A stretch of DNA of 64,000 nucleotides, taken from IMG/VR virus record IMGVR_UViG_3300035663_000008. One strand, written 5' to 3'. This DNA comes from an uncultured virus (IMG/VR IMGVR_UViG_3300035663_000008) (taxonomy: Duplodnaviria > Heunggongvirae > Uroviricota > Caudoviricetes). Positions 1-64,000 of this stretch are shown here, piece by piece (within the stretch, counting starts at the first letter, position 1; each line of letters begins with the position of its first letter). A model generated the notes under the pieces. That model was not told the origin of the DNA, made no database searches, and was given only the letters and a program-made list of their open reading frames with translations. The translations under genes were made by a program, and so were the position numbers.

Positions 1-2
1 AA

Positions 3-1805
3 ATCGGAGTGAACACCACCACATACGCTACTTGGTTTTCATCAGTTGCCGTTGGAGACACTATTCTATACAGTCTCACGCAGGCTGATCTAACAGTAGC
101 ATCAGTAACCACTTATTCCCTGATTGGAAGGGTGATTGCAAAAGGCACTGCATCCGTAACGGTTCAGATTTTTGAAAAATATGTGCAGGACTCAGGAGTA
201 AAAAACTCTAGGTTTGAATATCCGAATGTGATTCCGTCCACATCGGGTTGGGTTGCAGCATTCGCTCCTGTTGCTAGTACCACCATTTACGATAATCTGA
301 ACAGTACACAACGAAGAGCAAACTCCGCAGCACAGCCTGTTGCTGCTGTCAGCACTGTGGCTGTTACCCATTTCAACACCCCTGATCTGCGTGGGCGATT
401 TGCTATTGGAACAAACACTTCTAATCTTGGTGAACTAGAATCGGATGGCAACAACTATTCTGCCATAGCAGGGCTGTATCCACTTGGTTCACAGGGTGGT
501 CAAGAAGCCACTCCTGCTGGTACTGGTGTACAATTGAAAGCCGACTCACCGAATGCATTTGTGACTCCTGGTACAAATGCATTGGTTCCAAATATGCCGC
601 CTTATACAGCGGTGCGGTACATCATCAAGGCAAAACCGTACACACGCGCTGCAATCATTGACGATATTGACATTCCATACGGTAATCTTCTGATACGTGA
701 TCTGCGAACACGGCTGCTCGGCGGCTCAAACAGTGATCTTGTTTTCCACACAAACACCAGCGAAGATTCTGGTTTGGGTACGGAGCGGATGCGGTTGAGT
801 ACTGCTGGCAGGCTTGGTATTGCAACCACATCTCCACGCGCATCCCTTGATGTCACCACTAGCAGTGCTGGTGTTCAGATTGCCTACGGCACCCCTTCTG
901 CCTACGCAACAATAGGAAATGATTCAAGCAACAACAGCGTCTACAATGCATGGAGCGGTCATGTTTGGCAGAATGGCGGAAACGAGCGGATGCGTATGGA
1001 TGTAGACGGAAATGTCGGAATTGGAACTATCAGTCCGGAAAGAAAACTTACTGTGGCATCTAGCACTGCCGTCAGCACTGCAATCAATATTAAAAACAGC
1101 GCGGCAACTGGCAATGGTCTTCTGCTTGAGTGTGATGCTAGTGCAAACACTTTTGTGTGGAACTACAGTCCAACTCCAATGTTGTTTGCAACGAGTGGTA
1201 TTGAGCGTGTTCGTATTGCAGCAGGCGGTAATGTTGGAATAGGACTAGGCGGCGGAGTCACTCCTCTATACAGGCTTCATGTTCAGACAGATGGACAGTT
1301 GCAGGGTCAAATTGCATTTAGCAGTTCTACTCTTGGCGGGTCTGCTATACTTGGACACGATCTAAATGGTGATGCTTTTTTCTATGAAACGGCAAACAAG
1401 TCCTTGGCAATCGGAACCAACAACACCGAAAGAATGCGAATATCTGCTGATGGTTTTGTTGGCATAGCAGCAACGCCAACATCTGCATATAGACTGTCTG
1501 TCACAGGAAAAATTTACGCAAGCGACGACATTGTGGCGTTCTCTGATGCACGATACAAGCGCGACATTTCTCCCATCGCGGATTCCCTGAACAAGGTTCG
1601 TTCGTTGGTCGGTGTCCTGTACACCGACTCTAATGGAAACAGAAAAACTGGATTGCTTGCCCAAGATGTGCAAACGGTACTTCCAGAAGCAGTTTCAACA
1701 GACGAAGCAGGCAACCTAGCCCTTGCCTACGGAAATCTGGTTGGATTGCTTGTTGAAGCGGTGAAGGAGTTGACCACGCGAGTACACGAACTAGAGAAGA
1801 GGTAA
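3..1805 (+). CDS. Tail fibre protein, 5'-truncated, with collar-like motif, four internal repeats and C-terminal intramolecular chaperone (peptidase S74-like)
   Basis: Frame is open from the window edge; FNTPDLRGRF and NMPPYTAVRYIIKA collar motifs; four ER(M/V)R...G(N/F/R)(V/L)GI units; C-terminal SDARYKRDI...GLLAQDV...PEAV...YGNLVGLLVEAVKEL. Confidence 0.85.
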   Translation: MGVNTTTYATWFSSVAVGDTILYSLTQADLTVASVTTYSLIGRVIAKGTASVTVQIFEKYVQDSGVKNSRFEYPNVIPSTSGWVAAFAPVASTTIYDNLNSTQRRANSAAQPVAAVSTVAVTHFNTPDLRGRFAIGTNTSNLGELESDGNNYSAIAGLYPLGSQGGQEATPAGTGVQLKADSPNAFVTPGTNALVPNMPPYTAVRYIIKAKPYTRAAIIDDIDIPYGNLLIRDLRTRLLGGSNSDLVFHTNTSEDSGLGTERMRLSTAGRLGIATTSPRASLDVTTSSAGVQIAYGTPSAYATIGNDSSNNSVYNAWSGHVWQNGGNERMRMDVDGNVGIGTISPERKLTVASSTAVSTAINIKNSAATGNGLLLECDASANTFVWNYSPTPMLFATSGIERVRIAAGGNVGIGLGGGVTPLYRLHVQTDGQLQGQIAFSSSTLGGSAILGHDLNGDAFFYETANKSLAIGTNNTERMRISADGFVGIAATPTSAYRLSVTGKIYASDDIVAFSDARYKRDISPIADSLNKVRSLVGVLYTDSNGNRKTGLLAQDVQTVLPEAVSTDEAGNLALAYGNLVGLLVEAVKELTTRVHELEKR

Positions 1806-1809
1806 TCTG

Positions 1810-2928
1810 ATGCCCACTCCGTCAACCGGACAGATATCAATCGGTAATATAGAAACTGAATATGGCAAATTAGCAGGAAGACCTTCTGGAATTGGGGAAT
1901 ACTCTAGATCAAGCACTGGTGCCCCTAATGCTGCCGAAGGAATCCCTATTACAGGCGAAGTAAAATTTTCTGATTTTCTAGGAAAGATTGCACACCCTGA
2001 TGCGCGAGAGTGTGGTGCTATACTAACTCGTGGAATTTTACAGCACCCTTTTGGTGGATCGGCTATTGGTTCTGTCTGGTCACACCCGGGTCAAAGTCCA
2101 ACTTCGGTTAAAAACTTTGCTCTCGCTTGCGGACGGTCGGCAGTTGACAATGCCAATGGAAATTTTTCAACGACCGCAAATTTTTCTACATCTGTTTCGG
2201 GATCAACAAGTGCTACTGGATTTCTTGGGATAAAAGGAGGAGAAGCGGAGCAAAACACTGTTGTATGGGTGGCAATAGGGAAAGCAAACGGTAGTCCCGC
2301 AAAACTTTACGATACCCGTGTAAATGGAATTGCGGTCACACCAAATTATAGTCCTGCCGCAATTGACACTGGTTCTGGATACCTTCCTGTTGGTGACTAT
2401 CCGTCATTCAATCACACAGCAAAGGCATCTATAGCAGCATACAATACCTCTGCTGGTCAACTTATAACTTCCGTTCTAAATGCATCACATACTCAACCAA
2501 CGAACATGAATGGGCAGGGTTCTGGAGATAGAGACTCGCATTCTCATGCTTCAATATTTTTGCTGCCAAATAGATGGCAGGCTGTGAGCAGCACGCTCTT
2601 CGGAGTGAGTGCAGGAGTTGTTGAGATTGGTGCGTTTGATGTTGTTGTGGTTGCGTGGGCAGGAAACGAATCTCAATCGTATCCTTCGGTTCCATTTGAA
2701 AGCAACAGTGGTGGAACAAGAATAAATGGTGGTATTACTTTGACTAGACTGTATCAGAGTCAACGTGCTTCTAGGGGTTTTACTGCAATCAGTCTTTATC
2801 TTAATCCCTCTTCGTCTACCAAATACTTTTCTTTTGCGAACGCAACGTGGAAGGCATATGTGACCCTGTTTCGGTTTGTTGGTGACGGATATCTAACCTC
2901 TCTGCGGGACGATATTTCATACACATGA
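1810..2928 (+). CDS. Tail fibre-associated / virion protein
   Basis: N-terminus MPTPSTGQISIGNIETEYG...GEVKFSDFLG resembles proteins that follow S74-chaperone fibres; Gly/Ser/Thr-rich. Confidence 0.6.
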   Translation: MPTPSTGQISIGNIETEYGKLAGRPSGIGEYSRSSTGAPNAAEGIPITGEVKFSDFLGKIAHPDARECGAILTRGILQHPFGGSAIGSVWSHPGQSPTSVKNFALACGRSAVDNANGNFSTTANFSTSVSGSTSATGFLGIKGGEAEQNTVVWVAIGKANGSPAKLYDTRVNGIAVTPNYSPAAIDTGSGYLPVGDYPSFNHTAKASIAAYNTSAGQLITSVLNASHTQPTNMNGQGSGDRDSHSHASIFLLPNRWQAVSSTLFGVSAGVVEIGAFDVVVVAWAGNESQSYPSVPFESNSGGTRINGGITLTRLYQSQRASRGFTAISLYLNPSSSTKYFSFANATWKAYVTLFRFVGDGYLTSLRDDISYT

Positions 2929-3003
2929 ATAACTGTACACGCCGATATATCAGCAGAGAACAAAAGTCATTTATTGGTGACGGCTACATGACCTCTCTGA
3001 TCG

Positions 3004-3011
3004 TATAAATA
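3004..3011 (+). promoter_or_regulatory. T4-type late promoter TATAAATA
   Basis: Exact T4 gp55 consensus, intergenic, 30 nt before ATG 3042. Confidence 0.75.
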
Positions 3012-3041
3012 CAACGAAAAGCGTACACCACAGGGGAATCC

Positions 3042-6000
3042 ATGTCATCAGCAATCACAGTATCCACAAATCCGTTCATAGAGTCTTTGAATGTGGTGAA
3101 TTCCGGTGACTCGGTTACGATATATCTGTCTCCTGGTGGAAGCGACTCGGGAACTGGAAGTTTAGAGTCTCCGTTTGCAACCCTTTCTCGCGCTTGGCAA
3201 CGAGCACAGGAGTACACCATTTACGGTGATGGTGTGTTGTTTGTGACTTTTCTTGGTGGAACGTACTCGTTCACGGATTCTTCGGTTCCAAGCAATCTAT
3301 ACCACCCACAAGGCAGCAATATCATTATTCAGGGCGATCCGTCTGCCATCAAGCAACGGTATCTGTGGCGCGTAAAAGACTATTCGTGGGACATCAGCAA
3401 TATTTCTGCTCACGGACACACAGGCACGGTTAATCTCACAACTCTGACAGCATTAAACAATGACGCTTCGGGTCACACGCACGGATACAGTGCTTCAGAC
3501 ACAAACGGGTGGGCAGTAATATCCAACCCAAGCATTAGTTCGCATGGAAATTCGCAGTACTCGTATTGGGACAGCACAAAAAATGTGTACTGGTCTGGTC
3601 TTGACGTTCACGGCGGAGTGACTGCATCCGACATTTACGCCAATATGTTTTTCAATCACGGGTATTCGTATGAGGGTGCGCTTGCAGCACTTGGACTTGT
3701 GCAAATACTTGATGCAACAAGCACAACAGATTTAAAGATTGCGTTCAAGACTGCGAATTTTGATCCCCGTGTACCTGTTTTTGCGCCCCACACGCCTGGT
3801 TCGATTTCTAGTGGTGTAGGGAATTCCACCAGTTGGCACGGAGTCGCAAGCAATTATCCGTCCAATCGTTTGAATGATCCGTCTGGTTTCTATGGTGAGC
3901 CAAGCGGAACGGTTTGGGGATCGGACGGATCCAATCAGTATCCGTCCAAATCGTCTCTTGCGTCTACGGATCGTCACATCAGTGATCAGCCTTTCTTGAT
4001 GACAAACTTCCCTGTGGTAATAGAGAAGAGTGGCAAGAAGCCTATATTCTCGGTGACAAACGGAACCATTCGTGCAATTCAAAACATCATGGGTGTTGCA
4101 CAGGCGTATGCTTCTCCAAACATCAGTGAAAAGAAAACCAAGTCTTTGTCTGGACTTTTCCCTGCCACCTCACACCTCAATCCTGACGCAGACACCACAT
4201 CGTGGTTTTCTGCTCTTTTGCAGGTTGAAAATTCTAAAGTAGGAATACGGCACTTGGGCGTGTATCACGCTGAAACGGGTGTGCAGGCAACAAATTCAAC
4301 AGTGTACACGTACTCCCCATCAAATCTGTCTGCTGCATGGGCAAGCGGCAGTGAGTACAGTGTTGCTGCACTAGGGTCTATTTCAAACACACCAGTTCTT
4401 ACGGCGTACAATGTTAAACGGGCAGTAAACGCTTACGGTTCAAAAGTAGAGTTGGGATACGAACCAGGTGCTGATCGCGGAGTATCTGAAACTCATACCG
4501 TTGAACAAGGCTGTTACATACAGCACTCGTACAACGCATTGAATGCCGAAAACGGTTCTGCGGTTTCTGTTCGTGGAGCAGTGATCAGCAGTGTGTCACA
4601 GTCGTGTTTGCCAATATTTTCGTTTCAGGTTCGCGTTCCGGTGTTTGCTGGCGCAACAGCGGCGAATTCGACCCAACGCTGTTTTGTCTATCCTCCTGTG
4701 TGGGGCGGCAGCGAGAGCAGCGGTTACTACAGCGGATTCCAAAACACCTACAACGGTGGAGCGGTTCTTTTCAAGCGTGGCAGCACAGGAATAACGCTTG
4801 GATACATTGTTTCCATTGGCGGCGGAGGAACATACGCAGAGTCTGGACAGTACTCTGTGACTTATGAGGGCGGTGCGGTCACTCCGCAGTACTGGCAAAC
4901 GCTGAATATTTGGGGATATCGTGCAGGAAGCATAAATGGACTTACTTACTGTTTTGATGGCGACATACGTAACAATTCGGTGGTTGGACTCGGGACGAGC
5001 GGAAACACTCTTGAGTTTGTTGCTTTTTCTGCAAACAATGAGTCGGGTCTGACAGCAGGAAAACTAGAAATCGGCTACCGTGCAGTTTCTATTCACACTG
5101 CTGGAGTAACTGCATATATTGGAACAACCACGGGCAGTGCAGACTATCCTGTAGTGTCGTATTCTAATGTTGGTTCTGTTTGGAATGAAAATAACAGAAA
5201 CTCTACAGTTCGTGTAAGTGGAAACTCTAGTCTAACAGTACGAAAGCACATGAGCATCGTGGGTGGAGAGGAATCGGCTATTTCTGTTCAGGACCGATCA
5301 GTTTTGCTTGCTGGGTTGAACACAAACAGCACATCCACAAATCCTTCTCGCACCTCTGCCATTTTGTTGAATGGATGTGGTTTGTACGGAATACTGTGCC
5401 AAAACAACTCGGTGGCAAACATTGGAACCCTTTTGGTTAAAAACGGAAAGGGTCAGTACGGAACAGGTGAACTGTGCGCTTCGGTTGGTGTTCATTGCAC
5501 AGACTCTTCGCACGTGAACTTGTGTGATCCTTATGGACTGATGGTAATGGTGTTTGCTCCAGTAAGCACAGTCGGTGCATGGATTGCAAACACTCAAACT
5601 GGAAATGTGGAAGTTGGTTCTGTGGTGTATCCTTCTCAAATGCAACAGACAGTTTTGGAGGCACGATCAAATTCTACAATTCAAAAGGCTCCTGGTTACG
5701 TGATAGTTTCTGCTTTTGATGGCGGGTCCGTGCAGGAACAGACGGCAATTAACAACACAAAGTCGCTTGGGTTGTATAAAAACGGATACTCGTCCACAAT
5801 TGGAGGCTTTTCACTGATTGGTGGCACAAGCGATTCCAATGTTTCTGCCAGTCGGGTTTCTCACATATGGGCAGCAAACACCGGTACTGTGATGACACGC
5901 GGAAACTGGAAATACGGTGTAGCAACAGGAAATCAGTATTATCAGTGGTGGAAAACTTCAGGAACTAAACCATCTGCTGGTGGTGGCAGAACCGCAGGAG

Positions 6001-6242
6001 TGTGGTCTACATCAGGCGAAAATGTGCGTAAAGTCGGGTGGGGAATGATAGCAGAACACGCTTTGTCTTCATCAAGTCAGATGCTTGTATCCACTGGTAA
6101 AACTACTGTTGGCGGTCTAACTTACGCTGGTGTTCCAATCGGAAGCAATCCGTACAGCATTGTAGGAGCATCAAATGCACTACAAACCACAACAGATTCG
6201 TACATCTACAGCAGTCCTGCATCAACAACCACATCCATCTAA
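3042..6242 (+). CDS. Large virion protein, probable beta-helix tailspike/adhesin (1066 aa)
   Basis: IYLSPGGSDSGTGSLESPFATLSRAWQRA is the typical N-terminal cap of right-handed beta-helix proteins; Ser/Gly/Asn-rich; late promoter upstream. Confidence 0.6.
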   Translation: MSSAITVSTNPFIESLNVVNSGDSVTIYLSPGGSDSGTGSLESPFATLSRAWQRAQEYTIYGDGVLFVTFLGGTYSFTDSSVPSNLYHPQGSNIIIQGDPSAIKQRYLWRVKDYSWDISNISAHGHTGTVNLTTLTALNNDASGHTHGYSASDTNGWAVISNPSISSHGNSQYSYWDSTKNVYWSGLDVHGGVTASDIYANMFFNHGYSYEGALAALGLVQILDATSTTDLKIAFKTANFDPRVPVFAPHTPGSISSGVGNSTSWHGVASNYPSNRLNDPSGFYGEPSGTVWGSDGSNQYPSKSSLASTDRHISDQPFLMTNFPVVIEKSGKKPIFSVTNGTIRAIQNIMGVAQAYASPNISEKKTKSLSGLFPATSHLNPDADTTSWFSALLQVENSKVGIRHLGVYHAETGVQATNSTVYTYSPSNLSAAWASGSEYSVAALGSISNTPVLTAYNVKRAVNAYGSKVELGYEPGADRGVSETHTVEQGCYIQHSYNALNAENGSAVSVRGAVISSVSQSCLPIFSFQVRVPVFAGATAANSTQRCFVYPPVWGGSESSGYYSGFQNTYNGGAVLFKRGSTGITLGYIVSIGGGGTYAESGQYSVTYEGGAVTPQYWQTLNIWGYRAGSINGLTYCFDGDIRNNSVVGLGTSGNTLEFVAFSANNESGLTAGKLEIGYRAVSIHTAGVTAYIGTTTGSADYPVVSYSNVGSVWNENNRNSTVRVSGNSSLTVRKHMSIVGGEESAISVQDRSVLLAGLNTNSTSTNPSRTSAILLNGCGLYGILCQNNSVANIGTLLVKNGKGQYGTGELCASVGVHCTDSSHVNLCDPYGLMVMVFAPVSTVGAWIANTQTGNVEVGSVVYPSQMQQTVLEARSNSTIQKAPGYVIVSAFDGGSVQEQTAINNTKSLGLYKNGYSSTIGGFSLIGGTSDSNVSASRVSHIWAANTGTVMTRGNWKYGVATGNQYYQWWKTSGTKPSAGGGRTAGVWSTSGENVRKVGWGMIAEHALSSSSQMLVSTGKTTVGGLTYAGVPIGSNPYSIVGASNALQTTTDSYIYSSPASTTTSI

Positions 6243-6259
6243 CCCAACCGCTTACACCA

Positions 6260-8125
6260 ATGACAAACAAACTACTACTAGTAAATTCTGTAACGGGACT
6301 GGTCGAAGACACGATTTATCCGTTTGATGCTTCTTCGTTTCAGGCAAACGACTACTTGGGACAGATTCCTTATGTGGTTGACGCTAGTTTTTCTCCTCTG
6401 TCTGCCCAAACCACTATTGCTAGAATTGATGGGACAACGGCTTCTGTAACTGTATCATTGCCTCCACAAACAGAGCAGAAAATAACAGGAACCGTGTACG
6501 GTAAGTTTTCTTCGGGCGAGTTGGCGTTTCAGAGTCCAATCACGGCAACCGTAGTAAATGTGTACACATCTGGAGGAATAACGGATTCTGCATATACTCC
6601 TGTTGTGGCAGAAAACATTGGCGGAGGAACGATTAAAGGAAACGCTGGATTTAGATGTGCACAATTTGCTGGCTCTCCAATTTTGTCGGAATCTGCTGGC
6701 GCAATAACAGTGAACGATTACACCTATTCGGTGGGCGCAACACTTGACCATTTATTGGTGTCTGGATTTCTGTATATGGATGAAGACCCATCTGGATACT
6801 ATGATCCAATTGTGGTGGCAAAAGTGCAGGGTGGCACGGTGGATTCGGTGAACGATTCGTTTTTGATGGAATACGACAACAGCAGCAAGAAGTTTCAGTT
6901 AAAGGTGGCGGATCAAGGCAGAACTCTTGCGGGTTTTGTTGCAACCGTTGTTGATGCTTCTACTTCAAACAGCAGTTCTGTTCTTCTTGGATCGTGGCAT
7001 CACTTTGCGTTCGCGTACAGCAATTCTGGAGGATCTGGTTGTGTGTCTACTTACTGGAATGGCAACAGAATTGGTCAGATAACAGGTTTGTCTGGCTCTT
7101 TCCGAAGAACTTCTGCTCCTTTTTCTGTGGGTGGCGGTCCCTCTGGTGCGTATCCGTTCAAGGGTTACATAGACAACCTCATTATTAGCGGGGGAACTTC
7201 ATCTGCTGCTCTTCGCGGAATTGGTCACGGAACAACCTACACGGTTCCAACAGAAAACCAAGAGGCGGGACAGTACACTATTGCTGCACTAAGCATGGAC
7301 GGACCAGTTGGCACATCGTATTTTCCGTGTGATGTGTCCGCAAAAGTACTGTCTAACATTGGTCACCTTTCGGCTGTGAGGAATACTTCATCAGACTTAC
7401 TGTACACAGGAAACATTGTTACGGTACAGGATACCGTTCACGGCGTAACAGTTTTTGCGGGTGTGTGTTCGGGTCATGCTGTACACGGTGTGTGTGGTGC
7501 TGGACCTATATTTGGATACGAAAGTGGAGCGTGCTGTGTTGTTTCTGGTGTGGAACAGTTGCTCACTGTTGCTCAAGCACGCTCCGCAAAATCGCAACTA
7601 GTAGACAACACCCTTTACTTTCTGCTTGGTGTAACTAGTGGCATGAACGGAACCACTGGTGCGTCTGGAGATTTTCCAAATCTATATTCCGGACACTACA
7701 CCGCAGGGTCTTTTAGTTTTGTTCCCACCAAGTACAATATTGATACTCTCCGAAGCCTGAATGACTACGTTGTTGGCTCGGGAAATAGCGGCGAACAGTT
7801 CAACATACAGACGGCAGAAGGAGTAACCGTAACCATGTCGGGGACAGCGATCACCAAACTGTACCTTGATGCGGTCACGTACTACTCTGCTGCGTATCAG
7901 GACACTGCCTCGGTTCGTTCTGCCGTGCTTGGAAGCAGCACCATTTCATCAGTGCGGTCAATTCCTGGTCTTACACGACCTTCATTTGTTCAGAAACTGG
8001 CTCCGTTTAGTGGATCTCAGTATCCAGACATCGTGCTAAATCCTGAAAGCAAAGTCACAAAAACCTACAACCGCTCCGAAAGCAGGTACACCACGAATCC
8101 AAGAGGAATCTTATCATTGAAATAA
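6260..8125 (+). CDS. Virion protein with LamG/concanavalin A-like lectin domain
   Basis: WHHFAFAY...TYWNG...FSVGG...FKGYIDNLIIS LamG-3 pattern. Confidence 0.7.
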   Translation: MTNKLLLVNSVTGLVEDTIYPFDASSFQANDYLGQIPYVVDASFSPLSAQTTIARIDGTTASVTVSLPPQTEQKITGTVYGKFSSGELAFQSPITATVVNVYTSGGITDSAYTPVVAENIGGGTIKGNAGFRCAQFAGSPILSESAGAITVNDYTYSVGATLDHLLVSGFLYMDEDPSGYYDPIVVAKVQGGTVDSVNDSFLMEYDNSSKKFQLKVADQGRTLAGFVATVVDASTSNSSSVLLGSWHHFAFAYSNSGGSGCVSTYWNGNRIGQITGLSGSFRRTSAPFSVGGGPSGAYPFKGYIDNLIISGGTSSAALRGIGHGTTYTVPTENQEAGQYTIAALSMDGPVGTSYFPCDVSAKVLSNIGHLSAVRNTSSDLLYTGNIVTVQDTVHGVTVFAGVCSGHAVHGVCGAGPIFGYESGACCVVSGVEQLLTVAQARSAKSQLVDNTLYFLLGVTSGMNGTTGASGDFPNLYSGHYTAGSFSFVPTKYNIDTLRSLNDYVVGSGNSGEQFNIQTAEGVTVTMSGTAITKLYLDAVTYYSAAYQDTASVRSAVLGSSTISSVRSIPGLTRPSFVQKLAPFSGSQYPDIVLNPESKVTKTYNRSESRYTTNPRGILSLK

Positions 8126-8145
8126 ACTTTGGGGGATAATGAGTC

Positions 8146-8418
8146 GTGCAATTAATACACTACGGAATGGAAGGGCAGATTACAGTAAACGGAAGATGTT
8201 ATCCCATGCAACACTTCCTGAAGTTTTTGCCTGATTACTCGGTTCCTTTTGGGTTTCATACTAGAATTTACAAACGCGAATCCGCACACTACATAACAGA
8301 TGGAGCAAACACTCTGTATTTGCCTAAAGTGTGTCCGTATTGTGACGATATCTGCGAACGAGAAGGCGAACTTGCACGATTGTCTGTACGATTACAAGCA
8401 GAAGAGAACGGAAGGTAA
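8146..8418 (+). CDS. Hypothetical protein (90 aa)
   Basis: Fills the gap between 8125 and gp13 on the coding strand; CPYCxxxC motif. Confidence 0.5.
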   Translation: MQLIHYGMEGQITVNGRCYPMQHFLKFLPDYSVPFGFHTRIYKRESAHYITDGANTLYLPKVCPYCDDICEREGELARLSVRLQAEENGR

Positions 8419-8430
8419 TACCCTGTTCTT

Positions 8431-8437
8431 CTAAATA
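8431..8437 (+). promoter_or_regulatory. Late promoter variant CTAAATA
   Basis: Intergenic, before gp13 RBS GGAGGA. Confidence 0.65.
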
Positions 8438-8454
8438 GTTTAGTGGAGGAACAG

Positions 8455-9219
8455 ATGGCTAGACCAACAACCCGACAAGAGTTCAAGGAATACTGCCTAC
8501 GCGCTCTTGGTGCGCCTGTTATTGAGATCAATGTGGACGATTCCCAAGTGGAAGACCGTATTGATCAGGCTATCCAATACTTCAACGACTGGAACTCGCT
8601 TGGTATGCAGCGTCAGTACTGGAAGTATCAGATCACGCAGCAGGACATTACCAATCAGTACATTGACACGAACTCCCTTGATCCAAATGGACCGCAGATT
8701 GCAAACATCACGAGGGTGTTTCAGATCGGCTTCAACCTACAGATCAACAACATCTTCAATATTCGCTATCAGATGGCACTGACGGATTTCTATGGACTCC
8801 GCACAGGTAACATGAACATGAACTACTATGTGTCCACGATGCAATACATTGAGATGTTGCAGCAACTGCTTGATCCTGAAAAGCAGATTCGGTTCAACAA
8901 GTACAAGAACAAGTTGCAGATAGACATGAACTGGACGGATTTTGCGCCTGATCAGTACATTTTGGTTGAGGGATTTGCCGTAGTGAATCCCGAGGAGTAC
9001 AGCGAGGCATGGAACGATCCCATGCTGAAGAAGTACGCCACCGCTCTCATCAAGCAGCAGTGGGGAGCAAACCTGTCCAAATTTGAAGGCATTCCCATGC
9101 CAGGCAACATTACATTCAATGGACAGAGGCTGTACGAGGAAGCCACCACAGCAATACAAAACATTGAAGAAGAGGTTCTGCTGAAGTATCAAGAGCCGCC
9201 TGACTTCATCACGGGATAA
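8455..9219 (+). CDS. gp13: Neck protein gp13
   Basis: KEYCLRALGAPVIEINVDDSQVEDRID...KQQWGANLSKFEG; synteny. Confidence 0.93.
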   Translation: MARPTTRQEFKEYCLRALGAPVIEINVDDSQVEDRIDQAIQYFNDWNSLGMQRQYWKYQITQQDITNQYIDTNSLDPNGPQIANITRVFQIGFNLQINNIFNIRYQMALTDFYGLRTGNMNMNYYVSTMQYIEMLQQLLDPEKQIRFNKYKNKLQIDMNWTDFAPDQYILVEGFAVVNPEEYSEAWNDPMLKKYATALIKQQWGANLSKFEGIPMPGNITFNGQRLYEEATTAIQNIEEEVLLKYQEPPDFITG

Positions 9220-9221
9220 CC

Positions 9222-10106
9222 ATGACAGTTAATCCGTATTTTCGCAGGAACAAAAAAGGTGAGCAGTCGCTCATTGAATCACTCACGACCGAGGCGATCA
9301 AGATTCACGGTCATGAGATGGTGTACATTCCACGCGAGAAGGTGACGGAAGACCTCATTCTCGGAGAAGAGGTTTCAGAGTTTTTGGATGCGAACCGCAT
9401 AGAGATGTACCTTGAGAACGCGGATGGATTTGAAGGCGACTCCGAGATGTCGCGGTTCGGTCTTGATGTAAAGGATTCAGCCACATTCATCGTGTCCCGT
9501 AAGCGGTTCATGGATGTGATGGGACACCATCCCGAGATTCAGAAGAACGGTCGCCCCCGCGAAGGCGACATCATATTCTTTGATTACCCGTACTCCATGA
9601 TGGAAATCAAGTTTGTGAAGCACGACAACCCGTTCTATCCAGGCGGTGATCGGTATTCGTTCAAGTTGAGTTGTGAAGCCTTCAAGTATTCCAGTGAGAA
9701 GATAGACACTGGCGAGTCTCAATTGGATGCGGTCATGAACATTGCATCGGATTATCTAATCGGCATCACGCTTGGCGGCGGCTCGGGAACATATACTCTC
9801 GGAGAAGAGGTCTACACAGGAACCACCGCAGACAAGCACGCCTACGGGCGCGTCAACGAGTACACCGATCCCATCATTAGTTCCAAATCCATGCGGGTCA
9901 ATATGCAAGAAGGTGCGTTTGAGATCGGTGACATCCTTGTGGGACTCGTCAGCGGTGCGTCTTACGCCATTGCTGGCATCTACGAAACCACGATCCGCGC
10001 CACGCATCAACAGCAGCAGGACAATGAGCAATTGGAACTTGAGCAGAAGCGTGACAACATCTTTGATTTCACTGAAAATGATCCTTTCAGTGAGGGAGGT
10101 TACTGA
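9222..10106 (+). CDS. gp14: Neck protein gp14
   Basis: EQSLIESLTTEAIKIHG, RPREGDIIFF, terminal DFTENDPFSE. Confidence 0.92.
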   Translation: MTVNPYFRRNKKGEQSLIESLTTEAIKIHGHEMVYIPREKVTEDLILGEEVSEFLDANRIEMYLENADGFEGDSEMSRFGLDVKDSATFIVSRKRFMDVMGHHPEIQKNGRPREGDIIFFDYPYSMMEIKFVKHDNPFYPGGDRYSFKLSCEAFKYSSEKIDTGESQLDAVMNIASDYLIGITLGGGSGTYTLGEEVYTGTTADKHAYGRVNEYTDPIISSKSMRVNMQEGAFEIGDILVGLVSGASYAIAGIYETTIRATHQQQQDNEQLELEQKRDNIFDFTENDPFSEGGY

Positions 10107-10975
10107 TGTTCACGAACTTCTACAACGGCTCCATTCGGCGCATGGTGGTTGCTTTCGGCTCCCTGTTCAATCAGATTTACATTGACAAGGCAGATAGCAG
10201 CGGAACCAAGACGATGCTTGTACCCATTTCGTATGCTCCCAAAGAGAAGTACAAGGTGCGTCTTTCAGGAGAACCAAACTTTTCCAATCCCAATCAGATA
10301 GTCCTGCCGCGCATGGCTTTTGAGATCACGGGATATGTCTACGATTCTGCTCGCAAGCGCAACAGTCTGAACCGCCATGTAGTGCGTCCAACCACGGACA
10401 ATCCGAGTGGAGTGGACTACACATTCGCGGAAGTTCCATACAACATTGATTTTGCTCTGTATGTCTATGTGCGGAACATGGAAGACGGATTGCGTATTGT
10501 GGAGCAGATACTGCCGTTCTTTTCGCCAGAGTTCGTGGTCACTGTAAACTTTGATGATATCAACCGTAAGATGGATGTTCCCATCTATCTCAATTCAGTT
10601 TCGTCTGAAGAAGATTACGAAGGCGACTTTGAAACTCGTCGCTCTATTATTTTCACCCTCAACTTTACGATGAAATCGTATCTGTTTGGCGCAAAGAAGA
10701 ACTACAAAGAGATTCGTGTGGTTCAGGCGGGTCTGTGGAACTCCGATATTTTTGGAGACACTTTTGTTGGTGGTGTTACTTACCTACCAGGCAGTACCAC
10801 AGATACTCCTAATTACGCCAATATTATTACGGGAATCAGCGGTCCGAGCGGTGCAAGTTCAAACGCCAACGACTACGATTCGTATGCAAAGGTGTATCAA
10901 CCACAGAGCGGTGGAGGCACGACATACGCTGCTAATATGGTTTCGGGAGGCATCACCGTAGATTGGAATATTTGA
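10106..10975 (+). CDS. gp15: Tail terminator / sheath stabiliser gp15
   Basis: FYNGSIRRMVVAFGSLFN, VPISYAPKEK, LPRMAFEI, EQILPFFSP. Confidence 0.93.
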   Translation: MFTNFYNGSIRRMVVAFGSLFNQIYIDKADSSGTKTMLVPISYAPKEKYKVRLSGEPNFSNPNQIVLPRMAFEITGYVYDSARKRNSLNRHVVRPTTDNPSGVDYTFAEVPYNIDFALYVYVRNMEDGLRIVEQILPFFSPEFVVTVNFDDINRKMDVPIYLNSVSSEEDYEGDFETRRSIIFTLNFTMKSYLFGAKKNYKEIRVVQAGLWNSDIFGDTFVGGVTYLPGSTTDTPNYANIITGISGPSGASSNANDYDSYAKVYQPQSGGGTTYAANMVSGGITVDWNI

Positions 10976-10985
10976 GGAGTAGACT

Positions 10986-11492
10986 ATGAGTGGATTTGAC
11001 CATATTGAAAAGGCTCTCGGAGCAGAGCCAGCAAAACCGTTGACTGGCGATGGCATTCCGAAGAATGCCATCGTTGTAAGCGTAGAGCCTGTTCCGCTCA
11101 CGGACGAGCGACTTGAAAAAGACCTGAAGAGCGACTACGAGGTTGTGCGGGACAATCTAAAGGAACTCGTAGACATGGGCAAGAATGCCCTTGATGGTGT
11201 CATTCAGGTGGCACAGGAGGGCGATCAGCCCCGTGCATATGAAGTGGTGGCTCAACTCATCAAGACGCTTGCGGAAACGAACCGCGAACTCATGGATCTC
11301 CACAATCGCGTGAAGACCATTCGCAAGATTGACCAAAGCGTTACAAACAACACAACAACGAATCAGTCCATCTACGTGGGTTCCACAAAGGAACTACAGG
11401 ACATCATCAATTCTGCCCGTTCTTCTACAAAGGCGTTTGATAATCGCCCCGATGTTCGTGATGTGATTCAAGGTGACAAGAACAATGAGTAA
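10986..11492 (+). CDS. gp16: Terminase small subunit gp16
   Basis: DYEVVRDNL, PRAYEVVAQLIK, YVGSTKELQ. Confidence 0.92.
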   Translation: MSGFDHIEKALGAEPAKPLTGDGIPKNAIVVSVEPVPLTDERLEKDLKSDYEVVRDNLKELVDMGKNALDGVIQVAQEGDQPRAYEVVAQLIKTLAETNRELMDLHNRVKTIRKIDQSVTNNTTTNQSIYVGSTKELQDIINSARSSTKAFDNRPDVRDVIQGDKNNE

Positions 11493-13155
11493 GAAAAGCA
11501 CCAAGTACCTCGGCAACTCCAATCTCAAGGCAGCAGGCGTAAATGTAAACTTCTCTCCCGAACAGATTGAAGAATACATCAAGTGCGCCCAAGACCCGCT
11601 GTACTTCATCAAGAACTATGTGAAGATCGTGTCCCTTGACAAGGGCTTGGTGCCGTTTGAGCCGTATGATTATCAGGAGGAGATGATCCGCACCATTCAC
11701 GAAAACCGCTTTGTGATCGGCAAACTTCCCCGCCAGACAGGTAAATCTACCACGATCATCGCGTATCTGCTCCACTATGTGCTGTTCAATCAGAGCATGA
11801 GCGTTGCGATTCTTGCAAACAAGTTGACCACTGCCCGCGAACTGCTTGGACGTTTGCAGTTAGCCTACGAGTACCTGCCCATGTGGTTGCAGCAGGGAGT
11901 GGTGGAGTGGAACAAGGGTTCCATCGTGCTGGAGAACGGCTCCAAGATTCTTGCATCCGCCACATCATCGTCTGCGGTGCGTGGTGGATCGTTCAACTAC
12001 ATCTTCCTTGACGAGTTTGCGTATGTGCCGCAGAATGTCGCGGAAGAGTTTTTCTCGTCCGTGTATCCCACCATTACCAGCGGTCAAAGCACGAAGGTCA
12101 CGATCATTTCAACGCCGAAAGGCTTGAATATGTTCTACCGCTTTTGGGTGAATGCGAACAAGAAGCCAGGCGAAGAGGGCAAGAACGAGTATGTGCCGCT
12201 GGAGGTGCATTGGAGCGATGTGCCTGGTCGTGATGAGAAGTGGAAGGCACAGACGATTGCGAACACCTCCGAAGAGCAGTTCAGGACGGAGTTTGAGTGC
12301 GAGTTCCTTGGCTCCATGCATACTCTTGTGCATCCCGAAAAACTCAAGTGCATGGTGTATCGCACTCCTGAATATTGGAATGGTGAGGGGCTACGGGTGT
12401 ATCAGAAGCCCGTCCCCGACCACAAGTATGTGATAGTGGTGGACACAGCCCGTGGACAGGGATTGGACTACCACGCATTCTCGGTGGTGGATGTGACCTG
12501 CATACCGTATCGGGTGGTGGCTACATTCAGAAATAACGAGATGCCGCCCATGTTGTATCCCAATGCCATCTACCCCATATGCCGACAGTACAACAATGCG
12601 TACTGTTTGGTGGAGGTAAACGACATCGGAGGTCAGGTAGCGGACATTCTGCACGATGAACTGGAATATGACAACATCATCTATGTGTCCACACAAGGAC
12701 GCAAAGGACAGATAGTGAACGGCGGATTCGGCGGCAAGGGTGGAGCCATGAAGGGCGTAAAGACCTCTACTGCGGTGAAGCGCATCGGCTGCTCTATCCT
12801 GAAGAGCCTCATAGAAGACACCAAACTCATCGTGGAAGACTTCAACACGGTGGACGAGTTCTGCTCGTTTGTAGCCAAGGGTGACTCGTTTGAGGCAGAA
12901 GAAACCCACCATGACGATCTGGTAATGACTCTGGTGCTGTTTTCGTGGCTTACCACACAGGCATATTTCAAATCCATCACAGGCAGCGACATCCGCAAAG
13001 ACCTGTACGAGGAGCAAATGAAGAATTTGGAAGAAGAGATGACACCTTTCGGATTTGTGAATGACGGAAGCAATGAAACGGGTTTTGTGGACAGTCGCGG
13101 TACTTCTTGGAAGATGAAGGGAGGCGAAAACCTAGATATGGGGTGGAGTTTCTGA
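11485..13155 (+). CDS. gp17: Terminase large subunit gp17
   Basis: PRQTGKST Walker A, IFLDEFA Walker B, ISTPKG, HDDLVM nuclease motif. Confidence 0.97.
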   Translation: MSKKSTKYLGNSNLKAAGVNVNFSPEQIEEYIKCAQDPLYFIKNYVKIVSLDKGLVPFEPYDYQEEMIRTIHENRFVIGKLPRQTGKSTTIIAYLLHYVLFNQSMSVAILANKLTTARELLGRLQLAYEYLPMWLQQGVVEWNKGSIVLENGSKILASATSSSAVRGGSFNYIFLDEFAYVPQNVAEEFFSSVYPTITSGQSTKVTIISTPKGLNMFYRFWVNANKKPGEEGKNEYVPLEVHWSDVPGRDEKWKAQTIANTSEEQFRTEFECEFLGSMHTLVHPEKLKCMVYRTPEYWNGEGLRVYQKPVPDHKYVIVVDTARGQGLDYHAFSVVDVTCIPYRVVATFRNNEMPPMLYPNAIYPICRQYNNAYCLVEVNDIGGQVADILHDELEYDNIIYVSTQGRKGQIVNGGFGGKGGAMKGVKTSTAVKRIGCSILKSLIEDTKLIVEDFNTVDEFCSFVAKGDSFEAEETHHDDLVMTLVLFSWLTTQAYFKSITGSDIRKDLYEEQMKNLEEEMTPFGFVNDGSNETGFVDSRGTSWKMKGGENLDMGWSF

Positions 13156-13179
13156 CCGTTTCGTGAGCCTTTCAAAATA

Positions 13180-13186
13180 CTACATA
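13180..13186 (+). promoter_or_regulatory. Late promoter variant CTACATA
   Basis: Intergenic before gp18; same heptamer precedes gp22, gp3 and 57673. Confidence 0.55.
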
Positions 13187-13238
13187 ACATGAGAAGCACA
13201 GTCGCAGAGTATTGACTTCTTCACGAAGGAGAACACAA

Positions 13239-15389
13239 ATGGCATTCAGAGTAAGCCCCGGCGTAAGCATTAAAGAAATAGACTTGACCACAATTATTCC
13301 AGGGGTTGCAACAACTCCCGGTGGATTTGCTGGATATTTCCAGTGGGGACCGACCAAGACTATTGTCCCAATTACCAATCAGACAGAACTGGTAAATACT
13401 TTTGGAAAGCCAGTTGACTCCAACTATGTGGATTTTTTCACCGCAGGAAATTTCTTGGATTACGGAAACAACTGCCAGACTGTGCGTGTTGTTGGAACTG
13501 CTTCATTCAATTCCTACGCGGTTGTTGCTGGTGGTACTGTTGCAGTAGGAGCAACTACAGGAGCCCACCCCGATACTTTCCAGACTCTTACCATTAATAA
13601 CGAAAACGAGTTTTACGCAGCAGTGAATGCGGGCGGCTCTGGAGCGTCAAACATTAATACTGCTGCGGCACAAAAGGTCTTGTTTGCAGCAAAGTATCGT
13701 GGAACTCTCGGAAATGCTTTGAAGGTGGTTGTTACCAGTGGTCCAGGAACCACGGGGGCATCGCTCGGATACGCGGCTTCACTGGGTGACAGTTTCTTGT
13801 ATGTTTATGCAGGAAGCAGCACAGATCGCAAGTATTTTGCTGTGGGCGACACCATTGAGTTTACAGACGGAACAAATGTTTCTGTAAGCGGATTGGCAAA
13901 GATTAATGGCGGTAACACCGCTGCTTTTGCAAACATTACTTGGACAACAGTAACACCAGTCAACGGCGATTTCTTTGGAGTTACCACTGGCTGGAATCAG
14001 GCTTCCACTGCTTTCAGTGGAACAAACGGAATTACCGCAGCATGGAGACTTACCCTTTCTGCTCCCATTTCTGCAAATCAGTCAGCGGGTGCGAATTTTA
14101 CACACAAGAGTGTATACGCAAGTACGGTTTCTATTCAGTCTAGCACTACTGCTTACGCTGCTGATCGTGGAGGCACAGGCGATCTCATAAACATTCTGGT
14201 TTACGATGAAGACGGAACTTGGACTGGAACTGCAAACACCTTGTTGGAAAAGTTCGAAGGGCTTTCGCGTGCATCAGATGCCAGAAAGAGCGACGGCAGT
14301 GCAAACTACTACAAGACTGTGATCAACGAGCAGTCTCGGTATATTTGGGCAATTGCAGCAGACGTAAACGACAACACTGGTGGCGTATCCACAAAAACAA
14401 ACTGGACTCTTATTGGTCCTCCACTGTCCACTACTAGTGCTGTCGGATCTCAAGTAAATTCAATTGCTCTTGCTGGTGGTGATCTTGCTGCACCAACAGA
14501 TTCGGAAAGATGGAACGACGGCTGGAAATACTTTGCAGATGCAGACACAGTTGATGTTTCTCTGTTGCCTATGGGAAATGCTTCAAATACACTGGCACAA
14601 TTGGTGGTGCAAAATGTGTGCGAAAAGCGTTTGGACTGCATTGCTTTCGTGTCTCCTCGTCAAACCGATGTGGAGTTTAAAACACCGCAACAAGCATTGG
14701 TCAACATAAAGGGATACAGAGACAACACATTCAATATCAATACTTCATATGCGGTAATTGACAGCGGGTGGAAGTACCAACTAGATACTTACAATAATGT
14801 TATACGTGCAATGCCTCTCAATCCAGATATTGCGGGAATTGTTGCTCGTACCGAGTTCACGAACGAGGCGTGGTTCTCACCCGCAGGCTTCAATCGTGGT
14901 CAGATCAAGAATGTGGTGCGGTTGGCGTATAACCCAACGCAAGAAGCACACCGCGATGAACTGTACACTCGTCAGGTAAACCCTGTCGTGTCTTTCCCAG
15001 GCGAAGGCGTGATCTTGTTCGGTGACAAAACCGCACAGACTCGTCCATCGGCATTCGACCGTATCAATGTTCGTCGCCTGTTCATCGTGCTTGAGAAGGC
15101 GATTGCCACCGCTTCGAAGTTCTTCTTGTTCGAGCAGAACGATGCGTTTGCCCGCGCACAATTCCGCAGTTTGGTGGTGCCTTTCCTGAAGACCATACAG
15201 GAAAGAAGAGGCATCACAGACTTCAAGGTAGTGTGTGATGAAACAAATAATACTGATGAAGTGATTGACCGCAACGAATTTGTGGCAGATATATTCATCA
15301 AACCCACCAGAAGCGTTAACTTTATCTCGCTGAATTTCGTGGCAACGAAGACCGGCGTAAATTTCAGCGTCGCGGAATTGGGCAGTTAA
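13239..15389 (+). CDS. gp18: Tail sheath gp18
   Basis: SPGVSIKEIDLT, WFSPAGFNRG, FDRINVRRLF; RBS AAGGAG. Confidence 0.96.
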   Translation: MAFRVSPGVSIKEIDLTTIIPGVATTPGGFAGYFQWGPTKTIVPITNQTELVNTFGKPVDSNYVDFFTAGNFLDYGNNCQTVRVVGTASFNSYAVVAGGTVAVGATTGAHPDTFQTLTINNENEFYAAVNAGGSGASNINTAAAQKVLFAAKYRGTLGNALKVVVTSGPGTTGASLGYAASLGDSFLYVYAGSSTDRKYFAVGDTIEFTDGTNVSVSGLAKINGGNTAAFANITWTTVTPVNGDFFGVTTGWNQASTAFSGTNGITAAWRLTLSAPISANQSAGANFTHKSVYASTVSIQSSTTAYAADRGGTGDLINILVYDEDGTWTGTANTLLEKFEGLSRASDARKSDGSANYYKTVINEQSRYIWAIAADVNDNTGGVSTKTNWTLIGPPLSTTSAVGSQVNSIALAGGDLAAPTDSERWNDGWKYFADADTVDVSLLPMGNASNTLAQLVVQNVCEKRLDCIAFVSPRQTDVEFKTPQQALVNIKGYRDNTFNINTSYAVIDSGWKYQLDTYNNVIRAMPLNPDIAGIVARTEFTNEAWFSPAGFNRGQIKNVVRLAYNPTQEAHRDELYTRQVNPVVSFPGEGVILFGDKTAQTRPSAFDRINVRRLFIVLEKAIATASKFFLFEQNDAFARAQFRSLVVPFLKTIQERRGITDFKVVCDETNNTDEVIDRNEFVADIFIKPTRSVNFISLNFVATKTGVNFSVAELGS

Positions 15390-15393
15390 TCGC

Positions 15394-15400
15394 CTAAATA
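15394..15400 (+). promoter_or_regulatory. Late promoter variant CTAAATA
   Basis: Intergenic before gp19. Confidence 0.65.
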
Positions 15401-15417
15401 GGAACAAGGAGTAATCC

Positions 15418-16029
15418 ATGCCAGTAGATCCAACAAACAACATCTCGGGATTCGTAAACTCGTTTGCCGGTGGTGGTGTTCGCACCAACTTGTTCATGGT
15501 GACTGGAAATATTCCAGGATACAACAATAATCGAGCCATTTCGTTTTTGTGCAAGGCAGCACAGATTCCCAACTCGTCTCTCGGAGTAATTGAAGTTCCG
15601 TATCGTGGTCGCCGCATCAAGTTGCCTGGTGATCGCACTTTTCAAGACTGGACAGTTACTGTTATGTCTGATGCGAACATGAGTTTGCGTTCTGCTTTTG
15701 AATTCTGGAGTGCCAGATTCAATTCTCATGTCAGCAACATTGCCCCAAACAACTTCATGCAATTCATGCCCACTTGGTCGGTTACCCAATTGCTGAGAAC
15801 GGGAGACGCACTTCGTACATACAACTTTGTCGGTTGTTTCCCCAGTGAAATCAGTCCAATTGATCTTTCATACGAGAACAACGATCAAATTGCTGAATTC
15901 ACGGTTACGATCAACTACTCTTGGTGGGAGGCTGCTGCTGGTGCGGCGGTTCCTGCAACAGGTTCTGGACAGGGAAATATACAGTCTTTGTTGCAGGGCG
16001 CAGGAATCAATCTCGGTCAGGGCTTCTAA
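15418..16029 (+). CDS. gp19: Tail tube gp19
   Basis: GGGVRTNLF, VPYRGRRIKLPGDRTFQDWTVT, IAEFTVT. Confidence 0.95.
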   Translation: MPVDPTNNISGFVNSFAGGGVRTNLFMVTGNIPGYNNNRAISFLCKAAQIPNSSLGVIEVPYRGRRIKLPGDRTFQDWTVTVMSDANMSLRSAFEFWSARFNSHVSNIAPNNFMQFMPTWSVTQLLRTGDALRTYNFVGCFPSEISPIDLSYENNDQIAEFTVTINYSWWEAAAGAAVPATGSGQGNIQSLLQGAGINLGQGF

Positions 16030-16056
16030 AGTCTATTTTGACAAGATTCTTTATTT

Positions 16057-17697
16057 ATGGCTATCAAACTGTTTGGCTTTACCATTAGCAAGGACGGGAC
16101 TTCTTCGGAGGAATCCAAGAAGTCTCTTTCCTTTGTGCCGCCTGATTACGATGACGGCTCAATACCCATTGAGGTTGGCGGGTATTTCGGAGCAGTCGTT
16201 GACTTTGACGGCACGATCAAGTCAGACATGGAACTCATTCGCAAATACCGCGACATGGCTCTCCATCCTGAAGTGGAATCAGCCATCGCGGATATCTGCA
16301 ATGAAGCCATCGTATACAATGAAACGCTGTCAACGGTAAAGATAGACACTACTAGCCTTGAACAACCAAAAACCATCAAGGACAAGGTGGAAGCAGAGTT
16401 TCAGGAGGTGCTGAATCTGCTGAATTTCTCTCGGCGTGGCTACGAAATCTTTCGCAAGTGGTACATTGACAGTCGCCTGTATTACCACATCATTATTGAT
16501 GAAGGCAACAAGAAAAAGGGCATCAAGGAGTTGCGTCCCATTGATCCTACGAAGATTCGTAAGGTTCGCAAAATCAATAAGAAGCCACTGGACAAAAACG
16601 AAGCACGGGGAGTGAAGGTTGTCACCTCTGTTGAAGAGTTCTATGTGTACAACGAGAGCGAGCCAAACTCCACTGCTCTGTCTATGGAGGGGTTGAAGAT
16701 TCAGCCTGATGCCATATGCTTTGTCCACAGCGGACTGTTTGACGGCTACCACAAAAAGATCATTGGCTATCTGCACAAGGCTATCAAGGCATTAAACCAA
16801 CTCCGCATGATTGAGGACGCGGTGGTGATCTATCGCATCACCCGCGCCCCCGAGCGGCGCGTGTTCTATGTGGATGTGGGAAACCTACCGAAGCAGAAGG
16901 CAGAGGAATATGTGCGCGGCTTGATGCAGAGGTATCGCAACAAGTTGATGTACGATCCAAACACGGGTGAAGTGCAGGATTCGCGCAAGCACCTGTCCAT
17001 GCTTGAAGACTTCTGGATGCCACGGCGCGAAGGCGGTCGCGGCACGGAGATTCAGACGCTTGAGGCAGGACAGAACCTGTCCGAGATGGATGATGTGAAG
17101 TATTTTCAGAAGAAACTGTTTCAGTCGCTTAATGTTCCGTCTTCGCGGCTTGAGGAAACCACGGGGTTCAATCTCGGTAAGGCTTCGGAAATTTCACGCG
17201 ATGAAGTAAAGTTCTTCAAGTTTATTGAACGGCTACGCATGAAGTTCTCTGAACTGTTCCTTGAACTGCTGCGTGTTCAGTTGACGCTGAAGGGCATAAT
17301 CAAGGAGAGCGACTGGGATGAAATGGTGTCCCAACTTGCGTTTCAGTTTGCAAAAGACTCCCACTTCACTGAACTCAAGGAAAGCGAAATTCTCAAGGAT
17401 CGTTTGCAGACCGCTCGGGATTCCGAAGATTTTGTTGGCAAGTACTACTCCCGTGAGTGGGTACGCAAGAAGATTCTGCGTCAGACCGAGGACGATGTAG
17501 AGCAGATTGACAAGCAGATTGCTGCCGAGGAAAAGGCTGGCATCCTTATGCCGCCTGGTCAGGACATGGGCATGGGTCAACCCATGCCAGGTGAGCCACA
17601 GCCTGCTCCTGCTCCCGTCAGCAGTGGGGGTGGTGAACAGCCACGAGTAACAATTGGTGAAATCGTCCCTGCGGACGAGGAAGACCTGAACGATTGA
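16057..17697 (+). CDS. gp20: Portal protein gp20
   Basis: YLHKAIKALNQLRMIEDAVVIYRITRAPERRVFYVDVGNLPK, MLEDFWMPRREGGRGTEI. Confidence 0.97.
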   Translation: MAIKLFGFTISKDGTSSEESKKSLSFVPPDYDDGSIPIEVGGYFGAVVDFDGTIKSDMELIRKYRDMALHPEVESAIADICNEAIVYNETLSTVKIDTTSLEQPKTIKDKVEAEFQEVLNLLNFSRRGYEIFRKWYIDSRLYYHIIIDEGNKKKGIKELRPIDPTKIRKVRKINKKPLDKNEARGVKVVTSVEEFYVYNESEPNSTALSMEGLKIQPDAICFVHSGLFDGYHKKIIGYLHKAIKALNQLRMIEDAVVIYRITRAPERRVFYVDVGNLPKQKAEEYVRGLMQRYRNKLMYDPNTGEVQDSRKHLSMLEDFWMPRREGGRGTEIQTLEAGQNLSEMDDVKYFQKKLFQSLNVPSSRLEETTGFNLGKASEISRDEVKFFKFIERLRMKFSELFLELLRVQLTLKGIIKESDWDEMVSQLAFQFAKDSHFTELKESEILKDRLQTARDSEDFVGKYYSREWVRKKILRQTEDDVEQIDKQIAAEEKAGILMPPGQDMGMGQPMPGEPQPAPAPVSSGGGEQPRVTIGEIVPADEEDLND

Positions 17698-17707
17698 GAG
17701 GTATATC

Positions 17708-17872
17708 ATGCTACAGTCATATGAAGAATTCAAGTCAGCCGTAACCGCCGCCCTCATGGATAAGGTTGCTCAACGAATTGAAGCAGAAAAACAGCATATT
17801 TCAAATTCGTTGCTACAGGGAGTTGCGGTGGAATCCGAAGAACAATCCCAGTCAAACGCAGATGAAAACTAA
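17708..17872 (+). CDS. Small prohead core protein (gp67-like), 54 aa, absent from ORF track
   Basis: Hand translation MLQSYEEFKSAVTAALMDKVAQRIEAEKQHISNSLLQGVAVESEEQSQSNADEN; RBS GAGG; position between gp20 and gp21. Confidence 0.65.
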   Translation: MLQSYEEFKSAVTAALMDKVAQRIEAEKQHISNSLLQGVAVESEEQSQSNADEN

Positions 17873-17875
17873 ATA
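17869..17875 (+). promoter_or_regulatory. Late promoter variant CTAAATA
   Basis: Overlaps stop of previous gene, before 17900. Confidence 0.55.
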
Positions 17876-17899
17876 ATCGTGTCTGTAAAAGGAGAACAC

Positions 17900-18343
17900 A
17901 TGGATACCCACAAAAAGATTGCAAAGGCACTCGTCAACAAGAGTTTTGCTGAAGCCAAGGAACTGGTCTTCAAGTCGCTGTACGCCAAGGCATCACTCGC
18001 TCTTGACGAGGCTCGTTTTGCTGTGGCTAATGCTGTGTTCAATGAAGCCAAGACCGCTCCCGACACTGGCGTTCACGCTGGTGCAAGCAAGGACAAGATG
18101 AAGGCTGCTCGGGATACCGTGAAGAAGGCTGGCTACAAGGCTAAACTCGGCAAGGGCGTTCCCGCTGGTGCAATGAAGGAAGCCACCGAGCAGTTGGATG
18201 AAGTGTCTCCTCCCGACATGGAGAAGATGACAGGCTCCAAGAAGACCAAGGCTTCGTTCGCCAAGCAGTACGGCAAGCGCGGCAAGAGCGTCATGTACGC
18301 CACCGCTTGGAAACTGCACAACAAGAAGGCGGGCAAGGACTAA
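17900..18343 (+). CDS. Prohead core-type protein (gp67/gp68 position)
   Basis: Lys/Ala-rich, ends SFAKQYGKRGKSVMYATAWK; RBS GGAG; between gp20 and gp21. Confidence 0.6.
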   Translation: MDTHKKIAKALVNKSFAEAKELVFKSLYAKASLALDEARFAVANAVFNEAKTAPDTGVHAGASKDKMKAARDTVKKAGYKAKLGKGVPAGAMKEATEQLDEVSPPDMEKMTGSKKTKASFAKQYGKRGKSVMYATAWKLHNKKAGKD

Positions 18344-18984
18344 TGAAACTCATTACCGAAACCGTACAGGACATCAACATCCTGACCGAAGAGAAGAACG
18401 GTCAGAAGCAATACTTCATTGAAGGCGTGTTCATGCAGGCTGAGTCCAAGAACAGGAACGGTCGCGTGTATCCAATGGCTGTGATGGAGAAGGAACTTGA
18501 TCGGTATCAGAAGGAATATGTGAAGACGAACCGCGCTATGGGCGAACTCGGTCACCCCGAAGGTCCGACCGTGAACCTTGAGCGCGTTTCCCACCTCATC
18601 AAGGACTTGCGCCTTGAGGGAAACGATGTGTACGGCAAAGCCAAGATTCTTGACACCCCCTACGGCAAGATTGTCCGCAACCTCATTGACGAGGGCGTGA
18701 AACTGGGCGTTTCGTCCCGTGGCATGGGCAGTCTGAAGGAGCAGGACGGGGTAAATGTCGTGCAGGAAGACTTCATGCTGGCTGCGGTAGATGTGGTCGC
18801 TGATCCGTCTGCACCCAACGCTTTTGTCAACGGCATCATGGAAGGACGGGAATGGATTTGGGACGGTGGCGTTCTGAAGCCCGTGGAAGTGGAAAATTAC
18901 AAGCGTATCATTGAGAAGACTTCTTCCAAAAATTTGGAAGAGCAGGCAATGAAATTGTTCAAGGACTTCATTTCAAAACTCTGA
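18343..18984 (+). CDS. gp21: Prohead protease gp21
   Basis: MKLITE, KNRNGRVY, GELGHP, GVSSRGMGSL, DVVADPSAPNA. Confidence 0.96.
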   Translation: MKLITETVQDINILTEEKNGQKQYFIEGVFMQAESKNRNGRVYPMAVMEKELDRYQKEYVKTNRAMGELGHPEGPTVNLERVSHLIKDLRLEGNDVYGKAKILDTPYGKIVRNLIDEGVKLGVSSRGMGSLKEQDGVNVVQEDFMLAAVDVVADPSAPNAFVNGIMEGREWIWDGGVLKPVEVENYKRIIEKTSSKNLEEQAMKLFKDFISKL

Positions 18985-18989
18985 CGGTT

Positions 18990-18996
18990 CTACATA
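18990..18996 (+). promoter_or_regulatory. Late promoter variant CTACATA
   Basis: Intergenic before gp22 RBS AAGGAG. Confidence 0.55.
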
Positions 18997-19020
18997 TTTC
19001 CTAGAAGGAGACTCACAGTC

Positions 19021-20241
19021 ATGGCTAACGAAAAGATCGAAGATGTCATCAAGAAGGTAATCCTGGGCGAAGGCTTCCTCGCGGAGAACGCCGAGGAACA
19101 GGATATCCCCGAGGGCGAAGACACCTCCGATGAGGAAGCCATCGCTGAGGAGGAAGAGGTCTACGAAGACGCTGACGGCGAAGAATTCGTAGAGGAAGAA
19201 GAACTCGAAGAAGCCAAGGACGAAGAGTCCGAGGAAGAAGACGAGGACGAAGAGGAAGAAGAGGAAGAAGACGAGGACGAAGAGGACTCCAAGGGCAAGA
19301 AGAAGATGCCTGCCTTCCTCAAGGGCAAGTTCGGCAAGAAGAAGGAGAAGGTTGAAGAAGCCGCCTCTGACTACGCTTCCGAGAAGATGCACAAGACTGC
19401 CAACGGCAAGACCGCCAAGATTGCAGAGCCAACTGGTGATGCCAGCGGCAAGAACGCGGGAACGATCAAGGCGAAGCCATCGGGTGCCAAGGCTGAAACC
19501 AAGATTCCCGAAGTGAAGCCCACCGTGAAGGAGGACATTGCTGTTCTTCTCAGCGGTCAGGAACTTTCGGAAGAGTTCAAGACTTCGGCTGCTACCCTCT
19601 TTGAGGCTCACCTGAACGAGCGCGCTCGTCAGATTGAGGAAGAGGTTCAGGCGAAGTACGAGGATTTGCTTGAGCAGCACACTGTTGCTGTTACCGAAGA
19701 ACTCGTTGAGCGCATTGACGATTACCTCAACTATGTGGTTGAGGAGTGGATGCAGGAGAACCGCCTTGCCGTTGAGCAGGGACTCCGCACCGAGATCACC
19801 GAAAACTTCATCTCTAACCTCCGTGGACTCTTTGCCGAGTCGTACATTGAGGTTCCCGAGGAGAAACTTGACCTCTTTGAGTCCACCGTTGAGCAGGCGG
19901 AAGCCCTTGACGGCGAACTTCAGGAGCAGGTTGACAAGAACATTGAACTCTCCGAAGAGGTTGAGCAGTTGAAGTGCGAGATCGTGTTCCGTGAACTATC
20001 AGAAGGCTTGGCTGACACTGACATTGAAAAACTTCGTCGTCTTGCCGAAGACCTAGAGTTTGACACCGTAGACCAATTTGCCGAAAAGTTGAGTGTTCTC
20101 CGAGAGAACATTGAAACCATCGGCACTAGTGCCGATAGTAGCACTGAAGAGGAGTCCCTTGAGGAGTCCTACGAAGATGCAACCGAGGCTTCCCCGCTTG
20201 TTGAAGCGTATGTGCGCTCAATGAGCAAAAGAGAAGAGTAA
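19021..20241 (+). CDS. gp22: Prohead scaffold gp22
   Basis: ELSEEFK..AATLFEA, DDYLNYVVEEWMQENRLAVEQGLRTEI; very acidic. Confidence 0.92.
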   Translation: MANEKIEDVIKKVILGEGFLAENAEEQDIPEGEDTSDEEAIAEEEEVYEDADGEEFVEEEELEEAKDEESEEEDEDEEEEEEEDEDEEDSKGKKKMPAFLKGKFGKKKEKVEEAASDYASEKMHKTANGKTAKIAEPTGDASGKNAGTIKAKPSGAKAETKIPEVKPTVKEDIAVLLSGQELSEEFKTSAATLFEAHLNERARQIEEEVQAKYEDLLEQHTVAVTEELVERIDDYLNYVVEEWMQENRLAVEQGLRTEITENFISNLRGLFAESYIEVPEEKLDLFESTVEQAEALDGELQEQVDKNIELSEEVEQLKCEIVFRELSEGLADTDIEKLRRLAEDLEFDTVDQFAEKLSVLRENIETIGTSADSSTEEESLEESYEDATEASPLVEAYVRSMSKREE

Positions 20242-20294
20242 TCTTCAACACAGTTTCTTTCGGTCACCGACCGTTCACAAATAAGGAGTAGGAA

Positions 20295-21755
20295 ATGGAA
20301 AACAAGTTTCTAACAGAGCAGGCTCTTCGCAAGTGGAAGCCCGTTCTAGACCACAAGGACATGGCTCCAATCACGGACGCTCACAAGCGTGCCACGATTG
20401 CCACGCTTCTTGAAAACCAAGAGAAGTCTATCCGCGAACAAATGATTGTTGAGGCAGGAACACCAGCCAACAGCCTTGGAGCAGGTATGTCTCCCTTGGC
20501 TTCTGGTGGAGAGAATGCTAACCTTCGTGGGTACGACCCCATTCTCATTCAATTGGTTCGCCGTGCGATGCCTAACCTCATGGCTTACGACATCTGCGGC
20601 GTTCAGGCTATGTCGGCTCCGACAGGTCTGATCTTCGCAATGCGTAGCAAGTACGTTAACCAGAGCGGAACCGAGGCTTTCTACAACGAACCGGCTGCAA
20701 ACTATTCGGGTTCGGATGCTGTCACTCAAAGCGGTTTCTCTGGTGGCACTGCTGGTGGCGGCGCAACGGGAACGATTGCCAACTTTGGTCCAGGAACTGG
20801 CGTTGATCCGTTCTTCGGCTACTCTGGTACTTCGACCAACCCCATCACAGGCAGTGGTTTGACCAGTGGTTCGGCTCTTCGCACAAACTTTGGTGAAGGC
20901 AATGCTCCCAGCGAGATGGCGTTCAGCATTGAGCGTGTTGGTGTGCAGGCTGCAACTCGTATGCTTGCTGCCTCGTACAGCATTGAACTGGCTCAAGACC
21001 TCAAGGCTGTTCACGGTCTTGATGCCGAGACAGAACTCGCCAACATTCTCAGCACGGAAATCCTTGCCGAGATCAACCGCGAGGTTGTCCGTAATGTCTA
21101 TCGTACAGCCAAACTCGGTGCACAGCAGACCGATCTGTACTACAAGACGGTTGCTGGTGGTCTGAGCAGCGGCTCGGCTTACGGTGGTGTCTACGATCTC
21201 ATTCAGGACTCTGACGGTCGTTGGAGCGCGGAAAAGTTCCGTGGTCTAATGTTCCAGATTGAGCGTGAGTGCAACCAGATCGCCAAGGACACCCGTCGTG
21301 GCAAGGGCAACTTCATCATCTGCTCGGCAGATGTTGCTTCAGCCCTCGCAATGGGTGGCTTCCTGAACATCAGCCCCGCGCTGAATGTCAGCCTTGATGT
21401 TGATGACACCGGCAACACCTTTGCTGGTACCATCAACGGCAAGATCAAGGTCTACATTGATCCGTATGTTGATACCAGTTCCAGCAACACCGCTCCCAAC
21501 TTCGTCTGCGTTGGATATAAGGGAACCAGCCCGTATGACGCGGGTCTGTTCTACTGCCCCTATGTCCCGCTACAGATGATGCGTGCAGTTGATCAGGACA
21601 CCTTCCAGCCCAAGATGGCGTTCAAGACCCGCTACGGCATGGTTGCGAACCCCTTCGCGGAAGGCAGCGCACAAGGTATTGGTGCTCTGAAGGCTCGTTC
21701 GAACGTCTACTACCGCATCTTCCGTGTGGACAACCTCCACGGCGTTGCATCGTAA
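20295..21755 (+). CDS. gp23: Major capsid protein gp23
   Basis: LVRRAMPNLMAYDICGVQAM, ELAQDLKAVHGLDAETELANILSTEILAEINREV, FYCPYVPLQM, FKTRYGMVANPF. Confidence 0.98.
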   Translation: MENKFLTEQALRKWKPVLDHKDMAPITDAHKRATIATLLENQEKSIREQMIVEAGTPANSLGAGMSPLASGGENANLRGYDPILIQLVRRAMPNLMAYDICGVQAMSAPTGLIFAMRSKYVNQSGTEAFYNEPAANYSGSDAVTQSGFSGGTAGGGATGTIANFGPGTGVDPFFGYSGTSTNPITGSGLTSGSALRTNFGEGNAPSEMAFSIERVGVQAATRMLAASYSIELAQDLKAVHGLDAETELANILSTEILAEINREVVRNVYRTAKLGAQQTDLYYKTVAGGLSSGSAYGGVYDLIQDSDGRWSAEKFRGLMFQIERECNQIAKDTRRGKGNFIICSADVASALAMGGFLNISPALNVSLDVDDTGNTFAGTINGKIKVYIDPYVDTSSSNTAPNFVCVGYKGTSPYDAGLFYCPYVPLQMMRAVDQDTFQPKMAFKTRYGMVANPFAEGSAQGIGALKARSNVYYRIFRVDNLHGVAS

Positions 21756-21779
21756 TAGACTGCACTAAACCGCACGATG

Positions 21780-21805
21780 GGGGAGGGGGAAACCCCTCCC
21801 CTTTT
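21780..21805 (+). terminator. Rho-independent terminator after gp23
   Basis: GGGGAGGGG-GAAA-CCCCTCCCC perfect 9-bp stem with GNRA loop, then TTTT. Confidence 0.9.
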
Positions 21806-21810
21806 CGTTT

Positions 21811-21817
21811 CTACATA
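21811..21817 (+). promoter_or_regulatory. Late promoter variant CTACATA
   Basis: Directly after the terminator, 5 nt before ATG 21823. Confidence 0.6.
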
Positions 21818-21822
21818 CTAGT

Positions 21823-22350
21823 ATGGCAATACCCTACGATTTCACAGACATCCCCGAAACCATAACCTCTCGGTATCCAGAGCGAATAAATCCGCTACTA
21901 CCAACGTACTATAGATTTGTGATTGCTAGACTCCCAACTACCAGTTATTTTTGTCAAAGTGCGTCTTTGCCAACCGTAACCATGAGTGAAGTCCAAATGC
22001 CTACTCCGTTTGTGCCACTCAAGGCTCCATCAAAATTGGATTTTGATGAGTTGAGCATTACATTCGTAGTGGACGAAGAGATGAAAAACTGGCTTGAGAT
22101 ATTCAACTGGATGCGTTCGGTTACAAATGTGGAAAACTTTTCAGAGGTACGCGCACTCAACACCCATCTATCCACCGCAAATCTACTAGTCACGAACAGC
22201 ACCAAAAATCCAAAAATCAATGTAACGTTTGAAGGCTTGTATCCACGAACACTATCATCAATTGATTTTTCTTCAACCATTGTTGATCCAGAACCGTTTC
22301 AAGCCACTGCCACTTTTGCGTACAGATATTACAATATCGAAGTGCTGTGA
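21823..22350 (+). CDS. gp3: Tail tube terminator / completion protein gp3
   Basis: YFCQSASLP, FDELSITFVVDEEMKNWLEIFNWM, FEGLYPRTLSSIDF; follows gp23. Confidence 0.85.
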   Translation: MAIPYDFTDIPETITSRYPERINPLLPTYYRFVIARLPTTSYFCQSASLPTVTMSEVQMPTPFVPLKAPSKLDFDELSITFVVDEEMKNWLEIFNWMRSVTNVENFSEVRALNTHLSTANLLVTNSTKNPKINVTFEGLYPRTLSSIDFSSTIVDPEPFQATATFAYRYYNIEVL

Positions 22351-22356
22351 TTTTGT

Positions 22357-22384
22357 TTGACCGTCGTTGGATTTCGTGTAGACT
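22357..22384 (+). promoter_or_regulatory. Sigma70-like promoter TTGACC-N16-TAGACT
   Basis: Intergenic before uvsY. Confidence 0.55.
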
Positions 22385-22401
22385 GCTGACACGGAGAACC
22401 T

Positions 22402-22836
22402 ATGACACTAGACGATTTGCGAACAGAAATACAAAAAGACATGGTGTTGAATCAGTTGGAACTAGACACCGAGTCTTTGAAAATCCCTCAGTTACACGGA
22501 AAGTATTTGAATTTTTTGACGGACGAGAGGCTGTCTTTACGAAAAATAGAAGCCGACCGCAGCGTTATGCTTCGTGCAAAGTGGGAGTACTACACAGGCA
22601 AGATGTCTCAAGAAGAACTCGCCGTTCGTGGTTGGGAACCTTTTGCGCTTAAGATATTGAGAAACGATCTTGATTTGTATCTGGATTCCGATTCGGATCT
22701 CATTAAGTGTAATCAGAAAATAGAGTATCAAAAAGAGAAGATTTCTCTTCTGGAAGAAGTAGTCAAAGAATTGAATACTCGCCACTGGAAAATTAGAAAC
22801 GCTATTGAGTGGAGACGATTCACAAATGGACAGTGA
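22402..22836 (+). CDS. uvsY: Recombination mediator UvsY
   Basis: ESLKIPQLHGKY, KWEYYTGK, IRNAIEWRRF. Confidence 0.9.
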   Translation: MTLDDLRTEIQKDMVLNQLELDTESLKIPQLHGKYLNFLTDERLSLRKIEADRSVMLRAKWEYYTGKMSQEELAVRGWEPFALKILRNDLDLYLDSDSDLIKCNQKIEYQKEKISLLEEVVKELNTRHWKIRNAIEWRRFTNGQ

Positions 22837-23377
22837 TTTTTCTTCTCTTCTGAAAAGCGATCCAAATAAATGGTGGATTGACCGTATGTATCTGCAAGAC
22901 ACCATGAAATACGTTCGCAAAAGCACAGATCCAAACACACAGGTGGGTGCCTCTCTAGTTGTGGATGACGGCACAGGAATAATCTTTGGACGCTGTAACG
23001 CAGTCGCGGAACGCCTTGTGCAAGCAGGATACCCTATAATCAAAGAAGACAAGAATTTTTGCACAGAACACGCAGAGAGAAATCTCATATTTGACGCGAT
23101 TCAAAATGGAGTAAATGTTGATGGGATGACAATGTACTGTAATTGGGCTACTTGTGCAGAGTGTTCCCGTTGCATAATAAAGTTTGGAATTAAGAGAGTG
23201 GTTACATTTTCTGCTGTGGTGGAGCGTACACCTGAGAAGTGGAAAAAGAGTGTGTGGGAAGGGCTGTCGATGTTAAAAAATTGTGGAATTTCTGTTGTTG
23301 GTTGGAGGGGAGATTTTGGAATACAAACCTCTTTCCGATTTGACGGTAAGTGGATCACGAACAAGGATCTGCTCTGA
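22826..23377 (+). CDS. dCMP deaminase-like zinc deaminase
   Basis: STDPNTQVGA, HAERN, TCAECSRCIIKFGIKRVV. Confidence 0.85.
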   Translation: MDSDFSSLLKSDPNKWWIDRMYLQDTMKYVRKSTDPNTQVGASLVVDDGTGIIFGRCNAVAERLVQAGYPIIKEDKNFCTEHAERNLIFDAIQNGVNVDGMTMYCNWATCAECSRCIIKFGIKRVVTFSAVVERTPEKWKKSVWEGLSMLKNCGISVVGWRGDFGIQTSFRFDGKWITNKDLL

Positions 23378-24880
23378 ATGTTTGACCTAGATGTGAGCAT
23401 GGTTGATTCGGTTAATGTGCGGGTGGACTGCAATCGCGGCATCGCACAGGAACTGTCTGACTATTTCACATTCAAGGTTCCAGGCTACAAGTTCATGCCA
23501 GCGTACCGTTCGCGGATGTGGAACGGAGACATCAAACTGTTCAATGTCCACACGGGACTGATTTACGCGGGTCTGACGGACTACATCCGCAAGTTCGCGG
23601 ATGACCGTGGCTACACGGTGACGCTGCCCACTAGAAATGAATCGGGCATGACATCCGCAGCGGTGAAGAGTTTCCTTGAGAACTTCTTGCAGGTCACCGT
23701 GGCAGGACGCAAGGTGAACGCACACGAACACCAAGTGAATGCCGTGCATCACGCACTCACGCAAGAACGGTGCTTGCTGCTGTCGCCAACAGGTAGCGGA
23801 AAAAGTCTCATCATCTATGCACTGATACGGTACTATCTGGACAAAATCCCCAAGAGCAAAAAGGTGCTGATCGTAGTACCTACCGTTTCTCTTGTGGAGC
23901 AGATGGTTTCGGATTTCGCAGACTACTCGTCCGTGAACGGGTGGAGCGTAGACACGAATTGCCACAAGATCATGGCGGGAGAAAGCAAAACCACCGACAA
24001 ACGGGTGGTGGTTTCCACATGGCAGTCCCTGTTCAAGCAGCCAGAGAAGTACTTTCAGCAGTTCTCTGCGGTGATTGGTGACGAAGCCCACTTGTTTAAG
24101 TCCAAGTCCCTTACTGCTATCATGTCCAAACTCAAGGACTGTCCGTATCGTGTAGGCACCACAGGAACACTGGACGGAACAAACACCCACAGGCTTGTTC
24201 TAGAGGGACTGTTTGGACGCGCTTACGAGGTCACCAAGACAAAGGAATTGATGGAGAAGCGCATTCTCAGTGATCTGAAGATTGACTGTCTTCTGCTGTC
24301 GTATCCCGATCTTGACAGGCAGGCAGTGAAACGCGCCAAGTATCAGGACGAAATACGGTGGATCATTGGTTCGCAGAGGCGGAACAAGTTTATTGCCGAT
24401 ATGTGCAGTCGCTTGAAGGGCAACTCTCTCATACTATTTCAATTCGTTGAAGACCACGGAAAAGTACTAAATAGTCTAGTGAGGGCTTGCGTTCCTCCCG
24501 AACGCAAGGTATTCTTTGTGCATGGTGGCACAGAGGCTGCTGACAGAGAGGAGATTCGCAAGATTGTGGAGAGTGAATCCGATGCCGTCATTATTGCTTC
24601 ATACGGTACATTCAGTACGGGAATCTCTATCCGTCGCCTCCACAATATCATATTTGCATCGCCATCCAAGTCACGCATTCGTGTTCTACAGAGCATCGGA
24701 AGGCAGTTGCGGGTGTCGCAAGACAAGACGGTTGCGCGACTTTACGATTTAGGTGATGATCTTTCCTGGAAAACTTGGAAAAATCACACCCTTCGGCACA
24801 TGAATGAGCGTATGAAACTGTACGAGGCAGAGGGATTTGAACACAAACTAGTCAAGATACAGTTGGGAGAAGACACATGA
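23378..24880 (+). CDS. uvsW: DNA helicase UvsW
   Basis: SPTGSGKS, DEAH, GTTGT, QSIGR; N-terminal FTFKVPGYKFMPAYR. Confidence 0.95.
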   Translation: MFDLDVSMVDSVNVRVDCNRGIAQELSDYFTFKVPGYKFMPAYRSRMWNGDIKLFNVHTGLIYAGLTDYIRKFADDRGYTVTLPTRNESGMTSAAVKSFLENFLQVTVAGRKVNAHEHQVNAVHHALTQERCLLLSPTGSGKSLIIYALIRYYLDKIPKSKKVLIVVPTVSLVEQMVSDFADYSSVNGWSVDTNCHKIMAGESKTTDKRVVVSTWQSLFKQPEKYFQQFSAVIGDEAHLFKSKSLTAIMSKLKDCPYRVGTTGTLDGTNTHRLVLEGLFGRAYEVTKTKELMEKRILSDLKIDCLLLSYPDLDRQAVKRAKYQDEIRWIIGSQRRNKFIADMCSRLKGNSLILFQFVEDHGKVLNSLVRACVPPERKVFFVHGGTEAADREEIRKIVESESDAVIIASYGTFSTGISIRRLHNIIFASPSKSRIRVLQSIGRQLRVSQDKTVARLYDLGDDLSWKTWKNHTLRHMNERMKLYEAEGFEHKLVKIQLGEDT

Positions 24881-25740
24881 GAAGAGCAAAGAAATCCGAA
24901 CTCAGAGTCTTCAAACTACGCAGTGGAGAAGAGATCATCGCCAAGGTTTCTGGCAAGAGCAGGGGCAAGATTAAACTCGTTCGTCCCATGCGGATAATGA
25001 ACAACATACAGACTGATCCGTATAGTGGAGTCAAGCGTCATGTGATTTTTTTCTCTGATTGGCTAGGCAGTTCTGCGGAAATAGAGGCAGACATTCCACT
25101 AGACTTTATTGTGGTTGAGTTGCCCCCTGATGCGGACATGATTACACTATACACGCGGCAGACAGAACACGATGACACAAACTCAGGAAAGCCAGCAGCG
25201 GTTGTGCCTCCCGAACTTCCACTTGAAATGACCGAAGAAGAGATGCAACGGCTTTCAGATGATGTAGACATGAAATTAGAAGAGATGATCAAGCAGTTGG
25301 CACAAGAAGATAGTGGTGCAACCGGAAGCAGCGAGAATGGACTGCCGATGGGAATGCCTCCTCTATTTCCGTTTCAGATGCCTAAACTTCCACCGATGCC
25401 TCCCAGAGGCGATGGAATACTTTTTTCAGTCAGTATTCCAAGCGACATCTTGAGCAGTTGGGTGGAGAGTGGATTTATTGATTATCTAAAGGACTCGGTT
25501 CAAGACTTTATCTCAACCGAGTTCATGGAAGACATGATGAATCAAGAGGAGGACGAAGTTCCTCAAAAGCCGAAGAAAAAGCGGAACAAGCGTGAAAAGA
25601 TTTCCAAGGACGAGTGGAAAGAACCCACTGATGATCTGAAGCAAAAACCCAACTACGGTAACAGTCACGATGACTGGTCGCCGTACCTGAAGGACTACTT
25701 GCCAGAGCAAGAGCCTCCAAAAAATGAAGATGAAGGTTGA
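24877..25740 (+). CDS. Hypothetical protein, N-terminal KLRSGEEIIA domain, acidic/Pro-rich tail
   Basis: Common T4-like gene between uvsW and gp55; ATGA overlap. Confidence 0.65.
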   Translation: MRRAKKSELRVFKLRSGEEIIAKVSGKSRGKIKLVRPMRIMNNIQTDPYSGVKRHVIFFSDWLGSSAEIEADIPLDFIVVELPPDADMITLYTRQTEHDDTNSGKPAAVVPPELPLEMTEEEMQRLSDDVDMKLEEMIKQLAQEDSGATGSSENGLPMGMPPLFPFQMPKLPPMPPRGDGILFSVSIPSDILSSWVESGFIDYLKDSVQDFISTEFMEDMMNQEEDEVPQKPKKKRNKREKISKDEWKEPTDDLKQKPNYGNSHDDWSPYLKDYLPEQEPPKNEDEG

Positions 25741-25764
25741 CAAAAACACTACATGATGGATAAT
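25737..25764 (+). promoter_or_regulatory. Sigma70-like promoter TTGACA-N16-GATAAT
   Basis: Before gp55. Confidence 0.5.
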
Positions 25765-25783
25765 AGTCAGTGAAAGGCATACG

Positions 25784-26392
25784 ATGGCAAAAAAGAAAAG
25801 TGAACATTACATAGACAATCAGCAGTTTTTTGAAGAGATGCGCGAGTGGAAAACTCTTGTGAATGCAGCAGACAAGGCGGGAACTTCGCACCCGCCTGTT
25901 ACTCACTACATTGGTGAGTGCTTTATGAAGATTGCGGAGAACCTGTCCCGCAAGCCGAACTTTATCAACTATCCGTATCGTGACGAGATGATCTCGGACG
26001 GCATAGAGAACTGCTTGCTGTATGCATACAATTTTGATCCATCCAAGTCCAAGAACCCGTTCTCGTACTTCACGCAGATCATCTACTATGCTTTCCTTCG
26101 CCGCATTCAGAAGGAGAAGAAGCAGGCGTACATCAAACTCAAGAAGATTGAGATGAGCGATGTAGACTCGCAGATGAAGAAGTGGTTCCGTGAGAACTAC
26201 CTGAAGGTTGGGGACAACTTTGAGACTCTGCCGACATTCCTTACCGAAAACGACATCAACTCGTTTGAGAAGAAGACGGGTGAGGCTGAAATCGTTGTGG
26301 ACGAGCCACTAGAAAAGCCGAAGAAGACCACGAAGCCAAAGAAGCCTTCAAAGCCGAAGGCAAAGGTTTCAAAGAAAGGCAAGAAGAAGTGA
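25784..26392 (+). CDS. gp55: Late sigma factor gp55
   Basis: HYIDNQQF, PNFINYPYRDEMISDGIENC, NPFSYFTQIIYYAFLRRIQKEKKQ. Confidence 0.95.
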   Translation: MAKKKSEHYIDNQQFFEEMREWKTLVNAADKAGTSHPPVTHYIGECFMKIAENLSRKPNFINYPYRDEMISDGIENCLLYAYNFDPSKSKNPFSYFTQIIYYAFLRRIQKEKKQAYIKLKKIEMSDVDSQMKKWFRENYLKVGDNFETLPTFLTENDINSFEKKTGEAEIVVDEPLEKPKKTTKPKKPSKPKAKVSKKGKKK

Positions 26393-27453
26393 AGATTGCC
26401 ATCGTGACGGACACGCACTTTGGTGCGCGTAATGATTCCCCTGTGTTCATGGAACACTTCATGCGGTTCTTTGACCGCGTGTTCTTTCCTCGTATCCAAG
26501 CGGAAGGCATCACCACCATTATTCATATGGGCGACTTTCTTGATCGCCGCAAGTTCGTGAATTTCCTCACGCTGAATGCTGTCCGTAATGGTTTTGTGAA
26601 GCGGCTTGAAGAGAGCGGTGCGGTCATGCACTGCATTCTCGGAAACCACGACATCTTCTTCAAGAACAAGAGCGAGGTGAACTCGCTTCAGGAACTGTTC
26701 TCTGACAAGTTCGTGGTGTATGACAAGCCAACCACAGTTGAGTTTGACGGTACACCGATTGCGCTGCTGCCGTGGATCAACAAGGAGAACGAAGCCGAAT
26801 CTCTGAAGTTCATCGCAGAAACCCCTGCCGAAATCCTGTGTGGTCACCTTGAATTGAACGGATATCAGGTGCTGCGCGGCACTCCTTTTGATGGGGGCAT
26901 GAGCGCAGAACCGTTCAAGCGGTTCAAGGCTGTGTACACGGGACATTTTCATACCCGCCACTCCCGTGAGAACATCCACTACTTGGGATGTCCGTACCAA
27001 ATCACCATGAACGACTACGGTGACAAGAAGGGATTCCATATTCTTGATACTGAAACCCGTGAGTTGGAGTTCGTGAAGAATCCGCATACGATCTTCACGC
27101 AGATCCGCTACGATGACACCGATGCCAGCGAGACTGTTCCTCTGTCGGTAGAGGAAGAGCGCACTCGCGGCAAGTTCGTGCGTATCATCGTGGAGCAGAA
27201 GACGAAGCCGTACCTGTTCGAGAAGTTCGTGGACTCGGTGTACGCTTCCGCTCCTCACGGGGTCACGATCATTGAAGACCTTCAGCCTGACCAAAACGGG
27301 GACAGCGACCTCGTTGACTTGGGCGAGGACACCATCACCATCATTAACAAGGAGATTGAAGCCCTTCAGAATATCTCCGATCCGAAGCGGCTGAAGACCC
27401 TTGTGCGCGACCTGTATGCGGAGTGCATTGCAAACGAGACTGTCAAGCCATGA
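26389..27453 (+). CDS. gp47: Recombination nuclease gp47 (Mre11/SbcD-like)
   Basis: TDTHFG, GDFLD, GNHD, GHFH metallophosphoesterase motifs. Confidence 0.95.
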   Translation: MKIAIVTDTHFGARNDSPVFMEHFMRFFDRVFFPRIQAEGITTIIHMGDFLDRRKFVNFLTLNAVRNGFVKRLEESGAVMHCILGNHDIFFKNKSEVNSLQELFSDKFVVYDKPTTVEFDGTPIALLPWINKENEAESLKFIAETPAEILCGHLELNGYQVLRGTPFDGGMSAEPFKRFKAVYTGHFHTRHSRENIHYLGCPYQITMNDYGDKKGFHILDTETRELEFVKNPHTIFTQIRYDDTDASETVPLSVEEERTRGKFVRIIVEQKTKPYLFEKFVDSVYASAPHGVTIIEDLQPDQNGDSDLVDLGEDTITIINKEIEALQNISDPKRLKTLVRDLYAECIANETVKP

Positions 27454-29162
27454 TTACATTCAGTAAAATCCGTTGGAAGAACTTATTGAGTACGGGAAAT
27501 GTATTCACGGAGGTTCAGTTGGACAAGCACTCCACCACTCTCATCTGTGGCGAGAACGGTGCGGGCAAGACCACCATGTTGGATGCTCTCACCTTTGTGC
27601 TTTACGGCAAGCCGTTCCGAAACATTAATCTGCCGCAGATCGTGAACTCCATCAACGGCAAAGATTGCGTAGTGGAGATTGAATTCACCTCAAACGGCAG
27701 CAAGTACAAGGTTGTGCGTGGGCTGGCTCCGAAAGTGTTTACCATTGAGAAGGACGGCAAGACCGTTGAGCAGACGGCAAATGCAAAGGACTACCAAGCC
27801 ATTCTTGAGGGGCAAATCCTCAAGATGAACTACAAGACATTCTGTCAGGTAGTGATTCTTGGCTCCACGAACTATGTGCCGTTTATGCGCCTTCCTGCTG
27901 CGGATCGCCGTAACATCGTGGAGAACCTGTTGGACATTGATGTGTTCTCCAAGATGAACGAAGCACTGAAATCGCGGCTCACTTCTACAAAGGATGAACT
28001 GCGCTCTGTGGAGTCCACGATCAGCACGGTAAGGATGAAGATTGAACACAAGGCGGACATGATCAAGAAGATTGAGGAGAAGTCAGACTCGCAGTTGGAA
28101 TCCTACAAGAAGTCTGCGGAGGAAGAGCAGGAGTCTCTGCAATCTCTGCTAGAGCGGAAGGCTACTTTGCAGAGCGAGATTGCTGCACTTGCGGAGAGTG
28201 TTGCGTCTGTGGACAAGCAGCGCGACTCTATCTCGCAGATGACGGCTCTACGAAAACAGATGCAAGGAAATGTGAAGAAAGTGCAGGACGAGCGTACATT
28301 CTACGAACAGAACGATGAATGTCCTGTGTGTAAGCACGGCTTGCCCGATGAGTTCCGTCAGGACATGATCGGCAAGAAGGAAGCCCGAGAAACGGAACTA
28401 GCCCTTGCTCTACAGAAGATGGAGCGGATGCTAGAGGACGCGAGAACGAAACTTGACATTGCGAATGTGGTTGTGAAGCAGATAGACGAAAAGCGTCAGG
28501 AGTCTCACAAGACTGATTCCGCAATTGCGTCCTCCAAGAAATATCTGAAGCAGTTGCAGGAACTCGCGGAGAAGGTACAGCGGGAGAAGGGTTCCATTCA
28601 GACGGAACGGGATGCCATCACCACGCTGCAAGCAGAAGAGGACGCAGCAGAAGGACAGAAGAAGGAGTTCGTTGAGGACTTGCACACAATGGAGATTGCC
28701 ACCGTGCTGCTGAAGGACAGCGGTATCAAGCGCAAGATCATTCGTAAATACATTCCTGCTCTCAATAAAATCATCAACAAGTATTTGATTTCAATGGATT
28801 TCTTCGCGCAGTTCACCCTGAACGAGGACTTCAATGAAATAATCAAGAGCCGCCACCGTGACGAATTTTCGTATGAAAATTTCAGCGAGGGTGAAAAATT
28901 GAGGATTGATGTTTCCCTCTTGCTTGCGTGGCGAGACATTGCTAGAATGAAGAACAGTGCCAACACGAACCTACTCATTCTTGACGAAGTATTTGATTCC
29001 TCCCTTGATGCCGTTGGCACCGAAGAGGTAATCAAGATTTTGCAAGGCATGGGTGGTAGCAGCAACATCTTTGTGATCTCACACAAGTCTGACCAGTTAC
29101 TAGATAAGTTCCAGAACATCTTGACCTACAAGAAGGTCAACAACTTCAGCAAACTATGCTAA
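27450..29162 (+). CDS. gp46: Recombination ATPase gp46 (Rad50/SbcC-like)
   Basis: GENGAGKTT, CPVC zinc hook, FSEGEK signature, LILDEVFDSSLD, ISH. Confidence 0.96.
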   Translation: MITFSKIRWKNLLSTGNVFTEVQLDKHSTTLICGENGAGKTTMLDALTFVLYGKPFRNINLPQIVNSINGKDCVVEIEFTSNGSKYKVVRGLAPKVFTIEKDGKTVEQTANAKDYQAILEGQILKMNYKTFCQVVILGSTNYVPFMRLPAADRRNIVENLLDIDVFSKMNEALKSRLTSTKDELRSVESTISTVRMKIEHKADMIKKIEEKSDSQLESYKKSAEEEQESLQSLLERKATLQSEIAALAESVASVDKQRDSISQMTALRKQMQGNVKKVQDERTFYEQNDECPVCKHGLPDEFRQDMIGKKEARETELALALQKMERMLEDARTKLDIANVVVKQIDEKRQESHKTDSAIASSKKYLKQLQELAEKVQREKGSIQTERDAITTLQAEEDAAEGQKKEFVEDLHTMEIATVLLKDSGIKRKIIRKYIPALNKIINKYLISMDFFAQFTLNEDFNEIIKSRHRDEFSYENFSEGEKLRIDVSLLLAWRDIARMKNSANTNLLILDEVFDSSLDAVGTEEVIKILQGMGGSSNIFVISHKSDQLLDKFQNILTYKKVNNFSKLC

Positions 29163-29164
29163 CC

Positions 29165-30277
29165 ATGAGTCGGAAAATTTCAAAAGAACGAGCGCGTAAC
29201 ATTCTGTCGGGTGGGGCAGAACCGCAGTATGACCCCAACACAAAGGCAGATGATCTTGAACTCGTGATTGAAAAATCACTGTACTGGTACAGGCAAAATT
29301 TCAAACTGCCTGCCGCCAAGCAGTGGGTGCGAGAATATCTGCAAAGCAACGAACGGCAAGAGGATGCTGCACTCGTTACCCGTGCAGGAAAAGAACACTT
29401 CCGATTCGTGGCTCCCTACTGCCGCATGGCTGTTCGGGGTTTTCCATTCGGAGAGAAGTCTCAAGAACTAATCACAAAACACCTTGATCAACTGCTCCAA
29501 AGCGCAAGAGCCAATGCTCCTGCGGCAGAGCGTCCAAGCGTGGCGGATCGCGTGGCAGCAAAGGCTGACGCTACTCTCTGCCTGTTGGAGCCTGTGCTTG
29601 ACGATGCTATGTCTGCTGTGCGTGGCGGAAAGCGCAAGGACACCGCCATCGTGGATTGGATCAAGAGCAGTGACCTGAATCGCCCTCTTGCACTTGCGGT
29701 GAGGGAGCGATTGGATTCTGTGCTTCAGGAGTTTAGTCTTGCACACAGTGGCAAAGACCCTGATCTGAAGGAAGGGTATTCCCATTTCAGTCCGAAGGCT
29801 TTGAAGTATATGATTGAAATACTGGAAGGCGCAATTCAAAATTTGGATGATCGCATCGGGGTTCTCCGTGCCTCCCGCAAGCCCCGCAAGACAAAGCCCA
29901 AGAGTGCGGAAAAGCAAATAAAGGGACTGAAGTTCCTGTGCCGAAGTGAGGCTTTTGGGGTTGACTCCGCGAAGCCACAGGCTATCATTGGGTCACAAGG
30001 ACTGATCGTGTTCAACATTAAGAACAACAAAGCCACCGTCTTCATCGCAGTTGAGCCGAAGAGCGGACTAGCGGTGAAGGGTTCCACTTTGGTTGGGTTT
30101 GACAGCACGAAGTCCTTTGAGAAGACTGTGCGGAAGCCTGACGAGTTCCTGAAGAACACGGACGGATGCCGTAAGACTTTCACCGCTGCGGTGCGTTACC
30201 TCAACGGCGTGAAGACAAAGCAGGGTGAACCTACGGGTCGCATCAACAAGCACTGCCTACTGCTACAGGTGAACTAA
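29165..30277 (+). CDS. Conserved T4-like hypothetical protein
   Basis: Long ORF with resident codon usage; DLKEGYSH and GRINKHCLLL motifs. Confidence 0.7.
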   Translation: MSRKISKERARNILSGGAEPQYDPNTKADDLELVIEKSLYWYRQNFKLPAAKQWVREYLQSNERQEDAALVTRAGKEHFRFVAPYCRMAVRGFPFGEKSQELITKHLDQLLQSARANAPAAERPSVADRVAAKADATLCLLEPVLDDAMSAVRGGKRKDTAIVDWIKSSDLNRPLALAVRERLDSVLQEFSLAHSGKDPDLKEGYSHFSPKALKYMIEILEGAIQNLDDRIGVLRASRKPRKTKPKSAEKQIKGLKFLCRSEAFGVDSAKPQAIIGSQGLIVFNIKNNKATVFIAVEPKSGLAVKGSTLVGFDSTKSFEKTVRKPDEFLKNTDGCRKTFTAAVRYLNGVKTKQGEPTGRINKHCLLLQVN

Positions 30278-31125
30278 TGATTCTCGTTGACAACACACAG
30301 GTTTTGATGTCCTCTATCTTTGCACAGCACAGGGATGTTGCTGCCATTGATGAAGACCTTGTTCGCCACATGGTGCTGAACACCTACCGAATGTATCGCA
30401 AGAAGTTTTTTCGTGAGTACGGGGAACTAGTGATTTGCGAGGATGGCGGCGCATCGTGGCGGCGGGACTTCTTCCCACTCTACAAAGCAAAGCGCAGGGC
30501 AGATCGCAAAGAGAATCCCGAGCAGTGGGAGCGGTTCTATGACATCATCAACCGCATCCGTGCAGAGGTCGCAGAAATCTTTCCGTACAGGAATATGCTT
30601 GTACAGGGATGCGAAGCGGACGATATCATTGCGTTCCTTGCAAAGCGGTACGCTCCAACAGAAAAAGTTCTGATTCTCAGCGGCGACAAGGATTTCGGTC
30701 AGTTGCAGATCCATTCGAATGTCGTGCAGTATTCGCCTCTGCTGAAGAAGTTCGTGGAAATTGATGCACCGCAGCAGTTTCTGCTTGAACACATTGTTCG
30801 CGGTGATTCGTCTGACGGAGTTCCAAATATTCTGTCTGATGATGACTGCTTCATGGCAGAGGACAAGCGGCAGAAGCCAGTCACGCAGAAGCGCATGGAC
30901 GAAATCCTGAAGGAATACGCAGACACAGGCAAGGTGTCTGACAAGTATGCAGCAAACTGGAACAGGAACAATACACTGATTAATCTACTGAATATTCCAC
31001 ACCAATACGAATCAAAGATTGAATCTGAATGGAATAAACCTTTTACACCCTCTCGCGCCAAGATTCTGAACTACATGATAGAGAAGGGACTACGCAACTT
31101 GATTGAGGATATTGGAGATTTCTGA
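30277..31125 (+). CDS. rnh: RNase H / 5'-3' flap nuclease
   Basis: WRRDFFPLYKAKR, EADDIIA, LSGDKDFGQL, GDSSDGVPNILS. Confidence 0.93.
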   Translation: MILVDNTQVLMSSIFAQHRDVAAIDEDLVRHMVLNTYRMYRKKFFREYGELVICEDGGASWRRDFFPLYKAKRRADRKENPEQWERFYDIINRIRAEVAEIFPYRNMLVQGCEADDIIAFLAKRYAPTEKVLILSGDKDFGQLQIHSNVVQYSPLLKKFVEIDAPQQFLLEHIVRGDSSDGVPNILSDDDCFMAEDKRQKPVTQKRMDEILKEYADTGKVSDKYAANWNRNNTLINLLNIPHQYESKIESEWNKPFTPSRAKILNYMIEKGLRNLIEDIGDF

Positions 31126-31307
31126 TGCAAGACCGTACAGATTACGACAGCCGTGACCCCGCCGCAAAGAAGGCTCGCAAGAGCGTGGAGAGCAAGCACA
31201 AGAGCCGTCGTCGTCACGACGAAAAGGATCACTTGAAGCGTTTTGTTGAAGATTACAATGCAGGAAAGCGAGATTTTGATTATGACGAGTACGAAGACAA
31301 TGACTAA
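31125..31307 (+). CDS. Small hypothetical protein (60 aa)
   Basis: Overlaps both neighbours' stop/start; basic middle, acidic end. Confidence 0.6.
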   Translation: MQDRTDYDSRDPAAKKARKSVESKHKSRRRHDEKDHLKRFVEDYNAGKRDFDYDEYEDND

Positions 31308-31986
31308 CGCAATCACCATTTCAAAGCGAACTCTTGACATCCTCAAGAACTTCGCGTCAATCAACTCTGGCATCATCGTGAACGAGGGCAATACCCTGAA
31401 CACGCTGTCGTCCACGAAGAACATTCTTGCGGAAGCCAAGGTTGGCGAGACTTTCACGAAGTCGTTTGCCATTTGGGACTTGAACAAGTTCCTTGGAACC
31501 GTGAGTCTGTTCAAGGATCCAGAGTTTGTATTTGAGGAGAACTATATTACGGTGAAGAGCGGCAAGTCCAGTGTGCGGTACTACTACTGCGACCCGAAGT
31601 TGGTGACTTCCACAAGCAAGAAGATTGCTATGCCGTCCCCCGTGGTGCAGTTTGACCTCACGGCAAAGGATTTTGCGGACATCATCAAGGCAGCGTCCGT
31701 GCTTCAGGTGGGACACCTGTGCGTCCGCTCGTCTGCTGACGGTTCCAAGATTGAACTTGCCGCCACGGACAAGGGTGATGTGACCTCCAACTTCTATTCG
31801 CTTGTGGTGGGAGACAACACTTCAGGAGCCACATTTGAGTTCATCTTTGATGTGGACAACCTGAAGATCCTGCCTGGCGACTACACCGTTGCCATTTCGG
31901 AGAAGGTAGTTTCGTCCTTCTCCAACAAGAATGAACCGCTGACCTATTGGATTGCTCTGAACGCCGACTCTACCTACGAGGCTTGA
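31300..31986 (+). CDS. gp45: Sliding clamp gp45
   Basis: TLDILKNFASINSGI, FAIWDLNKFL, NLKILPGDYTV, YWIAL. Confidence 0.94.
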   Translation: MTNAITISKRTLDILKNFASINSGIIVNEGNTLNTLSSTKNILAEAKVGETFTKSFAIWDLNKFLGTVSLFKDPEFVFEENYITVKSGKSSVRYYYCDPKLVTSTSKKIAMPSPVVQFDLTAKDFADIIKAASVLQVGHLCVRSSADGSKIELAATDKGDVTSNFYSLVVGDNTSGATFEFIFDVDNLKILPGDYTVAISEKVVSSFSNKNEPLTYWIALNADSTYEA

Positions 31987-31989
31987 TTC

Positions 31990-32943
31990 GTGACTACAAC
32001 TGAAACCGTGAAGGGTCTTTGGGTTGAGAAGTACCGCCCACAGACCGTGGAAGACTGCATTTTGCCAACGGAAACGCATGAGAGTTTCATGCGGATGGTT
32101 GAACGGGGAGAACCACAGAACCTCCTGTTGTCGGGAGGACCAGGCTGTGGCAAGACCTCCGTGGCAAAGGCACTCTGCAATGATCTTGGTTGTGACACCA
32201 TGATCATCAACTGCTCCGAGGATGGCAACATTGACACCCTCCGCACGAAGATTCGCAGTTTCGCTTCCACCGTGTCCTTGACCGATGGGGTCAAGAAGGT
32301 CGTGATCTTGGACGAGTTTGACTATTCAAACGCACAGTCCACTCAACCCGCCCTTCGCGGTTTCATTGAAGAGTTTGCGGACAACTGCCGCTTCATCCTG
32401 ACTTGCAACTTCAAGAACAGGGTGATTGAGCCGCTGCACTCACGATGCACCTGCATTGATTTCCGCATTCCCTCCAAGGAGAAGCCTGCTCTTGCGGTGA
32501 AGTTCCTGAAGCGGGCAGCGGAAATCCTTGAAGCGGAGGGGGTGCAGTACGATGAGAAGGTGGTAGCCCAACTCATTATGAAGTACTTCCCCGATTTCCG
32601 CCGTACCCTGAACGAATTGCAGCGGTACGCCGTGAGCGGCAAGATTGATGTGGGCATCCTGAACAGCGTGGGTGATGTGGCTGTGAAGGAGTTGATCAAG
32701 CACATGAAGTCCAAGGATTTCGGTGCTGTCCGCAAGTGGGTGGTGGAGAACTTGGACAACGATCAGACTCGCATCTTCCGTGCGATCTACGACAGCCTGT
32801 ACGAAACTGCGGAGTCTGGCTCCATTCCTCAAGCCATTCTTGTGCTTGGCGACTATCAGTACAAGGCAGCGTTTGCAGCCGACCATGAGATCAATCTCAC
32901 GGCGTGTCTTGTGCAGTTGATGATGGAGGTGAAGTTCAAGTAA
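31990..32943 (+). CDS. gp44: Clamp loader large subunit gp44
   Basis: LWVEKYRP, GGPGCGKTS, ILDEFD, PLHSRC, FPDFRR. Confidence 0.96.
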   Translation: MTTTETVKGLWVEKYRPQTVEDCILPTETHESFMRMVERGEPQNLLLSGGPGCGKTSVAKALCNDLGCDTMIINCSEDGNIDTLRTKIRSFASTVSLTDGVKKVVILDEFDYSNAQSTQPALRGFIEEFADNCRFILTCNFKNRVIEPLHSRCTCIDFRIPSKEKPALAVKFLKRAAEILEAEGVQYDEKVVAQLIMKYFPDFRRTLNELQRYAVSGKIDVGILNSVGDVAVKELIKHMKSKDFGAVRKWVVENLDNDQTRIFRAIYDSLYETAESGSIPQAILVLGDYQYKAAFAADHEINLTACLVQLMMEVKFK

Positions 32944-33209
32944 TGGCACGGAATCGCAGCGTCCGAAAAGGTAGAGTGTTCAAGGATTTCAAGGACAGGC
33001 GGGAGTATCAGACACCTATAGATCCTGCTGATTTTCCTGATCCCCCGCACTATTCCATAATGCCAGAAGATGTGCGGCAGATGATGAAGCAGGACATATC
33101 AAAAATGACACGATCCGAACTTGATGCGATGATGCGTACCAACAAGCAATACTTGAAGGAATACAACAAGAAAACCAATGTCAGGAAGACCCGATGTCGC
33201 ACCAACTGA
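32943..33209 (+). CDS. Hypothetical basic protein between gp44 and gp62
   Basis: TAATG coupling to gp44 stop; fills the gap. Confidence 0.55.
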   Translation: MARNRSVRKGRVFKDFKDRREYQTPIDPADFPDPPHYSIMPEDVRQMMKQDISKMTRSELDAMMRTNKQYLKEYNKKTNVRKTRCRTN

Positions 33210-33586
33210 CTGATTATTTGAATGCCATCAATGTGAACAAGGAACCGCTCTTGGACGAGAGCGAGTCGTACACGAAGCAATCGTATCCCCCGTTCGTGGT
33301 GACGCGCTGCTTGTCATATTTCCCCGACACCCTGTTCGCCGCGAACGAGATGAACATCCGCCCCCACTTGGATTCAAAAATGCACTTTGACTTCCTGCGG
33401 GGTGCAGTGCGTCCTCGCAAGCGGTTCTCCAAGTGGCTGAAGCGGGAGGAAGACACCCGTGTGGCGGCTCTGACGGAATACTACGGCATCTCCACACGGA
33501 AGGCGCGGGAAGCCCTCTCCGTGCTGTCTGAAGAGGATGTGGAGGAGATACTTGCGGCGGTGGATAAGGGTGGAAAGCGGCGTTGA
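33194..33586 (+). CDS. gp62: Clamp loader small subunit gp62
   Basis: YPPFVVTRCLSYFPDT..ANEMN, RPRKRFSKWLK, terminal KGG. Confidence 0.92.
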   Translation: MSHQLTDYLNAINVNKEPLLDESESYTKQSYPPFVVTRCLSYFPDTLFAANEMNIRPHLDSKMHFDFLRGAVRPRKRFSKWLKREEDTRVAALTEYYGISTRKAREALSVLSEEDVEEILAAVDKGGKRR

Positions 33587-33587
33587 T

Positions 33588-33594
33588 CTAAATA
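33588..33594 (+). promoter_or_regulatory. Late promoter variant CTAAATA before regA
   Basis: Intergenic heptamer. Confidence 0.5.
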
Positions 33595-33631
33595 GTTCCG
33601 TGTCTGTTCAATATTTGGGAGTGAACGCAAC

Positions 33632-34069
33632 ATGGAACAAAACGAACGCTACATTGACCTTGAGACAACCGATCTGCTTGAGGTCACGCTACAGAAACCT
33701 GATGACTTCTTGAAAGTCCGTGAAACGCTGACCCGCATTGGCGTATCGTCCCGAGCCGAAAAGAAGTTGTGGCAGTCCTGCCATATCCTCCACAAGAAGG
33801 GCAAGTACTACATTGTCCACTTCAAGGAGATGTTTGCGCTTGATGATCTACCCACCTCCATCAACACCGAAGACACGGGACGGCGCAACACCATTGCGTG
33901 TCTGCTTGAGGAGTGGGGCTTGGTCAAGATCGTGGACAAAGCCAAGATCACGGACAAGGTTCCGCTGAACAAAATAAAGATCCTGCCCTTCAAAGAGAAG
34001 GGCGAGTGGGAATTGTGTCCTAAATACCATATAGGACGGTCAAAGAAGACCATGAAGCCCGAAGAGTGA
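33632..34069 (+). CDS. regA: Translational repressor RegA
   Basis: DDFLKVRETLTRIG, QSCHILHKKGKYYIVHFKEMF, KYHIG. Confidence 0.96.
   Translation: MEQNERYIDLETTDLLEVTLQKPDDFLKVRETLTRIGVSSRAEKKLWQSCHILHKKGKYYIVHFKEMFALDDLPTSINTEDTGRRNTIACLLEEWGLVKIVDKAKITDKVPLNKIKILPFKEKGEWELCPKYHIGRSKKTMKPEE
34020..34026 (+). promoter_or_regulatory. Possible late promoter CTAAATA ahead of the glycan locus
   Basis: In the 3' end of regA, 59 nt before the first glycosyltransferase; also encodes Pro-Lys-Tyr so may be incidental. Confidence 0.4.
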
Positions 34070-34085
34070 ACAACGGAGATTTATA

Positions 34086-34787
34086 ATGAACCTAGTGATC
34101 AAGTTCCCCACCCGCAATCGTCCCGACAAGTTCAAGGCTGTGTTTACGCGCTATCTTACCTTCCTCAGTGGACGGCATGATGTGCGTTTCATCGTCACGA
34201 TGGACGAAGACGATCCCACGATGAACAACCCAGAGATGCAGCAGTGGTTTGCCACTCGCGCACAGAACGCACAGATTGAGTGCTTCTACGGCAACTCCAA
34301 GAGCAAGATTGAGGCTTGCAACGCGAACCTAGAGGGCGTGGACGGCGATGTGCTGCTTCTTGCGTCCGATGACATGGTTCCCGTTCAGATGGGTTACGAT
34401 GACATCATTGCCAAGTGCTACGAGCAGGCTTTTCCTGACTACGATGGCGCAATCAAGTTCTGGGATGGACTACGCCCAAAGGAAGACCTGCTGATGACAC
34501 TCACTGTCATGGGCTTCCCGCTGTACAAGCAGTTTGGCTATATCTACAATCCTGAATACAAGTCCGTGTACTGCGACAACGAGCAGACACAGGTTTGCGC
34601 TGCGCTGAACAAACTGCGCCGATGCGACCTGTGCATTATTCAGCACCAGTGGAGCGGAGAGCCGTGGGACGAACTCCATGCAAGGAATGAGAACAAGGAA
34701 ATGTATGGTGTGGACGGTGAAACCTTCAAGCGGCGCGCCGCAAACAAGTTTGATATGGAGGTAATGTTCAATGCAACAACTCGCTAA
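34086..34787 (+). CDS. Glycosyltransferase (GT-A fold)
   Basis: IKFPTRNRP, MDEDD, LASDDM DxD-like motif, YCDNE. Confidence 0.75.
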   Translation: MNLVIKFPTRNRPDKFKAVFTRYLTFLSGRHDVRFIVTMDEDDPTMNNPEMQQWFATRAQNAQIECFYGNSKSKIEACNANLEGVDGDVLLLASDDMVPVQMGYDDIIAKCYEQAFPDYDGAIKFWDGLRPKEDLLMTLTVMGFPLYKQFGYIYNPEYKSVYCDNEQTQVCAALNKLRRCDLCIIQHQWSGEPWDELHARNENKEMYGVDGETFKRRAANKFDMEVMFNATTR

Positions 34788-35400
34788 AATAGACCACTAC
34801 TGGCAAGATCCGATGTTTGAGGAGGGATATTTCACCTATCCCAATCTTTATTTTGCTGCGGTTCGTCACTTTCCGACCAACAGTCATTTTGTGGAGGTTG
34901 GTTGTTGGAAGGGACGCTCTGCTGCATTCATGGCGGTAGAAATTCACAATTCAGGGAAGTCTATTCAGTTTGATTGTGTGGATACATGGAACGGAAGTGT
35001 CACAGAAGAGCCACATCAAAATGATTCGTGGGTGAAATCAGGAACTCTATACGAACGGTTCTTGTCAAACACCGACCGTGTAAAGCATATCATCACACCA
35101 AAGCGCGGAGATTCAGTTGAAGTCGCTAGCACATATGAAGATAATTCGTTGGATTTTGTTTTCATAGACGGCGATCATCGTTATGAGTGTGTAAAAGCAG
35201 ATATAGAAGCGTGGTTGCCAAAGATGAAGTCAGGAAGCATATTGGCTGGTCACGATTACGGATGGTGCGAAGATGTCCGTAGAGCAGTCCATGAAGTTTT
35301 GGGAGAAGGTACCGATTCATACACAGATCGTTATGGAATAGGTTACAAGTCATACGATGATCCTTGGGGCGAAGGCTGCTGGATCATAAACATTGATTGA
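34771..35400 (+). CDS. Class I SAM-dependent methyltransferase (Methyltransf_24-like), copy 1
   Basis: VEVGCWKGRS, VDTW, DFVFIDGDHRYE, AGHDY. Confidence 0.88.
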   Translation: MQQLAKIDHYWQDPMFEEGYFTYPNLYFAAVRHFPTNSHFVEVGCWKGRSAAFMAVEIHNSGKSIQFDCVDTWNGSVTEEPHQNDSWVKSGTLYERFLSNTDRVKHIITPKRGDSVEVASTYEDNSLDFVFIDGDHRYECVKADIEAWLPKMKSGSILAGHDYGWCEDVRRAVHEVLGEGTDSYTDRYGIGYKSYDDPWGEGCWIINID

Positions 35401-36064
35401 GGAAAATCATGCCAGTATCAGCAAGTAAAATAACGGAGACTATGTTCAATGTCACAGCAACCAATTAATCATTTTTGGCAAAACTCCATGTTTGAGGAAG
35501 GGTGGTTTACCTATCCTAATTTGTATTCCCATATGGTTGGTATATTTCCTTCCAATAGTCATTTTGTTGAGGTTGGTTCCTGGAAGGGACGATCTGCTGC
35601 ATTCATGGCAGTAGAGATTCATAATTCAGGAAAGAGTATTCGTTTTGATTGTGTTGATCCGTGGAATGATCTTGATCCACATCCATTAATTCAAAATGAT
35701 CCGTGGGTGCAGAGCGGAAAATTGTACGATAAGTTTTTGTTCAACATTGATAAAGTGAAACACATCATCACCGCAAAGCGCGGCGAGTCCATTTCTATAG
35801 CAAATGAATACAACGATAAATCACTAGATTTTGTCTTTATTGATGGTGATCACCGATACGAATGTGTCAAGGCAGACATTGAGGCTTGGCTACCAAAGGT
35901 CAAGCCTGGTGGTATTTTAGCGGGACACGATTATGGGTGGAATGATGTTACTAGGGCAGTACAAGAAGTATTAGGAACAAAAGTTAAATCAGATCCTTGG
36001 GGCGAAGGCTGCTGGATCACAAACATTGATTGAGGACAATTATGCCAGTACCAGCAAGTGAAAT
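35359..36064 (+). repeat. 73-nt direct repeat (35359-35431 / 35992-36064), 5 mismatches
   Basis: gatccttggggcgaaggctgctggatca...atgccagta.cagcaagt.aaat occurs twice. Confidence 0.9.
35449..36033 (+). CDS. Class I SAM-dependent methyltransferase, copy 2 (paralog of 34771)
   Basis: Shares KGRSAAFMAVEIHNSGKSI and SLDFVFIDGDHRYECVKADIEAWLPK with copy 1. Confidence 0.88.
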   Translation: MSQQPINHFWQNSMFEEGWFTYPNLYSHMVGIFPSNSHFVEVGSWKGRSAAFMAVEIHNSGKSIRFDCVDPWNDLDPHPLIQNDPWVQSGKLYDKFLFNIDKVKHIITAKRGESISIANEYNDKSLDFVFIDGDHRYECVKADIEAWLPKVKPGGILAGHDYGWNDVTRAVQEVLGTKVKSDPWGEGCWITNID

Positions 36065-36680
36065 CAAGTTCAGCATTCTGATTCTGTCCATCCCTTCCCG
36101 CTTTGAGTCGCTGAAGGCGGCGGTTAATCACCTACAGGAACAAGCCGATGCCACGGGGCAGGGCAAGTCTGTTGAGATTCTTGTGCTGCTTGACAACAAG
36201 TCCAAGAGCATTTCCGAGAAGCGCAATGACCTCCTGCAAATGGCACGGGGCAAGTACATCGCTTTCTTGGATGACGATGATGCGGTCAGCAAGGACTACA
36301 TGAGCGCGATCCTGAAGGCTATTGACGAGAACGATGTGGACTGTATCTCGTTCAATCAGTGGTGCAGTATCAACGGCGAACCGATGGATGTGGAGTTCGG
36401 CATCGGTAATCCTCACGGACAGTTGTGGCGTGACGAGGACGGATTCCTTGGCGACATCAAGCGTCCACCTTATCATATGTGCGTGTGGCGGCGAGATATC
36501 GCGGTGAGCGAGGCTTTCAATTCCGTGTATGGAGCCAACGGTCAGTCCACGGAAGACATTGACTGGCTCATGCGTCTGTATCCCAAGATTCAGACCGAGC
36601 ATCACATCCCTGATGCCCTGCATGGCTATATTTACAACTCAAAGACCACGGAATCGCTAGTTCCGCAGGATCAGCAGTGA
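36042..36680 (+). CDS. GT2-family glycosyltransferase
   Basis: FSILILSIPSR, KRNDLLQMARGKYIAFLDDDD, EDIDW. Confidence 0.85.
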   Translation: MPVPASEIKFSILILSIPSRFESLKAAVNHLQEQADATGQGKSVEILVLLDNKSKSISEKRNDLLQMARGKYIAFLDDDDAVSKDYMSAILKAIDENDVDCISFNQWCSINGEPMDVEFGIGNPHGQLWRDEDGFLGDIKRPPYHMCVWRRDIAVSEAFNSVYGANGQSTEDIDWLMRLYPKIQTEHHIPDALHGYIYNSKTTESLVPQDQQ

Positions 36681-37369
36681 AGGTAATCTCCTACAGCCTG
36701 TGGGGAGACAACCCCACATATACGGTCGGTGCCGTTCGCAACGCGGATCTGGCGGCGCAACTGTTCCCTGATTGGACTTGCGTGTTTTACTGCTTTCAGT
36801 CCGTTCCTGCCGAAATAATCGCGCAGTTAGAATCTCGTCCGAATGTGCTTGTGCGGCGGGTAGAGGGTGATTACAATACCGCAGACAGCCGTGGTATGTT
36901 CCACCGTTTCCTTCCCGCAGACGAAGAGGGCGTAGAGTGCATGATGAGCCGCGATACAGATTCCCGTCTGTCTGAGCGTGAGCGGCTGGCGGTGGACGCT
37001 TGGATTGCCAGTGGAGCGGATCTCCATGTGATGCGCGACCATCCGTATCACGGGGTTCCCATGCTTGGCGGTATGTGGGGCGTGAAGGGCGGCAAACTCA
37101 AGGGGATTGCCCGTGACATGGAAGAGTTTCAGCCGAGCAGCGACAAGGGACAGGACCAGTCGTTCCTGTGGGAATGGGTTTGGGACAAGGTAAAGGACGG
37201 CGAACTGGCGGTCTGCGTTCACGATCCTTTCTTTCAGAAGTCTCCATTCCCCGATGGCGCAAAGCGCGGAGAAGAAAATGGTGGCGTGTGGTTTGTCGGA
37301 CAGGTCTTTGATGAAAACGACAAATACAACAGCCAAAGTGATTTAGACATGGTGAAAGGACAACCGTAA
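36677..37369 (+). CDS. Putative glycosyltransferase (KVISYSLWG family)
   Basis: MFHRFLP, SRDTDSR, MRDHPYH, GGMWG, DQSFL. Confidence 0.65.
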   Translation: MKVISYSLWGDNPTYTVGAVRNADLAAQLFPDWTCVFYCFQSVPAEIIAQLESRPNVLVRRVEGDYNTADSRGMFHRFLPADEEGVECMMSRDTDSRLSERERLAVDAWIASGADLHVMRDHPYHGVPMLGGMWGVKGGKLKGIARDMEEFQPSSDKGQDQSFLWEWVWDKVKDGELAVCVHDPFFQKSPFPDGAKRGEENGGVWFVGQVFDENDKYNSQSDLDMVKGQP

Positions 37370-38091
37370 TGGATAGAATACTTTTTGTTCATCATCATTT
37401 GGGAATGGGAGATCACATCATGTGCAATGGTCTTGTCAGGTCTTTGCTCAATGATGGCAAAGTTTATACTGGTGTTTATGTCTTTGCAAAGGACAAAAAT
37501 GCTTCTAGAGTCTCCCGTATGTTTGATGATGATCCGAGGATACAAGTAGTCCCGATCCCATCATCTGAAAACGAAATTTCATATGTGAACGCGGTCATCA
37601 GCAAGTATGGAATAGTTGATTTCGTTCGTTGCGGATTTGGTGCCATAGACAACCTCATGTCTATGGGACTGATTTCTAACTTTGATGAAGCATTCTATAT
37701 CGGGGCAGGAATACCGTTTGATGCAAAATGGTCGCAGTTCAAGATTAGACGAGACTACAAAGAAGAACAGAGAGTTTTGAACAAACTGAACCCATCGGAA
37801 AAGCCCTTCATGTTTGTACATGATGATCCTTCTAGAGGTTTTGTCCTCAATCCACCAAATCCACACGGGCTTCAGATCATCAAGAACGATGTAACGGTAG
37901 ACCTATTTGACATGATTGGTGTGTTGGAGGCTGCATCTGAAATCCATTGCATGGAGAGTTCGATAAGCAATCTCATAGAGTTTTTGCCGAATGTGGTATG
38001 TCCTTTGTATATGCACCGAGGAATCCGAGTAGACGAAAATGGAAAGTCACAAAATGCTACCAGTAGAATGAAAAGGTGGACGATTGTATGA
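37369..38091 (+). CDS. Putative GT-B glycosyltransferase-like protein
   Basis: HHHLGMGDHIMCNGL start, ASEIHCMESS. Confidence 0.55.
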   Translation: MDRILFVHHHLGMGDHIMCNGLVRSLLNDGKVYTGVYVFAKDKNASRVSRMFDDDPRIQVVPIPSSENEISYVNAVISKYGIVDFVRCGFGAIDNLMSMGLISNFDEAFYIGAGIPFDAKWSQFKIRRDYKEEQRVLNKLNPSEKPFMFVHDDPSRGFVLNPPNPHGLQIIKNDVTVDLFDMIGVLEAASEIHCMESSISNLIEFLPNVVCPLYMHRGIRVDENGKSQNATSRMKRWTIV

Positions 38092-38906
38092 CGGTTTTCA
38101 AGAATCTGATCATCGGATCTACATCTCAACTGGCAAATTACTTTCCTCAAGAGTTCGTTCGTGTTTCTTCTCGTTCGGAACTAGCAAGCCATTGCAACGA
38201 GTCTTGGGATACGGTTTATGTGTGTTTTGGTGAAAATCGTACCTATCTTGCTGATTCGAAAGACTCTTCAGTCACGGACGAGTTTTATCGCATAAACCAT
38301 GATCTAACATTAAGTGTCGTGAATATGTTCAAGAACAGTTGCAGGAGAGTGGTGGTTTACTCCACAGCAGAACTGTGGAACGATTGCAATGGTGCTGTTG
38401 GAATTGATACTCCGTTTCAGTACAAGCCCAACCATTACATACAGTCAAAGTACAATATGACAAAGGAACTAAAAGACAAGAGCAGATACCCGAATGTCAG
38501 CATTGCTTATCCATTCAACTTTAATGGGGTATACAGAAAGGGCGACTTTCTGTTTGGTAAGGTTTTTGGTTCTATACTGAACAGAACTGAAATACAGTTG
38601 GGAGACACCTACTACTACAGGGATATAGTTCATCCTAAATGGGCTGCTGAAGAGAGCATGGTTGATAGAGTAGGTGTAGATTTCATCATTGGTTCTGGAA
38701 GACTTGTGTATGTAAATGATCTGATACGATGTTTGTATTCGTCTTTCGGTCTTCGATATGAAGATATGGTCACTGAAAGAATCGTCACTCCATCAATCTA
38801 TAGGAATCGCTTGTTTTATTCGGAAACAAAGGCAAAAAACAGTGATATCGAATCTCTACTGACATCTCTTGTTGCCGAACTGAAGGAGTTTTCTCATGCA
38901 AGTTGA
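38088..38906 (+). CDS. Divergent NAD-dependent epimerase/dehydratase (extended SDR)
   Basis: LIIGSTSQLA, YST, YIQSK (YxxxK), PFNF, RDIVH, IGSG. Confidence 0.7.
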   Translation: MTVFKNLIIGSTSQLANYFPQEFVRVSSRSELASHCNESWDTVYVCFGENRTYLADSKDSSVTDEFYRINHDLTLSVVNMFKNSCRRVVVYSTAELWNDCNGAVGIDTPFQYKPNHYIQSKYNMTKELKDKSRYPNVSIAYPFNFNGVYRKGDFLFGKVFGSILNRTEIQLGDTYYYRDIVHPKWAAEESMVDRVGVDFIIGSGRLVYVNDLIRCLYSSFGLRYEDMVTERIVTPSIYRNRLFYSETKAKNSDIESLLTSLVAELKEFSHAS

Positions 38907-39267
38907 AGTATCTTTGGGTGAAGTAGTGGACAAGTATACGATCCTTCTGATAAAGGAGCGCATGATAACTGATCATAGTAAACTATTGAATGTCAAGAAA
39001 GAGCGTCAATACCTTGAAGATGTTCTCAAGCATGAAAATTTTTCTGACACGGAGATGCTTGACCGATTGACTCTGGTGAACGAAAAGTTGTGGCACATAG
39101 AGGATCGCATTAGAATCAAGGAATCATTGAAACTGTTCGATGATGAATTTATTGCTTTGGCTCGTTCCGTGTACCGCACCAATGACGAAAGGGCAAGGAT
39201 TAAAAGACAGATAAACAGTGCGTATGGGTCTAACTTCGTAGAAGAGAAGCAGTACACCGATTATTGA
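38896..39267 (+). CDS. Conserved hypothetical protein of glycan loci (DUF6165-like)
   Basis: VSLGEVVDKYTIL, VNEKLWHIEDRIR, LARSVYRTNDERA, EEKQY. Confidence 0.75.
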   Translation: MQVEVSLGEVVDKYTILLIKERMITDHSKLLNVKKERQYLEDVLKHENFSDTEMLDRLTLVNEKLWHIEDRIRIKESLKLFDDEFIALARSVYRTNDERARIKRQINSAYGSNFVEEKQYTDY

Positions 39268-39295
39268 AATAGTCAAGCGTCCAAACAGAGGCGAC

Positions 39296-40039
39296 ATGAA
39301 TACCAAAATTAATATACTCATTCCTATGGCGGGTCGCGGAGAAAGATTTTCTTCTGTTGGTTATGATCTTCCGAAACCACTAATAGAAATCAATGGGCGA
39401 CCTATGATAGAATGGGCATTGCGTAGTTTAGATGTGGATTTTCAACTACACAATTTCATTTTTGTGGTACGAGACTATCAAAACGATGAAATCAATGATC
39501 GTCTTTCATCTGTTTTGAACACTCTAGTGCCGAACAATACAACCATAAAGATTGATTATGTCACAGAAGGACCAGCGTGTACTTGTTTGCTTGTTCGTGA
39601 CATCATCAATGTAGCAACTCCTCTTATGATCGGAAACTGTGATCAAATTATGAGATGGAATGGATCATACTTTGTAAGCAGTTGCCTTAATTCTCCATAT
39701 GATGGCGTGGTTGTTACTTATGATGAAAGTACTCCAAAGAACAGTTACGCAAAATTAAATTCTCGTGGAGATGTGATACGAATTGAGGAAAAAAATGTAA
39801 TAAGCAATGTTTCATTGAATGGCATACATTTTTGGAAACACGGTTTTGATTTTGTAAGTTCTGCGGATTCTATGATAAAAAACAATGAGCGATACAACAA
39901 TGAATTTTATGTTGGTCCAACATATAACCATATGATTAGTGCGGGAAAGAGGATTGGCATTTTTCATATTCCGCGAGAATGTCATAATCCAGTTGGAGTG
40001 CCTAGCGATCTTGGTGTTTTTTTGGAGAGAAGTAAATGA
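39296..40039 (+). CDS. Sugar-phosphate nucleotidyltransferase-like protein (BcbE/GlmU N-terminal type)
   Basis: LIPMAGRGERF..GYDLPKPLI, TEGPACT, NCDQ, IEEK, NNEFYVGPTYN. Confidence 0.85.
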   Translation: MNTKINILIPMAGRGERFSSVGYDLPKPLIEINGRPMIEWALRSLDVDFQLHNFIFVVRDYQNDEINDRLSSVLNTLVPNNTTIKIDYVTEGPACTCLLVRDIINVATPLMIGNCDQIMRWNGSYFVSSCLNSPYDGVVVTYDESTPKNSYAKLNSRGDVIRIEEKNVISNVSLNGIHFWKHGFDFVSSADSMIKNNERYNNEFYVGPTYNHMISAGKRIGIFHIPRECHNPVGVPSDLGVFLERSK

Positions 40040-40365
40040 AGAAGCACAAACTTTCTGATATGTTTCGTGGATGGTTCGTTGGTGATTTTGAGCCTTCCGT
40101 GCTGCAAACAAAAGAGTTTGAAGTTGGTCTACTCACCCACAAGAAGGGTGAGAAGTGGGAAGAACACTATCACAAGGTCGCTACGGAAATCAATGTCTTG
40201 GTTGAAGGAAGCATGACGGTGAACGGCATACATATAGAGGTTGGAGACATCTTTATCATTGAACCAAACGAATCCTCCGCTCCCATATTCTTGGAGGATT
40301 GCAAAGTGCTGTGTGTAAAAACACCTTCTGTGATTGGAGATAAATATGCAACTATTCGTGAATGA
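40036..40365 (+). CDS. Small cupin-fold protein
   Basis: GWFVGDFEP, HYHKVATE, GDIFIIEPNE, KTPS..GDKY. Confidence 0.8.
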   Translation: MKKHKLSDMFRGWFVGDFEPSVLQTKEFEVGLLTHKKGEKWEEHYHKVATEINVLVEGSMTVNGIHIEVGDIFIIEPNESSAPIFLEDCKVLCVKTPSVIGDKYATIRE

Positions 40366-41539
40366 AAACGAGATTGATTCGGACAAGTATTTTGTTGTTA
40401 CTTACAAATTGGAGTCGGACAAGAACCTCCGTGATGCTGCGTGGAACATTGCAATCGGGCAGAGCGTAGGCAATCCAAATGTCAGAAATCGTTGGGAGAC
40501 AGAGGATTTGTTCAAGAATCACTCTTGTCTGATACTCGCTGACGAGACTGAACTACAGAACAAGACATCAGGAGAAGTCAAGATAGCGTTCCCTGTGATC
40601 AATACTGATTGGGAAACAGATGGAATCAGCCATCTGCTCTGCCAGATCATGGGCGGTCATGTTGATATTGACTTGGTGAGGAAGTGCCGCATAGTCAAGT
40701 TGGATCTTCCGCAAAGTGTCACCAAGCACTTTGCTGGACCAAAGTTTGGCATCAGCGGTATGAGGAAGTTCACGGGTCAATACGAAAAGCCACTGCTTGG
40801 CGCGATCATCAAGCCCAAGATTGGTATCACTCCCGAAACCCTGTTGGACATGGTTAAGGAACTCGTTGATGGCGGCGTTGATTTCATCAAGGAAGACGAG
40901 ATCATGTCCAATCCGTCTTTCTGTCCACTAGACAAGCGCGTGGACATGATTTCAAACTACCTGCGCTCACAGTCTCGGAATGTAGTATTCTGTCATACCA
41001 TCAACTGCGATCCGCACATTCTCGCGGATCGTGTCCGTAGAATCCATTCGCTTGGCGGAAACGGTGTACACATCAATGTGTGGAGCGGATACGGTGCGTA
41101 CAACAGCATCAGGAAACTAGACCTTCCGATCTACCTGCATTTCCAAAGCAGCGGTGCAAAGGTTGTGACAAGCGTAAACAATCAGTTCAGCATCAGTTGG
41201 TCTGTGATTTGTCAGTTGGCTACTCTCATGGGTGTAGACACCATTCAAACAGGAATGGTCGGTGGCTACAGCAATGACGATACAGATGAGATACTTGAAT
41301 GCATTCGCGTTCTTCGTGCAGGAAATACGGTTCCTGCTTTGAGTTGCGGTCTTCACCCTGGTCTTGTTGACAAGATCACTTCACTGGTTGGCAACGATTA
41401 CCTTGGAAATGCTGGTGGTGCTATTCACGGACACCCAAGCGGAACCCTTGCTGGTGCCAAGGCAATGCGTCAGGCTGTTAATAATGTATACGGAACAGAG
41501 TACACACAAGCAATTGAAAGATGGGGAAAAATTTTGTGA
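40346..41539 (+). CDS. RuBisCO-like protein (form IV RLP)
   Basis: GPKFGISG, GAIIKPKIG, GGVDFIKEDE, PALSCGLHPG, AGGAIHGHPSGTLAGAKAMRQA; lacks the loop-6 Lys and HR motif of true RuBisCO. Confidence 0.93.
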   Translation: MQLFVNENEIDSDKYFVVTYKLESDKNLRDAAWNIAIGQSVGNPNVRNRWETEDLFKNHSCLILADETELQNKTSGEVKIAFPVINTDWETDGISHLLCQIMGGHVDIDLVRKCRIVKLDLPQSVTKHFAGPKFGISGMRKFTGQYEKPLLGAIIKPKIGITPETLLDMVKELVDGGVDFIKEDEIMSNPSFCPLDKRVDMISNYLRSQSRNVVFCHTINCDPHILADRVRRIHSLGGNGVHINVWSGYGAYNSIRKLDLPIYLHFQSSGAKVVTSVNNQFSISWSVICQLATLMGVDTIQTGMVGGYSNDDTDEILECIRVLRAGNTVPALSCGLHPGLVDKITSLVGNDYLGNAGGAIHGHPSGTLAGAKAMRQAVNNVYGTEYTQAIERWGKIL

Positions 41540-42465
41540 AGGTCTTGTACATCAATAAGGGTTGGGATACAGACTATCAGGCATCATCCGTGATGCATGG
41601 ATTGAGAACTCTTCTTGGAAAAGACCTAGTAGATTTTCCAAAAATGGAAAATATGTACAAGTCTTCGTTGCCTTCTACCCATCACCAAGAATTGCAATTA
41701 CGGTCAACCATGTATGGTCGTGGCTTTGGATATCCTTTTACACTTGATGATGATGATATAGACAGAACCGAAATAGTAAAAAAAATCAAAGACAGATATT
41801 TTGATGTTATCTTATTCGGTCCTTGCAACAACTCATTGTTGATTGGTGATTGGAACCTTAGCGTATTTAATGTAGCCGCAGAGTGCGGAAACAGAGTGTG
41901 TTTGATTGATGGGGATGATTTAGATGCAGGCACTCACGAAATAATTCATCACCATCTGTTACAGGTAGTTTCTAAAACTAATGGAGTGTATTTCAAACGA
42001 GAACTACAATCTTGTACAACAAAACATTTAGCACCAATATCGTTTTCGTTTCCTGTAGAAAAAGCCACGCTCACTCAACCGACCAAGAGCAATGTGTTTG
42101 CTATGGAATCCTCTATAAATGTCGGATACAAATTTGAAAAAGAGGATGACTATTATTCAGAATACAGGAAATCTTATTTTGGAAAAACAGGCAAGCGAGG
42201 TGGATGGGATTGTCTTCGTCACTACGAAATACTATTCAATAGAGCAATTCCATATTTTGAAAACCTAGATCAACTACCCACAAATACCATGTTTAGATTT
42301 CCTAGACAGTTGGTCAAAGACGGAATGCGTTGTCTCAATTCTGATGGGACGGTAGATTCTAGTTGTTATTTTGATGTAGAAGCCCAACTGTTCCGATACA
42401 GCATGGAAAACCTTACTACGATTTCAATGGCTCGGTATATGATTAATAGGATTTTTGGAGAATAA
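41536..42465 (+). CDS. Putative glycosyltransferase (GT-B/CgeB-like), paralog A
   Basis: DYQASSVMHGL, IDGDD, YFKREL, SYFGKTGKRGGWDCLRHYEI; GTGA overlap with RLP stop. Confidence 0.6.
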   Translation: MKVLYINKGWDTDYQASSVMHGLRTLLGKDLVDFPKMENMYKSSLPSTHHQELQLRSTMYGRGFGYPFTLDDDDIDRTEIVKKIKDRYFDVILFGPCNNSLLIGDWNLSVFNVAAECGNRVCLIDGDDLDAGTHEIIHHHLLQVVSKTNGVYFKRELQSCTTKHLAPISFSFPVEKATLTQPTKSNVFAMESSINVGYKFEKEDDYYSEYRKSYFGKTGKRGGWDCLRHYEILFNRAIPYFENLDQLPTNTMFRFPRQLVKDGMRCLNSDGTVDSSCYFDVEAQLFRYSMENLTTISMARYMINRIFGE

Positions 42466-42466
42466 T

Positions 42467-43465
42467 ATGCTGAAAATATTGTTTGCTACGGCAATAGGCG
42501 ATGCTAAATCATATGATTATTTAACAGATGGTATTCTTCATGGACTGAAAACCAGACCAGATCAGTTTGAAGTGTATGAGTGTTTTGCCATGAAGCACTT
42601 GTATAAAAAGTATCCAAACGAAGATGTTCATGCTTTGTTTGGTAGAAAAAATCTTGATGGAGAACCAAACGAATTGGTTTTGACCGACTGCATTAAAATG
42701 ATCTCTGACAAATTTTTTGATGTGATCATTTTTGACTGGAGAACATCTAGTCCTTTTTGGCATAGAAACGGGCATTGTCCGTATTTTACCGAAACTATGG
42801 CTATTAGGAATGCCGCTTTCGCTTCCTATCCCGCAGACAAAATTGTATTTTTAGATAGCAGTGATGATAACATCGGAAAATATGATATGTTTGTGGAAGA
42901 GTTTCTAGGAAGATCAACATACTTCAAGAGAGAACTCTACATTGATGATCCATATTTTCATCCAATAGACATACCATTTGCTGCTGAAAAGGGAAGTCCT
43001 CTTGTCCTCTCCGATTGCAAAGAAAAGTTCCTAGCCCGTGTCATACCCGAGAAAAAAGAGACATATGTGTTCAAAGATGAGTCATCGTACTACGGTGATT
43101 ATGCAAAATCATATTTTGGTGCTACATGGAAGAAAATAGGATGGGGATGCTATCGTCATTCTGAGATAGTTTTTTCTTCTTGCGTTCCAGTGTTTCCAGA
43201 TATAAAGGAATGCCCCAGAAGAACTCTAACATTCTTTCCGAAGCAGATGTTTGAAGAAGTGCTTGATCGTGGGATATTGAACCAAGGTACTTTTAGGATA
43301 CAAAAATACTGGGATCAATATGCATACGAAGATTTTGCAATCAATGAATCCAATGTTGATGTGTCGTGGTATGATGATATACTCACACGGATATACCATC
43401 ATGCCCACAAACATCTAACAACCACTGCGATGGCAGACTATGTTTTGTCAAAACTGAACACATAA
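42467..43465 (+). CDS. Putative glycosyltransferase (GT-B/CgeB-like), paralog B
   Basis: DYLTDGILHGL, LDSSD, YFKREL, SYFGATWKKIGWGCYRHSEI. Confidence 0.6.
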   Translation: MLKILFATAIGDAKSYDYLTDGILHGLKTRPDQFEVYECFAMKHLYKKYPNEDVHALFGRKNLDGEPNELVLTDCIKMISDKFFDVIIFDWRTSSPFWHRNGHCPYFTETMAIRNAAFASYPADKIVFLDSSDDNIGKYDMFVEEFLGRSTYFKRELYIDDPYFHPIDIPFAAEKGSPLVLSDCKEKFLARVIPEKKETYVFKDESSYYGDYAKSYFGATWKKIGWGCYRHSEIVFSSCVPVFPDIKECPRRTLTFFPKQMFEEVLDRGILNQGTFRIQKYWDQYAYEDFAINESNVDVSWYDDILTRIYHHAHKHLTTTAMADYVLSKLNT

Positions 43466-43479
43466 ACGGACAGAATATT

Positions 43480-44064
43480 ATGAAAATAGTACAGATAGGT
43501 GCGTGTAGGGGGAATGATGATCTGACACCGATCATCAGTAGTAATGAAATTGAAAAACTCATAATAGTAGAACCTATGTGTGTTCACAATGAAGCATTGG
43601 AACTATGCTACGCTTCTATCAAAAACAAGACTATAGAAAATGTAGCGATATCCTGCACAAACGATGCACACATTGATTTTTACTATCATCCAGATGACGG
43701 TCCTGGATACGAAGTATCATCAACCGATATCAATCACATCATAAAACACAGACATCTACAACCAGATAGAATAATCAAACTACGAGTTCCATCAATCGGA
43801 ATAAATGATCTGCTGAAAAAGCACGGCATGAACGAATTGGACATACTGTTTATAGACGCTGAAGGACTAGACGACCAACTAATCCGATCAATAGATTTTT
43901 CCGTATTCAAGATACACAACATATTCTACGAAAACCTACACCTGAAATCAGATGTGAATCGGTATTTGCGAGACTTGGGATATGTTGTCTATGAAAACAT
44001 CGGTTCTAACGGGTGGATGAATTTGGCGGTTATGAACCCAGATCAGATAAACTCACTGTCATAA
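43480..44064 (+). CDS. FkbM-family methyltransferase
   Basis: VQIGACRG, IVEP, ENVAI, LFIDAEGLD, IFYE. Confidence 0.82.
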   Translation: MKIVQIGACRGNDDLTPIISSNEIEKLIIVEPMCVHNEALELCYASIKNKTIENVAISCTNDAHIDFYYHPDDGPGYEVSSTDINHIIKHRHLQPDRIIKLRVPSIGINDLLKKHGMNELDILFIDAEGLDDQLIRSIDFSVFKIHNIFYENLHLKSDVNRYLRDLGYVVYENIGSNGWMNLAVMNPDQINSLS

Positions 44065-44073
44065 AGGACTATC

Positions 44074-44994
44074 ATGGAAACCAAGGACTTTCTATTCTTT
44101 AACTATTCGTGGGTTCCTAACTCAACATTCTACTTTGAGTCCTTTGCAAAGAAAGGACACTCTGTTGACATAGTTACGGAACATACCCTACATTCATTTG
44201 TGCCAAAGCATAAGTACAAGAATGTGGTTCTGTATCTGCATGAGCCGTGGAGTCTTCCAATAACAGACCATCTCATAAACACATATTTTAGCGATGCTGT
44301 GTTGATTCAGCATGACGATACCGATTTTGAGGATGTACAGTATTGGAGTACTAGGGTTCCTGATTTGGTCATGCAGAGAGAATATACTGACAATACAAAA
44401 AATCCCCGTGGCTCTGCTATGGGTGCTTTTCATTTTCCGATCAATTCTTGGCACGATCCTGCCATAACCGAGAAGCCCTATGACCTATGTTTCTTGGCAA
44501 ACATGACACACCCAAGACGAGTGCTGTTTTCTAAAAAGATGATGGAGTTGATGAACGGCAGACTGAATCACTTGGTTTGGAAAGTGAACATAGAGCCTCA
44601 TGTGAACACCCCTTCACAGTTTTATAACAAGAATGCTTTTGTTGAACAGAAGGAGGACACAAAGACCATCGTGAACAAGACCAAAATTGGACTCAACGAT
44701 TTTGGAAACTCATACGAGCAGTGGAGAACATGGGAATACGCCAGTGCAGGAACTGCCATACTCATGCCAAAGATGAAGACCAAATGTGTGTCCGAAGGAT
44801 TCATGCCCTTTAATGAGTACATGATATTCCGTGATGATTACTCTGATATGGAAGAGAAGATTCTTTTCCTCTTGGAGAATAATCGGTATTTAGAGTACGG
44901 TCGCATGGCTAAAGAAGCATATGACACCCGACACAATCCCGAAAAGTGTTTTGAGTTTTACTACAATCAAGTAATGCAGTACGCTAAACAGTAA
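44074..44994 (+). CDS. Putative glycosyltransferase (GT-B/CgeB-like)
   Basis: KPYDLCFLAN, KIGLN..G, RTWEYASAG, EEKILFLL. Confidence 0.65.
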   Translation: METKDFLFFNYSWVPNSTFYFESFAKKGHSVDIVTEHTLHSFVPKHKYKNVVLYLHEPWSLPITDHLINTYFSDAVLIQHDDTDFEDVQYWSTRVPDLVMQREYTDNTKNPRGSAMGAFHFPINSWHDPAITEKPYDLCFLANMTHPRRVLFSKKMMELMNGRLNHLVWKVNIEPHVNTPSQFYNKNAFVEQKEDTKTIVNKTKIGLNDFGNSYEQWRTWEYASAGTAILMPKMKTKCVSEGFMPFNEYMIFRDDYSDMEEKILFLLENNRYLEYGRMAKEAYDTRHNPEKCFEFYYNQVMQYAKQ

Positions 44995-45020
44995 TCTTGT
45001 ATTGCTTGGAGATTTATACC

Positions 45021-45860
45021 ATGAGTAATTCAAAAAACACTATACTGATCCGAGGATCCCTAGCATACGAAAAGTATCCCAATTCCTTTGTCCATGATAC
45101 AATTCCTACCATCAGAGAGTGGTTTACTGGTCAATTGGTTGTCAGCACTTGGAAAGGACAAGAACAGCATCTGCGTGGATTGGAAGGCATGATTGATGAT
45201 GTTGTGTTAAGCGATGATCCTGGTTTTGGATGCATACAGTCTTACGATAGGCAACTGATCTCGTATAAAGCAGGAATGGAGCGTTGTTCGGGAGATTTAG
45301 TGTTTGTTGCCAGAGCAGACTTCTGTTTGAAGAAGAATCCCTTTCACCTGTGGGAAAAGGTTCCTGCAAGACGGGGAAACGATATGAAGGTTTTTGAAAA
45401 CCGAATAGTCATAGGAAACATGATGACTATTTCCCCCAATAAAGCAGAACCCAAAATTTCTAACTTCAGACCATCTGACTGGATACAGATGGGAACAAAA
45501 TCTGACCTGCTGAAGTGGTCAGGAGTACTACAGAAATCGCATGAATTACATTCTGCTGCAACAGGTCTTACTGATTTGTCTACAACGGAATATAAGAGTG
45601 AGGCATACGGAAGCGAGCAACTGTGGTTGATCAGTCTTCTGAACAAATATGTGAGTGAAGACATAACACTCACCAATTACTGGTCCTGTGATCCTTATCT
45701 TGTGTGGTGCGCCTTGATTAACAACTTTGCAGTATTTAATACAAGGTCCACCATCGGTGCGTACAATTTGAATTGGGATTTTCAGCCAGAGTTCCATCCT
45801 TGGTACATGACGGAACAAGAGTATTTTCAGATTAACGAACAACTGAACGGATCAAGATGA
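45021..45860 (+). CDS. WavE-like LPS/glycan synthesis protein
   Basis: ILIRG, LVVSTW, SDDPG, RQLIS..AG, RAD, SDWIQMGTKSDL, EQLW. Confidence 0.7.
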   Translation: MSNSKNTILIRGSLAYEKYPNSFVHDTIPTIREWFTGQLVVSTWKGQEQHLRGLEGMIDDVVLSDDPGFGCIQSYDRQLISYKAGMERCSGDLVFVARADFCLKKNPFHLWEKVPARRGNDMKVFENRIVIGNMMTISPNKAEPKISNFRPSDWIQMGTKSDLLKWSGVLQKSHELHSAATGLTDLSTTEYKSEAYGSEQLWLISLLNKYVSEDITLTNYWSCDPYLVWCALINNFAVFNTRSTIGAYNLNWDFQPEFHPWYMTEQEYFQINEQLNGSR

Positions 45861-46318
45861 AATACATTTCTCATAGAGGAAATCTAACTGGAAGAAATCC
45901 CGATAGAGAAAACAGTCCGACTTACATAGAGGAAGCAATTTCTGCTGGATATGATGTTGAGATTGATGTGTGGTACATTGATGGAGAGTTTTATCTGGGT
46001 CACGATGAACCACGGTATGGGGTGTGTTTGGACTGGTTGTTGAAACATCCACTGTGGTGTCATGCAAAAAATTTGGATGCATTGGAACGCATGACTTCTT
46101 CTGGAGTGCATTGTTTTTGGCACGAAAATGACCGCTTTACCCTAACATCAAAATCCATACCTTGGTGTTTCCCCAACAATTGGTCTTCCAAAGGAATCAC
46201 CGTTGTTTTTGATGCCCCGTGTTCCGAAATTTTAAGTAAGAGTGTATTGGGTATATGCACAGATGATCCTGTTTCGTGGAAGAAGTTTAACGACACAAAA
46301 AACAATTTGGAAATTTGA
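45857..46318 (+). CDS. Short glycerophosphodiester phosphodiesterase/PLC-like protein
   Basis: ISHRGN, ENSP, GYDVEIDVW, LGHD, WCHAKN, FWHEND, GICTD. Confidence 0.75.
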   Translation: MKYISHRGNLTGRNPDRENSPTYIEEAISAGYDVEIDVWYIDGEFYLGHDEPRYGVCLDWLLKHPLWCHAKNLDALERMTSSGVHCFWHENDRFTLTSKSIPWCFPNNWSSKGITVVFDAPCSEILSKSVLGICTDDPVSWKKFNDTKNNLEI

Positions 46319-46320
46319 TT

Positions 46321-47412
46321 ATGTACGACTATCTGATTGTTGGTTCTGGTCTGTTTGGCGCGATATTCGCACGGCAGATGACCGATGCGGGTGCGCGGTG
46401 TCTTGTCGTGGACAAGCGCAGCCACATTGGAGGAAACTGCTACACCCGAGATGTGGGCGGAATTCATGTCCACGAATACGGTCCACACATTTTCCACACA
46501 AGCAGTGACCGCGTGTGGGAATACATGAACAGGTGGACGCGGTTCAATCACTTTGTGTATCGCCCCCGTGCGATACACGGCGATAACCTGTACTCATTCC
46601 CCATCAATATGTTTACCCTGTATCAGTTGTGGGGCGTGAAGACTCCGCATGAGGCACAGGAAAAATTGGCTCAAGTGCGGATTGCGATACCTTCTCCGTC
46701 CAACCTAGAGGAGTGGGTGCTGTCTCAAGTGGGCGAAGAGATTTACGAGAAGTTCGTGAAGGGCTACACCACGAAGCAGTGGAACCGCGATCCCAAGGAT
46801 CTGCCTGCATCCATCATAAAGCGGCTTCCAATTCGGCTCACCTACGATGACAACTACTTTGAAGACAAATATCAGGGCATCCCTGTTGACGGATACACCC
46901 CAATCTTTGAAAAACTCTTGAGCGGTATCCCCCTTGAGACAGGAGTTGATTTTCTGAAAGATCGTGAGCGTCTGGAAGGCATGGCTCGAAAGGTTGTTTA
47001 CACGGGAGCAATAGACGAATTCTTTGGTTCCGATCTTGGCAGTCTTGAGTGGAGAAGTCTGCGGTTTGAACACCAGACGCTACAGATTCCCGACTATCAG
47101 GGAGTCGCAGCAGTAAACTATACTGATGCGAAAATTCCGTATACCCGTGTGGTGGAACACAAGCACTTCACTTTTGGGAAACAGGATCATACTGTTGTCA
47201 CCCGCGAGTATCCGCAGAATTGGGATAGCACAAAAGAGAAGTTCTATCCTGTTGTAGACGATAGAAATAACGAACTGTATATTCAGTACAAGAACAGAAT
47301 AGACACTGACAGATACATATTCGGTGGTCGTTTGGCAGACTACAAGTATTACGATATGCACCAAGTGGTGGGGTCTGCCCTGACACGCAGCGAAAAGGAA
47401 ATTAAGCGATGA
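46321..47412 (+). CDS. glf: UDP-galactopyranose mutase
   Basis: IVGSGLFG, HIGGNCY, YGPHIFHT, YTTKQW, YQGIP, GRLADYKYYDMHQ. Confidence 0.95.
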   Translation: MYDYLIVGSGLFGAIFARQMTDAGARCLVVDKRSHIGGNCYTRDVGGIHVHEYGPHIFHTSSDRVWEYMNRWTRFNHFVYRPRAIHGDNLYSFPINMFTLYQLWGVKTPHEAQEKLAQVRIAIPSPSNLEEWVLSQVGEEIYEKFVKGYTTKQWNRDPKDLPASIIKRLPIRLTYDDNYFEDKYQGIPVDGYTPIFEKLLSGIPLETGVDFLKDRERLEGMARKVVYTGAIDEFFGSDLGSLEWRSLRFEHQTLQIPDYQGVAAVNYTDAKIPYTRVVEHKHFTFGKQDHTVVTREYPQNWDSTKEKFYPVVDDRNNELYIQYKNRIDTDRYIFGGRLADYKYYDMHQVVGSALTRSEKEIKR

Positions 47413-48350
47413 AAGCACTAGTAACAGGTGGAGCGGGTTTCATTGGATCAAATCTCGTGGACAGATTGATTGCGGATGGTCACGAAGTCACAGTGATCGA
47501 CAATGAATCTTCTGATGCACATGATCAGTTCTATTGGAATCCTGCTGCCAAGAACTACAAGTACGACATCAATGATTACACAATGGTTCGTAAACTGTAT
47601 GAAGGTGTGGACACCGTTTTCCACCTTGCTGCGGAAGCCCGTATTCAGCCGTGCATTGTTGATCCGCTAAAGGCTGTGGAAGCCAATATGCTTGGCACAG
47701 CCAGCGTGTTGCAGTGCGCTCGGGTCTGTGGTGTGAAGCGTGTGATCTATTCTTCCACCTCGTCTGCATACGGACTGAAGAATACTCCACCGCTTGTTGA
47801 AACCATGCCCAACGATTGCCTGAATCCGTATTCCGTGTCCAAGACAGGCGGTGAAGAGTTGTGCAAGATGTACTCTAAACTGTACGGCTTGGAGACAATC
47901 ATCTTTCGCTACTTCAATGTCTACGGAGAGCGTCAGCCACTGCGAGGGCAGTACGCTCCAGTGATTGGCATCTTCCTGCGTCAACGAGCCGCAGGAGAAC
48001 CCATGACGATTGTGGGTGATGGAGAACAGCGGCGGGACTTCACCTATGTTGGTGATGTAGTGGAAGCCAACATCAAGGCATCATATTTTGTTGCTCCTGA
48101 ATATGATATAATCGACAATGGTTCCTGTAAGACTTATCGGGGTTGGAATTGGGGTCAGATTTACAACATTGGCACAGGAACCAACCATTCCGTGAATCAG
48201 ATTGCTGCACTCATGGGTGGTGAGACTGTAAATATTCCTCCCCGCGCAGGAGAATCCCGAATTACTCTAGCAAATGCAACCAAGGCAAAAAATCAACTTG
48301 GGTGGACTCCGAAAGTTCGTCTTGAAGACTGGATTACCGAGCATAAATAA
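47409..48350 (+). CDS. NAD-dependent nucleotide-sugar epimerase (GalE-like)
   Basis: TGGAGFIGS, HLAA, YSVSK, RYFNVYG, GDGEQRRDFTYVGDV. Confidence 0.92.
   Translation: MKALVTGGAGFIGSNLVDRLIADGHEVTVIDNESSDAHDQFYWNPAAKNYKYDINDYTMVRKLYEGVDTVFHLAAEARIQPCIVDPLKAVEANMLGTASVLQCARVCGVKRVIYSSTSSAYGLKNTPPLVETMPNDCLNPYSVSKTGGEELCKMYSKLYGLETIIFRYFNVYGERQPLRGQYAPVIGIFLRQRAAGEPMTIVGDGEQRRDFTYVGDVVEANIKASYFVAPEYDIIDNGSCKTYRGWNWGQIYNIGTGTNHSVNQIAALMGGETVNIPPRAGESRITLANATKAKNQLGWTPKVRLEDWITEHK
48343..48349 (+). promoter_or_regulatory. Possible late promoter (C)ATAAATA
   Basis: 23 nt before the GT2-TPR gene. Confidence 0.45.
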
Positions 48351-48372
48351 CCGTACAAGGAGATCGTGAACA

Positions 48373-49569
48373 ATGTCTACAGTATGCCTCTCTATGATCG
48401 TCAAGAACGAAACCAAGATTCTGCATGAGTGCTTGGACTCGGTTCATCCCCACATTGACTACTGGGTGATCGTGGACACAGGCTCCACAGACGGAACTCA
48501 GGAGTACATCAAGCAGTACTTTGCCGAAAAAGGTATTCCAGGCGAACTCATTGAGCGTCCGTGGATCAACTTTGGACACAATCGCTCCGAGGCACTTGAC
48601 CTCTGCACAGGCAAGGCAGACTACGCTTGGATGATTGATGCCGATGACCGGGTGGTCGGAGGATTCAAGTATCCCTACGGCAAGAACCTCACCGCTGACG
48701 CTTATGCCATCAAGTGCGGACGCGACCAGTGCGTTTGGTGGCGCAACCAAATCTTCAAGACAGGCATCGGTTGGAAGTATGTGGGCGTACTGCACGAATA
48801 CGCCCACTGCGAAAAGCAGCCGCTCCATCAGGAGAAGATTGAGGGCGAGTACTATCTTGAGGCGCGTACACTTGGACAGGAGCGCAACGGCGGGGTCACT
48901 CCCGTTGAGAAGTACTCCAAGGATGCTGAACTCCTATTGGAAGCCCTCAAGACAGAGCCAAACAATTCACGGTATCAGTTCTATCTTGCACAGTCATACT
49001 TTGACTCGCAGCAGTGGGACAAGGCGATTGAGGCGTACTACAAGCGGGTGGAGATGGGTGGATGGGAAGAGGAGTGCTACTACTCGCTGTTCCGCATCGC
49101 GCTATGCGAAATCTCCAAAGAGTCGCCGTGGACAACCGTGCAGCAGAAGTTCCTTGATGCCTACGACTACCGCCCATGCCGCGCCGAACCACTCCACGCC
49201 ATAGCGCGGTTCCTCCGCATGAACAGTCGCCCCCGAGCCGCCTACCTGTTTGCGAAGGAAGCCGCACAGATTCCGTTCCCGCAGCAGGACATTCTGTTCA
49301 TTGACACCAATGTGTACAAGTGGATGGCACTGGACGAACTGGCTGCCACCGCGTTCTATGTGCATGACTACAACACGGGTCTACAGGCTTGCGAGGTGTT
49401 GCTGAAGCAGAACCGCCTTCCCGAGAGCGAGGTTGAGCGCAATCAAAAGAATCACGCGGCATATTTGGAAAAGGTGCAGCAGATTGGGCGTATGCAGCCA
49501 CAGCAGGCTCCTGTTCCGCAGACTGTTCCCGCCATAAATAAGACGAGAACCTTCAAGCGGAGAAAGTAA
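48373..49569 (+). CDS. GT2 glycosyltransferase with C-terminal TPR-like repeats
   Basis: LSMIVKNE, VDTGSTDGT, IDADD, GVLHE; helical RYQFYLAQSY and RAEPL repeats. Confidence 0.88.
   Translation: MSTVCLSMIVKNETKILHECLDSVHPHIDYWVIVDTGSTDGTQEYIKQYFAEKGIPGELIERPWINFGHNRSEALDLCTGKADYAWMIDADDRVVGGFKYPYGKNLTADAYAIKCGRDQCVWWRNQIFKTGIGWKYVGVLHEYAHCEKQPLHQEKIEGEYYLEARTLGQERNGGVTPVEKYSKDAELLLEALKTEPNNSRYQFYLAQSYFDSQQWDKAIEAYYKRVEMGGWEEECYYSLFRIALCEISKESPWTTVQQKFLDAYDYRPCRAEPLHAIARFLRMNSRPRAAYLFAKEAAQIPFPQQDILFIDTNVYKWMALDELAATAFYVHDYNTGLQACEVLLKQNRLPESEVERNQKNHAAYLEKVQQIGRMQPQQAPVPQTVPAINKTRTFKRRK
49534..49540 (+). promoter_or_regulatory. Possible late promoter (C)ATAAATA
   Basis: 31 nt before the basic peptide ORF. 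Confidence 0.45.
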
Positions 49570-49571
49570 CA

Positions 49572-49703
49572 ATGGCAAAGAATTCACGGAGCGGAAAAGG
49601 CACAGGCGGATTCGCAAGCGCAAAGACCCGCCGCACCCGCAAGGCAGCAGTACTACGCAAGAGCGCAAACCGCGCTCGTAACGCAGCAGCAAAGGCACGG
49701 TAA
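49572..49703 (+). CDS. 43-aa highly basic peptide, absent from ORF track
   Basis: MAKNSRSGKGTGGFASAKTRRTRKAAVLRKSANRARNAAAKAR; fills the gap; TAATG coupling to next gene. Confidence 0.65.
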   Translation: MAKNSRSGKGTGGFASAKTRRTRKAAVLRKSANRARNAAAKAR

Positions 49704-50125
49704 TGGCATCAGCGTACTACGACATCAACGCACAACAGCACTCCACGCTCAACTTTCACGCAGAGTATTACGATGACAATGGAAACGCTGTTGACCTGAC
49801 GGGATACACTGCGCGGTTCCATGTGCGTCCAAACAATGACTCGTCCAAACTGTACCTGATGATTACCACATCAGGCGTGACGAGTGGCGGCTCCACTGGC
49901 GAGTTTGGTGCAACCGCTGGCATCAGCGGCAGCGGCGGCATCTCCCTCAACAGGGGTGAAACAGGCGGTGTTTTCACTGGCGGCATCCTCATCACCGCCG
50001 ATGCCACCACGATGGGTTATGTTCGTTCAGGATCATGGAAGTATTCTTTGGACATCACAAAGGGTGTCACTACGGATGAACTCATGCAAGGACAGTTCGT
50101 GGTGGCTCCGAAGAACACCCGATGA
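49703..50125 (+). CDS. Probable virion structural protein
   Basis: AVDLTGYTARFHVR...WKYSLDI...QGQFVVAP pattern seen in small baseplate/adaptor proteins. Confidence 0.6.
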   Translation: MASAYYDINAQQHSTLNFHAEYYDDNGNAVDLTGYTARFHVRPNNDSSKLYLMITTSGVTSGGSTGEFGATAGISGSGGISLNRGETGGVFTGGILITADATTMGYVRSGSWKYSLDITKGVTTDELMQGQFVVAPKNTR

Positions 50126-50337
50126 AACTGAAGGTAAAAGAAACCTCCTATGCCGCCAATCCCAAGCAGGACGAGGGCAAACTACTGGTGCGTTATCATC
50201 AGTTCACCGTGAAGCCCAAGCCGCGTGGAGTGAAGATATACCAAGACAAACTCACCGCCGTGCTGAAGCACGACAGACGCAGCGGTGTGCGGATTCAAAA
50301 AGTAAAGAACAACAAGATTCTGAAGCAGTGGGATTGA
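50122..50337 (+). CDS. Hypothetical basic protein (71 aa)
   Basis: ATGA overlap with previous gene. Confidence 0.55.
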   Translation: MKLKVKETSYAANPKQDEGKLLVRYHQFTVKPKPRGVKIYQDKLTAVLKHDRRSGVRIQKVKNNKILKQWD

Positions 50338-50361
50338 CTCCTCTGCTTCTTGTGATACAAT
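50334..50361 (+). promoter_or_regulatory. Sigma70-like promoter TTGACT-N16-TACAAT with extended -10 TG
   Basis: Before dUTPase RBS AAGGAG. Confidence 0.65.
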
Positions 50362-50382
50362 CCCCTCAAAGGAGACTTCATC

Positions 50383-50955
50383 ATGGACAAGCCAACACTT
50401 GGTTTCTATCTCATTCCCGACACAGGCGCATCAGTTCCTGAATTTGCCACAGACGGCTCTGCGTGTTTTGACATCTGCGCTCGTTTCCACTACGACCGCG
50501 AAAACTCGGAAGCAGATTGGGAAGCCCACAAGCCCGTAGTCGCATACGGTCCACAGAATATAAAGAGTGAAATCTATCCCACGCAGGGAGTGCTTGATGT
50601 TCCTGCGGGATGGCGATTCCTTGTTCCCACGGGACTCATCCTAGACATCCCTGAAGGCTATTCGGTGCGCCTCCATGCCCGTAGCGGACTTGCCCTGAAG
50701 GAGGGCTTGGTGCTTGCGAATGCGGAGGGCGTGATTGACTCCGACTACACCGATGAACTCAAGGTCATGGTGACCGCCATGAGCAACTGCTTGGTGAGCA
50801 TCCCCAACGGATCGCGCATCTGCCAAGCGGAACTGGTGCGGAATCAGCCTGTGGAGTTCAGCAAGATTGACCACCCGCCGCTGAAGAAGACGCAGCGAGA
50901 AGGCGGATTCGGCAGCACGGGACAGTTTTCATGGGACGCTAACAAGGGAGCCTAA
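50383..50955 (+). CDS. dut: Trimeric dUTPase
   Basis: ATDGSACFD, ARSGL, GVIDSDY, RICQ, REGGFGSTG. Confidence 0.93.
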   Translation: MDKPTLGFYLIPDTGASVPEFATDGSACFDICARFHYDRENSEADWEAHKPVVAYGPQNIKSEIYPTQGVLDVPAGWRFLVPTGLILDIPEGYSVRLHARSGLALKEGLVLANAEGVIDSDYTDELKVMVTAMSNCLVSIPNGSRICQAELVRNQPVEFSKIDHPPLKKTQREGGFGSTGQFSWDANKGA

Positions 50956-50956
50956 T

Positions 50957-51328
50957 ATGACACGCGATGAACTACTGAAGTTTCACGAAGAGATCACGAA
51001 GCAAGCCCGCGAACTGATGAGCAAGAAGAACCGCGACTACGCTGGCAAGGAAGGAGTTGAGCCTTTTGCCAACTTTACCCGCGTTGAGTCTATGGGCATC
51101 TGCAAGACTGAGCAGGGTTTCATGGTGCGGTTAACCGACAAGATGAGCCGCCTGTCCTCTTTCATCCACGCAGGAAAGATGAATGTGCAGGACGAGTCCT
51201 TCATGGACACCTGCGTGGATGTGATCAACTACATGGTGCTGCTTGCCGCATATTTAAAAGACAAAGATGCAGAAAATACCTCCAAACCCCTTGACTCAAA
51301 TATTAGTGGCGGTAAGATTGGGGCATGA
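50957..51328 (+). CDS. DUF1599 / nucleotide-modification-associated domain protein
   Basis: KKNRDYA, PFANF, RLTDKMSRL, DES..DT..D..NY. Confidence 0.7.
   Translation: MTRDELLKFHEEITKQARELMSKKNRDYAGKEGVEPFANFTRVESMGICKTEQGFMVRLTDKMSRLSSFIHAGKMNVQDESFMDTCVDVINYMVLLAAYLKDKDAENTSKPLDSNISGGKIGA
51291..51318 (+). promoter_or_regulatory. Sigma70-like promoter TTGACT-N16-TAAGAT
   Basis: 6 nt before the uvsE ATG. Confidence 0.5.
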
Positions 51329-52254
51329 TCCGACACCTCGGCTACGCTTGCCAAAATCTGTCTCTGTGTGAAGGGCGCAAGGCAAAGGACAGACTCTTCA
51401 CCGACCGTACCTTGCGTATGGATCGGTTTTCCATAGAGAGGGTGGGGGAACTTGGTGCGCGGAACGCCGCCGACCTTCTCCCCATCCTCGAATGGAATGT
51501 AGCCAACGGCATCAAGTTCTTCCGTATTGGCAGCGGGATGTTTCCGTTCATGGATCACCCCACGCTTGGCTACGAGATCACGGACTTACTGCCTGAACAC
51601 GAAGCCTCCATCCGCGCATCGCTGATCATGGCGGGTTGGTACGCCAAGCAGAACAAGATGCGCCTGTCGTGCCATCCTGGTCCGTACACTTGCATTGCCT
51701 CGCCTGATCCCCACACGGTGGAGAAAAGTGTGAAGTCTTTGGCTATGCACTCACTGATTGCCGACATTTTGGGCTACGAGGACGAGTTTGCCATCAACAT
51801 CCACATGGGCGGCGTGTACGGCGACAAGCACAAGACGGCTGATCGCTTCCTGCGCGAGTTCTCCCGACTTCCCGACAGCATCAAGCGGCGGCTCACCCTT
51901 GAGAACGATGACAAGCCCACGATGTGGAGCATGACTGAACTGTACACCCAAGTGGCAAAGCACTGCCCCGTGAAGTTGGTGTTGGACATCCACCACCACC
52001 GCTTCTGCCATCGGGAGTCGCTGCTTGAGGCAGCAGACATGGCGTTCCGCACATGGCAGGGGTTCTGTGAAATTCCGAAGGTACACTACTCAGAGTCCAA
52101 GGCGGGAGCGCGACCGCAAGCCCACTCGGACTACATTCGTGAAGAAATTCCTCTGCTGTCGGATACAGTAGAGTACGATGTGATGATTGAAGCCAAGGCA
52201 AAGGACTTGGCACTGCTTGAATACAGAAAGGTTCACACACCATGTTTGGTTTGA
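51325..52254 (+). CDS. uvsE: UV damage endonuclease UvsE/UVDE
   Basis: LGYAC, FFRIGS, RLSCHPG, NIHMGG, LTLENDD, LDIHHH, HYSES, AHSDYI, MIEAKAKD. Confidence 0.93.
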   Translation: MIRHLGYACQNLSLCEGRKAKDRLFTDRTLRMDRFSIERVGELGARNAADLLPILEWNVANGIKFFRIGSGMFPFMDHPTLGYEITDLLPEHEASIRASLIMAGWYAKQNKMRLSCHPGPYTCIASPDPHTVEKSVKSLAMHSLIADILGYEDEFAINIHMGGVYGDKHKTADRFLREFSRLPDSIKRRLTLENDDKPTMWSMTELYTQVAKHCPVKLVLDIHHHRFCHRESLLEAADMAFRTWQGFCEIPKVHYSESKAGARPQAHSDYIREEIPLLSDTVEYDVMIEAKAKDLALLEYRKVHTPCLV

Positions 52255-52628
52255 TTCTGTCCACCGTTCTCTGCCTTGTTCCCCCCACCGTCGATACCCG
52301 TCCTCTGCTTGATGCCATGTATGCAGTGGAGTCCAATCGCGGCAAGAATCTTGTTGGTGACGGCGGGAAGGCGATTGGTCCGTATCAGATTTGGCGTGAG
52401 TACTGGCAGGACGCTGTGGAACACGACCCGTCCATCGGCGGGAAGTACGAAGACTGCATGAACAAGGCGTATGCCGAAAAGATCATCCGTGCGTATTGGG
52501 CGCGATACGCACCGAAGGGTGCGACCATTGAGCAGTTGGCGCGGATTCACAATGGTGGACCTAAGGGACATAAGCGTAGCGCGACCGTGAAGTATTGGAA
52601 CAAGATTGTAAAGGAGATGACCAAGTGA
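52242..52628 (+). CDS. Lysozyme-superfamily muramidase/transglycosylase with hydrophobic N-terminus
   Basis: AVES catalytic Glu, AIGPYQI..EYWQD, LARIHNGGPKG, YWNKI. Confidence 0.75.
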   Translation: MFGLILSTVLCLVPPTVDTRPLLDAMYAVESNRGKNLVGDGGKAIGPYQIWREYWQDAVEHDPSIGGKYEDCMNKAYAEKIIRAYWARYAPKGATIEQLARIHNGGPKGHKRSATVKYWNKIVKEMTK

Positions 52629-53020
52629 GTAACCCATTTGGATATTCGTATTACCTTGATATGTACCGTTGCCGCATCGGTGCAGCCGATGACTTGGAAC
52701 TGCACTACCGCTTTCTTGAGCGCGTTGTGGACAAAATCGGCATGACCCGCATGAGTCAGCCTTTCGTGATCCATGCTCCCACCCACAACGGTGTGGAAGT
52801 GTACCCCAACAAGACAGGGGTGAGCGGTTGGGTTCCGCTTATTGAGAGCGGTATTCAGATCCACTCTATTGAACCAACCCACTTCATCACGCTTGATGTG
52901 TACTCCTGCAACAAGTTTGACAAGCAGATCATTCTTGACTACGCACGGGAGTGCTTTGGATTCCAACAGCACGAAGAGCGGTACTTTGAGCGCGGTGTGG
53001 GATACGGGAATATCAGATGA
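52625..53020 (+). CDS. speD: S-adenosylmethionine decarboxylase proenzyme family
   Basis: GVSGWVPLIE-SGIQIH self-cleavage site, LDVYSC. Confidence 0.8.
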   Translation: MSNPFGYSYYLDMYRCRIGAADDLELHYRFLERVVDKIGMTRMSQPFVIHAPTHNGVEVYPNKTGVSGWVPLIESGIQIHSIEPTHFITLDVYSCNKFDKQIILDYARECFGFQQHEERYFERGVGYGNIR

Positions 53021-53042
53021 TTATCATAAAGGATATCAGCAA

Positions 53043-53627
53043 GTGAAAATATCTTCAATTTATTCGTTCAATGGTGGTGTAGAGTTTATGAACGAACATC
53101 ATAGTTGTGAGTTAAAACAAATTCAGACAGTTATAGAAAAGATAAATGCTCGTAAGTTTAAAACGAAGGTTAGCAAAGAGAAGACGATCAAAGGAAAACT
53201 TCTGTATAGTCAGGCGAAATTGAATTCGGAGTTTAAAAGACTCTTCGGAACACAAGATATTGGTGGTGGGTGGGAAAGAAAAAGAATAGGCTGTGATTAT
53301 GTTCCTCTTCAGTACAAGGACGGGTTTGTGCCCCAAACCAGATGTTTGAAAGGTTTCAGAGAAATTGATTTTGTAAAATCAAAAGTTGGAGTGGAAGTTC
53401 AGTTTGGTAAATATTCATTCATGGTCTATGACATTCTAGGAAAGATTCCAATTTTTAAGAAACTAGGATTGATAGACTGTGGTGTAGAAATAGTTCCAAC
53501 AAAAAGATTTGCGGAATCTATGTGTACTGGTGTATCATGTTACGAACAATTAGTGTGGGATTTGAACATGATAGGAAACACATCCCCTTCTGTTCCAGTT
53601 GTCGTTATAGGAATATCAGATAAGTAG
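53043..53627 (+). CDS. BglII/BstYI-family restriction endonuclease
   Basis: KTKVSKEK, REIDFVKSKVGVEVQFGKYSF..YD, GVEIVP; GTG start after AAGGA; AT-rich. Confidence 0.8.
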   Translation: MKISSIYSFNGGVEFMNEHHSCELKQIQTVIEKINARKFKTKVSKEKTIKGKLLYSQAKLNSEFKRLFGTQDIGGGWERKRIGCDYVPLQYKDGFVPQTRCLKGFREIDFVKSKVGVEVQFGKYSFMVYDILGKIPIFKKLGLIDCGVEIVPTKRFAESMCTGVSCYEQLVWDLNMIGNTSPSVPVVVIGISDK

Positions 53628-53648
53628 AATTAAGTGGAATAATAGTAT

Positions 53649-54815
53649 ATGAACACACACCGCATCATTCTTGGCGATTGTATTACGGGCATGAAGACGC
53701 TGCCTGACGGCTGCGTTCAGACTTGCATTACATCCCCACCGTACTTTGGCTTGCGTGACTATGGAACAGGATCGTGGGAAGGAGGCGACATAGAATGCGA
53801 TCATATTGATACTACTGCAATGGCAGAAAGGCTTCGGCAAAAGAAGTCTATGATTGCTGTTGGTGAACGAATGGATGGCAGTACAAGAACTCGTATTCAC
53901 GATGAGCAGATTGGACAGGGAATTCAATATAACCATTCTTGCAAAAAGTGTGGCGCAAAACGAGTAGATTCTCAAATTGGTCAGGAGGACACCGTGGACG
54001 GCTATGTGCAGAAGATGACCGAAGTGTTCCGCGAGGTGCGCCGCATCCTGCGTGATGACGGTACGCTGTGGCTGAATCTTGGTGACTCGTACATGGCTGC
54101 AAAGAATGTTGCACCGCCTCCACAGACCATCGGAGGTCAGCGTGGAATGCCATCGGATTTTGTACCAGGCAATCGCAAGGATCAGAAGGGGCTGAAGACC
54201 AAGGACTTGATCGGTATTCCTTGGCGCGTAGCCTTTGCACTGCAAGCAGACGGATGGTATCTGCGACAGGACATTATTTGGAGCAAGCCCAATCCCATGC
54301 CTGAAAGCGTGGAAGACCGCTGCACGAAGTCGCATGAGTACATCTTCCTGCTGTCTAAGAAGCCGAAGTACTACTACGATCACGAAGCGATCAAGGAACC
54401 ACTGGCAGAAAGTTCCGTTTCACGACTACAACAGAACATCCAATCACAAACTGGTTCTACCCGAGCAAACGGTGGAGCAAAGACCAACGGCAACATGAAG
54501 GCTGTTGGTAATTTGAGTAGTGGACTAAAAAACAAGCGGTCTGTCTGGACGGTAAACTCAAAAGGCTACAAGGGCGCACACTTTGCGGTGTACCCCGAGA
54601 ACCTGATTGAGCCGTGTGTGCTGGCAGGATGTCCTGTGGGAGGAACGGTGTTTGATCCGTTCACGGGCAGCGGCACCACTGCTGTTGTGGCACTGAAGAA
54701 CGGACGAAACTATATCGGGACTGAATTGAATTCTGAATATGTGAAGATTGCGGAAGAGCGGATTAAAGAATCCGTTCCACAAACCCTAGAGGAGATTTTA
54801 AATGAGCAAGTTTAA
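53649..54815 (+). CDS. Beta-class N4-cytosine/N6-adenine DNA methyltransferase
   Basis: TSPPY motif IV first, LWLNLGD, IIWSKPN, HFAVYP, DPFTGSGTT motif I last. Confidence 0.93.
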   Translation: MNTHRIILGDCITGMKTLPDGCVQTCITSPPYFGLRDYGTGSWEGGDIECDHIDTTAMAERLRQKKSMIAVGERMDGSTRTRIHDEQIGQGIQYNHSCKKCGAKRVDSQIGQEDTVDGYVQKMTEVFREVRRILRDDGTLWLNLGDSYMAAKNVAPPPQTIGGQRGMPSDFVPGNRKDQKGLKTKDLIGIPWRVAFALQADGWYLRQDIIWSKPNPMPESVEDRCTKSHEYIFLLSKKPKYYYDHEAIKEPLAESSVSRLQQNIQSQTGSTRANGGAKTNGNMKAVGNLSSGLKNKRSVWTVNSKGYKGAHFAVYPENLIEPCVLAGCPVGGTVFDPFTGSGTTAVVALKNGRNYIGTELNSEYVKIAEERIKESVPQTLEEILNEQV

Positions 54816-55065
54816 GCCTATTGGAAAATGGATTTGGGTGCAATCGCACCTTGGCGGTCAGAAGGAAACCGAAGCAGGCATCATCTACAATGAAGTAGTG
54901 AAAACACAGTACATTTGGGCTACGGTTGTCGGAATTGGTGATAAGATAACGGAAGACATCAAGGTTGGAGACAAGGTTCTGTGGGATCGCACCAAGAACC
55001 AAGGTCAGGGACATGATGGCAGGGACATGGTTCATCAGGACTGGATTGCACTCGTTGAGCGTTAA
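54802..55065 (+). CDS. groES: Co-chaperonin GroES-like protein
   Basis: FKPIGKWI, ETEAGII, TVVGIG, IKVGDKVL. Confidence 0.75.
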   Translation: MSKFKPIGKWIWVQSHLGGQKETEAGIIYNEVVKTQYIWATVVGIGDKITEDIKVGDKVLWDRTKNQGQGHDGRDMVHQDWIALVER

Positions 55066-55073
55066 GGAGCATC

Positions 55074-57626
55074 GTGGACTTCTACACTTCCGTTGACATT
55101 CGTGGCAAGAACATCCTGTACCGTGGATGGAAGAACGGGCAGCGTCAGCACCTCCGTGTGCCGTTCTGCCCTACCCTCTACATCCCGTCCAAGGACGCAG
55201 GAGAGTTCACCACCATCAACGGCAAGCCCGTGCAGCCCATTCAGTTTGACGGCATCGGGGAAGCCCGCGAGTTCATTGACCGTTTCAAGGATGTCTCCAA
55301 CTACGACATCTACGGAAACACCAACTTTGTGTATCAGTACCTTTACAAGGAGTTTCCCAATGAAGTCGATTACGACTTCAGCAGCCTCCGCATAGCCAAC
55401 TTGGACATTGAGACATCGTGTGACGGCGGTTTTCCCACGCCATCCTCTCCCACGGAGCGGGTCATTGCAATCACGATCTCAATGAGTGACAAGACCTATG
55501 TGCTAGGCTTGGGAGACTTTCATATTGACGGCGAGGGAGTTTCCTGCATTCCTTATGATGACGAGCAAGAACTGCTTGCAGGGTTCATTGAACTGTGGAG
55601 GTTCCTTGATCCCGACATCGTGACAGGGTGGAACATCCGCTTCTTTGATATTCCGTACCTTGTGGCGCGGATGAACTACCTTGAAGAAGGATGGGGGAAC
55701 TCCCTCTCGCCGTGGGGCAAACTACGCGAGACTGTGGTGAATCGCATGGGACGCGACCAGACCGCGTATGTGATCAGCGGCGTTGCCACGCTTGACTACT
55801 TTGAACTGTATCAGACTTTCACCTATGTGAAGCAGGAGTCATACTCCCTCAATCACATTTCCAAGGTGGAGTTGGGCGAAGAGAAACTGTCGTATGCGGA
55901 ATACGAAACCATTCAGGAGTTCTACACACAGAACTTTCAGCGGTTCATGGAGTATAACTTCCAAGATGTGCGGCTCGTTGATCGCCTTGAATCCAAACTG
56001 AAACTGCTGGAACTGGCGGTGGCGTTGGCGTATTCGGCGCGGGTGAACTTTGAGGATGTGTTCTCTCAAGTCCGCACATGGGATGCCATCATCCACCACC
56101 ACCTGATGAGCAAGGGCATGGTGATTCCGCAGAAGACCGATCAGAAGAAGGATGATCAGTACGCGGGTGCGTATGTGATGAATCCCATCGTGGGCAAGCA
56201 CGATTGGGTGGTGAGTTTTGACTTGAACTCGCTGTATCCGCACCTCATCATGCAGTACAACATCTCTCCCGAGACAAAAGACACCAATCCCGTGTGGCGG
56301 CGCGGAGCCATCTCTCCCGAGTCCATGTTGGCACGGAATCGCGGGGAAGCGGTGAAGGATTTCATTGATCCTGCGGAATATCTGAACTCCGCGAAGGCAG
56401 ACGGCGTGAGCGTGGCGGCGAACGGCGTTGCGTTCGTGCGCGACCGCCAAGGCTTCCTGCCCGAACTCATGGAGAAGATGTACGCAGAACGCAAGCACTA
56501 CAAGAGCCTGATGATCGCAGCACAGAAGCGGTTGGTGGACTTGGACAAGAACGCTCCCGCCGAAGAGCGGCGCAAGATTGAGTACGAGATTTCCAAGTAC
56601 CACAACTTCCAGTTGGTGCGGAAGATTCAGTTGAACTCCGCATACGGCGCAATCGGCAATCAGTACTTCAGATTCTTTGATGTGGCACTTGCGGAAGCCA
56701 TCACGCTTTCGGGGCAGTTGAACATTCAGTGGATCGGTGACGCGCTGAACAAGTTCCTGAACCGCATCCTGAAGACGGAGGGCGAGGTGTATGTGATCTA
56801 CATGGACACGGACTCCGTATACTTGAGACTTGGCAAGGTGGTGGATTCGTCTTTCAAGGGCGAACGCGACACGCAACGGGTGGTGGACTTCCTGAACGGA
56901 TTCTGTGAGCGGGTGATACAGCCACAGATTGAGCGGGAGTTCGCCACCCTTGCGGACTGCATGAACGCCTACTCCAACAAGATGGTGATGGGACGCGAAG
57001 TCATTGCGGAGAGCGGCGTGTGGACTGCGAAGAAGCGGTATATGCTGTCGGTGTGGGATGCCGAAGGCGTTCGCTACAAGACCCCGAAGTTCAAGATCAT
57101 GGGCATTGAGACTGCGCGTTCGTCCACTCCTGCGTATGTTCGCAAGGCACTGAAGACTGCCATTGAGATGGTGCTGATGCGTGACGAAGCCACGCTTCAG
57201 GAGTTTGTCCGCAAGACGGAGCGCGAGTTCAAGTCCCTGCCTGTTGAGGAAGTCGCCTCTCCCCGTGGCGTGAACGGCATGGACGAGTACTCGTCACCGC
57301 TCACGATCTACAAGAAGGGAACGCCCATCGCGGTGAAGGCGGCTCTGCTCCACAACGCTCTTGTCAAAAAGATGGGCTTGAGCAAGAAGTACCGCACCAT
57401 CGGTGAAGGCGAGAAGATGAAGTTCATCTACCTGAAGACTCCCAATCCCATCCACGAAGGCGTGATCGGTTTCCCCGTCACCATGCCGAAGGAGTTCGGT
57501 CTTCAGAAATACATTGACTACGACACTCAATTCAAAAAGACTTTCCTTGAGCCTCTACGCGCCATCACCGATGCGATGGGGTGGAGTCCCGAGGAAAGAA
57601 ATAGTCTTGAGTCACTGTTTGCTTGA
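55074..57626 (+). CDS. gp43: Family B DNA polymerase gp43
   Basis: DIET, GWN..FDIPY exonuclease motifs; SFDLNSLYPH, KIQLNSAYG, YMDTDS, KKRY. Confidence 0.98.
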   Translation: MDFYTSVDIRGKNILYRGWKNGQRQHLRVPFCPTLYIPSKDAGEFTTINGKPVQPIQFDGIGEAREFIDRFKDVSNYDIYGNTNFVYQYLYKEFPNEVDYDFSSLRIANLDIETSCDGGFPTPSSPTERVIAITISMSDKTYVLGLGDFHIDGEGVSCIPYDDEQELLAGFIELWRFLDPDIVTGWNIRFFDIPYLVARMNYLEEGWGNSLSPWGKLRETVVNRMGRDQTAYVISGVATLDYFELYQTFTYVKQESYSLNHISKVELGEEKLSYAEYETIQEFYTQNFQRFMEYNFQDVRLVDRLESKLKLLELAVALAYSARVNFEDVFSQVRTWDAIIHHHLMSKGMVIPQKTDQKKDDQYAGAYVMNPIVGKHDWVVSFDLNSLYPHLIMQYNISPETKDTNPVWRRGAISPESMLARNRGEAVKDFIDPAEYLNSAKADGVSVAANGVAFVRDRQGFLPELMEKMYAERKHYKSLMIAAQKRLVDLDKNAPAEERRKIEYEISKYHNFQLVRKIQLNSAYGAIGNQYFRFFDVALAEAITLSGQLNIQWIGDALNKFLNRILKTEGEVYVIYMDTDSVYLRLGKVVDSSFKGERDTQRVVDFLNGFCERVIQPQIEREFATLADCMNAYSNKMVMGREVIAESGVWTAKKRYMLSVWDAEGVRYKTPKFKIMGIETARSSTPAYVRKALKTAIEMVLMRDEATLQEFVRKTEREFKSLPVEEVASPRGVNGMDEYSSPLTIYKKGTPIAVKAALLHNALVKKMGLSKKYRTIGEGEKMKFIYLKTPNPIHEGVIGFPVTMPKEFGLQKYIDYDTQFKKTFLEPLRAITDAMGWSPEERNSLESLFA

Positions 57627-57634
57627 TTCGTTCA

Positions 57635-57641
57635 CTACATA
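57635..57641 (+). promoter_or_regulatory. Late promoter variant CTACATA
   Basis: Intergenic after gp43. Confidence 0.5.
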
Positions 57642-57672
57642 CAGTATCTAACCCCTAACAAAAGGATTCGTA

Positions 57673-57993
57673 ATGGCTACAAAGATCGTGAAGGTTCAGA
57701 CTGGCGAAGAACTCATTGCTTCCGTCACCGAGAATTTTGAAGGCGATACCGTTGTGTCGTATACCCTCAAGAATCCGTGCATGGTTGTTCCCATGCCCAC
57801 AAAGGGCGGCGGTGCAAATATTGCTGTCGTGCCGTGGATGGCTTCCGTGAAGGAGCAGAAGATGACGGTTCCTGCGTCCTATGTGATGTTCACCGCCGAG
57901 CCTGCAACCGATCTTGCAAACGAGTTCAACGGTGCGTTCAACGGGCTTGTGGTTCCCACCGCTGCTTCCGCAGGACTCAAACTCACCACCTGA
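57673..57993 (+). CDS. Conserved T4-like hypothetical protein (KVQTGEELIA family)
   Basis: RBS AAGGA; same N-terminal pattern as 24877. Confidence 0.7.
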   Translation: MATKIVKVQTGEELIASVTENFEGDTVVSYTLKNPCMVVPMPTKGGGANIAVVPWMASVKEQKMTVPASYVMFTAEPATDLANEFNGAFNGLVVPTAASAGLKLTT

Positions 57994-58169
57994 TGAGTAC
58001 CCTAAATCTTGAATACTTGAAAGGTCTTCTCTCAAAAAGAAAAGACCTGCTGCGGCGTGAAACACAGCAGATGATCGTTGACAAACTTACGCCGTTGGAT
58101 ACAATACGGGCTAACGAGTCCGAGATGATGCTCATTGACGCACAGATGAAAGAATTGGAGAAAGCATGA
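57993..58169 (+). CDS. Small hypothetical protein (58 aa)
   Basis: MSTLNLEYLKGLL...; TGATG and ATGA coupling on both sides. Confidence 0.55.
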   Translation: MSTLNLEYLKGLLSKRKDLLRRETQQMIVDKLTPLDTIRANESEMMLIDAQMKELEKA

Positions 58170-59245
58170 AACTAAAGGACATTCTGAAGGCAGCAGGAAA
58201 CAAGTACGCCACCGTAGCCTCTGACGGCTTGGAGGGCAGCGATGTAAAGGGATTCATCTCCACGGGATCGTATGCGTTCAACGCACTGTTGAGCGGTTCC
58301 ATCCACGGAGGAATGCCTGACAACAAGATCATTGCCCTTGCGGGTGAGCAAGCCACAGGCAAGACCTACTTTGCCCTGAATGTGGTGCGTGAGTTCCTGA
58401 ACTCCGATCCCAACGCGATGGTCATGTACTTTGATACGGAGCAAGCCATTACCACCGATCTGCTGAAGTCCCGTGGCATTGACACCGACCGCGTGGCTGT
58501 GCTGCCCGTGGCTACCATTGAGGAGTTCCGCCACCAGTGCGTTCTGTCGGTGGACAAGTACCTTGAAGCAGACAAGGACTCCCGCCCCCGCATGATGATC
58601 GTGCTTGACTCGCTTGGAATGTTGTCCACCGAGAAGGAGATGAACGACACCGCAGAGGGCAAGAATACCCGCGACATGACTCGCGCACAGGTGGCAAAGG
58701 CAGCGTTCCGCGTCCTGACCATCAAGTTGGGTCATGCACGGATTCCCCTGCTGATGACGAACCACACCTACGATGTGGTGGGCGCGTATGTTCCCATGAA
58801 GGAGATGGGTGGCGGCAGCGGTCTGAAGTATGCCGCTTCCACCATCATCTACCTGTCCAAGAAGAAGGACAAGGTGGACAACGAGGTGGTGGGCAACATC
58901 ATCCACTGCAAGGCACACAAGAGCCGACTCACCAAGCAGGACAAAATGGTGGATGTGCAGTTGAATTTTGAAACTGGACTAAACAAGTATTACGGACTGC
59001 TTGACATTGCGCTGAAGCACGGTATCTTTACGAAGGTGTCCACGAAGATTCAGTTGCCCAACGGCAAGACCGTGTTTGAATCGCAGATCAACAAGAACCC
59101 CGAGAAGTACTACAACGAAGACATCCTGCGGGCTATTGACATTGCCTGCAAGAAGGAGTTCTGCTACGGCAAGAGCGAAGCACAGCAGGCAATGGATCGT
59201 CTGGCTGAACTTGATGAGGAACTTGGACTAAATGAGTCAAACTGA
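58166..59245 (+). CDS. uvsX: RecA-like recombinase UvsX
   Basis: GEQATGKT, FDTE, LDSLG, DMTRAQ, NHTY, MGGGSGLKYAAS. Confidence 0.96.
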   Translation: MKLKDILKAAGNKYATVASDGLEGSDVKGFISTGSYAFNALLSGSIHGGMPDNKIIALAGEQATGKTYFALNVVREFLNSDPNAMVMYFDTEQAITTDLLKSRGIDTDRVAVLPVATIEEFRHQCVLSVDKYLEADKDSRPRMMIVLDSLGMLSTEKEMNDTAEGKNTRDMTRAQVAKAAFRVLTIKLGHARIPLLMTNHTYDVVGAYVPMKEMGGGSGLKYAASTIIYLSKKKDKVDNEVVGNIIHCKAHKSRLTKQDKMVDVQLNFETGLNKYYGLLDIALKHGIFTKVSTKIQLPNGKTVFESQINKNPEKYYNEDILRAIDIACKKEFCYGKSEAQQAMDRLAELDEELGLNESN

Positions 59246-60647
59246 AAAAACGATCCTGTCGGGACTGCTGAACGATCCCGAGTTCTGCAAGAAGACCATT
59301 CCATTCTTGCAGGAGGAGTATTTCCTTGATCGCGTGGATCGGGCTGTGTTCCGATCCATCAAGGATTTCGTGAATCAGTACAAGGGCATTCCCACAAAGG
59401 ATGCCCTGCTTATTGCACTTGAAGACAACAAGGGATTGACGGAGGACGAGTTCTCCAAGTGCAAGAGCCTCGTAGGAGACATGGGGAAGTCCGCCAAGCA
59501 GGACACGCAGTGGTTGAGCGACACCACCGAGAAGTTCTGCAAGGACAAAGCCATCTATAATGCCATTCTTGAATCCATTCAGATCATAGACGGCAAGGAC
59601 AAGGCACGGACTCCCCATGCTCTCCCCGAGATTCTTTCAAAGGCTCTCGCGGTTTCTTTTGACACGAATGTGGGACACGATTTCCTTGAGGACTACGAGT
59701 CTCGCCATGAGTTCTACCACAGGGTGGAGCGAAAGGTTCCGTTTGACTTGGAGATGTTCAATGCCATCACGAAGGGCGGTATCTCTCCGAAGACCCTGAA
59801 CATCATCATGGCAGGAACAGGCGTGGGCAAGTCGCTATTCATGTGCCATCATGCGGCTGCGTGTCTCATGCAGAACCGAAATGTGCTGTACATCACGCTT
59901 GAAATGGCTGAAGAGCGCATTGCGGAACGCATTGACGCAAACATCATGGACATCACGATGGATGAACTTCAGGACTTGCCGCTTGAGATGTACGAGAAGC
60001 GACTGAAGGGTGCGACTCGTGGCGTGAGCGGCAAACTCATCGTGAAGGAATACCCCACCTCCTTTGCGAATGTGAATCACTTCCGCATCCTGTTGGACGA
60101 GTTGCGACTGAAGAAGCAGTTTGTTCCCGACATCATTTTCGTGGACTACATCAACATCTGCTCGTCTGCACGGTTCAAGCACGGCAACAACATCAACTCG
60201 TATGGCTACATCAAGGCTATCGCAGAGGAGTTGCGTGGTCTGGCGATGGAGCGGGATGTTCCCATCGTGAGTGCCACACAGGTGAACCGCGCAGGGTTCT
60301 CGTCCACCGATGTTGACCTGACCGATACTTCAGAATCATTCGGCTTGCCCCACACGGCAGACCTGATGATTGCCCTCATCACCACCGATGAGTTGGAGAA
60401 GGCAGGACAGATCATGGTGAAGCAGTTGAAGAACCGCTACAACGGCAAGGCTGCAAACAAGAAGTTCATCGTGGGCTTGAACTATGCGAAGATGAAGTTC
60501 TACGATATTGACAGCAGCGTTTCGGAAGACCTGATGGATGCAAACATCCAAAAGGGCGAAGGTGACGGATACGGATCAGGATACGGTGCCAAGGACTTCA
60601 CGGCGAAGTTCGGCAAGAAGCGTGATACGAGTGATTGGAATATTTGA
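59232..60647 (+). CDS. gp41: Replicative helicase gp41
   Basis: AGTGVGKS, ITLEMAEE, VDYINI, ATQVNR, SESFGLP, QLKNRY. Confidence 0.96.
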   Translation: MSQTEKTILSGLLNDPEFCKKTIPFLQEEYFLDRVDRAVFRSIKDFVNQYKGIPTKDALLIALEDNKGLTEDEFSKCKSLVGDMGKSAKQDTQWLSDTTEKFCKDKAIYNAILESIQIIDGKDKARTPHALPEILSKALAVSFDTNVGHDFLEDYESRHEFYHRVERKVPFDLEMFNAITKGGISPKTLNIIMAGTGVGKSLFMCHHAAACLMQNRNVLYITLEMAEERIAERIDANIMDITMDELQDLPLEMYEKRLKGATRGVSGKLIVKEYPTSFANVNHFRILLDELRLKKQFVPDIIFVDYINICSSARFKHGNNINSYGYIKAIAEELRGLAMERDVPIVSATQVNRAGFSSTDVDLTDTSESFGLPHTADLMIALITTDELEKAGQIMVKQLKNRYNGKAANKKFIVGLNYAKMKFYDIDSSVSEDLMDANIQKGEGDGYGSGYGAKDFTAKFGKKRDTSDWNI

Positions 60648-61639
60648 TGTCCACCTACATTGACAAGAAGTACATCAACATGGTGTCTCCCCAACTTGAG
60701 CGATTCAAATGGAAGACCCAAGCACTTGCAAATTGTCGCTGCCCCGTGTGCGGAGACTCGCAGCGCAACAAGAGCAAGGCGCGTGGTTTCTTCTTCCCCA
60801 AGAAGAACGACTATTTCTACAAGTGTCACAACTGTGGAGTGGGGCATTCCGTATACCGATTTTTGGAAATCGTGGCTCCTGCTCTGGCACAGGAATACGC
60901 GCTTGAACGGTGGCGAAACGGGGAGAACGGCAAGAGCAACTATGTGAAGCCTGTGGAGGCGGCTGTAGCCCTTCCAAAGGCACAGATACGGCTTCCTCCC
61001 GTGTCCACCCTGCCTGAAACGCACCCTGCACGACAATATTTGGAATCGCGCAAGGTTCCCCACACAGATCGGTTCTATTTTTCAAAAGCATTCGGAGATT
61101 GGGTGCGCTCCATTGACTCTACATATACTACCGTTCCGAATGACGAGCGTATCGTCATACCATTCGTGAACAAAGCAGGGGAACTCCTCGCGGCGCAAGG
61201 ACGCTGCTTGAGCGGTTCCAAAAATTCAATCCGATACATTACCGTGAAGTTCACCAAGGACGGACGAGCGGTCTACGGCGAAGATCGGTTGGATTATTCA
61301 AAGAAGGTGTACGCCGTTGAAGGTCCGATTGACTCTGTATTTCTTCGTAACTCTATTGCTCTTGCTGGCAGCGAACTCGCTCACGCCACGAAACTGTTTC
61401 GTGATTGCGTTGTTGTATACGACAATGAACCACGCAATCCCGAGATTGTACACAAGATGGAAGACGCGATCCGTAGCGGCTATACCGTCTGTGTGTGGAA
61501 CAGCAGCATCGGAGAAAAGGACATCAACGACATGGTGCTTGCAGGACGATCTCCCGAAGAGGTTCAAGCCATCATTGACGAGTGTTCGTGCAGCGGTCTG
61601 ACTGCACTGGCACGGTTTTCACAATGGAGAGTGCGATGA
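60647..61639 (+). CDS. gp61: DNA primase gp61
   Basis: CPVCGDS, CHNCG zinc finger, VEGPIDS, YDNEPRN, KDINDM. Confidence 0.95.
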   Translation: MSTYIDKKYINMVSPQLERFKWKTQALANCRCPVCGDSQRNKSKARGFFFPKKNDYFYKCHNCGVGHSVYRFLEIVAPALAQEYALERWRNGENGKSNYVKPVEAAVALPKAQIRLPPVSTLPETHPARQYLESRKVPHTDRFYFSKAFGDWVRSIDSTYTTVPNDERIVIPFVNKAGELLAAQGRCLSGSKNSIRYITVKFTKDGRAVYGEDRLDYSKKVYAVEGPIDSVFLRNSIALAGSELAHATKLFRDCVVVYDNEPRNPEIVHKMEDAIRSGYTVCVWNSSIGEKDINDMVLAGRSPEEVQAIIDECSCSGLTALARFSQWRVR

Positions 61640-61881
61640 GCGAATACAAACTAGATCCAATGCACGATTTTTGTAACTCCGAAAACGGTAAATTACTGCA
61701 TGATCGTATTTCACAAATGGACACCCTACAGCGTGTAGAGGTCGCTTCCATGTGTCAGATGTTCTCGTTCTGGCGAGAGATACAGGAAACTCTGTTTGCC
61801 GCTGCGGAGGAGATCAAGCGGCTTCGTGCGCGTGTAAGTGAATTGGAGGGTGCAAATGGAAAAGCAGATAAAGATTCTTGA
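61636..61881 (+). CDS. Hypothetical protein (81 aa)
   Basis: ATGA overlap with primase; AAEEIKRLRARV coiled-coil end. Confidence 0.55.
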   Translation: MSEYKLDPMHDFCNSENGKLLHDRISQMDTLQRVEVASMCQMFSFWREIQETLFAAAEEIKRLRARVSELEGANGKADKDS

Positions 61882-62581
61882 CAACGGATTCGTGCAGTAT
61901 GTTGACCACATGGGCAGCGATCTCACGGTGGTCAACTCTGCGCGTGTTTCTTTCAACAAGGAGAGCGATTGGGAATCCGAACCTGATTGGCGAGGCTACC
62001 ATCCGCGCACACTTTCCGACAAGGACAAGAAACTCATCGGGTATCTTGCCAAGCACAAGCACTGGACTCCGTTCGCGCATCCACAGATCACCCTGCGGAT
62101 CAAGGCTCCCATCTTCATTCGCACCCAACTCTTCAAGCACAAGGTTGGATTCACCGAGAACGAAGTCAGCCGCCGCTATGTGAGTGATCCGCCGACCGTG
62201 TATTTTCCACATTGGCGCGGCAAGCCCACAAACGGCGCAAAGCAGGGGTCTGAAGACTTCATGCCCATAGATGATGCGTACAACACCGTGAGCCGCCACT
62301 ACGAAATGTGTGTGCGGGAAGCACTGTTCTCCTACGAACAACTCCTGAAGTTGGGCGTGGCTCCTGAACAGGCACGGGCTGTGCTGCCGCAGGGAACCTA
62401 TACCGAATGGTGGTGGACAGGTTCGCTTGCAGCGTTTGCGCGGGTGTATGCACAGCGCAGCGATCCTCATGCCCAATGGGAATGCCAGCAGTACGCAGCG
62501 GCGTTCGGTGAGATCATTGCACCCATTTTCCCCCATTCGTGGGCGGCTCTGACGCAGAAAGCACCCATCCCTGAAGCCTAA
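61856..62581 (+). CDS. thyX: Flavin-dependent thymidylate synthase ThyX
   Basis: VNSARVSF, HWTPF, QLFKHKVG..ENEVSRRY, EQARAVLPQ, HAQWE. Confidence 0.94.
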   Translation: MEKQIKILDNGFVQYVDHMGSDLTVVNSARVSFNKESDWESEPDWRGYHPRTLSDKDKKLIGYLAKHKHWTPFAHPQITLRIKAPIFIRTQLFKHKVGFTENEVSRRYVSDPPTVYFPHWRGKPTNGAKQGSEDFMPIDDAYNTVSRHYEMCVREALFSYEQLLKLGVAPEQARAVLPQGTYTEWWWTGSLAAFARVYAQRSDPHAQWECQQYAAAFGEIIAPIFPHSWAALTQKAPIPEA

Positions 62582-62584
62582 ATA
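62578..62584 (+). promoter_or_regulatory. Late promoter variant CTAAATA
   Basis: 5 nt before ATG 62590. Confidence 0.55.
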
Positions 62585-62589
62585 CAGGG

Positions 62590-64000
62590 ATGACCTACTT
62601 CAACGATTCTCCCAAGCCCACAGAGCCACGCCGAACTGCTGCTGTTTCCAGTGGTCAGTTTGAGTCGGGTTCCGTATTTCGTTTAGTGCGCGAAATCCGT
62701 GGTTCCGCGTACTCTGTGGGCGATCAGTTCATGCTGGTGGAGAGTGAAGACTGCCATGATCCCAACACGCTTGTATTGGGCGGCGTAGGCGAAAACTACT
62801 TTATAGACCCCCGTGGCAAGCCGCTAAAGATAGAGGCAGGGGACACACAGATTGACTCTATTTTTGAGTTGGTTCGGGAACCGCAGCGCGAGGTGGTTGA
62901 GGAGATTGGAGCCGAGGACGCTCCACCCCGTCTTGTCACAGCCGAGCAGTTCAAGACTTTCCGCGAGGGTCTTGCTGGCGTTCTGAACGAGATTGCCGCT
63001 GTTCGTTCCACTGGCGGGGAGCGTGGAGATCGCGGTCCGCGTGGCTACACAGGGGTTCAGGGCGACAAGGGTGATGTCGGACTGCAAGGACCGCAGGGTG
63101 AAAGGGGTGAGCGTGGTGAAAAGGGAGAACAGGGCGAGAAAGGCGATACGGGTGAGCGTGGACCGCAAGGGGAGCGTGGGGAACCTGGTCCGCAGGGTGA
63201 TCGTGGGGAACAGGGAGAACGCGGTCCGCAAGGGGAACGCGGAGAACGCGGTGAACAGGGAGAACGGGGCGAGAAAGGCGATGCGGGTGATCGCGGCGAA
63301 GCAGGAGCAGAGGGTCCGCAAGGACCGCGTGGTGAGCGCGGTGCTGATGGTTCTGCGGGTGCTGACGGTCGTGATGGTGCTATTGGTCCGCGTGGCGAAC
63401 GGGGCGAAAAAGGTGAACGCGGTGCTGAAGGCGCGATGGGTAAGCCTGGTTCAAACGGTGCAAAAGGCGAGAAAGGCGACAAGGGAGATGCTGGCGAGTC
63501 TGGAGTTGTAACCGCAAAGTTCCCGTTGGTCTATGACGCAGCCGAAAAGTCCATCTCTATTGATGAAGCACGCCTAGACAAAATTCTCAAGAAGATCATG
63601 GGCGGCGGCAAGGTGTCGCCGCAGGACATGGGTTGGCTTGCGTCCACTGGCGGCGGTGGCAAGGTGGCTGTGTACATCAACGGCTCCAAGATCACGCCTG
63701 ATGTTCGCACACTGGACTTTACAGGCGCAGGAGTCACGGCTAGCAAGGTGGGCGGCAAGGTCACCGTGAACTTTACAGGCACGGGAGGCGGCAGCAGCGG
63801 TGGTGTGGCTAGCGTGAACGGATTGAGTGGTGCGGTTTCCATTGTGGGCGGAACCGATATTTCCATCAGTCCAAGTGGACAGACTCTCACCATTAACTAC
63901 ACGGGATCAAGCGTTTCCAATGCCGTGACATCGTTCAACGGCAATACGGGTGCGGTGCAGGGTGTATCAGCAGCAGCGGCAGGCACAGGCATATTTGTTT
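62590..64000 (+). CDS. Collagen triple-helix repeat protein, 3'-truncated, absent from ORF track
   Basis: Hand translation from ATG 62590 ([12 protein letters not shown]...) continues through the G-X-Y tract to a [11 protein letters not shown] / [11 protein letters not shown] fibre motif at the window edge. Confidence 0.88.
63016..63510 (+). repeat. Uninterrupted Gly-X-Y tract, 55 triplets
   Basis: GER GDR GPR ... [15 protein letters not shown]. Confidence 0.92.

Follow-up and report, generated by a model that had tools for sequence, protein, structure and literature searches.

A RuBisCO-like protein linked to nucleotidyltransferase, cupin and GDPD-like genes in the glycan island of a T4-like phage from lake water

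The stretch of DNA analyzed here, called the window (64,000 nucleotides; IMG/VR record IMGVR_UViG_3300035663_000008), belongs to a T4-like myovirus from lake water. PHROGs matches across the window include the T4-type portal, major head protein, sheath, tube, and terminase, as well as gp43 polymerase, clamp loader, RegA, UvsX/UvsY, and others. These structural and replication genes bear out the first-pass annotation, made from the sequence alone, in its view that the genes discussed below are phage-encoded. Genes similar to dCMP deaminase, thymidylate synthase, and dUTPase are also present (PHROGs). The best matches of the major head protein are Synechococcus phages, at only 55%. Whole-record gene checks covered four related phage records that carry a RuBisCO-like protein (RLP), three of them complete and one 62%-complete. 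Since psbA was found in none of the four, a cyanobacterial host is not indicated.

Among the replication genes sits a variable glycan island of about 15 kb, bounded by regA (33632-34069) and a dUTPase-like gene (50383-50955), both assigned by PHROGs. Pfam matches in the island comprise two Methyltransf_24 genes, GT2, a DUF6165 gene, FkbM, Glyco_trans_1_2, WavE, UDP-galactopyranose mutase, an SDR epimerase/dehydratase, and a GT2-TPR gene. The island also hosts a cassette of nucleotidyltransferase (NTase), cupin, RLP, and GDPD-like genes (Table 1). Most of the other island genes recur in just 1-9 of 80 RLP loci, and the SDR gene in 22. When the HMMs of neighbor clusters were run against the island genes, only the expected methyltransferase and WavE matches were obtained.

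Table 1. Features of the glycan island and its cassette
Feature	Coordinates	Strand	Evidence
Variable glycan island hosting the cassette	34086..49569	+	Pfam
Predicted nucleotidyltransferase (NTase), 247 aa, ATG start	39296..40039	+	ORF, Pfam, PDB profile matches
Single-domain cupin, 109 aa, ATG start	40036..40365	+	AF2 model, Foldseek
Predicted RuBisCO-like protein (RLP), 397 aa	40346..41539	+	Pfam RuBisCO_large
Two paralogous genes directly 3' of the RLP gene, 314 and 336 aa	41521..43465	+	Cluster 115
Putative miniature GDPD-like phosphodiesterase, 153 aa	45857..46318	+	Family profile, AF2 model, Foldseek

The RLP open reading frame is listed at 40334-41539 (401 aa from a TTG), and the next one at 41521-42465. 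An ATG at 40346 gives the 397-aa form, to which homologs align from residue 1. With this start, the successive genes overlap by 4 nt, 20 nt, and 19 nt, and the layout of three overlapping genes is as previously described. The RLP stop had also been said to overlap the start of a glycosyltransferase gene. The 19-nt overlap stands, whereas the glycosyltransferase identity is a lead only, as neither paralog following the RLP matches Pfam or NCBIfam. Structural neighbors of these paralogs in the Atlas include Glyco_trans_1_2 and RXYLT1_C clusters (TM 0.68-0.78), and they are possibly GT-B-like transferases. They are conserved in only 3 of 80 viral RLP loci.

The exact stretch was found in 19 lake-water DNA runs, seven of which possibly represent the source sample. 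GenBank phages gave no match to the DNA at 34000-50000 or to the RLP protein, a null result of little weight, since the search may have excluded the record of the window itself. In a metatranscriptome library, positions 41011-41507 are matched by a contig of 497 nt with three differences. This is a weak hint only, since such libraries can contain DNA. In RNA run X20, parts of the island have no contig cover; contig gaps do not prove absence of transcription.

The RLP matches PF00016 (RuBisCO_large) over residues 135-382 with an E-value of 2.8e-39 (135.6 bits against a cut-off of 30.1). PF02788 (RuBisCO_large_N) spans residues 4-124 and scores 19.9 bits, slightly below its cut-off of 20.7. With 99 PDB RuBisCO/RLP chains also matching at E<=0.001, the protein can be placed by sequence in the RuBisCO large-subunit superfamily. 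All NCBIfam equivalogs score it far below their cut-offs: rubisco_III gives 190.6 bits against 497, the MtnW models NF007095 and TIGR03332 give 168.7 against 409 and 135.3 against 513.6, and the OiaX model NF042437 gives 156.4 against 700. In a tree, the RLP falls in a 22-row clade that a branch with support 99 separates from 83 other rows. OiaX-like rows group in a clade apart (support 96), and MtnW and MtnW-like rows are separate from the RLP clade. The tree contained no named DeepYkr sequence and bears on the distance to that clade only indirectly.

Three known identities were considered and rejected. A methionine-salvage enolase (MtnW) is disfavored by the scores, by the separate clade, and by the lack of an IF-2B/MtnA gene in the related records; the grouping with MtnW that would have pointed to salvage is not seen. 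An OiaX-type enzyme of apiose catabolism is disfavored by a score far below the cut-off and a separate clade. A carboxylating RuBisCO of forms I-III is disfavored by the incomplete catalytic set and the rubisco_III score.

A protein search with the RLP returned 3038 matches at E<=0.001; identity to the RLP is 70% or higher throughout the best 120. The RLP was confirmed on 180 viral contigs. Homologs in Beckwithbacteria and Patescibacteria MAGs are 50-51% identical (Beckwithbacteria L085, 50%), and the clade diverges to about 32-40% identity. "Form IV-like" RuBisCO-related proteins with unclear function were described in phages, some of them Myoviridae, and in Beckwithbacteria by Jaffe, Castelle, Dupont, and Banfield (2019, Mol Biol Evol 36:435; PMC6389311). 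As presented in the main text of that article, their clade shares with ours the myovirus carriers from varied environments, the Beckwithbacteria relative (50%), the deep separate branch, and the partial retention of key residues. Our RLP is thus probably a member of the same clade, an assignment by shared features and not by alignment to Jaffe's own sequences. The same main text has no nucleotidyl, glycosyl, cupin, polysaccharide, or neighbor among its words, and it mentions neither fusions nor NTase, cupin, or GDPD-like genes in linkage with the RLP. The first-pass annotation knew of no characterized RLP in a viral glycan pathway. Phage RLPs had in fact been published; what stands is that the main text of PMC6389311 gives them neither a gene context nor a known function.

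For the active site, the RLP was mapped with a phmmer alignment to 8dht and a MAFFT alignment with rows passing the NCBIfam rubisco_III cut-off. The RuBisCO catalytic residues considered run from E60 to G404 in spinach numbering. The motifs quoted earlier are all present in the translation: GQSVGNPNVR (residues 38-47), KPK (156-158), DFIKEDE (179-185), YLHFQ (263-267), IQTG (300-303), GMVGGYS (303-309), SCG (333-335), and GGAIHGHP (357-364). Residues K175, K177, K201, D203, E204, S379, G381, G403, and G404 are kept, which comprise the Mg-carbamate center, K175/K177, and the P1 phosphate cup. Replaced are H298 and the positions E60G, T65N, W66P, N123G, H294Q, R295S, H327Q, and K334Y. The losses of Arg295, His327, the loop-6 Lys, and the N-domain GN that had been read by eye are thereby recovered in the alignments (R295S, H327Q, K334Y, N123G). 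The His294 equivalent that had been seen in YLHFQ is not: in both alignments, H265 aligns with His292, and the His294 position is Gln267. K334, H294, and N123 have established roles in carboxylation, and their loss excludes CO2 fixation by this protein.

In the 100 clade rows, K156, K158, K182, D184, E185, S333, G335, and G357 are invariant, and G358 is kept in 96. Gln267 is also invariant in all 100 rows, whereas the reference rows of MtnW and OiaX-like proteins retain His294. The Arg295 position is Ser268 in the window; most clade representatives have Lys there. The clade adds invariants of its own, namely Q267, Y308, H242, N244, D107, and Q39, and its new invariant polar residues lie along the active site. 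Like RLPs acting on monophosphates, the protein has a degraded P2 phosphate site. Judged from the retained residues and from purifying selection (dN/dS 0.056), the RLP looks like an active enzyme.

The NTase scores 27.1 bits with Pfam NTP_transferase (PF00483; cut-off 21.2) and 27.6 bits with IspD (cut-off 27). It has the sugar-1-phosphate NTase fold with the signature LIPMAGRGERF and the N-terminal G-x-G-x-R loop; G13, G15, R17, and K27 are invariant in 42 sequences. Its best PDB match is 4evw (9.1e-14, or 6.3e-34 with family profile A3). HddC-like, ManC, and RmlA chains follow in profile A3 at about 1e-9 to 1e-6. The family profile is nearest to sugar-1-phosphate nucleotidyltransferases, and the Pfam score places the protein in PF00483. 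The cupin reaches 20.2 bits with Pfam Cupin_2 (PF07883), below the cut-off of 27.2, and NCBIfam returns nothing for it except a weak ChrR match. Its AF2 model (pLDDT 95.2) has 226 Foldseek matches at E<=0.001. The matches listed are cupins, and they include monocupins, among them the archaeal phosphomannose isomerases 7zvm and 7zvy. The model thus confirms the predicted cupin fold. Alignment A2 shows the metal motif H44-x-H46-x4-E51 with no variation at H44 or E51 and at least 90% conservation of H46. The matches of both proteins are too generic to name a substrate, a nucleotide, or a reaction.

A fourth conserved member of the cassette, overlooked in the first-pass annotation, is the putative GDPD-like gene, 4.3 kb downstream of the other three. 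Its product has no Pfam match even at E 10. The family profile A1 matches the GDPD 7e0v (E 1.2e-4) over only 53 residues; these span the HRG, EN, ExD, and HD motifs, which are invariant in 44 sequences. The AF2 model (pLDDT 96.9) finds GDPDs as top Foldseek matches (1v8e at 4.5e-4), and the GDPD chains listed have TM scores of 0.39-0.64 by query. The protein is approximately 100 residues shorter than GDPDs. Its homologs, 105 proteins in all, are often multi-copy. The GDPD-like fold is known for hydrolysis and not for transfer.

Linkage was surveyed in the best 80 of the 180 confirmed viral RLP hits. In 76 of these loci, an NTase gene is found at most five genes from the RLP; a GDPD-like gene is present in 69 and a cupin in 54. 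The dominant order is NTase>cupin>RLP. In three of the four loci lacking an NTase by ORF clustering, the RLP is at most two genes from a contig end. Since many of the loci are close relatives, the raw counts overstate independence. After dereplication at 75% RLP identity, 21 lineages remain, with the NTase within five genes in all 21, the GDPD-like gene in 20, and the cupin in 17. The cupin is not obligatory, as it is missing from 26 of the 80 loci. A family of 242 aa (c7) follows the RLP in cupin-less loci; it has no Pfam, PDB profile, or named Atlas match and no similarity to the WavE-like protein of the window. In cellular MAGs, an NTase match is beside the RLP in seven of nine loci. Two of these, with an RLP identity of only 38-39%, are a 2.28-Mb Verrucomicrobiae chromosome and a Planctomycetales GT1/GT2/PMT_2 cluster. 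Several of the contigs assigned to cellular MAGs may be phage DNA that was binned wrongly.

The genes are also found fused. P0126 (667 aa) is an RLP-NTase fusion, and P0275 (813 aa) and P0276 (817 aa) are RLP-NTase-cupin fusions whose identities to the three window proteins are 56%, 31-33%, and 44-55%. Conserved order, pairing in MAGs down to 38% identity, and fusions together uphold the proposed coupling of NTase, cupin, and RLP, and the trio is conserved across the viral loci. Purifying selection acts on all three genes (dN/dS 0.056-0.088), with values of 0.078 for the NTase (vs L003) and 0.088 for the cupin. A complex prediction for RLP and NTase (alignments A4 and A3) scored 0.01, which gives no answer either way. 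Neighbors recurring across the loci are sugar methyltransferases, SDR epimerase/dehydratases, GT1, GT8, GT25, GT61, and WavE. Of the 80 loci, four have an APH kinase close to the RLP, five have a HAD-type phosphatase there, and some contain radical-SAM genes. In the four related phage records, APH-type kinase, GHMP kinase, PGM/PMM mutase, and IF-2B/MtnA-type genes were each found in none; the mtn neighborhood expected of salvage is thus not seen there.

Several known systems resemble parts of the cassette. The type II phosphomannose isomerase/GDP-mannose pyrophosphorylase is bifunctional, with NTase and cupin domains. It shares with the phage genes a sugar-1-phosphate NTase fold and a small metal cupin isomerase in nucleotide-sugar synthesis, and the cupin profile reaches the archaeal phosphomannose isomerase 7zvm at E 6.3e-4. 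However, it has no RuBisCO-fold partner, and the NTase and cupin of the window fall below the cut-offs of its families. The GDP-D-glycero-alpha-D-manno-heptose pathway employs an isomerase, an anomeric kinase, a phosphatase, and an NTase. The logic from a keto-sugar phosphate isomerase to an NTase is similar, and the NTase profile matches HddC-like chains at ~1e-9, but the phage cassettes lack the kinase and phosphatase. MtnW (2,3-diketo-5-methylthiopentyl-1-phosphate enolase) and OiaX-type enzymes have the fold, the Mg-carbamate center, and the monophosphate-type site in common with the phage RLP, which differs by scoring below both cut-offs and lying in a separate clade. In the MTA-isoprenoid shunt of R. 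rubrum, as given in the relevant parts of PMC5893883, the DeepYkr RLP is a 1,3-isomerase and a cupin is the 1-methylthioxylulose-5-P methylsulfurylase; R. palustris has RPA2169/RPA2170. The two are encoded side by side and perform consecutive steps on a monophosphorylated pentulose, and the phage locus also pairs an RLP with a small cupin. The shunt, however, is described there as salvage, requires MtnP and MtnA, and releases methanethiol and DXP, whereas the phage cassette has no mtn genes found, has lost His294, and has a constant NTase and a glycan context.

We propose that the NTase, cupin, RLP, and GDPD-like genes form a mobile cassette that supplies the transferases of the island with an unusual, nucleotide-activated unit, either a sugar or a sugar phosphate, and we give this reading a probability of about 0.6. 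A host sugar phosphate would be converted to the activated unit. The carbamyl-Lys/Mg2+ center and Lys175 of the RLP would enolize a keto-sugar held by one phosphate in the P1 cup, leading to isomerization, epimerization, or a carbonyl shift without carboxylation. The cupin may catalyze a second metal-dependent isomerization, and the NTase would couple the phosphate to an NMP. The mini-GDPD proteins may make or break a phosphodiester to install or trim the unit. We infer these chemical steps, their order (at the sugar-phosphate or NDP-sugar level), and the target glycan. As the four related records have no kinase or mutase, the anomeric phosphate would come from the host, or the proposed step order is wrong.

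Other explanations share some of this evidence. The same enzymology might place its product on phage DNA or virion proteins and not on a host envelope glycan. T4-like phages glycosylate their own DNA, the window has the dCMP-deaminase-, thymidylate-synthase-, and dUTPase-like genes, and the island lies among replication genes. We nevertheless regard this target as quite improbable, given the LPS/capsule-type genes WavE, GT25, GLF, and FkbM in the island and related loci. Moreover, bacterial MAG loci carry the cassette beside a membrane GT-C (PMT_2) and GT1/GT2, which makes DNA modification unlikely there. Host takeover is very improbable in our judgment: once the GDPD-like protein had cleaved a phosphodiester in a host envelope precursor, the freed sugar phosphate would be broken down by the RLP and cupin, blocking host glycan synthesis or superinfection. 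The characterized RLPs known to us are catabolic or salvage enzymes, GDPD enzymes are hydrolases, and no kinase or mutase accompanies the cassette in the four related records. However, an NTase fused to the RLP fits activation and not degradation. The cassette also co-varies with methyltransferase and glycosyltransferase genes and occurs in MAGs, one of them a bacterial chromosome.

A module of the methionine-salvage type, in which the RLP would isomerize a SAM-derived 5-methylthio- or 5-deoxy-pentulose-1-phosphate, the cupin would process the product, and the NTase would be an add-on, is highly improbable. The APH family has the fold of MtnK, and such a kinase is near the cassette in 4 of 80 loci. 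The radical-SAM genes and the degraded P2 site are in keeping with salvage, as is the adjacent RLP-cupin pair characterized in R. rubrum and R. palustris (PMC5893883, in its account of the shunt). Against it stand the clade separate from MtnW and MtnW-like rows (support 99; 168.7 vs 409 bits), the Gln in place of the His294 kept in MtnW and OiaX-like references, the IF-2B/MtnA gene in 0 of 4 related records, the constant and sometimes fused NTase, and the glycan genes around it. It is scarcely credible that the RLP has lost catalysis and serves as a scaffold or regulator, or that it is a residual carboxylase. Nine carboxylase residues are replaced (E60, T65, W66, N123, H294, R295, H298, H327 in the window, and K334), but a clade diverging to about 32-40% identity preserves the Mg-carbamate triad, K175, K177, and the P1 cup without change. 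The dN/dS of 0.056 and the new invariant polar residues around the site also oppose a dead protein, and the loss of K334, H294, and N123 opposes a carboxylase.

A bolder version of the biosynthetic reading, which we consider rather unlikely, assigns to the RLP clade a chemistry new to the fold. As a nucleotide-sugar enzyme, it might enolize an NDP-keto-sugar with the nucleotide phosphate held in the P1 cup, or its enediolate might attack a carbon electrophile to give a branched or chain-extended sugar. The multi-copy mini-GDPDs might then be a new phospho-sugar transferase class that installs the unit via a phosphodiester, with aquatic phages spreading the cassette across bacterial phyla. To our knowledge, the characterized RuBisCO-like proteins all act in salvage or catabolism, and no paper connecting an RLP to glycan synthesis was found in the literature searched. 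For biochemical work, the triple fusions provide an entry point in a single polypeptide. If an RLP clade wired and sometimes fused to an NTase in glycan loci is biosynthetic, this would be a new role for the RuBisCO fold and would also define a new activated sugar. Given the abundance of the clade, the product may be a common, unrecognized feature of surface remodeling by aquatic phages.

By gene content, the window is a T4-like myovirus. Its structural genes (PHROGs) cover tail fibre, head-tail connectors, terminase, sheath, tube, portal, prohead protease, scaffold and major head protein. Its replication and regulation genes (PHROGs) cover UvsY, helicases, a late sigma factor, a gp46/47-like nuclease, clamp and clamp loader, RegA, gp43 polymerase, UvsX and primase-helicase. 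Two tail-tube (phrog_45) paralogues are present, the second past the major head protein gene. In the replication region, neighbouring genes match the PHROG restriction endonuclease II (2.8e-31) and a DNA methyltransferase (3.4e-80). The RuBisCO-like protein (RLP), nucleotidyltransferase (NTase) and cupin genes lie inside an island of about 15 kb that holds methyltransferase, glycosyltransferase, GLF and SDR genes and is flanked by RegA and a dUTPase-like gene (Pfam, PHROGs). The first-pass annotation described overlapping genes with an NTase and a cupin beside the RLP. The ORFs do overlap, by 4, 20 and 19 nt, and both partner folds were confirmed, but a conserved fourth partner, a miniature phosphodiesterase-type (GDPD-like) protein, had been overlooked. 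The gene just before the NTase encodes a DUF6165 protein, present in 5 of the 80 RLP loci.

Coordinates of the features discussed, in the window and in two further RLP loci
Sequence	Feature	Position	Strand	Length	Source
Window	Tail-tube paralogue	15418-16029			PHROGs
Window	Tail-tube paralogue	21823-22350			PHROGs
Window	DUF6165 protein	38896-39267		123 aa	
Window	NTase	39296-40039	+	247 aa	ORF listing
Window	Cupin	40036-40365	+	109 aa	ORF listing
Window	RLP	40334/40346-41539	+	401/397 aa	ORF listing
Window	RLP residue 105	40658-40660			
Window	RLP residue 268	41147-41149			
Window	RLP residue 301	41246-41248			
Window	ORF after RLP	41521-42465	+		ORF listing
Window	GDPD-like protein	45857-46318	+	153 aa	
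Window	Endonuclease- and methyltransferase-matching genes	52842-54815			PHROGs
L088	c7	9986-10828			
L089	c7	7116-7874			

A scan of viral contigs confirmed 180 RLP relatives, and the best 80 loci of the 180 were analysed, including L001, which is identical to the window. Using tblastn with the window proteins, the NTase was found in 76 of 80 loci, the cupin in 54 and the GDPD-like protein in 68; except for SDR (22/80), the remaining island genes were each found in 1 to 9. De novo clustering of the 1604 ORFs of these loci placed the RLP in all 80, the NTase in 76, the GDPD-like family (105 proteins) in 69 and the cupin in 54, followed by Methyltransf_24-like (30), FkbM-like (29) and SDR (29) proteins and c7, an unknown 242-aa family (18). 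Each method left four loci negative for the NTase, and the two sets differ. In three of the four from clustering, the RLP sits at a contig edge; only L040 is without an NTase inside the fetched flanks. After dereplication at 75% RLP identity, an NTase lay at most five genes away in 21 of 21 lineages; 17 lineages had a cupin and 20 a GDPD-like gene. The c7 family is restricted to viral loci lacking a cupin (18/26 vs 0/54 with a cupin) and is the gene directly after the RLP in L013, L017-L020, L022, L023, L028, L029, L062, L063, L065, L067-L069, L071, L073 and L079; it also occurs at L088 and L089. It may replace the cupin. No relative of c7 was found in Pfam, PDB or among named Atlas entries. 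An APH kinase is near the RLP in 4 of 80 phage loci and a HAD-type phosphatase in 5. A GDP-heptose-like route with kinase and phosphatase steps would therefore not be self-contained in these loci.

The association extends to MAGs and to single proteins. Nine MAG loci were confirmed in the genome collection, and an NTase match adjoins the RLP in seven, two of them at only 38-39% RLP identity. The 2.28-Mb chromosome of a Verrucomicrobiae MAG carries an RLP, NTase and cupin, in that order, as an island adjoining a transposase, and a Planctomycetales MAG has an RLP-NTase pair amid GT1, GT2 and PMT_2 genes. Some of the MAG contigs may be phage DNA. P0126 (667 aa) is an RLP-NTase fusion whose RLP part is 50% identical to that of the window (BLASTP). 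A search for longer proteins, followed by BLASTP with the window's three proteins, identified P0275 (813 aa) and P0276 (817 aa) as RLP-NTase-cupin fusions, with the RLP at 1-392 (56%), the NTase at 398-634 (31-33%) and the cupin at 712-814 (44-55%). Three activities in one polypeptide are the strongest evidence here that the RLP, NTase and cupin would serve one pathway. The fusions are known from protein sequences alone, and a gene-calling artefact is unlikely because there are two triple fusions, independent of each other, besides the double one.

The NTase passes the Pfam cut-offs of both NTP_transferase (27.1 bits, cut-off 21.2) and IspD (27.6, cut-off 27). Its family profile (42 sequences) best matches an uncharacterised pyrophosphorylase, 4evw (6.3e-34), and next HddC-like, ManC, RmlA and GlmU chains (~1e-9 to 1e-6). 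An IspD identity was rejected, since the profile points to a sugar-1-phosphate-type fold instead. The second protein scores 20.2 bits against Cupin_2, below the cut-off of 27.2; its predicted model (pLDDT 95.2), with which the fold search agrees, establishes a cupin fold, and the protein retains an H-x-H-x4-E motif. It resembles generic monocupins, among them archaeal phosphomannose isomerases, KdgF and DMSP lyases, a likeness too generic to name any reaction. The GDPD-like protein has no Pfam match. In its family, the H-R-G, E-N, E-x-D and H-D motifs are all invariant, the profile matches GDPD 7e0v at E 1.2e-4, and the model (pLDDT 96.9) is a compact barrel whose top PDB neighbours are GDPDs.

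The RLP matches Pfam RuBisCO_large at E 2.8e-39 (135.6 bits, cut-off 30.1), and its N-terminal domain falls slightly under the cut-off (19.9 vs 20.7 bits). Canonical positions are given in spinach numbering. The active site was mapped with a MAFFT alignment of 100 clade rows and eight labelled reference rows, and with a phmmer alignment to PDB 8dht. K175 (K156 in the window RLP), K177 (K158), K201 (K182), D203 (D184), E204 (E185), S379 (S333), G381 (G335) and G403 (G357) are kept and invariant in the clade, and G404 (G358) is kept in 96 of 100 rows. Because their residues are kept, the metal-carbamate centre, the general-base lysine and the P1 phosphate cup survive. Replaced are E60 (G38, invariant), T65 (N43), W66 (P44) and N123 (G104), the last three in 99 of 100 rows each, as well as H294 (Q267, Gln invariant), R295 (S268; Lys in 64% of 22 representative rows), H327 (Q301; His in 86% of the 22) and K334 (Y308, Tyr invariant). 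The clade has lost the residues specific to carboxylases, along with most of the P2 site, and has Q39, D107, H242 and N244 as invariants of its own. This pattern fits a putative enolising enzyme whose substrate would carry one phosphate. Every motif string quoted in the first-pass annotation is present in the translation, and the alignment agrees that KPK, the carbamylation/Mg motif and the SCG and GGAIHGHP segments are retained and that the equivalents of Arg295, His327 and the loop-6 Lys are lost. However, the His of YLHFQ, taken there as the His294 equivalent, aligns with His292. Three site residues covary in the clade as two flavours: 40 rows, the window's among them, have H105/S268/Q301 and 33 have Q105/K268/H301, as though a His and a Gln had traded positions between barrel strand 6 and a loop of the N domain. 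Neither flavour correlates with the presence of a cupin. Against L003, a relative at 94% identity, dN/dS values are 0.056 (RLP), 0.078 (NTase) and 0.088 (cupin).

The RLP reaches no NCBIfam equivalog and scores far under every cut-off (rubisco_III, 190.6 bits, cut-off 497; MtnW, 168.7, cut-off 409; OiaX, 156.4, cut-off 700). An exhaustive representative search gave 1537 proteins at E<=0.001. The nearest group reaches down to ~37% identity (E<1e-52), and beyond it matches are at 32-33% identity and E ~1e-49 or weaker. We labelled 105 full-length representatives with NCBIfam and built a FastTree phylogeny of 105 rows, consisting of the window RLP, 103 labelled representatives (P0172 and P0210 omitted) and the RLP part of P0126. 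The window RLP, 20 representatives and the fusion part are split from all other rows by a branch with support 99. Rows passing the MtnW or form III/large-subunit cut-offs, and the OiaX-like rows, fall outside this clade. The clade matches the phage 'form IV-like' clade as described in the main text of Jaffe et al. 2019 (PMC6389311), in which ~80 non-redundant phage sequences, some on Myoviridae, group with Beckwithbacteria. It is already in print, its function unclear in that text. Earlier still, the GOS paper of 2007 recorded unassigned RuBisCO groups from ocean metagenomes; these may be the same clade, which Tabita is reported to have named 'IV-GOS'. Our genome-collection scan found homologues at 50-51% identity in Patescibacteria and Beckwithbacteria MAGs. 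The representative search also returned P0193 (583 aa), which unexpectedly joins a domain of defence-type signalling, TIR_2, to a complete RuBisCO-like protein that shares 28% identity with the window RLP. P0157, P0178, P0277 and P0278 carry IF-2B domains (ribose-1,5-bisphosphate or MTR-1-P isomerase family) fused to RuBisCO homologues from another clade, consistent with AMP-pathway pairing.

The cassette most likely makes a nucleotide-activated unusual sugar unit. In one possible order, the NTase would come last, after the RLP and cupin had modified a keto-sugar phosphate from the host. Counting against this, NTases of the RmlA type usually require a phosphate at the anomeric position, and APH kinase, GHMP kinase and PGM/PMM mutase were each found in 0 of 4 related phage records (three complete genomes and one partial record). 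In the other order, the NTase would start from a common sugar-1-phosphate, and the RLP and cupin would then act on an NDP-keto-sugar supplied by the SDR or the host, with a nucleotide phosphate sitting in the P1 cup. Conservation of the GDPD-like proteins, often in several copies, suggests that they act on the cassette product or its precursor, by transfer or hydrolysis.

For a role of the methionine-salvage type, the RLP-cupin pair of the MTA-isoprenoid shunt, outlined in PMC5893883, offers a real precedent, but such a role is disfavoured by the RLP phylogeny, the loss of His294, the fusion of the NTase to the RLP and the finding of IF-2B genes in 0 of 4 related phage records. Rival readings would direct the cassette product at DNA or the virion, assign the cassette a takeover role that consumes a precursor, or take the RLP for an inactive protein.

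The exact stretch of the window is present (at least half of sampled words) in 19 lake-water or freshwater DNA runs, seven of them possibly the source sample. A 497-nt contig from a metatranscriptome library spans 41011-41507 with three differences, a weak hint that the RLP-gene region is transcribed. In lake metagenome run X8, positions 41534 and 45857 are linked on one DNA contig by 20 other letters, the shorter side being only 27 letters long. This contig weakly suggests an island strain variant that skips the 4.3-kb transferase block and has the GDPD-like gene immediately after the RLP, an arrangement that agrees with the RLP-GDPD order in several loci. In the literature, no paper was found tying an RLP to an NTase, a cupin or glycan synthesis, and the main text of Jaffe et al. 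2019 (PMC6389311) is silent on such neighbours. As read from sequence, the cassette would be a new functional setting for a published RLP clade.
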